NCBI GenBank assembly: GCA_001563335.1 | Contig: LRSL01000008.1 | Location: 1 to 25,547 of the forward strand | DNA from: Candidatus Thorarchaeota archaeon SMTZ1-45 | GTDB taxonomy: Archaea; Asgardarchaeota; Thorarchaeia; Thorarchaeales; Thorarchaeaceae | Reading direction: 5' to 3' | DNA: 25,547 bases | Made by a program: the position numbers and the translations under genes | In this document: positions 1-25,547 of the stretch, piece by piece | Position numbering within the stretch: the stretch's first letter is position 1 | How the letters are laid out: the number at the start of each line of letters is the position of its first letter | The notes under the pieces: generated by a model | Told to the model about the DNA's origin: nothing | Database searches by the model: none | Seen by the model: the letters and a program-made list of their open reading frames with translations, nothing else

Positions 1-367
1 GCATCTCCAAACCATAGAGATCCATGAAGAACTCAAACCATGATATCTGTCTAACCATGACACCAGGGAAGAATGTCATGGTTTCATCAACACTGAATGA
101 AACCATTGAAAATCCAACACCTGATGCCGCGAGAATATCATACAGATTCAGGTCAAGACCCATGCTCTGAAGGACCATTGACAAAGCAGATGGGAAACAG
201 AACCCATTGACCTCCTGCCAGACATAGGGAACATCAGTGATTTCTCCACTTGCTGACAAATCAAACTGATAAACTGGAGATTCTACAGCCTTAGTACCAA
301 TTGGTATCACTGGAATGGAAATCATAATGATGAGGAGGATGGACGCAGATAGTCTAACTGATTTCAT
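1..367 (-). CDS. Secreted C39-like (papain-fold, Peptidase_C39_2/BtrH_N-like) cysteine peptidase domain protein; runs off the left window edge
   Basis: Not in the ORF track; translated by hand from ATG at 367, 4 nt after the permease stop: MKSVRLSASILLIIMISIPVIPIGTKAVESPVYQFDLSASGEITDVPYVWQEVNGFCFPSALSMVLQSMG... The frame is open to the edge. It has an N-terminal signal peptide (K/R, hydrophobic stretch, TKA|V) and the VPYxxQxxxxxCxxxxxxMVL pattern (oxyanion Gln plus catalytic Cys) typical of C39-like peptidases. Confidence 0.75.
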   Translation of the reverse strand, partial: MKSVRLSASILLIIMISIPVIPIGTKAVESPVYQFDLSASGEITDVPYVWQEVNGFCFPSALSMVLQSMGLDLNLYDILAASGVGFSMVSFSVDETMTFFPGVMVRQISWFEFFMDLYGLEM

Positions 368-371
368 GAGT

Positions 372-2018
372 TCAGGCAACCTCCATTACGTTCAACCGAA
401 TCATCCCAATCATTAGAATCACCAGACCTATGATCGGTGTTGGGATACTAGAAATGATCATGGCATAACCAAAGAGACCCTGTCTTATCGCGATCAGCAC
501 GCCCGGTATAATCGACACAATTAAACAGATTATCATGACAACTATAGTGCTAATTTGATTAATAACAAACGCACCACTTGATGTATCCTCATATGATGGG
601 TTAATAGAGGTTATTCCTACACCCACGAAGATTCCACCTAACACAATGGAATAGACAAATCCACAGACGATCAAGATATCTGCTAGTGGAAAGCTGAGCA
701 AGATTCCTGAGAAGATTGCTGGGATGAGGGCATAAGGTATTCCCACAATCATGTAGGAGAGCACCCTCGCAACAATGAATTTTGGTACTCCTCTTGGAGT
801 ACTTTTCAGAATCCAGAGTTGATCACGACTATCAAGAAGCCCAACCCCTCCGAAGATGAATCCTGAGAAAATGCCCAGCATCATGCCAATCATCAGTGAT
901 GTCATGACTGGTACAAACACCGGATCATCAACTATCGTAGCAAATGGGCCAAAGCCAATCAGCAACGGAACGAGAATACCTAGAAATAGTCCGTATGACA
1001 CTTTAGCAATGTTCTGCAATTTTCGGGTGAAATCCTTGAACGATGTGACTACAATCGTTCCGAAACTTCTTCCGAATACCTTGCGGACTCCCCTAATGAA
1101 GAAACCCTCTGGTCCTGCTCGCGCAACCTTCTGACTCCCTGGGCTTGCACCATATGCAAATAACCTATCTGCACTTTTGAATCCTAGAACCAAAACAAGT
1201 ATAGAAAAGATACCCAATAAAACCATATCAACGATCGGACTAACTGCAAACCAATAAAGCTCTAGATTCAGTATAGATGAGGGTCTCAGAGATCCTGTAT
1301 ACATGGCTATCCATGTCAGGATGTCCGCAGACCAAGTTGAAGGGAGAATCATTGACACATTTAGATTGAGGAGTGATACGATACTGTTCATCCAATACAT
1401 TGATCCCATTGCGGGTATTGCAACAAGAGGAGCAAGTGCCCAACTCAATGCCTTTCCAATGTCATCCCCTCGAGGTGATGAACCAATCTTTGCATGAATT
1501 GCTGTACTGAACACTGTCGATAGCCAGATTGTGACTATAGCAAACAAGAAAATTACTAGGTACATCAAGAGCTGTCCAATTATTGATACATTATACGCAT
1601 AGACAAAGGGTGAGACTGCAATTGGTCCCAAAGCAATGACAATAATGCCATAAACTGGAATCCTCCCAACAAATGTTCCAAAGAGGAGGTCTCTCGTCTT
1701 TACATTATTACTAAAGAGTATCTCCCATTGTCCAATCTTGACATTTTCAAGACTATTTGAAATTGGAACTATAAGTATAAACATCCAAAGGACCATCATA
1801 ATCGTTCTAAGTAGTCCTGGGAAGGATGTAGCTAGCATTATTTCAAAAACTGCACCCGCCCGTGAAAAGAAGTATCCGAGTATAGTAGGAATGAGGAAGA
1901 TTCCAAACGCCAACGCAAGACCAATAACTAATGGATACAATATCTTCCGAGACCTATGGAGTTTGGATGTTCGAACGAGAAACTCCGCTTTCGCAATAGC
2001 CCACCAGACCCGGCCCAA
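372..2018 (-). CDS. ABC-2 type exporter permease, double-length (about 12-14 TM, two similar halves)
   Basis: 548 aa, highly hydrophobic. Two halves have similar coupling-helix segments (QWEILFSNNVKTRDLLFG and QLWILKSTPRGVPKFIVAR). TTG start with GGAGG 7 nt upstream, 1 nt after the ABC ATPase stop. Confidence 0.85.
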   Translation of the reverse strand: MGRVWWAIAKAEFLVRTSKLHRSRKILYPLVIGLALAFGIFLIPTILGYFFSRAGAVFEIMLATSFPGLLRTIMMVLWMFILIVPISNSLENVKIGQWEILFSNNVKTRDLLFGTFVGRIPVYGIIVIALGPIAVSPFVYAYNVSIIGQLLMYLVIFLFAIVTIWLSTVFSTAIHAKIGSSPRGDDIGKALSWALAPLVAIPAMGSMYWMNSIVSLLNLNVSMILPSTWSADILTWIAMYTGSLRPSSILNLELYWFAVSPIVDMVLLGIFSILVLVLGFKSADRLFAYGASPGSQKVARAGPEGFFIRGVRKVFGRSFGTIVVTSFKDFTRKLQNIAKVSYGLFLGILVPLLIGFGPFATIVDDPVFVPVMTSLMIGMMLGIFSGFIFGGVGLLDSRDQLWILKSTPRGVPKFIVARVLSYMIVGIPYALIPAIFSGILLSFPLADILIVCGFVYSIVLGGIFVGVGITSINPSYEDTSSGAFVINQISTIVVMIICLIVSIIPGVLIAIRQGLFGYAMIISSIPTPIIGLVILMIGMIRLNVMEVA

Positions 2019-2019
2019 C

Positions 2020-2790
2020 TCACTGCCTCCAGCTTAGGAGGGTTTCGCGATCAATCTCTCCACCTACTATCTTGAGGTAAGCATCCTCGAGATCCCTTCC
2101 CCCCATCTGCTCAATGATTTCGTTGGGTGCGCCAAGGGTTGTAAGGATGCCCTGATTCAGGATTCCGATGACCTCACAAACATCCTCTGCAAAATCAGTC
2201 ATGTGTGTACAAATGAAGAAGGTGGTATCAGTTTCCTTCGCCATTGCAAGGATTATCTCTTTCACAAGAACACTTGCCGCAGGATCCAACCTGGATGTTG
2301 GTTCATCGAGAAATACAAGCGCTGGTTCATGAAGCACGGTTGATGCAACCAATACCTTCTGTTTCATTCCACTACTATAACTCTCTAAGAGGTCGTTCTG
2401 TCTACCCTCAAGACCCAGAATTCCTAAGAGACTATCAATCCGTCTGTGGAGTGATTCTCCACTCAAGTTGTTAAGAGCTCCTATGAACTCAAGAAACTCG
2501 ACAGCTGACAACTTAGAATAAAGCCCAGGTGATTCGGGCAATAGACCAGTCACACTTTTTATCGCATTCCGTTCGGTGTGTACGTTGTATCCACAGACTG
2601 TTGCATTACCAGCAGTTGGTTTTAACAGTCCAGAAAGGATTCTCACGGTCGTTGTCTTCCCTGCCCCATTTGGACCGAGATAGCCAAAGACACTACCCTT
2701 CCGTACAACAAGATTGAGATCTTTCAACGCTACAACAGGACCAAAATTCTTCGAAAGGCCCTGCGTCTGAATATGAATACCATTAGACAC
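2020..2790 (-). CDS. ABC transporter ATP-binding protein (ABC-2/multidrug exporter type)
   Basis: Walker A GPNGAGKTT, signature YSSGMKQ, Walker B VFLDEPT, H-loop CTH; 256 aa; GTG start. Confidence 0.95.
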   Translation of the reverse strand: MSNGIHIQTQGLSKNFGPVVALKDLNLVVRKGSVFGYLGPNGAGKTTTVRILSGLLKPTAGNATVCGYNVHTERNAIKSVTGLLPESPGLYSKLSAVEFLEFIGALNNLSGESLHRRIDSLLGILGLEGRQNDLLESYSSGMKQKVLVASTVLHEPALVFLDEPTSRLDPAASVLVKEIILAMAKETDTTFFICTHMTDFAEDVCEVIGILNQGILTTLGAPNEIIEQMGGRDLEDAYLKIVGGEIDRETLLSWRQ

Positions 2791-3040
2791 ATATCTAACC
2801 CCAGTGGTTCTCCATGAATCACTCTTTCTTGAAAGGTTATAAGTAATTAAATCAGCGCAATGAATTTTGACAAAAACTCATTCACATCATCATGTTAGTT
2901 CTCTATTCTAGAAATCCTAGCTGTCCCAATATAGAGAATTACTGGTCCAACAATGAAAATTGGTTGAATAGGTGCGCTGAGAAGTTTGCGCCCAAGACTT
3001 TAAGATTTAAATCAATACACTTGGTGCAGGAGATTTTAAT

Positions 3041-4087
3041 TTGAAGCAAGTCATCAGCAAGTGTGGCAATATATGTTCTAGTTGTCCTTGGGGAGTATGG
3101 ATTCGAAAGAACCAGAGTCCTGATGAATGGGAGTCATTTGTTCGAGATGTGAAAAAATATCTAGGATATACACCGACGAAAAATCCCTGTCATGGCTGTC
3201 AGACTCCCACTGAAAATCTTGCAAAAGATGTTGGAGTACATAATTTTCTACGAGGTTGTTCTGCCCGAAAGTGTGCATTCCATAACAACTTCAAAAACTG
3301 TGCTTACTGTTCTATATACCCCTGTGATAAAATCAAGGTAATGAATCTCAATAATAGTCGGAAAGATGTCGAACAGCGTATTGGGGAACCTCTTCCTGAT
3401 GACAAATACCTGGCATATGTTCATATCTTTGAAGGAAAGAAAACACTTGACAAGATCCGATCAGGTCTTCAACCTGATCAGATTCATGCAGTCAAAAAGA
3501 TAGACCTGAAACCACCCTCAATCGTTCCCTTTCCAGAAGTAAAGATGACGACTAAGACCTCATCGTACAAATCACTTCATGATATACTCTCACGAATAAT
3601 TACTTCTGACCTTGGACTGATTAATACTGATACACTAGCTGTTCAAGATTTGCTTACGAGTCGTCGTAGAGTTCTCCTCAAACTCCTATGGATAGTTGCA
3701 AAGCATGGAATTGTAGAAGGTTCAAGATTATCAACTGACTCGATAACAATAAATAAACAAAAGAAGGGTACATCAGGTTTTCCAACAACAGAGTCTGGCT
3801 GGAGAAGATGGGTGGAGATTTTGGAGCAGGTTGGGATTAAAGGTGACATGGAGCTTGCTCCTCTCGATAAAGATGAACTAATCAGCCCAATAGGATGGTT
3901 AAGAGATAGGATTTCTGGATCAAATAATCCTGCTTGGTATCTGAAGATTGCACTTGATGAAGCATATGGTGGATCTAATGTTTTGAAAGACCTAGTTTCC
4001 TATGTAGAACTTCTCGATGGTGAATTTAGTACGCGTGCATTCACAAAATTCTCTAGAGCTGACATGAGTTTCTTAAAAGCCAAATAA
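3041..4087 (+). CDS. DUF3795-like Cys-rich metal-binding domain protein with an uncharacterised C-terminal extension
   Basis: N-terminal CGxxCxxCP...CHGC...GCxxRKC...NCAYCxxYPC pattern matches DUF3795. TTG start preceded by GGAG. Confidence 0.7.
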   Translation: MKQVISKCGNICSSCPWGVWIRKNQSPDEWESFVRDVKKYLGYTPTKNPCHGCQTPTENLAKDVGVHNFLRGCSARKCAFHNNFKNCAYCSIYPCDKIKVMNLNNSRKDVEQRIGEPLPDDKYLAYVHIFEGKKTLDKIRSGLQPDQIHAVKKIDLKPPSIVPFPEVKMTTKTSSYKSLHDILSRIITSDLGLINTDTLAVQDLLTSRRRVLLKLLWIVAKHGIVEGSRLSTDSITINKQKKGTSGFPTTESGWRRWVEILEQVGIKGDMELAPLDKDELISPIGWLRDRISGSNNPAWYLKIALDEAYGGSNVLKDLVSYVELLDGEFSTRAFTKFSRADMSFLKAK

Positions 4088-4095
4088 TAAATTAG

Positions 4096-4122
4096 AGGAG
4101 AGAAGCTACTGCACTCTCTCCT
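4096..4122. terminator. Hairpin between convergent genes (possible bidirectional terminator or processing site)
   Basis: AGGAGAGA (4096-4103) and TCTCTCCT (4115-4122) form a perfect 8-bp inverted repeat in the 55-nt gap between two stop codons. Confidence 0.4.
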
Positions 4123-4142
4123 TCCAACAAACAAAGAATTGT

Positions 4143-4736
4143 TTACAGATTCCAATTGTATCGAAGAGTCAAATCAACATCTACTGTCCAAACACTTGTC
4201 TTTGAACTAGCTTCAAACCAGATTACCCAGACATAGGTCGAAGCATAGTTTTGGAGATTGAAGAAACCTGTTGCAGTGTCGTAATAATCTCCTTGCTCAA
4301 CAAGGTATGAATCAAGGCCTGCCCAAGTTGGAATCGAATCAAATGTCGTTTGGTCTATTTCGTATATTGCAAAGTGTATTGTTACTGTAACGACATCCAC
4401 ACCTGTGTCATCAACACTAATATCGAAGTAGACATCTGGCGGTGTTGTTGTCTGTGTTTCAGAGCTGTAAACATCAAACTCATCATAATAGAAAGTTGAG
4501 AAAAGATCAACATCGATATTGTTGAAGCTTCCGAGAGACCTTTCAGAATAGGATGGTTCACCATTACCCCAATTAAAGAAGCTCCAGAAGCTACCAACGA
4601 AGACAATGGCAATGATAATAATTCCAATAATGAAAATGACACAAATTATCGCGCCCCATTTACAACAGTCTGATGACGTTGATTTTTTTGGAGCTTGCTG
4701 ATATGGTTCAGGACCTGGCATAGGGATTTCAGTCAT
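4143..4736 (-). CDS. Hypothetical single-pass membrane protein with an acidic beta-rich ectodomain
   Basis: Pro-rich N-terminal tail, CC pair, one very hydrophobic TM (GAIICVIFIIGIIIIAIVFVG), then a D/T/V/Y-rich alternating beta-pattern domain. Confidence 0.75.
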   Translation of the reverse strand: MTEIPMPGPEPYQQAPKKSTSSDCCKWGAIICVIFIIGIIIIAIVFVGSFWSFFNWGNGEPSYSERSLGSFNNIDVDLFSTFYYDEFDVYSSETQTTTPPDVYFDISVDDTGVDVVTVTIHFAIYEIDQTTFDSIPTWAGLDSYLVEQGDYYDTATGFFNLQNYASTYVWVIWFEASSKTSVWTVDVDLTLRYNWNL

Positions 4737-4849
4737 GGTTATCCACTCAAGAAATGATACTTCTGCTGCTTATTTTAATTTCTCCGAGATATAGACATCA
4801 ATCACTTCGATGGTTATAATTAAATTCAATCTAGCTCTTCAAGGTTTTT

Positions 4850-5533
4850 ATGTCAAGAAAAATAGTGGAACGAATCTTTGAGGAACTCCAAAAGCTTGGT
4901 AAGAGAGAGAGAAAGGAAAAGATTGCTGAATATTTGAAGACATCATTGTTGGATTTTATTGGAGTCGAACTTCCAGACATCCATAGGACAGTAAAACAAA
5001 ATATCAAAGGACTAAAAATGGAAGAACTTCCTGAGGTCATGAAGGGTCTTTGGGCAATTGAAACATTCGAGTCCCGGATAGCAGCTATTGATGTTTTGAA
5101 AGATTACGCAAAGAAAGGTTCTGTCGCAATAGCTTTGGATCTTGCTGACAAGTGGATTGATGATGCAGACACATGGGGCATTGTTGATCCACTATGTTCA
5201 CCTACAATTGGTTCGATGTTACTGCGTGACTCTAAAGTAGAAGAAACTTTGAGATTTTGGCGAGAATCTGATAACTTTTGGAGAAGGCGAGCCTCCGTTC
5301 TACCATTTCTCTATCTTACGCTGAAGACCCAATACAAACCTGAGTTCAATGATAAAATCCTTGAGGCTGTGTCTCCTCATATTTCCGATGAAGAATTCTT
5401 TGTTGGAAAAGCTGCTGGTTGGGTGCTTCGAGAACTCAGTAAAAGAGACCCTAGTATAGTAAGGAAGTATTTTGACAAGAACCGAGAGAGAATGACAAAA
5501 CTTGTGATAAGAGAGGGGTCAAAAAAACTCTGA
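4850..5533 (+). CDS. alkD: AlkD-like HEAT-repeat DNA alkylation repair glycosylase
   Basis: Family motifs TWGIVD, W..S.NFWRRRAS and EEFFVGKAAGWVLRELSK (the catalytic W/D/R/W set of AlkD); 227 aa. Confidence 0.88.
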   Translation: MSRKIVERIFEELQKLGKRERKEKIAEYLKTSLLDFIGVELPDIHRTVKQNIKGLKMEELPEVMKGLWAIETFESRIAAIDVLKDYAKKGSVAIALDLADKWIDDADTWGIVDPLCSPTIGSMLLRDSKVEETLRFWRESDNFWRRRASVLPFLYLTLKTQYKPEFNDKILEAVSPHISDEEFFVGKAAGWVLRELSKRDPSIVRKYFDKNRERMTKLVIREGSKKL

Positions 5534-5534
5534 A

Positions 5535-6755
5535 TCATAAACCTCTCAAGTGTTCTAGGATTCTGTTCTTCGCTGATTTCGGAGTGACATTATTGACTGA
5601 GATTTCCTCCACATTGTGAAACTCTCTAAACTTATGAATTCCTTTTGCCAGCCTATCTAAACCTGTTCTCTCCTTCCAAAAATCATCTTCAAGATACAAT
5701 GAGATTAACTCAAGTCGATTTTCATTTCGGTATACTTTCGCATCTGCCCTGGCAACTATATTAGATCCATCGAGAATAGGAAGAACATGATATCCATATT
5801 TTCGCTTGTCTGGAGGAACATAAGATTCCAGTTTGTAATCAAATTCCCAAATTTTGAGAGGGTAATGTCGCTCCCGGATGATATTATCAAATGGACTAAG
5901 AAATTTGACTGGATCTTCAGACAGATTTGCTTCCATCCTCTCCAAACTCTTAACCTTCTTACTCAACATGTAATAATGTTCTTTGATGCCATCAATCTTC
6001 ACTTGCTCCAAATTTCCCTCTCTAACAAGTGTATCCAGATGGCCTTCAATTGCAGATTTCTGATTATTCCATAGATACTCAGCTGGCCATCGTCCCAGAT
6101 ATGACCGGATGTCCAGAAAATTTCCCAATCCCAGAGAACCGAGAGTGGTTTCCACTACGAACCTAGCAAGCTCAGAGGTTTCCATTGGAGTTGAGTCGAT
6201 ATGAGATGGAAGTACCCTCTCTGTCAAATCATAGAACTTCTGAAAATTTGTCCTAAATGCTATCATAATCTGTCCTGTGTAATGGAGATACTGCATCGAC
6301 CTGCTCTCTAGAGACCCTCCCCACCCAAGATTCTCTCCTTTGAAATCTGAACTAGAAGTCAGTCCGTTCTTTTTGATATACTTGTAGACTTCCTGAATAG
6401 TTACTTTCATTTTCTCCCCGAATCTCTCATAGTATCCTTTTGTTGATGATCTATTGTGTTCCATTTTTCTCGCATAGAAAGGATAGGTTTCAATAGGAAC
6501 CAAACACAATGAATGTGACCAGTATTCGAAGAGCTTGCTTTTCTTCAGATCTTTCCATACGTCGCCTTCTCTATATTGTTCATATCTGTTGAAAGTAGTC
6601 AGGTTATGACTTCTTGATACTACAGACATTGTATCGATTTGTATACTATGAATCCTCTTGGCTACATTCATAACTGACCTTGAAGGCTTCTGCGTTCGAA
6701 GTCCTTGAACATCCAGAATGAATCTTCTTGCTATATTGGAAGAAATTTCTATCAT
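5535..6755 (-). CDS. ycaQ: YcaQ/AlkZ-family (HTH_42 winged-helix) crosslink-repair DNA glycosylase
   Basis: IQID catalytic QxD motif, VSRSH, LFEYWSH, YDLTERVLP, LSPFDNII, ESYVP..KRKYGY..LPIL; 406 aa. Confidence 0.9.
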   Translation of the reverse strand: MIEISSNIARRFILDVQGLRTQKPSRSVMNVAKRIHSIQIDTMSVVSRSHNLTTFNRYEQYREGDVWKDLKKSKLFEYWSHSLCLVPIETYPFYARKMEHNRSSTKGYYERFGEKMKVTIQEVYKYIKKNGLTSSSDFKGENLGWGGSLESRSMQYLHYTGQIMIAFRTNFQKFYDLTERVLPSHIDSTPMETSELARFVVETTLGSLGLGNFLDIRSYLGRWPAEYLWNNQKSAIEGHLDTLVREGNLEQVKIDGIKEHYYMLSKKVKSLERMEANLSEDPVKFLSPFDNIIRERHYPLKIWEFDYKLESYVPPDKRKYGYHVLPILDGSNIVARADAKVYRNENRLELISLYLEDDFWKERTGLDRLAKGIHKFREFHNVEEISVNNVTPKSAKNRILEHLRGL

Positions 6756-7082
6756 AGCAAACTTCTCACGGTGTTTTTCCTTTATTAAATGAACACAAAT
6801 CCTCGATCGAATTTCTCCTTCAAGCTAGATCTCATTTCTACTTTCATATTCCTTGAAACCTTCTTAGTAAATGAATACGCCTTCTCAAGGTATTCACATC
6901 AATAATCCACTAAAGATACGAGATATAGCAGATGATGTGAGAGAGGTAATACTAGTTTCACATCTAAAAATGATTTGAAATCGTCAAATTACTCTTCAAG
7001 AAGACTCCTAAGAATATCTTCTCAGGTGGACTAGATATGTGCACATATTTTCCAGAAGCGTTTTTAAAACCGATATGATGCG

Positions 7083-7334
7083 CTATTCACGAATTGTTGC
7101 TATCTCGAGGAGTTCAGGTGTAGGTTCTCCTCTCATGTTCTTTAGTAGACTTGTTGAAGCTCCCCGCTTTTTGAGCTCACGTTCCAATCTATCTATGCAG
7201 ACTGTGATATTGATTTGAGCGTTCTTCAAAGTAACAATGCTGAGACGTAGCTCATCATCTGTGCATGAGGACATCTTACGTGGGATGCAACATTTGAATG
7301 AGATTTTCCGTTCTTTGTCTTCATCAGTGTTCAA
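7083..7334 (-). CDS. Small hypothetical protein with a predicted coiled coil
   Basis: 83 aa; TTG start with GAGGTG RBS (reverse complement of 7344-7349); heptad-like segment ELRLSIVTLKNAQINITVCIDRLERELKKR. Confidence 0.55.
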   Translation of the reverse strand: MNTDEDKERKISFKCCIPRKMSSCTDDELRLSIVTLKNAQINITVCIDRLERELKKRGASTSLLKNMRGEPTPELLEIATIRE

Positions 7335-7349
7335 TGGCTCTTACACCTC

Positions 7350-7368
7350 TGGACATTGATAATGTCCA
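7350..7368. promoter_or_regulatory. Palindromic operator-like site
   Basis: TGGACATT-gat-AATGTCCA, a perfect 8-3-8 inverted repeat between a TATA-like ATTATAAT (about 7369-7377) and the RBS of the 83-aa ORF. Confidence 0.45.
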
Positions 7369-7607
7369 ATTATAATCAGTACTTTTGGATTAATTAGGTT
7401 ATCTTTTCAAAAGGTAAGGTTTGAAACTTCAAGATATACAAATGGACACACATTGAACCTCTTGATATACATAAATGTTACATTTTGAAAATGGCAGGCT
7501 GTGTTTGAAGCTTCTTCTTGATGCATTATACAAAACCTTTCAATCTAAAAGTCCTTTATTCAGAGATCTCTTGTTTACATTTTCGTTTGTCCAATAATCT
7601 ATCAAAC

Positions 7608-8138
7608 TTAATTTCCTACTTCCGAGTATCTACTACCCCCAATGAATATTTCATTAGCACAATTTCTGCATTTCAACCAGATATTGTCTCTAGCTGATTC
7701 GAATGATATCAAAACCTTGCAGTGTGGACATTCGAGTTTGTATTCCCTAAGTTCTCCAGCAGGAGCATATTGAGCAAAGTCTAAATGAAATAAATTCCAG
7801 AGAATCTCCATCATTTCTCCTTGAGAGAACACATCTAGAATGAACTCACTTATTTGATCCAATTCCTTCGAAGACACATCTCGATTCTCCAGGGCGCTTA
7901 AGATCAGGTCTGTTGTTTGTTTGTCCGCTTTGAATTTCATTGTGGCATATGAAATCCCCTCTTTTTCGAAAATACATTCAATAAAAAGACCATTTGGAAA
8001 TTCATAGGATCGGTTTATGTGCCCGTCATAAGGGTCATAATACTCCTTCGCAATGCATTTCTCAATCTTCATTTTTTTCCATAAGTATACGAGAGTTTCT
8101 GCTTGCCAATCCTCCATCGTGTTCAAGGCTCCCCTCAA
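7608..8138 (-). CDS. Hypothetical protein with a C-terminal zinc ribbon
   Basis: CPHC-x16-CRNC at the C-terminus. The true start is probably TTG 8126 or ATG 8117, because a GAGGGG RBS lies inside the first codons of the called ORF. Confidence 0.65.
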   Translation of the reverse strand: MRGALNTMEDWQAETLVYLWKKMKIEKCIAKEYYDPYDGHINRSYEFPNGLFIECIFEKEGISYATMKFKADKQTTDLILSALENRDVSSKELDQISEFILDVFSQGEMMEILWNLFHLDFAQYAPAGELREYKLECPHCKVLISFESARDNIWLKCRNCANEIFIGGSRYSEVGN

Positions 8139-8198
8139 ATTCTAAATTAGATTGAAAGAATATAATCTTAATTCACTGTTTTAAGAATAGGAGTTATC

Positions 8199-8726
8199 TT
8201 ATTGCCATTCCAATCTTTCGCAATCCCATTCTCTCAGAGTTCTGCTTAACTCACCAATATGCCACATGCTATGCCGCATTGTATAGAGAAACTTGGCTAA
8301 TCGAGATGGTTGCCATTTTGAAAAGCCATCGGTTTCAAACATATCATCATCTGTAAATGTCCTCAGTTTGTTTCTGAGTTTCATCTTTGTTTCCTCTAGG
8401 TATGCTATCATATCATCCTTCTTGATTCGTGATGCAGTTATTTGCGGACTTTCTTTTCTCCAATCGATTCCACCAATTCTTCCTCCCCATTTCATAACTT
8501 CTGGTTCGTCAGAACTATAGAATTCTACTGTTTGGATGATGTGAAAGATTCTTTCTGAGAAATACCAAATATTTTGCCCCTTTACTTCAGCCCATGGTTT
8601 ATCAATTACCTCTATACCCACATCCCATTTATCATCTGGAACATTCTCTATGGATTGACGCAACATCAACCAACTAGATTCGAATTGCTCTATTAGCTGC
8701 TCTATTATTCGCTTCTCACTACTCAA
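8199..8726 (-). CDS. DinB/YfiT-like four-helix-bundle protein
   Basis: N-terminal L...I..VPDDKW, IFHII and C-terminal HSMWHIGEL give the His triad of the DinB superfamily; GAGGT RBS. Confidence 0.8.
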   Translation of the reverse strand: MSSEKRIIEQLIEQFESSWLMLRQSIENVPDDKWDVGIEVIDKPWAEVKGQNIWYFSERIFHIIQTVEFYSSDEPEVMKWGGRIGGIDWRKESPQITASRIKKDDMIAYLEETKMKLRNKLRTFTDDDMFETDGFSKWQPSRLAKFLYTMRHSMWHIGELSRTLREWDCERLEWQ

Positions 8727-8807
8727 TTCTCATACCTCGCAAATAATCTCAGAGTGAAATTCAAGGTTCTATATGTTCTCCTTTTTGAAAAATAGTTGGA
8801 ATCCTAT

Positions 8808-9845
8808 CTAGAATCGACTTCTCCTTTTGGGATATGGTGTGAAGTGCTTTCTTTGTTTGGTGCTGAACCATTCAGTTGAAGCATCAATATTCCTTAATGA
8901 CCGAAGAATATCAAATGAAACCCAACGACTAACCTCTGGGTGTGAAGAGTATTCCCAGAGTCCATACTGACCTTGCTGTTCTAGAATCCATTTCACAAGC
9001 TCATCAACTCTAGGGTCTTCTCGATTAGCACCTACCCTTGAACAGATGTCTAGAACTAATGATGGATCGAATTTAGCATGATATGTGAGACCACCTCGAT
9101 GTGGCTCTACACCAATATATCTGGCGACATTGAATCCAAGATTGTTGCGGTCTCTTGTTTCTCTTCCAAGAAGATGGTCTAACGCTTCTCGTGCTTCAGT
9201 GCTATTGTTACGTTTTGGATGATATGCGAAACAAAGCAGCGACTGAGTTGTATTGGTCCTGCAACCCCATTGAGAGTATGGCAGTCTTCTGTATCCTGCA
9301 ATTCCAACAAAGACATCTTTGACCTTCCCTGCGGGCCATGTTCCATCTTCAAGGCGTACATTCAATAACCACTCAAACGCCCGCTCTGAACGAGAATCTT
9401 CCCCATATCCACACATCACTAATCCAAGAAGAGGAATTGAAGTTTGAACTGGAGACATAGTATACGGTCCTCGAGTATACTCATAATCAGCAACACGCTC
9501 AGGTAAAGGCCAAGAACCATCCTTCCTCTGTTTGGAAAAGATGTACTCTACTCCCCTTTTTATAGCTGGATGGTCATTGTTTAGTCCCAAATACCCTAAA
9601 CGCATAAGGGCTGCAGTTGTGGCTCGAATTGCCCCACCAATAGTATATCCTGCTTGATCTAGTTCTCTCCATTTTCCGCTCTCTTTCTGTAGATTGAGTA
9701 GTGATGTGATAATTGGATCTTCTTCTCTGAGTTTCACAAGTTCTTTTGCCTCGTTATCATCTGAATTACGACCAAGTAGCTCAGTCAACACCAAATATCG
9801 AAGACTTGGAGACCTGTCTGCTAACAAAAGTGGTACCCAAGTCAT
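8808..9845 (-). CDS. Prenyltransferase/squalene-hopene-cyclase (QW) repeat alpha-alpha toroid protein, function unknown
   Basis: Repeated QW-like motifs: LLNLQKESGKW, IFSKQRKDGSW, LLNVRLEDGTW, ILEQQGQYGLW. No DxDD cyclase motif is visible. The start overlaps the uvrA stop (ATGA at 9842-9845). Confidence 0.8.
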   Translation of the reverse strand: MTWVPLLLADRSPSLRYLVLTELLGRNSDDNEAKELVKLREEDPIITSLLNLQKESGKWRELDQAGYTIGGAIRATTAALMRLGYLGLNNDHPAIKRGVEYIFSKQRKDGSWPLPERVADYEYTRGPYTMSPVQTSIPLLGLVMCGYGEDSRSERAFEWLLNVRLEDGTWPAGKVKDVFVGIAGYRRLPYSQWGCRTNTTQSLLCFAYHPKRNNSTEAREALDHLLGRETRDRNNLGFNVARYIGVEPHRGGLTYHAKFDPSLVLDICSRVGANREDPRVDELVKWILEQQGQYGLWEYSSHPEVSRWVSFDILRSLRNIDASTEWFSTKQRKHFTPYPKRRSRF

Positions 9846-12800
9846 ATTCTTCCCTCCAGGATCCCTTTGATGTATGGGGATGTTGGTGTATCCATTTTGG
9901 AGATTTCAATTGGATTGCCTTCTGCAATTACTAGACCACCTTCTGGCCCACCCTTTGGTCCGAGCTCAATTAGCCAATCACATGCAGCTAAAACATGGGG
10001 GTGGTGTTCAATCACAAATACACTGTTCCCCTCAGACACCAGCTGATGCAAGACTTGAACTAATCGATTGACATCTTCAAGATGCTGACCTACAGTTGGT
10101 TCATCAAGAATGAAGAGCGTCCCTCGTTGTGATTTCTTGGTTAGTTCTTGAGCTATTTTGAGTCTTTGAATCTCACCGCCTGATAGTGTCCAACTTGGCT
10201 GTCTAAGGACAAGGTAGTCTAATCCAACATCCAATGCAGGACGAAGTTTGGTTTCAACTCTCTCTTCGTCTTTGAATAGCTCATAGATCTCTTTCAGAGT
10301 AAGATTATTCAATTCTGGGAGGGAATAGCCCTTAACCATCACATCCCAAGCTTCAGGGGATCGACCACTTCCAGCACATACTTCACACTCTGTGTAAACT
10401 GTCGGTAGGAACCCAAGATCTGTCCGCAACCTCCCAGCTCCCTCGCAGATTGAGCAGGGTTGACTTAACTTCTTCTTGTCAAGATCAAGTGAGATTGCAT
10501 CCTCGCTTTCAGCGTAAACATCAACAAGGACCCTTAGAATATCTAGCGCTTGACCAGGTGAGCGAATACCCTTTCGACCTTGATCGAGAACTATGACTCT
10601 ATTGGGTTCATTCCTTATGCTGTCATATTCTTCTGGCTCAGTTTCCTCATATGCTACACTCGTTGTGAATTTCTTGGGGGCTATTGCACGAGCTAGAGTA
10701 TCAATAAGCAACGTACTCTTCCCAGATCCTGATACTCCGCAAAAACCAACGAGAACACCTAGAGGTATCTCAAGAGTTACATTTTGTAGATTATTGCCTC
10801 TTGCTCCAACGATCTTCATCCATGCAATGGGTGTTCTTGGAGATGATGCGAAACTGAACCTTCTATCTCCTTTCAACCACTTTGCAGTTATTGAATCGGT
10901 CTTTGCTACAGCAGATGGACTTCCCTTAGCCACAATTCTACCTCCTTCTGTTCCTGCAACTGGACCCATGTCAATCAGCTCATCCGCAGCTTTAATGATT
11001 GCTAGATCATGTTCAACAACAATTGGAGTGTTCCCCTCAATCTTGAGCTCCTCAAGAGCATCCAAGAGCCCGTCCACCTCTGAGGGATGCATCCCGCGTG
11101 ATGGTTCATCTAATAGAATAGTCAGAGAAGTCATACCACTTCCTAACAAGCTGGATAAGATGATTCTCTGTGCTTCCCCTGCTGAAAGCGATAGTGCTGA
11201 TTGATTTAGATGAACATAACCAAGTCCAACCTGTTCGAGAAATCTTACACGTTTCAATGCAGTTTGCAAATTGTCTTGGGTGAAATATACATCTGAGTCT
11301 GGAACCTTGAGCTTTAGGAGAATCTTTCTCAATTCTGAAATTGTACAGTTTTTCAGCTGATGTACATTCTGACCCAAGATTTTGAATGCTAGATAATCTT
11401 CCTTAAGACCCGTACCATTACAACATTCGCAGACAATGCGGTTACTGAAAGTCTGACCTACATCCCAATCATTTACAAGTCTATAGAATCCCCACCAAGC
11501 TTGCTTACCAGAAACCTTTGTCCTCTTTCCTCTGCGAGTTCCAAGATATGAGAATTCAAGCTTTTCAGAATCTCCATACAGGAAGGCTCTCTTTCCTTCC
11601 TCTGAGATGTCCTTCCAAGGTGTTGTTTGAGGATCAAATCCATACTTATTACCAAGAGCTATAAGCAATCCTGCAGCCGCACTAGTTGGCTCACAGAAGT
11701 ATTTTCCGGGATAATAACCTGGAGAATACATCGCTCCTAGGCATAGTGGTTTTTCAGGTGCAATAATGAGTTTCTCTGGTGCAGGAATGTTCTTTGTTCC
11801 AACTCCACTACACTCGCTACAAGCAGCATAATATGTGGTCGCGGAGAAAGCACGGGGACTGACTAAGGGTTTTGTTGTTCCACATTTTGGGCAACTCCAC
11901 CTTTCATTCCGCTCCATTCGGGTTCCACAATCAAGACATAGTCTTTCTGCGATTGCCGCGTATAGGACATTGATATGATTGGAAATCTCTGTGACAGTTC
12001 CTACTTTGGACCGACTTTCATAAACTGCCCACCATCCAGCGCCTCTCCTTCGTCTTGAAGAAATCGCTATTGATACTCCCAGACCACTCACGCTGTCTAC
12101 TGGGGCTTCGGGTCCTTCACTTGTTCCCTGGCGCTCATATACTGAAAGCGACTCCAAGAACCTTCTCTCTGCCTCTGCTTGCAATACATCTCTAATGAGT
12201 GATGATTTGCCTGATCCTGAAATCCCTGTGACCACTGTCAGCTTTGCTTTCTTGATATCTACACTCACCGACTTCAAATTGTTGGCTCTTGCGTTCTTTA
12301 TAGAAATCCTATCCGCCCGAATGTTTGTCTTCCCAGGTTGTTTTCGAGGTTTTACTTTCTTCTCATTTTCTAGTGCCTGTGCAGTTTGTGATACTTTGAC
12401 AGCATAGATTCCTGTTGGTGGTCCACAGTATAATACCTCACCACCATCAGGACCTGCTGAGGGACCAAGGTCAATGAGCCAGTCAGCAGATTTTATGATG
12501 TCAGTATTATGTTCAATAACTACAATTGTTGCTCCTTCTTTGACAAGTCTATCAAGAACCGAGAGCAGACCAAACAAATCGTATGGATGAAGACCTGTTG
12601 AAGGTTCATCTAGAATAAGGAGTTTAGATGATAGTGATTTCTTCCCCAAGTATTTGGCCAATTTTATCCTCTGTGCCTCACCCCCAGAAAGACTCGGAGA
12701 GCTCTGACCTAACTTCAGATAACCAAGTCCAATGGTGACAAGCGCATCTAGAATACTCTCTACCGACTTTCTCTTGCTCTCTGAGAGACGTGTATCTTGT

Positions 12801-14731
12801 GTAAGAATCGAATGGACTTCAGAGATTGATAAGTTGTAGAAATCTGCTATGGATAAATCTCGTTCTTTGAATTTAATCCGAGATTGAAGCACCTCTTCAT
12901 TATACCTCTGACCATCACAATCTGAACATGTAATCCAAATTGATGGAAGATAACGCATCTTGACTTCAACAGCTCCCATCCCTTGGCATGTGGGACAAGC
13001 TCCTTCAGGTCGATTGAACGAGAAGTGTGAAGCCGAGAGACCAGTTTCAGAAGCATAGAGGTCTCTAATGATGTCAGAGAGTTTTGTATACGTACCTGGA
13101 TTTGACCTGGGATTCTTGCCTATAGGTTTCTGATCGACCATTACTGGTCTGAGCTTCTTTCCCTCAATTGATTTGCATCCAACTGGTTTACCAGTTTCAA
13201 GTGTGGGCACAAGTACGTGTTGAACTAGTGTACTCTTCCCAGACCCGCTGACTCCTGTGATTACAGTAAGTCTACTCACTGGCATGTCTACAGAAATCTC
13301 TTTCAGATTGTGCTTGGTTGCACCACTAATCCTGATGAACTCATCAGGTTCTGGGTGAGACTTCAGAGTGGGTACATGTTCTCTCAGACTGAAATAGTGA
13401 CCTGTTTTTGTGTCAGCTTTCCAAAGCCCCTGGGGCGTACCAGTGAAGACAATCTTCCCTCCATTGTCACCTGCTTCTGGTCCTAGATCAATCACTCTGT
13501 CTGCATGAGACGCAGCAACTCTGTCATGTTCAACAAAAACAACCGGACCAAGCAGCTTTCTAAATGAAGGCATTAGCTTTGCAACATCTGCTGGGTGTTG
13601 TCCAATTGTTGGTTCATCCAATACATGTACAATATCTTCGAGTCTGCTAGTCAAAGAAATTGCTAATCGTACTCTCTGCGATTCTCCTCGAGACAGTGAT
13701 GGTGAAGACCTGTCCAGTTGAATATATCCAAGTCCAACAGTCATGAGTGCTTCAATTCTTCGGGAAATCTCAGACTTCAACCTCTTTGCAGTCGTAGGGA
13801 GTTGGACATTATTGAAGATGTCATGAACTTCTGAAACTGTCAATGTAAGCAACTCTGGAAAGGACCTTCCCTCCCATAGAACATTAGCAGCCATTTGATG
13901 TAATCCTGAGTGGTTGCATTTTTCGCAACCTTTGCCCTCACAATGAATACACTTCATCCCAAAATGCTTAGATTCAACATTGCTAAACCAAGTCCCACAT
14001 TGAGAACATACACTACTCAAAGATAGGTTTCTAGATGTATCATTATAACTAACCAATACAGAGTCAGAACCCAATTCATATGCCTTTCTAATCGAATCCC
14101 GAACTTCTGAGGTTCTTGATTTTGAATCAAATCTACCCAATAGAATAGAGATATCATGTGGTTCTTCCGAAATCAGGTCCTTCCTGTCCCATGGAACTCC
14201 ATCAACTAAAACCCTCTCAGATCCAAATTCATCTACGAGTAGTTCCAAGAGCATTTTGTGGCTCCCTTTCACAGATTGAACGAGAGATGAAGCGACCTCA
14301 ACTCTTGTCCTTCTCAATTTCTCATTGATAAGCGATATTATCTCATCCTCAGTCAAGACTTGGAGACTTGCGCCACAGGTCACACAGTAACGAATACCAA
14401 ATCTTGCATAAAGGAGTCTGAAGAAGGGATGCAAACCGGATGCTGATGCAAGCGTTGATAGAGGATTCAAATTGAGAAGGTTCTGTTCCACTGCTATTGT
14501 GGGGCCTATGCCTGTGAGAGATCGGACATTGGCTGGAGGCATGCGAACCCTAGAACTGCTTGATCTAAAGACATCCAAAAACCTGCGACGAGCCTCATGA
14601 TACATCGTATCAAAAACAAGTGATGTCTTTCCCGATCCACTTATGCCTGTCACAACAGTTAGACCATCAGCTATGTCCACATCCACTGATTTGAGATTGT
14701 TCTCACGGGCACCTCGGATTCGGATATCCAT
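9842..14731 (-). CDS. uvrA: Double-length (tandem-fused) UvrA-family excinuclease ABC ATPase with four ABC ATPase domains
   Basis: Four GAxxNNL-type starts, four Walker A motifs (GISGSGKT, GVSGSGKS, GISGSGKS, GVSGSGKS), four signatures (LSRGESQ, LSGGEAQ, LSAGEAQ, LSGGEIQ), four LDEP motifs and UvrA Zn-finger CxxC pairs. The second unit starts near aa 808 (nt about 12310). Confidence 0.95.
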   Translation of the reverse strand: MDIRIRGARENNLKSVDVDIADGLTVVTGISGSGKTSLVFDTMYHEARRRFLDVFRSSSSRVRMPPANVRSLTGIGPTIAVEQNLLNLNPLSTLASASGLHPFFRLLYARFGIRYCVTCGASLQVLTEDEIISLINEKLRRTRVEVASSLVQSVKGSHKMLLELLVDEFGSERVLVDGVPWDRKDLISEEPHDISILLGRFDSKSRTSEVRDSIRKAYELGSDSVLVSYNDTSRNLSLSSVCSQCGTWFSNVESKHFGMKCIHCEGKGCEKCNHSGLHQMAANVLWEGRSFPELLTLTVSEVHDIFNNVQLPTTAKRLKSEISRRIEALMTVGLGYIQLDRSSPSLSRGESQRVRLAISLTSRLEDIVHVLDEPTIGQHPADVAKLMPSFRKLLGPVVFVEHDRVAASHADRVIDLGPEAGDNGGKIVFTGTPQGLWKADTKTGHYFSLREHVPTLKSHPEPDEFIRISGATKHNLKEISVDMPVSRLTVITGVSGSGKSTLVQHVLVPTLETGKPVGCKSIEGKKLRPVMVDQKPIGKNPRSNPGTYTKLSDIIRDLYASETGLSASHFSFNRPEGACPTCQGMGAVEVKMRYLPSIWITCSDCDGQRYNEEVLQSRIKFKERDLSIADFYNLSISEVHSILTQDTRLSESKRKSVESILDALVTIGLGYLKLGQSSPSLSGGEAQRIKLAKYLGKKSLSSKLLILDEPSTGLHPYDLFGLLSVLDRLVKEGATIVVIEHNTDIIKSADWLIDLGPSAGPDGGEVLYCGPPTGIYAVKVSQTAQALENEKKVKPRKQPGKTNIRADRISIKNARANNLKSVSVDIKKAKLTVVTGISGSGKSSLIRDVLQAEAERRFLESLSVYERQGTSEGPEAPVDSVSGLGVSIAISSRRRRGAGWWAVYESRSKVGTVTEISNHINVLYAAIAERLCLDCGTRMERNERWSCPKCGTTKPLVSPRAFSATTYYAACSECSGVGTKNIPAPEKLIIAPEKPLCLGAMYSPGYYPGKYFCEPTSAAAGLLIALGNKYGFDPQTTPWKDISEEGKRAFLYGDSEKLEFSYLGTRRGKRTKVSGKQAWWGFYRLVNDWDVGQTFSNRIVCECCNGTGLKEDYLAFKILGQNVHQLKNCTISELRKILLKLKVPDSDVYFTQDNLQTALKRVRFLEQVGLGYVHLNQSALSLSAGEAQRIILSSLLGSGMTSLTILLDEPSRGMHPSEVDGLLDALEELKIEGNTPIVVEHDLAIIKAADELIDMGPVAGTEGGRIVAKGSPSAVAKTDSITAKWLKGDRRFSFASSPRTPIAWMKIVGARGNNLQNVTLEIPLGVLVGFCGVSGSGKSTLLIDTLARAIAPKKFTTSVAYEETEPEEYDSIRNEPNRVIVLDQGRKGIRSPGQALDILRVLVDVYAESEDAISLDLDKKKLSQPCSICEGAGRLRTDLGFLPTVYTECEVCAGSGRSPEAWDVMVKGYSLPELNNLTLKEIYELFKDEERVETKLRPALDVGLDYLVLRQPSWTLSGGEIQRLKIAQELTKKSQRGTLFILDEPTVGQHLEDVNRLVQVLHQLVSEGNSVFVIEHHPHVLAACDWLIELGPKGGPEGGLVIAEGNPIEISKMDTPTSPYIKGILEGRI

Positions 14732-14869
14732 ACCCTCACAGCACTTGAGGTGATAGTTGTTCTTGAGTATATTTCAATCTCTCGGAAACCAAGAGTGTAC
14801 ATCAGAATTAATTGTGACCAGAAACCTATTCATAATCAGTCACAAATGAATTAGTGAGTTTGAAGACCA

Positions 14870-15568
14870 ATGGAAGAAAAGGAATTCGTTGCTTTCATGA
14901 AGAAGGAAAGAAAGAGTGATAGCACTATAGCTGCATGCCTTAATGACATTATGGAGTTTGAAACTTATCTTGAACAGAAAGGAACATCTCTAGTCAAAGC
15001 TATACCTTCTGACCTAGAGTCATTCGCTCAAGACTACAAAAACAAGAAACGAACATCCAAGCTCATGTGGACCCTCAGTCATTTCTTTGAATTCATTGAT
15101 AACAAGGAGCTATTATTTACAGCAAGAAAAATCAGAAAGGGCAAGATTAAGGCAACAAGGAAACCTTTCAAGATCAAGGATTTTAGAGGTATAAACTCTG
15201 AACATGCAATCAAACTAGCTGAAATTGGTATTGATAATGTTGCTAAGATGCTCGAGGTTGGAAAGACCTCTGAGATGAGACTAAAATTATCCAAGCAAAC
15301 TGGTCTAAACATCAAGATAATTGAGGAAATTGTGAAGCTCTCTGATCTTGCACGAATACAAGGTCTCAAGGGCATTCGTGCTCGCTTATATTATAATGCA
15401 GGCTTTGATTTCTTGGAGAAACTACGTCAGACTTCACCTGAAGAGCTACTTCAAATCACAAGAGAGTTTGTTGAGAGGACTGGCTTTGATGGAATCGCTC
15501 CACTGCCAAAAGAAGCAAAAGGAGCGATTGAAGCAGCAAAGAAACTACCAGACATAATTGAATGGTAA
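14870..15568 (+). CDS. DUF4332-like helix-hairpin-helix protein with an N-terminal integrase SAM-like domain
   Basis: N-terminal KS.STIAA.LNDI.EFE.YL resembles the tyrosine-recombinase core-binding domain. C-terminal tandem HhH segments FKIKDFRGINSEHAIKLAEIGI and SDLARIQGLKGIRARLYYNAGF. No catalytic recombinase domain. Confidence 0.7.
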   Translation: MEEKEFVAFMKKERKSDSTIAACLNDIMEFETYLEQKGTSLVKAIPSDLESFAQDYKNKKRTSKLMWTLSHFFEFIDNKELLFTARKIRKGKIKATRKPFKIKDFRGINSEHAIKLAEIGIDNVAKMLEVGKTSEMRLKLSKQTGLNIKIIEEIVKLSDLARIQGLKGIRARLYYNAGFDFLEKLRQTSPEELLQITREFVERTGFDGIAPLPKEAKGAIEAAKKLPDIIEW

Positions 15569-15580
15569 TCTCTGGAAACA

Positions 15581-16003
15581 TCATTTTGCTGTACTTCTTG
15601 CTATGATTGTTAGAACAAGTCCTAGCGCCCAAATTGAGTGCATTATTAGCCATCCCAAAACAAGAAGACCTAACCATCCCACAGACATATAGACCCATAG
15701 AATTACCAGAATGAAACTGATTAATCCAAACCCTGCTGCTAGCGCAATGATAAACTTACCAAGTCTTACATGAGAGGTTGTTAGTAACCAACCCCCTAGT
15801 ATCACTGCATATCCACCAGCCCAAGCAATAAGACCGAGAACAAGCAATACTATATCGATGATGAAATAAAAAGGTGCGAGTGCAGGAATCAAATGTACTG
15901 CACCATAGATTAGTAATATCGTTCGTATACCATGATCATATCCCGCTAGAATAAGGAACAACCCTCCAATAATACAGAGTGCAAATGGTGTCTGATTTTT
16001 CAC
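15581..16003 (-). CDS. Hypothetical small multi-pass membrane protein (about 4-5 TM)
   Basis: 140 aa, almost entirely hydrophobic and Gly-rich; GTG start with GAGGGAG upstream. Confidence 0.75.
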   Translation of the reverse strand: MKNQTPFALCIIGGLFLILAGYDHGIRTILLIYGAVHLIPALAPFYFIIDIVLLVLGLIAWAGGYAVILGGWLLTTSHVRLGKFIIALAAGFGLISFILVILWVYMSVGWLGLLVLGWLIMHSIWALGLVLTIIARSTAK

Positions 16004-16122
16004 AAAGCTCCCTCTTGTAATTTGTCAAAAAACCTCCTTTTTACACCACCGGATATTCTTTGTTGGAAAGAATCATTAAGACCAATCGCTTGCTTTCTTG
16101 CCATTTCATGGTGGGAAACTTG

Positions 16123-16701
16123 ATGACACCAAGTCCAAAGGCAATAGCTATAGAAACTCTTGAAATCGCAGAATCGAATTTGCTAAATTCATTCATGGGT
16201 GTTCGTCCAGACGAAATCCATGAACAAGCGCATCCCGAGTTCAACTCTATCATATGGATCTTGGGACACTGCTTCACTCATTTCCATTTAGTCCTTTGCA
16301 GCAAATGTCAAGAAACTGAAATATTCACTGAGGATATAGCACACTATTTCAGATTTGGTACAACGAAAGAGGAGATTTCAAAGACTGGTCCTCCTATGAC
16401 ATTTGCCAAGCTCATCGACGAGTATCTCAAGATCTCAGCTTCAGGTTTCTCCTATCTTCAATCAATCGATGATGAGGACCTTGAGAAGGTTATATTTCCA
16501 GAGTATGGTGAGAATCTATTGCAGAGTATCCAACGAATAGGACTGCATTATATGGGTCATGTAGGACAGATTGTTTTGATTCGCAGGGCTTTGGGAAATC
16601 CTGGTGCCACCTTCGTTGGAGGAATTTCTTCAATCGGTCGTTCGAAGATACGAGAAAAATGGGATAAATGGTGGTCTGAGAACAGAAACGATTTTGAGTA
16701 A
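16123..16701 (+). CDS. DinB_2-family protein
   Basis: NSIIWILGH and HYMGHVGQI..IRRALG motifs. The ORF track starts at 16060; ATG 16123 with a GGTGG RBS is more plausible. Confidence 0.82.
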   Translation: MTPSPKAIAIETLEIAESNLLNSFMGVRPDEIHEQAHPEFNSIIWILGHCFTHFHLVLCSKCQETEIFTEDIAHYFRFGTTKEEISKTGPPMTFAKLIDEYLKISASGFSYLQSIDDEDLEKVIFPEYGENLLQSIQRIGLHYMGHVGQIVLIRRALGNPGATFVGGISSIGRSKIREKWDKWWSENRNDFE

Positions 16702-16731
16702 TCACTCACTGGTGAGAGAAAGTGAGTGATT
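16700..16731 (+). terminator. Strong hairpin directly at the stop codon of the DinB_2 gene
   Basis: AATCACTCACT (16700-16710) and AGTGAGTGATT (16721-16731) form a perfect 11-bp stem with a 10-nt loop. Confidence 0.5.
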
Positions 16732-16875
16732 GAGATTGTTAGATGATTTTTCGAATCTCTATCAGTAACCTTATTTTGTGTAATGCAATCGTTTTGTTTG
16801 TAGTCAAAAGACACAGGAGGACTTCTGACTTCAAACCAAATAACTGCGGGACCAAATGCTTTGGAGTAAACCACC

Positions 16876-17463
16876 ATGCGCGACCAAGATGATGGCAGCA
16901 AAATCATGAAAGCTGTTCTCATAGGTGATGGGGCTGTTGGTAAGACAAGCATACGCCGCAATTACCTTGGTGAGGATTTTATTGAGGGGCATCTAGCAAC
17001 AATAGGTGTAGACCTAGCTACAAAACGGGTTTTGTTTGGGCAAGATATTGTCAAGTTCATAATTTGGGATCTTGCCGGACAACCAACATTTGAGAAAGTC
17101 CGAGGACACTACTATAGCGGGTGTAATGGGATACTCTTGGTATACTCAGTAGTTGATAGAGAGTCCTTTGATAATGCTAGTAAATGGTTGGTTGAAGCCT
17201 ACAAGAATATGGGTCCCTTACCACCTACTGTAATCATTGGGAATAAGATTGACCTTCGACAGAGCCTGGACAAGACTAAATATGTAACGACAGAAGAAGG
17301 CGAAGCATTCACAAAGTACTTCATAGAGAAACTTGAGGTTCCTGCAATATTCAGAGAAACCTCAGCAAAGACTGGTGCAAATATCCAAGACACTTTCCAA
17401 GAACTTCTACGAATGATGAGTGAGGCTGAAACAAAGAAGGAAAGAGACATTTTCATGGGCTAA
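16876..17463 (+). CDS. Rab-like small GTPase (Ras superfamily)
   Basis: G1 GDGAVGKT, G2/RabF1-like TIGVD, G3 WDLAGQ, RabF4-like YYSG, G4 NKID, G5 ETSAK. No C-terminal Cys. Confidence 0.93.
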   Translation: MRDQDDGSKIMKAVLIGDGAVGKTSIRRNYLGEDFIEGHLATIGVDLATKRVLFGQDIVKFIIWDLAGQPTFEKVRGHYYSGCNGILLVYSVVDRESFDNASKWLVEAYKNMGPLPPTVIIGNKIDLRQSLDKTKYVTTEEGEAFTKYFIEKLEVPAIFRETSAKTGANIQDTFQELLRMMSEAETKKERDIFMG

Positions 17464-17554
17464 GTTTCTAGAAGGCTTCTGTTGCATCATAATTGTTATT
17501 AAGCCAGAATTTCATTAACTATTGTTAAAGGACTAGTGAGATTGAGGATCTATA

Positions 17555-20365
17555 ATGAGTAATCCACCAAAACCGATTCACGAGAAGCAGCGAATGTCTA
17601 TGAAAATAGATGGAATGCATTGTGCTTCTTGTGTGGCAACCATCGAAAAGTCACTTTTGAATGAAGACGGAGTGATATCTGCAACTGTCAGTCTTCTCGA
17701 AGAAAAGGCAGTTATTGAATACGACTCCTCACGAGTGGATAGGTCAAAATTAGAGAGAGCTGTTGACTCTACAGGATATCGAGTCAAGAGATCTGCTATG
17801 ACATTGACCATTTCTGAAGTGGAAAATGAATCCGATTGGGATAAAATCTCGCATGTTTTGTCTGAGCAAAGAGGAGCAATCACAGTCAGAACTTATCCTG
17901 ACAGGCGTAAACTGCTTCTTGAATATGATGAGGATCTTTTAACATACAAGATAGTCAAGAAGACCCTTCGTGACCTTGGTTTTAAACCTGATGAAGCAGA
18001 GGGAATTGAAGGCGACAGAGAATCACTTGCGAGAGAGAAGGAGCGTCAATACTACCTTAGACTCCTCTCTTTCTCTCTGATATTATCAATCCCGGTTGTC
18101 TTAATTCACTTTCATGTGCTCAACAGTCTAATTCCTCTTGAAGATATCAGAATCTTGATTATGTTTGCACTTGCAACACCAGTTCAGTTCATTGGTGGCT
18201 ATCCTTTCTATAAGTCCGCTCTGAAATCTGCAAGACATTTGAAAACAAACATGGATACGCTGATAATGCTAGGTACAAGTGCAGCCTACTTCTACTCAGT
18301 AGCTACCACTTTCATTCTCAGTGGCGATTCTTTCTATGATACAGCAGTGTTGCTCATTACTTTCATTCTGCTTGGTCGAACACTTGAAGCCATCGCTAAA
18401 GGTCGAACATCCAAGGCAATTCGTAGCCTAATGGATCTTCAAGCTAAAGTGGCAATCGTTGTGAGGAATGGTAAGGAAATCACTCTACCAATAGAAGATG
18501 TTGAGGTACACGATATTGTGTTGATTCGCCCTGGAGACCGTGTCCCAGTTGACGGTCAAGTTCTGGAAGGAAAATCGTCTGTTGATGAGTCGATGATTAC
18601 AGGTGAACCCGTGCCTGTGAATAAGAATGTTGGCGATTCAGTTGTAGGTGGGACGGTCAACAAGAATGGCGTTCTGCGAGTTCGAGCAGAGAAGGTTGGA
18701 CAAGACACTGTCTTATCTCAAATTGTACGCATGGTTGAGGAAGCGCAGACGAATAAACCACCTATTCAGAGAAAAGCAGATGCTATTGCAGGAGTTTTTA
18801 CTCCGGTTGTCCTAGTCATTTCACTTGCCACATTTCTCTTCTGGACATTAATAATGGCTATAGAGTGGAATGTTGCTCTCAATTTTACAATTGCTGTTCT
18901 TGTTGCAGCATGTCCATGTGCGCTAGGCTTGGCGACTCCAACTGCGATCATGGTTGGAATTGGTAAAGGAGCTCAATATGGTATCTTAATCAAAACTGGA
19001 GATGGTCTTGAAACCATACCAATCATTGACACAATTATCTTTGATAAAACTGGTACACTGACAATAGGTCGTCCAACAGTTACAGACATTACAGTTATTG
19101 GCGAGCTTTCACAAAATGATGTTCTAGGTCTTATTGCATCAGTTGAAAAGAATAGCGAACATCCACTTGCTGAAGCGATTGTCTATGAAGCGCAAGAAAG
19201 AGGCATTGAGATTTCTTCTTCGAAAGATTTCAGATATACCTCTGGAAAAGGTGTTAGTGCTTCAGTCAATGGTGAAATGATTCATGTTGGAAGCAACCAG
19301 TTTATGACTGATATGGGCATTGATTTCTCAGAGCATGACAGCCACATCTTGATGCTTCAACAACAAGGCAAGACAACAGTTTATGCTGCTAAAGACGATT
19401 CACCTCTTGCAGTCTTGGCGATTTCAGACAAGCTAAAGGCTTCGTCTGTTCAGGCTGTTGATACCTTGAAGCAGCTTGGAATTGATGTCTGGATGATAAC
19501 AGGTGATAGACTCGAGACCGCGAAGTCAATAGCTTCAACCGTGGGTATTGATCATGTGTTGGCAGAAGTTCTACCCAAAGATAAGGCTGAGCAAGTACAG
19601 AAGCTTCAAGAAGAAGGACGCGTCGTAGCCATGGCTGGTGATGGTGTCAACGATGCGATTGCATTAGCACAGGCAGATGTAGGAATTGCTCTTGGTTCTG
19701 GAACTGATGTTTCTGTTGAATCGGGCGATATCGTCTTAGTAAAAGATGATCTTCTTGATGTAGTAACTGGAATTCAACTTGGAAAAAGCACCATGACCAA
19801 AATTAAGCAGGGCTTCTTCTGGGCATTGATCTACAACATCATTCTGTTACCCATCGCAGCTGGTCTGTTGTATCCATCACTGGGTCTCGCCCTTAGACCG
19901 GAGTTTGCAGGTCTGGCAATGGCCCTCTCGAGTGTCAGTGTAGTCACGAATGCTCTAAGTCTGAATCGCTTCAAACCAGAAACTGCTGAAATCATTGATG
20001 AAGGAATACCTCCTGCAGCATACCAAGAAGGGGATGTAGCTGTGGACCCTATCTGTATGATGAAGGTAGAGATTGCGACTGCAGACTTATTCAGTGACTA
20101 TGAGGGTAAAAGATACTACTTCTGCAATCAATACTGCAAGGACACCTTTGAAGCAGACCCTGACCAGTACAAGGAAGAAGACACCAGTCAACCAGAGGTC
20201 CAGGAAATTGCGATAGATCCCATCTGCAAGATGGATGTCGTCACAGCAACAGCGACACTTGTCAGTGAGTATGAGGGTAAGAAATACTACTTCTGTAATC
20301 CCTACTGCAAAGACACCTTTGACAAGGACCCAGAACGATATAAGAACCAAGACTTCATGGATTAG
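17555..20365 (+). CDS. copA: Cu(I)-translocating P1B-1 ATPase with an N-terminal HMA domain and two C-terminal YHS/TRASH domains
   Basis: [43 protein letters not shown]7 YN and TM8 MALSS (Cu+ signature). C-terminal DPICxM...YYFCNxYC occurs twice. Confidence 0.95.
20045..20344 (+). repeat. Intragenic tandem duplication encoding two YHS/TRASH domains (171-nt period)
   Basis: 20045-20173 and 20216-20344 share long DNA blocks (for example TATGAGGGTAA, ATACTACTTCTG, TACTGCAA, GACACCTTTGA). Confidence 0.85.
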
Positions 20366-20521
20366 TGAATGTCAGTCAGTAACAAATCATCAAATATTAC
20401 TAATCGATTCATATATTATTTTCTCAAAATATCATCTACTATTATTGATAAACCAAGGGATAAAGATACTTAATAGCACCTTCAAACCTCGTTTTCCCCC
20501 AAGAATCATGGAGGAGATGAG

Positions 20522-21859
20522 TTGCTCACACGCATTCAAAAGATGTACTTTGGCATGGCACGCCTTGGTCCAAGTATTTTACTTGATATGCTAGACCTTG
20601 CTAGTGCTTTGTTCTATTTCTCAATAATATCACTACCAGCAATGTATACTGGAACAGCAATTGCATTCAGCTATCTCTCAATCATGTTTTCAGAGTTGAC
20701 TTTTGGTAATCTGAGTGACAGGACTCCCACAAAGCGTTGGGGGCGACGGAAACCATTCATTATGGTAGGGGCTCCTCTTATGGCAATATCATTTCTGTTG
20801 GTGTTCAATCCATACCTATTCCTTGCAGAAGGGAATGTCATTGGCATATTCTTCTATGCCACCATAACGATGAGTCTGTTCAAGGTCTTCTATGGTATGA
20901 CCATGACTCCATATCAATCGTGGATGCCAGAACTCACTGAACCAGAGGAGCGACCTGCAGTTTCCTCCTGGCAAAATGTAGGCAACTTCACAGGATTTGT
21001 AATTGGGACATTTGGTACGGTTCTTCTAGCAATTGAATCACCAGAATGGGGTCTCCCGAGCGAGATACTCTATATGATTCTGGGATTTGTTGTGATACAG
21101 TTGCTTGGATTCACCCCATCCCTAATTGGACTACATAAAGAAGGTAAATTCATTCCACAACCCAATATCAGAAAAGACCTCAACAGAGCACTGAAAGATC
21201 GAGATTTTGTTGGTTGGTTGGTAGCGCAAGGTCTCATATCAGTTGGAATCGCAATGGTTGTGAGAACTACCTTTCCATACATCAATGACTATCTAGTCTT
21301 TGGAGTTACAGAGTTTATCATCTTTGGAGTTGAACTCCTATCTGTCGTCTTTGTGTTCTTTGTGATATATCAGTTCACAATTCCAAAGGTAGGAAAACGT
21401 TTCACACTGCAACTGGCAATGATGTTGGCCGTTGTATCACTACCATTCACTATGGTAATTACAACATCCAGTGCTGCCTTCATATTGCTAGCATTTACAG
21501 GTGCTGGAGTTGCAGGATATTATCTTATGCCTTATATTGTCTATGCTGATTTTGCCCAGAAAGATGAGATAATGACAGGTGAGGGTCGGGCTGGATTCTA
21601 CACAAGTTTCCCATCAATCCCATTAAATCTAATGCAAGCCTTCTCAGCATTCCTTTGGGGAGTCATCTTTGCTCTTCCAGAGGTCGTTCCTGTCCCTGGT
21701 CAAGCGACCTTGGTCACACAAGGGTATCTCTTCTGGGGTCCGATTGCAGCCCTCTTCCTCTTTCTATCTGTCTTAGTACTTTTCAAGGTTGATATTGATC
21801 CAGATTTTGAAAGTTTAGAGGCGCAGTATTCCGATGCAAGGAGGGAAATTGACCCATAG
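20522..21859 (+). CDS. MFS transporter, GPH (MelB-like glycoside-pentoside-hexuronide:cation symporter) family
   Basis: About 12 TM; LSDRT...WGRRKPF loop motif, PELT..EER, AD....DE..TGEGRAG.Y; TTG start with GGAGG RBS. Confidence 0.88.
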   Translation: MLTRIQKMYFGMARLGPSILLDMLDLASALFYFSIISLPAMYTGTAIAFSYLSIMFSELTFGNLSDRTPTKRWGRRKPFIMVGAPLMAISFLLVFNPYLFLAEGNVIGIFFYATITMSLFKVFYGMTMTPYQSWMPELTEPEERPAVSSWQNVGNFTGFVIGTFGTVLLAIESPEWGLPSEILYMILGFVVIQLLGFTPSLIGLHKEGKFIPQPNIRKDLNRALKDRDFVGWLVAQGLISVGIAMVVRTTFPYINDYLVFGVTEFIIFGVELLSVVFVFFVIYQFTIPKVGKRFTLQLAMMLAVVSLPFTMVITTSSAAFILLAFTGAGVAGYYLMPYIVYADFAQKDEIMTGEGRAGFYTSFPSIPLNLMQAFSAFLWGVIFALPEVVPVPGQATLVTQGYLFWGPIAALFLFLSVLVLFKVDIDPDFESLEAQYSDARREIDP

Positions 21860-21897
21860 CATGTATTCGGAAACTACTTCAGAAGCTTTGGACTTAA

Positions 21898-22356
21898 ATG
21901 CAATTCCGGGGTTTAGAGCATATGAGTGTGATTGAGCGTGTTATAGTCAGGTTTGCTGGTCCTGAGGTTCTTGAATGGTGCGTTGTCGAAGATGTTCAAG
22001 TCACAGAGCAGATTATCCGACACAAGATTATCAATGATGAAATAATTATTGCAGAGCTAGATGGTCAACCCATTGGTTATCTTCGTCTTGAGTACCTGTG
22101 GTCGAATATTCCATATATTGGAATGGTCTTTGTCAATGATGACTATAGAATTGAGGGTATTGGACGAAAGATACTTGCTTTCCTTGAGGACTATCTACGA
22201 AGTAGAGGTCATGATGTATTGTATAGTTCATCACAAGTTAATGAACCAGAATCACAAGCTTGGCACCGCTCCGTTGGATTTGTTGAAGCTGGGATTATAT
22301 CCGGAATTAATGAAGGAGGGATTGGTGAGGTCTTCTTTCGAAAGCCATTGACCTAA
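21898..22356 (+). CDS. GNAT family N-acetyltransferase
   Basis: Motif A FVNDDYRIEGIGRKIL and motif B N..SQAWHRSVGF. The start may be ATG 21922. Confidence 0.88.
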   Translation: MQFRGLEHMSVIERVIVRFAGPEVLEWCVVEDVQVTEQIIRHKIINDEIIIAELDGQPIGYLRLEYLWSNIPYIGMVFVNDDYRIEGIGRKILAFLEDYLRSRGHDVLYSSSQVNEPESQAWHRSVGFVEAGIISGINEGGIGEVFFRKPLT

Positions 22357-22371
22357 TTAAGAATTAATATT

Positions 22372-22929
22372 CTAGAATTTCTCAGCTAGATAAGCTCCAG
22401 CTGCATCAAACATCTCAAAGACACCTTCACTTGTTTTTGCAGAAACTTCAAAGATTCTGGCCTTGTATTCAGCTGCGAATTCTTCAGCATCCTCTTGACT
22501 GACTCCCATTCCCTCAATTCGTTCATCTATCTTATTTCCAACTAGAAAAATACTGCACCCAGGGACTGCGTTCTGCAATCTGGAAATCCAATCTCGCAAT
22601 TTGTGAAGTGTAAAGATACGGCTCACATCATAAACTGCAATTCCAAGTTTTGAGCCAATAAAATAATCTGATATGACCTCTTGGAAACGGGGTTGCCCTC
22701 CAAGATCCCATATCAACAAAGTGATGTCTGTACCCCGTACACGCACCTTCTTGGTTGCAAAGTTAACTCCTATGGTCATCTTCATTTTTTGATCGAATCT
22801 ATCTTCTGTGTATCTAACAGCCAAGCTAGTCTTTCCTACACCACCCTCACCCAAGAGTACTGTCTTGAAGACTGGCATCCTGTAACTCAAGCTAATAGCT
22901 CCTTTGTCTGTGGTTCTTATCCCCCACAT
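22372..22929 (-). CDS. Rab-like small GTPase (second copy)
   Basis: GEGGVGKT, TIGVNF, WDLGGQ, NKID, EVSAK; no C-terminal Cys. The true start is probably TTG 22890 or ATG 22878 (AAGGAG RBS inside the called ORF). Confidence 0.92.
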   Translation of the reverse strand: MWGIRTTDKGAISLSYRMPVFKTVLLGEGGVGKTSLAVRYTEDRFDQKMKMTIGVNFATKKVRVRGTDITLLIWDLGGQPRFQEVISDYFIGSKLGIAVYDVSRIFTLHKLRDWISRLQNAVPGCSIFLVGNKIDERIEGMGVSQEDAEEFAAEYKARIFEVSAKTSEGVFEMFDAAGAYLAEKF

Positions 22930-22969
22930 ATAGCTTTTTAGTTGATATGTGAAGGCAAACTATTTTGAG

Positions 22970-23875
22970 TTAAGGCAGATGAAAGATACCCTCTGCTACA
23001 AGTCTAATCTTTCCAGAAACATACACTTCTGACATGCTCTCATCCGGGACTCTCGCAATGAGTTTGCTTGGTCTTTTCAACTCATATCCCTGCTCTATAT
23101 TGAAAGGTTCTCCTAGTTCATGAGATTTCAGGACGTTATACTTCTCCAAGTATGCACCAAGCGGACCTGCCGCACTACCAGTTGCAGGGTCTTCAACAAC
23201 TCCAACCTCTGGTGCAAACATTCTTGCTTGAACATGTGAATCAGGGAAATTGGTTTCAGTGGAGAAGATCAAGACTTGTTTCGTAGATAGACCCTTTAGA
23301 TTCTCTCGAAAAACTAATGGAACAGGTGCAGCCTTCTTCAAAGATGCATGAGTCTTAATGGGGACTATGAGGAAGGGAAATCCAGTGGAAACAATTTGCA
23401 CTGGATGTTCCTGATTAATGTCATCAAGTGTCAGTCCAATTGCCTCTGCAATTTTTTTCACATCATCAATTGGTTTTTCAAAGATTGGTTTCGGTTGGAT
23501 CATCCTAACGCTATGATCATCAAGGTAATCTACACGAATTGGTCCGACTCCTAGTTCAAGTAGTGTGCTGCTTTTTTCTGAGTCTAGAATCTTCTTATAG
23601 CGTATAACAAATGCAGTTCCCAATGTAGGATGTCCAGCAAAAGGAATTTCCGATGCTGGTGTGAATATACGAACCTTTGAAACACATCCCTCAGTTGTTG
23701 GTTCAAATAGAAAGGTGGACTCTGAGAAGTTCATTTCCAAAGCCATTCCCTGCATCTCATCCCTAGTGAGGGAACCATTCACTTTTGCGTCCCAATATGT
23801 GGCTAATTGATTACCACCAAATGAATATCTCTCGTCAACAAACACACTAGTCTGGACATAGGGAAGATGCCGCAT
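22970..23875 (-). CDS. PhzF-family (phenazine biosynthesis-like, DAP-epimerase fold) isomerase
   Basis: FGGNQL, NFSESTF, RIFTPASEIPFAGHPTLG, STGFP and RMFAP..GV.EDPATGSAAG motifs. Confidence 0.93.
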   Translation of the reverse strand: MRHLPYVQTSVFVDERYSFGGNQLATYWDAKVNGSLTRDEMQGMALEMNFSESTFLFEPTTEGCVSKVRIFTPASEIPFAGHPTLGTAFVIRYKKILDSEKSSTLLELGVGPIRVDYLDDHSVRMIQPKPIFEKPIDDVKKIAEAIGLTLDDINQEHPVQIVSTGFPFLIVPIKTHASLKKAAPVPLVFRENLKGLSTKQVLIFSTETNFPDSHVQARMFAPEVGVVEDPATGSAAGPLGAYLEKYNVLKSHELGEPFNIEQGYELKRPSKLIARVPDESMSEVYVSGKIRLVAEGIFHLP

Positions 23876-23936
23876 GAGTTAGCAGCAATCAACCCAACTT
23901 AAGCAACTTATGGTCTACGTGGGAACTCACAAGGAA

Positions 23937-24416
23937 TCAGCACTTGACCTTGTCAAGCTCACCTTGAGCGATCTTCTTGTCCTCTTCGCCTAAGGTATCA
24001 ATGATCTTTTGGGCCATCTCTTTGTACTTCTTGCAGTTCCTTTTATCGCCTTTTGCCACATAGGCTTTGGCTAGGACTTCATATGCAAATCCCATATCAA
24101 AATCTGCTTTGTCTTCAGCCTCTTCTGTTAGTTTTAGGGTACGTTCAGCATAGAATAAAGCATCATCACCTTTTCCCATATGGCTATACACACGGGAAAT
24201 CATATACTCACCTCGGGCAATGTTAATTGGTTTACCAATTTGCCTCCAATGATACAACGATGTGTGAGCCATCTCAAGTGCTTGTCCCAATTCTTCCTCA
24301 CTGGGTGCATCCTTGTCCAGGACTGACCAAACTCCACCATTCGTTTTTATAGCCATTTTCTTGTGAAATTCATTCAGACTCATTTTTTCGTCATCAGGCA
24401 TTTGATTCATCTCCAC
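23937..24416 (-). CDS. Hypothetical TPR-like all-helical protein
   Basis: AHTSLYHW...N.ARGEYMISRVY...A..YA...AYEVLAKAY helical-repeat pattern. The start may be ATG 24401 (GGAG upstream). Confidence 0.7.
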   Translation of the reverse strand: MEMNQMPDDEKMSLNEFHKKMAIKTNGGVWSVLDKDAPSEEELGQALEMAHTSLYHWRQIGKPINIARGEYMISRVYSHMGKGDDALFYAERTLKLTEEAEDKADFDMGFAYEVLAKAYVAKGDKRNCKKYKEMAQKIIDTLGEEDKKIAQGELDKVKC

Positions 24417-24620
24417 AATTACATCAAATAGTAGACGAACTTAATATTTAACTATTGTTATTTAGGGTTTCATCAAATAATAGTAACAATATGTGACCCT
24501 ATTTTGTGGCACTCCTTTATATATGGGATTTGATTGATTTGTATAGAAAGACACAACGTGATTACCTAACTGAGGTTAAATTCCATATGGGTCATTACGT
24601 TGAATTTAGAGTTGGTAACA

Positions 24621-25547
24621 ATGAAACCAATTGATGAAGATGTAACTCCACCACCTGACGATATTCCTGATGATGTTGACACTGTGGAGGCTGAAATCGA
24701 GGAAATCACTGAACCTAGAAGGCGAAGAGGTAGAACCAGACGAAGACGCAATAAGATGCAAGAGTATGGTTCTATGGGTAGCATGATTGCTTGGATAGCA
24801 TTTCTCGTTATCTGGTTGTTTTTCTTTGCTGGAGGATATGGTATCTTTGAGAACATAGCTGTTGTCCTTGTAGCTCTCTTTGTTGCGATTGCAATTAATG
24901 CGCTCTTGTGGATTCCTGTGGCCGAAGGATGGAAAGCACGATCCAGTGCAGTTAGTGGCATCATCTGGCTAATCTTTCTAATTATATGGATAGTCTTTTT
25001 CGCTATTGATTTTGGAATCTATGAGAATATTGGAATTGGACTTGCTTCTCTGCTAATTATCGGAGCTGTCAATGTAATGCTATGGGTTCCCTCAGCTGGT
25101 GATGGTTGGGGGGCTCGGATTAGTGCGCTGGGAGGTATCGGATGGTTGACCTTTATGGTTCTCTGGCTTCCGTTTGCCAATAACGTTGATGCCATTTTCC
25201 CAATTTTTCCCTACAAGAATGTCGCAATAATACTTGCCTCATTCTTGCTTATGATTTGCGTGGTGATCGCTCCTTGGGGTACTGGAATCAGAATAAGTAT
25301 TGATGATGTGCCGGGCGTTTCGGCTCGGGCAAAAGGAACAATGGGTGGATTCCTCCTATGGCTCTTATTCCTGGTCATCTGGATGTGGTTCTTTGCAGAC
25401 CATCCACTCCTCGCATTATCAGGAAACCAAAATGTTGCAGTGATTCTCATCTCATTTGCAGTATTTGCAGGGATAGTTATGGCATACTGGTTACCATGGG
25501 CTCGACGTAGGGGCGAAGGCCCAGAAAACTGGTGGGCAATCGGATTA
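24621..25547 (+). CDS. Tandem-repeat integral membrane protein (at least four two-TM repeats); runs off the right window edge
   Basis: Not in the ORF track; hand translation gives 309 open codons from ATG 24621: an acidic Pro-rich N-terminus, RRRRGRTRRRR, then repeats of W..F...W..FFA...(E/K/Q)N(I/V)A....S........W.P. Confidence 0.85.
   Translation, partial: MKPIDEDVTPPPDDIPDDVDTVEAEIEEITEPRRRRGRTRRRRNKMQEYGSMGSMIAWIAFLVIWLFFFAGGYGIFENIAVVLVALFVAIAINALLWIPVAEGWKARSSAVSGIIWLIFLIIWIVFFAIDFGIYENIGIGLASLLIIGAVNVMLWVPSAGDGWGARISALGGIGWLTFMVLWLPFANNVDAIFPIFPYKNVAIILASFLLMICVVIAPWGTGIRISIDDVPGVSARAKGTMGGFLLWLLFLVIWMWFFADHPLLALSGNQNVAVILISFAVFAGIVMAYWLPWARRRGEGPENWWAIGL

Follow-up and report, generated by a model that had tools for sequence, protein, structure and literature searches.

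Several genes of DNA repair families lie within about 12 kb of one another in the genome of Candidatus Thorarchaeota archaeon SMTZ1-45, which raises the question of whether they form one clustered system for removing DNA adducts, as an earlier note made from the sequence alone had proposed, or are separately inherited neighbours. The window, by which we mean the whole stretch of 25,547 nucleotides that was analysed (contig LRSL01000008.1), is well covered in this region: four DNA runs, belonging to as many studies and possibly including the source sample, yield contigs that cover positions 4000-17500 at ≥95% identity, and single contigs span 4000-9734 and 13423-16853. The following genes were identified by Pfam searches and inspection of open reading frames:

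4850-5533, + strand, AlkD-like HEAT-repeat alkylpurine DNA glycosylase, 227 aa (PF08713, E 9.3e-49)
5535-6755, - strand, YcaQ-like (QxD-type) glycosylase of the AlkZ/HTH_42 family, 406 aa (PF06224, E 3.2e-38)
7083-7334, - strand, small conserved ORF, 83 aa (no Pfam family)
7608-8138, - strand, near-orphan with a C-terminal CxxC...CxxC Zn-ribbon, 176 aa (sub-threshold Zn-ribbon matches)
8199-8726, - strand, DinB-superfamily four-helix protein, 175 aa (own Pfam scores under the cut-off)
8808-9845, - strand, alpha/alpha-toroid protein, 345 aa (SQHop_cyclase_C, E 1.5e-12)
9842-14731, - strand, asymmetric tandem-fused UvrA, 1629 aa (TIGR00630)
14870-15568, + strand, protein with an integrase-SAM-like N-domain and DUF4332/HhH, 232 aa (PF14229, E 4.4e-16; PF02899, E 7.4e-6)
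15581-16003, - strand, polytopic membrane protein, 140 aa (hydrophobic sequence; no Pfam family)
16060-16701, + strand, DinB_2-family protein, 213 aa as listed (PF12867, E 5.1e-8, 33.9 bits, cut-off 24.8)

All genes that the earlier note had named (AlkD-like, AlkZ/YcaQ, double UvrA, two DinB, Zn-ribbon and DUF4332) were recovered at their coordinates with correct family assignments, and its observations that they do not form a single operon and that the window contains neither uvrB nor uvrC also held, the latter in a Pfam search of the window, which showed no biosynthetic genes either. The toroid gene was absent from its gene list.

The start of the toroid gene overlaps the stop of the UvrA gene by 4 bases, and the two genes recur together as a cassette. 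Among the best 80 of 150 toroid loci, a full-length or partial double UvrA is encoded upstream of the toroid in 75; in four of the other five the locus ends at the toroid, and only one (L065) truly lacks the UvrA. These loci span Asgard archaea, Bathyarchaeia, Chloroflexota and a few other bacteria, the cassette proteins being about 50% identical to those of Bathyarchaeia, Heimdall-type archaea and Chloroflexota, and the toroid tree intermixes the two domains of life. When 1059 ORFs were clustered, only the two cassette genes were found in more than 11 loci. The AF2 model of the toroid (pLDDT 86.9) matches the folds of squalene cyclase (Z 14.6) and of the complement C5 TED (Z 14.1). Of 25 toroid sequences, 3 contain DxDD, in positions that do not correspond, and none contains CGEQ.

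Within the genus of the window, the backbone gene order is DUF3795, membrane protein, AlkD, AlkZ, Ras GTPase and copper ATPase (CopA). The cassette is present in 9 of the 24 other genomes of the genus and behaves as a clean indel in the locus comparison. In four genomes (G009, G024, G003 and G012) AlkD-AlkZ-Ras-CopA are contiguous without it, AlkZ and Ras being separated by 145-201 bases, and in two others (G014 and G016), from which the cassette is missing, only 143 and 462 bases, without another gene, separate a DinB-like gene from the DUF4332 gene. In a genome of another family (G035), contig C48 carries the AlkD-AlkZ pair and C2/C21 the cassette. Scanning of 75 loci outside the genus with the proteins of the window found no AlkD, DinB or DUF4332, nor did these occur among the 199 ORFs scanned of the 236 that flank the cassette outside the genus. 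The synteny check set beforehand thus went against the proposal of one clustered system, the genes being scattered outside the genus.

The more general idea of a linkage between repair genes fared better, for pairs of them. Of the 79 Asgard genomes for which both families are listed, 16, from four genera, have AlkD and AlkZ ≤5 kb apart, which is far above the approximately 0.4 genomes of our rough chance expectation. An AlkZ-like gene adjoins the cassette in three settings: the genus of the window, another Thorarchaeota locus (L045) and one Anaerolineae clade, where a co-directional array reads unknown-AlkZ-methyltransferase-phosphoesterase-UvrA-toroid; this link arose at least two times. For the full set no such association was found; in the comparative data, linkage is non-random only for sub-pairs. 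By a rough estimate, three repair genes among eleven are not rare across a large scan. Hints of a true functional tie between the units are nevertheless present in the AlkZ-like genes beside the cassette, in two rearranged loci of the genus (G004 and G013), where AlkD, the cassette and the membrane/DinB_2 pair are still neighbours, and in the Fpg/Nei (L047) and UvdE (L080) genes beside the cassette, which with AlkZ (L045) are the only repair genes among the 199 flanking ORFs.

The two glycosylase genes, which are convergent in the window, resemble enzymes outside biosynthetic clusters. The AlkD-like protein aligns distantly to Bacillus cereus AlkD structures (E 1e-19), the Trp...Asp of 'WWDSVD' and the Trp of 'GWVLRE' in these structures aligning to W/D/W in the window protein. 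The latter shares the full-length PF08713 match and these Trp-Asp-Trp positions with B. cereus AlkD and Streptomyces YtkR2, and differs from YtkR2 in being encoded outside any biosynthetic cluster. Since the gene is near-universal in the genus (20 of the 24 other genomes) and mostly single-copy, it looks like a housekeeping AlkD rather than a YtkR2-type resistance gene. The YcaQ-like glycosylase (solved relative 9zd6, E 3.6e-30) carries an 'IQID' motif that is invariant in 11 aligned sequences. In PMC9040887, QxD is the motif of YcaQ-like (YQL) enzymes, reported always outside biosynthetic clusters, and (Q/H)xQ that of the self-resistance type. The window protein shares with the Escherichia coli YcaQ/YQL clade the PF06224 match, the invariant QxD catalytic motif and a location outside any visible biosynthetic cluster; it differs in being archaeal, in being often paired with AlkD and in occurring twice in most genomes of the genus (a second copy lies at G000:C10:27384-28352). 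That paper, of 2022, counted only 12 archaeal members of the HTH_42/AlkZ family. The statement of the earlier note that no description of such a cluster in Asgard archaea was known holds in the literature searched, but AlkZ-like genes themselves are common there: we found them in 107 of 201 Asgard genomes sampled, and NCBI already names them 'YcaQ family DNA glycosylase'.

The small genes are mostly a matter of the genus. The 83-aa ORF has 63-72% identical orthologues in the same position in three of its genomes (G018, G005 and G008, at loci L037, L036 and L034, respectively), and the membrane protein has 74-79% identical orthologues within it. The Zn-ribbon protein has two homologues only (75% and 69% identity) among 5.8 billion proteins, and nothing that matches it turned up in the related loci compared. 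The protein at 8199-8726, whose gene follows the toroid gene at a distance of 81 bases and is read from the same strand, scores 15.5 bits against DinB on its own (cut-off 23), but six of its nine orthologues match DinB_2 (best E 1.5e-10), which supports its earlier assignment as a second DinB-fold protein; its His62, His152 and His156 are invariant, as are His70, His163 and His167 of the DinB_2 protein. Orthologues of the latter start at Met22, so the true start is likely at this residue, near position 16123. The DUF4332/HhH gene, divergent from the UvrA gene, has counterparts in 15 of the 24 other genomes of the genus, in several of which no double UvrA was found.

Duplicated UvrA proteins were named 'class III' in older literature. 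The protein of the window matches TIGR00630 with 1273 bits in four stretches: its N half aligns to model positions 2-284 and 403-921, thus keeping the UvrB-binding domain and having no insertion domain, and its C half to 1-127 and 248-923, with the insertion domain kept and the UvrB-binding domain absent. The four ABC ATPase sites and six Zn modules are all intact, and in 29 sequences there is no variation at the Walker A/B, signature and H-loop residues or at any Zn cysteine. Conservation within the family is lowest in the UvrB-binding domain (6-8 positions at ≥90% per 50 residues). Canonical uvrB, two uvrA and uvrC genes are located on contig C76 of the same genome. Assignment to the Chlamydia-type duplicated UvrA was rejected (NF001885, 835.7 bits against a cut-off of 3054), as was assignment to class IIa. 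Like the class IIa proteins DrrC and Ecm16, the double UvrA is a paralogue additional to the canonical UvrA, and its C half has no UvrB-binding domain; it differs in being a tandem fusion of two UvrA units, of which the N half has kept a UvrB-binding domain and lost the insertion domain and each half retains the first Zn module, in its constant pairing with a toroid gene in the loci compared and in its location outside a biosynthetic cluster. With the class I UvrA dimer it shares domains, motifs and four ATPase sites per functional unit, although it could bind only one UvrB and has an extra obligatory partner, the toroid. In the Mycobacterium tuberculosis UvrA2-UvrB1-DNA complex, as described in PMC11985968, the UvrB-bound protomer lets go of its insertion domain and the other keeps a 'recognition' one. 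On that description, one half of the window protein resembles the UvrB-bound protomer without a held insertion domain and the other the protomer holding the recognition domain, with the difference that the asymmetry is fixed in the gene and transient in the canonical dimer.

These data bear on three readings of the locus. A co-selected defence island against environmental or self-made DNA-reactive natural products, in which AlkD and AlkZ would remove bulky adducts and crosslinks, the UvrA paralogue would clear intercalators or adducts as DrrC/Ecm16 do and the DinB-fold proteins would detoxify the agents by putative thiol transfer, has all its families present in the window and a precedent in the hedamycin (hed) cluster of Streptomyces griseoruber, in which, according to PMC9040887, the AlkZ-like HedH4 and the UvrA-like HedH11 are encoded close by. 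This reading is also favoured by the AlkZ-like genes beside the cassette in two lineages outside the genus, the persistence of AlkD near it in the rearranged loci, a faint match of the DinB_2 protein to mycothiol transferase (NF047843, 20.1 bits, cut-off 170), a GST-like gene beside the cassette in one locus (L076) and multidrug-type ABC exporters in three (L059, L078 and L084), which carry little weight since such exporters are common genes. Nevertheless, we consider it unlikely: conservation of the set stops at the limits of one genus, its units are gained and lost independently and the window shows no biosynthetic genes, whereas the hed glycosylase is of the toxin-specific (Q/H)xQ type and lies within its biosynthetic cluster. 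The QxD motif, the fused UvrA with its toroid partner and the UvrB-binding domain and Zn modules that set it apart from class IIa further weaken the analogy with Streptomyces self-resistance.

Pure chance, by which unrelated repair genes came to be adjacent in one genus without functional meaning and the window was picked for its clustered look, would agree with the restriction of the full set to one genus, where common descent predicts synteny, and with the lack of an AlkD-AlkZ pair within 5 kb in 63 of the 79 Asgard genomes listed with both. Of 13 genomes that belong to the same family but to other genera, 12 showed no such pair at this distance. Nor was a convincing shared regulatory motif seen, the best 8-mer occurring 7 times against 3.1 expected, a count equalled in 3 of 100 shuffles. 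The excess of AlkD-AlkZ adjacency across four genera, including a pair only 23% and 30% identical to that of the window (G035, genus g12), and the repeated origin of the AlkZ-cassette link make this explanation very doubtful.

We favour, with a probability of roughly 0.6, the reading of the stretch as a mosaic: its three units were inherited separately, all of them act or may plausibly act on damaged DNA, and they do not make up one dedicated genotoxin-defence system. The convergent glycosylase pair is part of the Thorarchaeota genus backbone. Their families and the catalytic motifs that they retain predict that the AlkD-like enzyme excises cationic N3/N7-alkylpurines, bulky ones included, without base flipping, and that the YcaQ-like enzyme unhooks interstrand crosslinks at N7-guanine and also clears bulky N7 adducts; in either case the abasic sites would be left to ordinary base-excision repair. 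The genus-restricted small genes (two DinB-fold, DUF4332/HhH, membrane protein and Zn-ribbon near-orphan) would form another unit, which stays put where the cassette is missing. The units would be side by side because the glycosylase pair was already present in the part of the backbone that the cassette occupies or that has lost it, and mild selection may keep repair genes close together. In sum, we see here a neighbourhood of repair genes that are in part functionally linked, and not a proven genotoxin-defence island.

The most unusual piece of the stretch is the double UvrA with its toroid partner. This probably mobile two-gene cassette encodes an asymmetric single-chain UvrA 'dimer', one half with only the UvrB-binding domain and the other with only the insertion domain, followed by the overlapping toroid gene, whose product is a putative, tightly coupled accessory subunit. 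The double UvrA is most likely an ATP-driven sensor of helix-distorting lesions that would pass DNA on to a single UvrB, a product of the canonical uvr cluster on the other contig, and would thus mimic the asymmetric UvrA2-UvrB1 intermediate.

Every gene named in an earlier note, which had proposed a genotoxin-defence gene neighbourhood between positions 4850 and 16701, was present in the ORF listing and Pfam scans of the window. We also identified one gene that had been overlooked, coding for an alpha/alpha-toroid protein. The features of the region are:

4850-5533, plus strand, AlkD-like glycosylase (ORF and Pfam)
5535-6755, minus strand, AlkZ/YcaQ-family glycosylase, convergent with the AlkD-like gene and one base apart from it
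7608-8138, minus strand, zinc-ribbon protein
8199-8726, minus strand, second DinB-fold protein (own Pfam score below cut-off; family assigned from orthologues)
8808-9845, minus strand, alpha/alpha-toroid protein, 345 aa, its start overlapping the UvrA stop by four bases
9842-14731, minus strand, double UvrA, 1629 aa (ORF and Pfam)
14870-15568, plus strand, integrase-SAM-like and DUF4332 helix-hairpin-helix protein (ORF and Pfam)
16060-16701, plus strand, DinB_2 protein (ORF and Pfam)

The window is contig C8 of a genome of 3.5 Mb that is 88% complete and that the public names of near-identical proteins assign to Thorarchaeota. Contigs from four DNA runs belonging to four studies, one of them possibly from the source sample, cover positions 4000-17500 and, since they bridge 4000-9734 and 13423-16853, the arrangement is no obvious assembly artefact. 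One contig joint, in the possible source run, omits 194 bases (13032 to 13227), its shorter side being 20 letters long. No RNA run containing 4850-14731 was listed. By Pfam, none of the window's 23 ORFs fell into a biosynthetic family, and the PADLOC anti-phage scan retrieved no specific multi-gene system: UvrA alone matched, through ABC ATPase hits of a generic kind (mad3, for instance, at 357 bits over 8 stretches), and nine other proteins gave no hit. The best word in a search of eight intergenic regions, AGATTGAA, occurs seven times in the window, where 3.1 occurrences would be expected; four of the eight regions contain it (4825-4832, 7539-7546, 8149-8156 and 14773-14780). It was rejected as a shared operator or regulon signal, since 3 of 100 shuffles reach seven occurrences and the distances to gene starts are inconsistent; its recurrence is probably due to chance.

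Within the genus, the double UvrA was observed in nine of the 24 other genomes (five full length, with 74-79% identity, and four cut by contig ends), and the toroid gene follows it in all eight genus loci that include the UvrA 3' end. Empty sites are also present. In four genomes (G009, G024, G003 and G012) a DUF3795 or ABC gene is followed by AlkD, AlkZ, Ras and CopA genes, with a gap of 145-201 bases between AlkZ and Ras, while in two others (G014 and G016) 143 and 462 bases separate the DinB-like and DUF4332 genes, with no gene between them. The two genes thus form a cassette that behaves as a discrete indel, and the empty-site evidence for this is new here. G020, another genome without the cassette, has DinB_2, membrane-protein and DinB-like genes and, further along, AlkZ and AlkD, but no DUF4332. 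Rearranged loci were identified as well: in G004 and G013 the cassette is located elsewhere, between the AlkD-adjacent membrane-protein gene and DUF3795, with AlkZ 9 kb away in G004 and on a different contig in G013. Taken together, these loci divide the neighbourhood into three kinds of parts: a backbone with the glycosylase pair, which is accompanied by a cassette of two genes and by a number of small genes, both of them variable.

Two Ras-family small GTPases are encoded in the window (16876-17463, E 6e-41; 22372-22929, E 2e-39). The former, with 82-93% identity across the genus, forms the right-hand edge of the variable region and is adjoined in the genus by a conserved gene for a copper-type P1B ATPase (17555-20365, 936 aa), with an HMA domain at its N terminus and two YHS domains at its C terminus. 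The DUF3795 protein (3041-4087, 348 aa) stays the neighbour of AlkD within the genus, and its gene is also observed near the cassette in G004, G013 and G035, and on a distant Thorarchaeota chromosome (L047:3072-4139).

The AlkD-like protein matches PF08713 with 166.4 bits (cut-off 21), covering positions 3-213 of the 213 of the profile, and aligns to the solved Bacillus cereus AlkD structures with an E-value of 1e-19. In the alignment with 3jy1/3bvs, 'dtWgivD' faces 'wWdsvD' and 'aaGWvlre' faces 'aiGWvlre', so that the Trp, Asp and Trp residues of the cleft, which we take to be the catalytic W109, D113 and W187 of the B. cereus enzyme, are kept. Judging from its sequence, the protein may act as a glycosylase on cationic alkylpurines.

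The AlkZ-family protein scores 132.6 bits against PF06224 (cut-off 25.9). It contains a QxD motif with an aliphatic middle residue (Q39-I-D41), whose Q39 and D41 do not vary across the 11 sequences aligned, Anaerolineae neighbours of the cassette included. The (Q/H)xQ self-resistance (AZL) motif is absent, as the window protein reads QID, neither QxQ nor HxQ. In PMC9040887, YcaQ-like enzymes are described as conserved, as having QxD and as always being located outside biosynthetic clusters, and AlkZ-like self-resistance enzymes as having (Q/H)xQ and often being located within them; by this division, the window glycosylase is of the housekeeping type. Its best 120 relatives are Asgard proteins wherever named, and their NCBI label is already 'YcaQ family DNA glycosylase'. 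Both glycosylases are ordinary members of known families, publicly annotated as such.

Even within this one genus, the place beside AlkD is taken by either of two clearly distinct AlkZ types, one about 70% identical to the window protein (G005, G020) and the other about 51% (G018, G002, G008; window 5535-6755 compared with loci L023, L025, L031 and L024, L126), which suggests paralogue replacement or a swap with the second genomic copy. Other Asgard genomes contain giant frames of 1411-2349 aa with up to four serial partial PF06224 matches (G036:C1:1072670-1076440, G029:C35:19770-22097, G031:C45:5192-6655 and G028:C39), which, from their sequences, may be multi-domain proteins made of repeated winged-helix AlkZ-family modules.

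In 201 Asgard genomes, an AlkZ-like match was retrieved in 107 and an AlkD-like match in 133 (E 1e-10 or better). Among the matches listed (150 of 171 and 150 of 156), both families are present in 79 genomes and lie within 5 kb of each other in 16: seven of this genus, seven of g12, a genus of another family, one of g16 and one of g42. The pair in G035, the sole g12 pair aligned, is 23% and 30% identical to that of the window. Also among the matches listed, the pair is not within 5 kb in 12 of 13 genomes from other genera of the window's own family. As kin are not independent, the adjacency corresponds to about four events rather than sixteen; it is still well above a chance expectation, itself a rough estimate, of less than one genome. 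This pairing across Asgard genera is new here.

The double UvrA is an asymmetric tandem fusion. Profile matches in the genome and an alignment with three canonical UvrAs show that the N half keeps the UvrB-binding domain (PF17760, E 2.2e-8) and has no insertion domain, and that the C half keeps the insertion domain and has no UvrB-binding domain. Across 29 sequences, the four sets of Walker A, Walker B, signature and H-loop motifs are invariant or nearly so, as are the 24 cysteines of the six zinc modules, three per half; both halves keep the first module. The family-conserved residues that differ from canonical UvrA concentrate in the C-half insertion domain (23 at positions 951-1100), and conservation across the family is lowest in the UvrB-binding domain of the N half.

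We compared this architecture with the known UvrA classes. As in class I, each UvrA unit of the double protein has two ABC ATPase sites and three zinc modules, but class I (TIGR00630/NF001503) is one chain of about 940 aa with both domains, whereas here 1629 aa have one domain missing in each half; the whole protein passes the TIGR00630/NF001503 cut-off solely through the sum of its two copies, no single stretch passing it in the genome search. Class IIa (DrrC/Ecm16), which according to PMC9328131 has neither the UvrB-binding domain nor the first zinc finger, was ruled out by the UvrB-binding domain of the N half and by the first-zinc-module cysteines of both halves, the likeness being limited to the C half, where the UvrB-binding domain is absent. 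The match to the Chlamydia-type duplicated UvrA (NF001885) was 835.7 bits, against a cut-off of 3054. A 'class III' of duplicated UvrA has reportedly been named in a review.

In the M. tuberculosis UvrA2-UvrB1-DNA cryo-EM structure, as reported in PMC11985968, the UvrB-bound protomer releases its insertion domain and the other protomer keeps a 'recognition' one. Set beside our domain map, the fused UvrA resembles this UvrA2-UvrB1 state written in one gene, and it would recruit UvrB through its N half. Contig C76 of the same genome carries canonical uvrB, a tandem pair of uvrA genes, both full length, and also uvrC, so the double UvrA is an extra paralogue and not the sole UvrA of the cell. At this canonical locus (G000:C76:27450-40568; loci L001, L003, L004 and L128) uvrB is followed by the uvrA frames of 1002 and 953 aa, with uvrC about 3.7 kb further on, and the tandem uvrA pair is likewise found in several genomes of the genus. 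Long UvrA-like frames of 1917 and 2412 aa are also present in another Asgard family (G028:C24:97740-102230, locus L030); their halves are 33-42% identical to the double UvrA of the window, and no toroid match was detected within the 20 kb fetched. No account of a double UvrA fused in this way and partnered by a toroid came up in the open-access papers searched.

The AlphaFold model of the toroid protein, built from 25 sequences, is confident (pLDDT 86.9). Fold searches with it returned squalene cyclase (Z 14.6) and the thioester domain of complement C5 (Z 14.1), followed by glycoside hydrolases and LanC; these fold and atlas matches place the model in the generic alpha/alpha-toroid class only, from which no function follows. 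DxDD is the catalytic motif of class II terpene cyclases, and a cyclase of the squalene-hopene type was rejected, as DxDD is not in the window toroid and occurs in three of 25 relatives at non-aligned places. The thioester domain of complement C3 and alpha-2-macroglobulin is characterized by CGEQ, which is found in none of the 25 toroid sequences. Conserved features are a WGCR motif that is specific to the family and His209, which is invariant. A complex prediction for the toroid with UvrA residues 805-1300, with alignments as input, scored 0.00 and is silent on binding; a contact between the two proteins is presumed.

Beyond the genus, a one-genome-per-species scan with the toroid alignment gave 150 loci, of which the best 80 were analysed. 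Close kin aside, the toroids of the 76 rows used for a tree are about 47-58% identical to that of the window. A double UvrA is located directly upstream of the toroid in 75 of these best 80 of 150 loci; in four of the five exceptions the toroid lies at the locus edge, and one locus, L065, is truly devoid of a double UvrA. In this Chloroflexota locus (toroid at 10001-11029) the double UvrA is missing from the 10 kb upstream. Shortened or broken UvrA frames stand beside the toroid in L050, L064, L078, L104 and L108, the one in L078 having 612 aa and the one in L064 having 337 aa.

The toroid tree, an unrooted tree of 76 rows obtained by a quick method, includes 28 Asgard sequences (12 from Thorarchaeota, 7 from Promethearchaeota, that of the window and a few more), 8 from Bathyarchaeia, 41 from Chloroflexota and single Proteobacteria, Aminicenantes and Patescibacteria bins. 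Thorarchaeota form a clade of 18 rows with a support of 97, and Heimdall/Hod sequences and three separate Bathyarchaeia groups sit among bacterial ones. This distribution indicates transfer between the domains without showing its direction.

When 1059 ORFs from the toroid loci were clustered all-against-all, just the two cassette genes exceeded 11 loci, the next clusters being a generic ABC ATPase (11 loci) and an AlkZ-like protein (10 loci, the window included). In the 75 loci outside the genus, 236 ORFs lie no more than two genes away from the cassette, and 199 of them were scanned; the other 37 are for the most part near-duplicates or belong to the Anaerolineae clade, which was annotated through exemplars. 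The only repair genes among the 199 code for AlkZ (L045), Fpg/Nei (L047) and UvdE (L080); AlkD, DinB and DUF4332 were not detected in this set. The Fpg/Nei-type glycosylase gene (L047:4151-5014) is immediately upstream of the double UvrA on a Thorarchaeota chromosome, and the UvdE UV-endonuclease gene (L080:3568-4464) is downstream of the toroid on a Hodarchaeota contig, so the repair enzymes that flank the cassette vary by lineage.

AlkZ is a recurrent neighbour of the cassette, a pairing that is new here. In L045, which belongs to a different lineage of Thorarchaeota, AlkZ comes straight after the toroid, and in five Anaerolineae loci a co-directional array codes for a 308-aa protein, an AlkZ-like protein, a methyltransferase (absent from L086), a metallophosphoesterase and, last, the double UvrA with the toroid; a cut-off copy of this array is present in L064. 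As these Anaerolineae loci group together in a single clade of the toroid tree, the link counts as one event in bacteria, to which the case or cases in Thorarchaeota are added.

Among the small proteins, that encoded at 16060-16701 matches DinB_2 with 33.9 bits (cut-off 24.8). The protein encoded at 8199-8726 scores 15.5 bits against a cut-off of 23, yet six of its nine orthologues match DinB_2 (best E 1.5e-10). The metal-binding triad of the DinB superfamily, as known from YfiT, is one histidine followed by HxxxH, and three histidines are invariant in both families: H62, H152 and H156 in nine sequences of the 8199-8726 protein, and H70, H163 and H167 in five sequences of the 16060-16701 protein. 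The DinB assignment of the former is clear from the orthologue matches and its three invariant histidines. A match to the mycothiol transferase NF047843 was weak (20.1 bits, cut-off 170), and the two families were rejected as close paralogues, with a profile-profile probability of 2.8%. The zinc-ribbon protein has just two homologues in a large protein collection and no match in the related loci compared. Any role of the DinB-fold, DUF4332, membrane and zinc-ribbon proteins is putative, and the enzymatic activities of all the encoded proteins are predicted ones.

The reading we favour, to which we assign a probability of about 0.6, is that the neighbourhood is a mosaic of independently inherited repair units. 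The earlier note regarded the genes as a single clustered system, which is not borne out: outside the genus the genes are largely scattered, a result that the note itself had named as speaking against its reading. G035, to give one example, carries the AlkD-AlkZ pair on contig C48 and the cassette on C2/C21. Its analogy with Streptomyces self-resistance fails both on the defining motif of the glycosylase (QxD) and on the class of UvrA, which is not IIa. A co-selected genotoxin-defence island therefore seems rather unlikely, and pure chance is improbable, the AlkD-AlkZ adjacency exceeding its chance expectation. This leaves a neighbourhood of genes for DNA damage in general, whose linkage is partial and pairwise, and no Asgard repair cluster is described in the open-access papers searched.

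There is also a bolder proposal, which we consider a long shot: the YcaQ-like glycosylase and the UvrA/toroid cassette would act in succession in a single pathway, so far undescribed, that deals with crosslinks or bulky N7 adducts. The former would unhook the lesion, and the single-chain UvrA would recognise the unhooked remnant or the abasic intermediate, its fixed asymmetry loading exactly one UvrB on the correct strand, while the toroid would bind the excised adduct or the lesion itself. Sediment archaea (Asgard, Bathyarchaeia) would trade the cassette with Anaerolineae, thereby adapting to the alkylating chemistry of anoxic sediments, and the AlkD, DinB-fold and HhH genes would be local add-ons of the genus.

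With the mosaic of repair units as the preferred reading, an over-read picture is corrected, Asgard archaea having no conserved 'genotoxin island'. AlkD-like and YcaQ-like glycosylases are common in these archaea and repeatedly stand side by side, which suggests cooperation on alkylation or crosslink damage. The AlkZ-family neighbour of the cassette in two lineages outside the genus gives a concrete hypothesis that can be tested at the bench. The cassette, which has moved between archaea and bacteria of shared habitats, is a natural, single-chain, asymmetric UvrA that travels with a toroid partner; it could serve as a fixed-state tool for the question of how, in excision repair, a symmetric UvrA dimer comes to load one UvrB on the damaged strand.

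Follow-up and report, generated by a model that had tools for sequence, protein, structure and literature searches.

Organization of the locus

The DNA analyzed comprised positions 1 to 25,547 of contig LRSL01000008.1 from Candidatus Thorarchaeota archaeon SMTZ1-45 (GCA_001563335.1), hereafter the window, and contained a gene coding for a fused double UvrA followed by a gene for an alpha/alpha-toroid protein (Table 1).

Table 1. Coordinates of the fused UvrA and toroid genes and of their features within the window.
Feature	Position	Strand	Remarks
Alpha/alpha-toroid partner CDS (P0244), 345 aa	8808..9845	(-)	Directly downstream of fused UvrA
ATGA overlap, UvrA stop/partner start codon	9842..9845	(-)	Read in window
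Fused double UvrA CDS (P0001), 1629 aa	9842..14731	(-)	Stop codon counted in
Half 1, aa 1-807	12311..14731	(-)	Two ABC modules; A1 alignment, AF2 model
Half 2, aa 808-1629	9845..12310	(-)	Two ABC modules; A1 alignment, Pfam
Half 1 arm, aa 117-241, UvrB-binding-domain homologue	14009..14383	(-)	PF17760; predicted toroid docking site
CIHC-EGKG-CEKC, aa 261-272, zinc module 2 of half 1	13916..13951	(-)	Motif positions and A1
Inter-half linker, aa 786-807	12311..12376	(-)	Poorly conserved
Wedge Y865-E-R-Q868-G869, half 2	12125..12139	(-)	Walker A Lys +23/+26; sole retained copy
Degenerate Q-loop region, half 2 module I, aa 885-912	11996..12079	(-)	7-aa insertion, no glutamine
CLDC-x11-CPKC, aa 932-950, zinc module 1 of half 2	11882..11938	(-)	Motif positions and A1
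Insertion (DNA-clamping) domain of half 2, aa 975-1100	11432..11809	(-)	PF17755, A1 columns
DQGRKGIRSPG, aa 1383-1393, signature-II region of half 2	10553..10585	(-)	Motif positions and A1

Anatomy of the fused UvrA

The fused protein matched TIGR00630 in four stretches (1273.1 bits), with a summed score that exceeded the family cut-offs. Alignment of both halves with the two canonical UvrAs of the same genome (alignment A1) showed half 1 occupying the UvrB-binding-domain columns with the entire insertion domain gapped and half 2 occupying the insertion-domain columns with the UvrB-binding domain gapped, such that neither half retained both accessory domains. Pfam identified UvrA_inter (PF17760) at aa 127-231 (profile 2-109 of 109, 34.4 bits, cut-off 23.3) and UvrA_DNA-bind (PF17755) at aa 1019-1070 (profile 29-78 of 110, 24.4 bits, cut-off 23.2). 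The complementary domain deletions proposed in an initial annotation of this gene were thereby borne out, and the CxxC positions it gave were exact in half 1 (CVTC 116, CSQC 242, CIHC 261, and CEKC 269) and half 2 (CLDC 932, CPKC 947, CSEC 971, and CECC 1101). The half 1 arm aligned to Ct-UvrA 128-276, and the best structural match of the half 1 AlphaFold2 model (pLDDT 86.4, pTM 0.78) was the UvrA chain of the crystallized UvrA-UvrB complex (3uwx_A; TM by query 0.88, rmsd 3.5). Zinc module 2 of half 1 closed directly at the site that normally holds the ~130-aa insertion domain, with a CIHC/CEKC spacing of 8 in every full-length relative from databases and metagenomes. Zinc module 1 of half 2 was retained with an 11-residue loop standing where the UvrB-binding domain would be (CLDC/CPKC spacing of 15-16 in database relatives and 15-21 in metagenome copies).

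Motifs were counted at residue level in 116 full-length relatives. The Walker A Lys, Walker B Glu, and H-loop His were present in 116/116 in all four modules and the signature Ser/Gly in 115-116 of 116. The earlier reading of four intact ATPase sites thus held for these motifs but not for the Q-loop Gln of half 2 module I, which was found in 0/116 (Pro in 69, Ser in 36; region not conserved) compared to 116, 116, and 115 of 116 in the other three modules. The DQxPIGxxPRSNP motif was preserved as DQ..RSNP at aa 533-545 of half 1 and shortened and degenerate in half 2 (family consensus lDQ.r.GirsP), in agreement with the annotated motifs and their positions. The wedge of C. thermocellum UvrA places the DNA-probing Tyr and Gln at Y62/Q65 relative to K39 (PMC12796330). 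At this position half 2 carried Tyr in 95 and Phe in 21 of the 116 relatives, hence an aromatic residue in all, together with Gln in 110; an aromatic residue was present in half 1 in 0/116. Mean majority frequency was 0.42 in the linker and 0.69-0.81 in the ATPase modules, with the half 1 arm being the least conserved domain (0.53). The two halves would pair intramolecularly within the single chain, and the fixed pseudo-heterodimer anatomy suggested earlier, with a single docking arm and a single DNA-clamping arm, was supported family-wide by alignment A1, the spacings, and the motif counts.

Distribution and comparison with known UvrA classes

All 12 CxxC motifs with identical spacings were found in 117 of 120 database relatives, the other three being N-terminally cut fragments, and identical spacings were present in all 24 metagenome copies whose upstream frame was complete. 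Since the spacings were fixed in both database and metagenome relatives, the lopsided architecture was attributed neither to chance nor to an assembly artifact. The family ranged over Asgard archaea, Bathyarchaeia, Theionarchaea, Chloroflexi, and one gammaproteobacterium. Each half formed a single clade (FastTree, 54 rows; support 100 and 100), both long-stemmed with parallel inner branching, and the halves were 37-38% identical to the canonical UvrAs of the same genome and separated from them by long branches.

Like class I UvrA, the canonical UvrABC damage sensor (TIGR00630/NF001503; 2r6f, 3uwx, 3pih, 3zqj, 9gxk), each half comprised three CxxC-pair zinc modules and two ABC modules in which the Walker A/B, signature, and H-loop motifs were intact. 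Unlike class I, the chain contained two such units with the docking arm, insertion domain, and wedge present once each and one Q-loop lost, and its gene was always paired with the toroid gene and not with uvrB. Class II UvrAs (UvrA2, DrrC, Ecm16; 2vf7, 7sh1) are described in PMC10192343 and PMC5128194 as symmetric homodimers without zinc module 1. The fused UvrA differed in that half 2 had zinc module 1 and half 1 had an arm without an insertion domain.

Comparison with double-length UvrAs placed the fused protein outside both the Chlamydia-type and the full tandem fusions. The Chlamydia-type double UvrA (NF001885/PRK00635, 1809 positions) is likewise a UvrA-UvrA tandem in one chain; assignment of the fused protein to it was rejected on its score of 835.7 bits (cut-off 3054). 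Residues 3-240 mapped to NF001885 positions 6-245 and residues 267-933 to positions 397-1059, so that for the first half, which was the half compared, the Chlamydia type has ~125 extra positions, an insertion domain. Full tandem fusions of 1884-2383 aa were identified in Isosphaeraceae and other Planctomycetes, Poribacteria, and Heimdallarchaeota, and are thus single-chain double UvrAs that also occur in Asgard archaea. The fused protein was rejected as a member since arm and insertion spacers were present in both halves of 44 of the 45 full tandem fusions parsed (120 listed). Their halves clustered with canonical UvrAs, apart from the lopsided family, and they appear to have arisen by fusion of two adjacent uvrA genes like those on contig C76 of the Thorarchaeota genome. 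The make-up of half 1, with an arm (spacing 130) and a short loop for the insertion domain (spacing 25), was found in single-length UvrAs of 838-847 aa from Candidatus Saccharicenans and other Aminicenantales; unlike half 1, these were unfused, 35-38% identical to it, and clustered with canonical UvrAs.

The toroid partner

The toroid gene lay directly downstream of the fused UvrA gene in 23 of 28 genome loci, and in the remaining five the contig stopped no more than 26 nt from the truncated UvrA match. The 4-nt ATGA overlap recurred in 17/19 genome loci and 22/24 metagenome loci. Among the metagenome loci, 68 extended 400 nt or more upstream of the partner, and in 67 of these a UvrA frame ended beside it; all 24 loci that extended 5 kb or more upstream contained a full double UvrA. 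The pairing of the two genes is obligate. A survey of 42 flanking ORFs from 11 loci gave unrelated housekeeping genes, with no conserved neighbors besides the pair.

The partner matched SQHop_cyclase_C in Pfam partially (E 1.5e-12) and scored 40 bits against TIGR01507 (cut-off 431). It contained QxxDGxW-type repeats, and both a pair of N-terminal helices and a basic C-terminal tail were conserved. Its AF2 model (pLDDT 86.7, pTM 0.87) matched 2sqc (E 5.6e-6), 6sbb (TM 0.49), and the squalene cyclase 1gsz (Z 15.2, rmsd 4.3, 245 aligned), with Z scores of about 14 for complement TED and about 13-14 for sugar epimerases. As modeled, the toroid fold is generic and indicates neither a chemistry nor any known DNA link. 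The partner shares the (alpha/alpha)6 fold with squalene-hopene cyclase, the type II terpene cyclase MstE, and the complement thioester domain; unlike these proteins it is a single small toroid, the DxDD motif was absent from its 345 aa, and its N-terminal helix pair is predicted to bind UvrA. No member of the squalene-hopene cyclase, MstE, or complement-TED families is known to act with a DNA-repair ATPase.

Predicted docking and relation to UvrB

Complex prediction of the arm (aa 105-285) with the partner gave ipSAE values of 0.85, 0.82, and 0.85 compared to 0.00 for the best of three controls; these values express how confident the model is in its own prediction and are not measurements of binding. 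The runs had at least 72% of contacts in common and a partner pLDDT of at least 82. The mark of the tool was reached by 116/157 solved complexes and 2/215 mismatched pairs, counts that apply only roughly because 17-row custom alignments were used. The toroid is accordingly predicted to dock on the half 1 arm via aa 150-168, 188, 194, 218-222, and 239-248, with its conserved N-terminal helices forming the partner side of the interface. Arm contact residues were more conserved than the remaining arm (0.68 vs. 0.51, permutation p 0.0005), while the difference was not significant for the partner (0.74 vs. 0.68, p 0.12). The partner fold is unlike UvrB domain 2, and the docking result therefore does not reflect a memory of the UvrA-UvrB structure.

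A nucleotide excision repair UvrA working with UvrB and UvrC, with one UvrB site and one clamping arm that load a single UvrB on a defined side of the lesion and a toroid that is accessory or unrelated, was considered unlikely. It is consistent with the homology of the arm to the UvrB-binding domain along its full length, with the structural proximity of half 1 to the UvrA of the UvrA-UvrB complex, and with R211, kept in 111/116 relatives and a possible equivalent of E. coli R216 at the UvrB interface, where the alignment is uncertain. In addition, uvrB was found in 19 of the 28 genomes carrying the pair. In six more, which had uvrC and/or canonical uvrA (in part as contig-end fragments), its absence probably reflects breaks between contigs, bringing the carriers that probably have uvrB to 25; the pair thus generally coexists with UvrB. 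However, uvrB, uvrC, and canonical uvrA were absent from 3/3 pair-carrying Bathyarchaeia genomes (1.9-2.5 Mb, completeness unstated), and a search for canonical uvrABC in the Thorarchaeota genome identified a separate uvrB-uvrA-uvrA-uvrC cluster on contig C76, already providing two canonical uvrA genes beside uvrB. The arm, besides its low conservation, also lacked the canonical RGRKGE stretch and an acidic equivalent of E222 (uncertain alignment), the toroid was predicted on it at high confidence, and the fused UvrA and toroid genes were never apart. The toroid prediction, the uvrB-less genomes, and the separate cluster also left the initial proposal of "at most one UvrB site" unsupported as worded, and the fused UvrA, like class II UvrAs, probably acts without UvrB and would also be independent of UvrC.

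A proposed asymmetric DNA-surveillance complex

The explanation favored here, with moderate confidence, is that the two genes form an operon encoding an asymmetric DNA-surveillance complex, in which the fused UvrA presents one toroid effector in the place of UvrB. Two UvrA units in one chain split the accessory parts of a UvrA dimer: half 1 has kept the docking arm and lost the insertion domain and wedge residues, and half 2 has kept the insertion domain and wedge Tyr/Gln and lost the arm, the module I Q-loop Gln, and the canonical signature-II motif. With the toroid gene translationally coupled to the fused UvrA gene, the four ATPase modules may bind and probe duplex DNA like a UvrA dimer in one fixed orientation, presenting exactly one toroid copy to a single side of the site being probed; the role that UvrB plays in classical repair would then fall to the toroid. 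The fused UvrA would sense DNA damage, and as a guess the toroid could bind or process either a nucleotide that is flipped out or adducted or a small molecule bound to DNA. An analogy is the MutS homodimer, a symmetric ABC-type sensor that is asymmetric on DNA and was later hard-wired into two unlike subunits in eukaryotic MSH2-MSH6; the likeness is one of working only, in another protein family with the tasks split between two genes and not within one chain. A lopsided UvrA with a toroid predicted on its remaining arm points to a repair-like system that is apparently unpublished, as full-text literature searches found no publication on the fused UvrA and toroid module; the toroid gene overlapping the fused UvrA stop codon is new here.

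Protection against DNA-binding small molecules in the manner of DrrC and Ecm16, whereby the fused ATPase recognizes drug-laden DNA and frees the compound for the toroid to capture or modify, appears quite improbable. Half 2 resembles class II UvrAs in having no UvrB-binding domain, the module is self-contained and patchy across distant phyla, and the toroid has a terpenoid- or ligand-binding type of fold, the nearest folds having a central cavity that binds hydrophobic or sugar ligands. Ecm16 functions without excision-repair proteins and requires its insertion domain, according to bioRxiv 10.1101/2022.02.02.478902 and PMC10192343. Against this, half 2 retained zinc module 1, which is absent from Ecm16 and UvrA2 according to PMC10192343, half 1 bore a docking arm absent from class II proteins, no result indicated a ligand, and the surveyed flanks contained no conserved biosynthetic or transporter genes.

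The asymmetric surveillance complex was also weighed against an anti-phage or anti-plasmid defense pair, in which the toroid would be the effector and the UvrA-like ATPase the sensor of foreign or modified DNA. A translationally coupled two-gene module in unrelated archaea and bacteria with unrelated neighbors is compatible with such a role, but the surveyed flanks were neither defense islands nor mobile elements and the partner had no nuclease, toxin, or membrane features by Pfam and fold matches and matched no defense model, making this role highly improbable. The fused UvrA did match the MADS proteins mad3 (E 3.1e-107, 8 stretches, 374-position profile) and mad8, although these PADLOC matches reached single ABC modules only.

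Domain Architecture of the Fused UvrA

The fused double UvrA (P0001) is encoded by a single open frame and displayed four Walker A boxes (aa 29, 493, 836, and 1332) and twelve CxxC motifs. It scored 1273.1 bits against TIGR00630 (cut-off 729.8) and 1276.7 bits against NF001503 (cut-off 1147), both values being the sum of four stretches from both halves. The initial annotation had described an asymmetric single-chain UvrA dimer with complementary domain deletions, and all of the motif positions it quoted were exact on the translation. The complementary losses were confirmed by aligning half 1 (aa 1-807) and half 2 (aa 808-1629) with the two canonical UvrAs of the same genome (P0002, 981 aa, and P0003, 952 aa), by the CxxC spacings, and by Pfam. 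The UvrB-binding-domain columns of half 1 were filled and its insertion domain was one long gap, with zinc module 2 closed directly by CIHC-EGKG-CEKC. In half 2, the UvrB-binding domain was one long gap, zinc module 1 was closed by CLDC-x11-CPKC, and the insertion-domain columns were filled. The resulting CxxC spacings were 126/8 in half 1 and 15/130 in half 2. Pfam UvrA_inter matched half 1 only (aa 127-231, whole profile) and UvrA_DNA-bind matched half 2 only (aa 1019-1070, partial profile). For half 1, a model from 17 relatives (pLDDT 86.4, pTM 0.78) had 3uwx_A, the UvrA of the UvrA-UvrB crystal structure, as its closest structure (TM by query 0.88).

Coordinates of the fused uvrA, its partner gene, neighboring genes, and the canonical uvr genes of the same genome
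Feature	Location	Strand	Product	Remarks
Fused double UvrA (P0001)	window 9842-14731	-	1629 aa	single open frame
Toroid partner (P0244)	window 8808-9845	-	345 aa	ATG overlaps the UvrA stop, reading ATGA
AlkZ-like DNA glycosylase	window 5535-6755	-		PF06224, E 3.2e-38; recurs in 4/28 loci
DUF4332 protein	window 14870-15568	+	232 aa	divergent from fused uvrA
DUF4332 protein, second locus	L123 1416-2105	+		
DinB_2 protein	window 16060-16701	+		recurs in 3/28 loci
Ras-family small GTPase	window 16876-17463	+		PF00071, E 6.1e-41
uvrB	contig C76 27450-29396			classical repair cluster
Canonical uvrA (P0002)	C76, locus L001 1438-4383		981 aa
Canonical uvrA (P0003)	C76, locus L002 1489-4347		952 aa
uvrC	contig C76 38847-40568			about 3.7 kb beyond the uvrA pair

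Asymmetry of the ATPase Modules

Residue counts over 116 full-length relatives of P0001 qualified the view that all four ATPase sites are intact, which held for Walker A and B, the H-loop, and the signature but failed for one Q-loop. The Walker A Lys, Walker B Glu, and H-loop His were invariant in all four modules and the signature Ser/Gly was retained in 115-116 of the 116 sequences, giving each unit the two ABC modules with Walker A, signature, Walker B, and H-loop that characterize the UvrA family. The Q-loop Gln, which the family carries in every module, was found in 116, 116, and 115 of the 116 relatives for three of the modules. In half 2 module I it was absent from all 116, the position being mostly Pro (69) or Ser (36) within a variable loop with an insertion.

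A comparable difference was found for the wedge pushed into DNA, which a study of Clostridium thermocellum UvrA describes as Y62, Q65, and F66, counted from the Walker A K39 (PMC12796330). Half 2 had a corresponding Y865 (Tyr in 95 relatives, Phe in 21) and Q868 (110/116), and the wedge was without counterpart in half 1, where the Tyr position was Gly (75), Ser (22), or Arg (10). Half 1 conserved the signature-II motif DQxPIGxNPRSNPxTY, of which half 2 had a shortened form, lDQ.r.GirsP. Among the folded parts of the protein, conservation was lowest in the docking arm, i.e., the UvrB-binding-type domain of half 1 (0.53 vs. 0.69-0.81 for the ATPase modules), and the arm varied little in length.

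Distribution and Phylogeny of the Family

In a word-index protein search, 119 relatives were listed, 1300-1689 aa long and 55-80% identical over the whole length, with names from Thorarchaeota, Lokiarchaeota, Bathyarchaeota, Chloroflexi/Anaerolineae, and Desulfatiglandales. With the query counted, the twelve CxxC motifs were complete in 117 of 120 sequences, which also shared the four diagnostic spacings (about 122-128, 8, 15-16, and 125-144), and the other three were N-terminally cut. These proteins are at present annotated as "excinuclease ABC subunit A" or "ABC domain protein." A scan of species genomes identified 28 loci for the fused UvrA in Thor-, Prometh-, and Hermodarchaeota, Bathyarchaeia, Theionarchaea, Anaerolineae/Chloroflexia, and one gammaproteobacterial genome.

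A quick tree was built from 54 halves. In it the first halves (all 14) and the second halves (all 14) each made up a clade of their own with support 100, separate from canonical UvrAs and from the halves that belong to other fusions. The two clades had long stems (0.91 and 0.67) and parallel inner branching, and the fusion with its complementary losses is therefore, on this phylogenetic evidence, old and of a single origin. Halves 1 and 2 also grouped together against the canonical UvrAs (support 97), a grouping that carries no conclusion on the origin of the halves because both are long branches.

Some loci departed from the common form. The fused uvrA was spread over several reading frames in two Chloroflexia assemblies (L035 6001-12021 and L036 6001-10904), in the former also partly duplicated, and these breaks may be sequencing indels or decaying copies. 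In metagenome locus L119, the zinc module 1 cysteine pairs of half 1 stood 196 rather than about 126 residues apart, which puts about 70 extra aa within the docking arm.

Comparison With Other UvrA Classes

Class I UvrAs carry the UvrB-binding and insertion domains in each protomer, and P0001 holds each of them in one half only. Class II UvrAs (UvrA2/DrrC/Ecm16) are described in PMC10192343 as symmetric homodimers without the UvrB-binding domain and zinc module 1 and with the insertion domain. A class II-like drug-protection system would agree with half 2 in its lack of the arm and its retention of the insertion domain; in contrast to class II, half 2 keeps the zinc module 1 cysteines and half 1 has the arm and lacks the insertion domain, placing P0001 outside that class.

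P0001 scored 835.7 bits, against a cut-off of 3054, with NF001885 (Chlamydia type, 1809 positions), which is the sole curated model for a double-length UvrA. Mapping of pieces of P0001 onto this profile displayed about 125 extra profile positions between the first-half zinc modules, where half 1 lacks the insertion domain. The longer relatives of canonical UvrA (120 proteins listed, 1884-2383 aa) were named from Isosphaeraceae, Tautonia, Paludisphaera, Poribacteria, Heimdallarchaeota, and "Asgard group." Both long spacers were kept in both halves of 44 of the 45 full tandem fusions parsed from this list, i.e., CxxC spacings of about 130/130 in each half, in contrast to P0001, where neither half has both accessory domains. 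In one member of the full tandem class, P0162 (1906 aa), the zinc module 2 cysteine pairs of the second half were just 15 residues apart, and the insertion domain seems from this spacing to be gone there. Among fused UvrAs, partial loss of domains may thus not have been a single event. In the Thorarchaeota genome itself, the canonical uvrA pair lies in tandem directly after uvrB, its members being 50% identical with a stop/start overlap of 4 nt. The full tandem fusions look like fused versions of such a uvrA-uvrA pair, which hints that canonical UvrA may work as a heterodimer in these lineages.

Shorter proteins were also compared. One group of single-length UvrAs (P0467-P0514; 838-847 aa, Candidatus Saccharicenans and Aminicenantales) kept the UvrB-binding domain, had a 21-residue loop in place of the insertion domain (CxxC at 121, 251, 275, and 300), and clustered with canonical UvrAs. 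A single-length Prevotella group (857-862 aa) was missing the zinc module 1 cysteines. The search for shorter relatives returned many half-1-like proteins of 789-891 aa, most of which look cut or frame-shifted. Two of them had C-terminal parts like canonical UvrA. P0395 (75% identical, 789 aa) branched within the half 1 clade, and P0444 (797 aa) was the sister of that clade. They could be real stand-alone genes, split forms, natural recombinants, or assembly chimeras.

The fused UvrA is a distinct, conserved UvrA class that is apparently undescribed so far. A search of the full-text literature, whose reach excludes the older UvrA class schemes, found neither a double UvrA with complementary deletions nor a UvrA-toroid pair. 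A class scheme was reportedly given by Goosen and Moolenaar in 2008 and by Timmins and coworkers in 2009, and may name a duplicated class.

An Obligate Partner of the Alpha/Alpha-Toroid Fold

The gene P0244 is an obligate partner of the fused UvrA. By tblastn it lay directly downstream of the fused gene in 23 of the 28 genome loci, and in the remaining five a truncated UvrA match lies no more than 26 nt from the end of the locus. Scanning metagenomes with the partner alignment gave 339 relatives, of which 80 were kept. The UvrA frame ended beside the partner in 67 of the 68 metagenome loci with at least 400 nt upstream, the single exception (L110) having a UvrA match at another spacing. Where at least 5 kb of upstream sequence existed (24 metagenome loci), the double UvrA was always complete and its CxxC spacings were unchanged. 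The ATGA overlap of the two genes was found in 22 of 24 metagenome loci and 17 of 19 genome loci, and the flanking genes (42 ORFs, 11 loci) were unrelated and differed from locus to locus.

Pfam identified a partial squalene-hopene-cyclase match in P0244 (E 1.5e-12), and a model from 20 relatives (pLDDT 86.7, pTM 0.87) displayed the alpha/alpha toroid typical of squalene-hopene and class II terpene cyclases. Foldseek matched the model to squalene-hopene cyclase 2sqc (E 5.6e-6), the single-domain terpene cyclase MstE (TM 0.49), and complement thioester domains. VIA-align gave 1gsz the score Z 15.2 (rmsd 4.3, 245 aligned), followed by thioester domains (about 14), sugar epimerases (13-14), and lanthipeptide cyclases (about 12). 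The wide structural search thus returned a generic toroid, with no DNA-related match. Membership of the cyclase families was rejected, as P0244 scored 40.1 bits against the 431.1 of TIGR01507 and 41.3 against the 322.7 of TIGR01787, and the general-acid motif DxDD was absent from all 345 residues.

The P0244 family is marked by QxxDGxW repeats, by a highly conserved N-terminus (MTWxPLLLADxSPxLRxLVL), and by a basic tail (YPKRxKRF). A search of representative proteins found 718 at E <= 1e-3 and 45 at <= 1e-30; all of these 45 were at most 378 aa, with no fused forms among them, and by these matches the family is small. Three paralogues at 26-30% identity were identified in the same genome, among unrelated genes. 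The four sequencing runs containing the stretch, from marine sediment or seawater and one possibly from the source sample, were DNA throughout, with no RNA run among them.

Predicted Docking of the Toroid on the UvrA Arm

The arm together with its zinc stem (aa 105-285) was modeled in complex with the full-length partner, from 17-row alignments in the same organism order. The arm-partner ipSAE was 0.85, 0.82, and 0.85 vs. 0.00 for the best of three controls, the runs shared at least 72% of contacts, and partner pLDDT was at least 82. Among solved complexes, 116 of 157 reached the predictor's mark; among mismatched pairs, 2 of 215 did. These counts are only a rough guide here because the authors' own alignments were used. 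The partner fold is unlike that of UvrB, and the docking pass therefore cannot be memory of the solved UvrA-UvrB interface. Predicted contacts comprised arm residues 150-168, 188, 194, 218-222, and 239-248 and partner residues 4-42, 294-304, and 329-331. In an independent check, the arm contacts were more conserved than the rest of the arm (0.68 vs. 0.51, permutation p 0.0005), and the difference for the partner was small (0.74 vs. 0.68, p 0.12). The model supports binding between arm and toroid, and the partner is probably arm-bound.

These results divide the inference of the initial annotation of a fixed pseudo-heterodimer with at most one UvrB site and one DNA-clamping arm: the fixed single-copy anatomy of arm and insertion domain stands and is family-wide, but the arm is predicted to hold the toroid. 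An excision-repair sensor with a single UvrB would be consistent with the closeness of half 1 to the UvrA in the UvrA-UvrB complex. According to PMC3025350, the UvrB surface of E. coli UvrA is defined by R216 and E222. In an uncertain alignment, arm R211 may match R216 (111/116), and the E222 position was Ala, Lys, or Thr, not acidic.

Relation to UvrBC and Proposed Function

The presence of UvrB in the carriers also bears on the excision-repair reading. A separate classical cluster of uvrB, two full-length uvrA, and uvrC was identified on contig C76 of the same genome, and uvrB was clearly present in 19 of the 28 carrier genomes. Six of the nine carriers without it had uvrC and/or canonical uvrA, some as contig-end fragments, and their uvrB was probably lost to assembly breaks. 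The remaining three, all of the Bathyarchaeia in the set (1.9-2.5 Mb), had the fused gene only, with no uvrB, uvrC, or canonical uvrA; this absence is suggestive rather than proof, as the completeness of these genomes is not given.

By homology, the four ATPase modules would form a saddle binding duplex DNA, and the existence of single-chain forms suggests that the two halves pair within one chain. Half 2 would supply the clamp and wedge, and half 1 the arm holding one toroid protein. The changed signature-II motif of half 2 would fit re-tooling for a new partner, and its Q-loop loss suggests one regulatory or slow ATP site, as is known in many asymmetric ABC proteins. The alpha/alpha-toroid fold usually encloses a small-molecule pocket, hence the guess that the toroid may bind or process a flipped-out base, an adduct, or a DNA-bound compound. 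A more far-reaching reading, tentative and rather doubtful, is a UvrB/UvrC-independent DNA surveillance, in which the asymmetric UvrA, set in one orientation, probes DNA and hands the site to a single toroid enzyme with new lesion or adduct chemistry. If true, this surveillance pathway would be common to Asgard archaea, Bathyarchaeia, Theionarchaea, and Chloroflexi, its lesion- or adduct-processing chemistry would be of a kind not yet known for alpha/alpha toroids, and the fused protein would preserve, in naturally frozen form, the asymmetric intermediate through which symmetric UvrA dimers presumably go. A less likely alternative is that the strict gene pair is a defense pair; a known anti-phage system was rejected by PADLOC, where P0001 matched mad3/mad8 only at the level of a single ABC module and P0244 had no match.

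UvrA is a symmetric dimer facing an asymmetric problem, with one damaged strand and one UvrB left on it, and how the symmetry is broken is still debated according to PMC12796330. The fused UvrA is a natural dissection conserved over more than a hundred sequences, with docking arm, clamping domain, and wedge each present exactly once and in fixed order (one Q-loop is also listed among these parts), and offers a ready-made construct for assigning a role to each UvrA part. The obligate toroid predicted at the usual docking place of UvrB suggests that the UvrA scaffold was re-used to deliver a different effector, in carriers that include the closest archaeal relatives of eukaryotes and apparently some lineages without UvrBC. 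Were the toroid only a structural accessory, the family would still be a distinct, unnamed UvrA class.

Other Genes Near the Pair

Across the 28 genome loci, conserved neighbors beyond the pair were rejected, as no other window gene was conserved outside close Thorarchaeota relatives. The AlkZ-like and DinB_2 genes lie within 4 kb of the pair and, as with the DUF4332 gene, recurred only in these relatives. The DUF4332 protein has an integrase-type SAM-like N-terminus and a DUF4332/helix-hairpin-helix C-terminus and recurred at five Thorarchaeota loci. One of its paralogues is about 750 nt from a distant toroid paralogue on C76, a nearness that may be coincidence. The Ras-family GTPase, typical of Asgard archaea, was 88-90% identical in four related loci.
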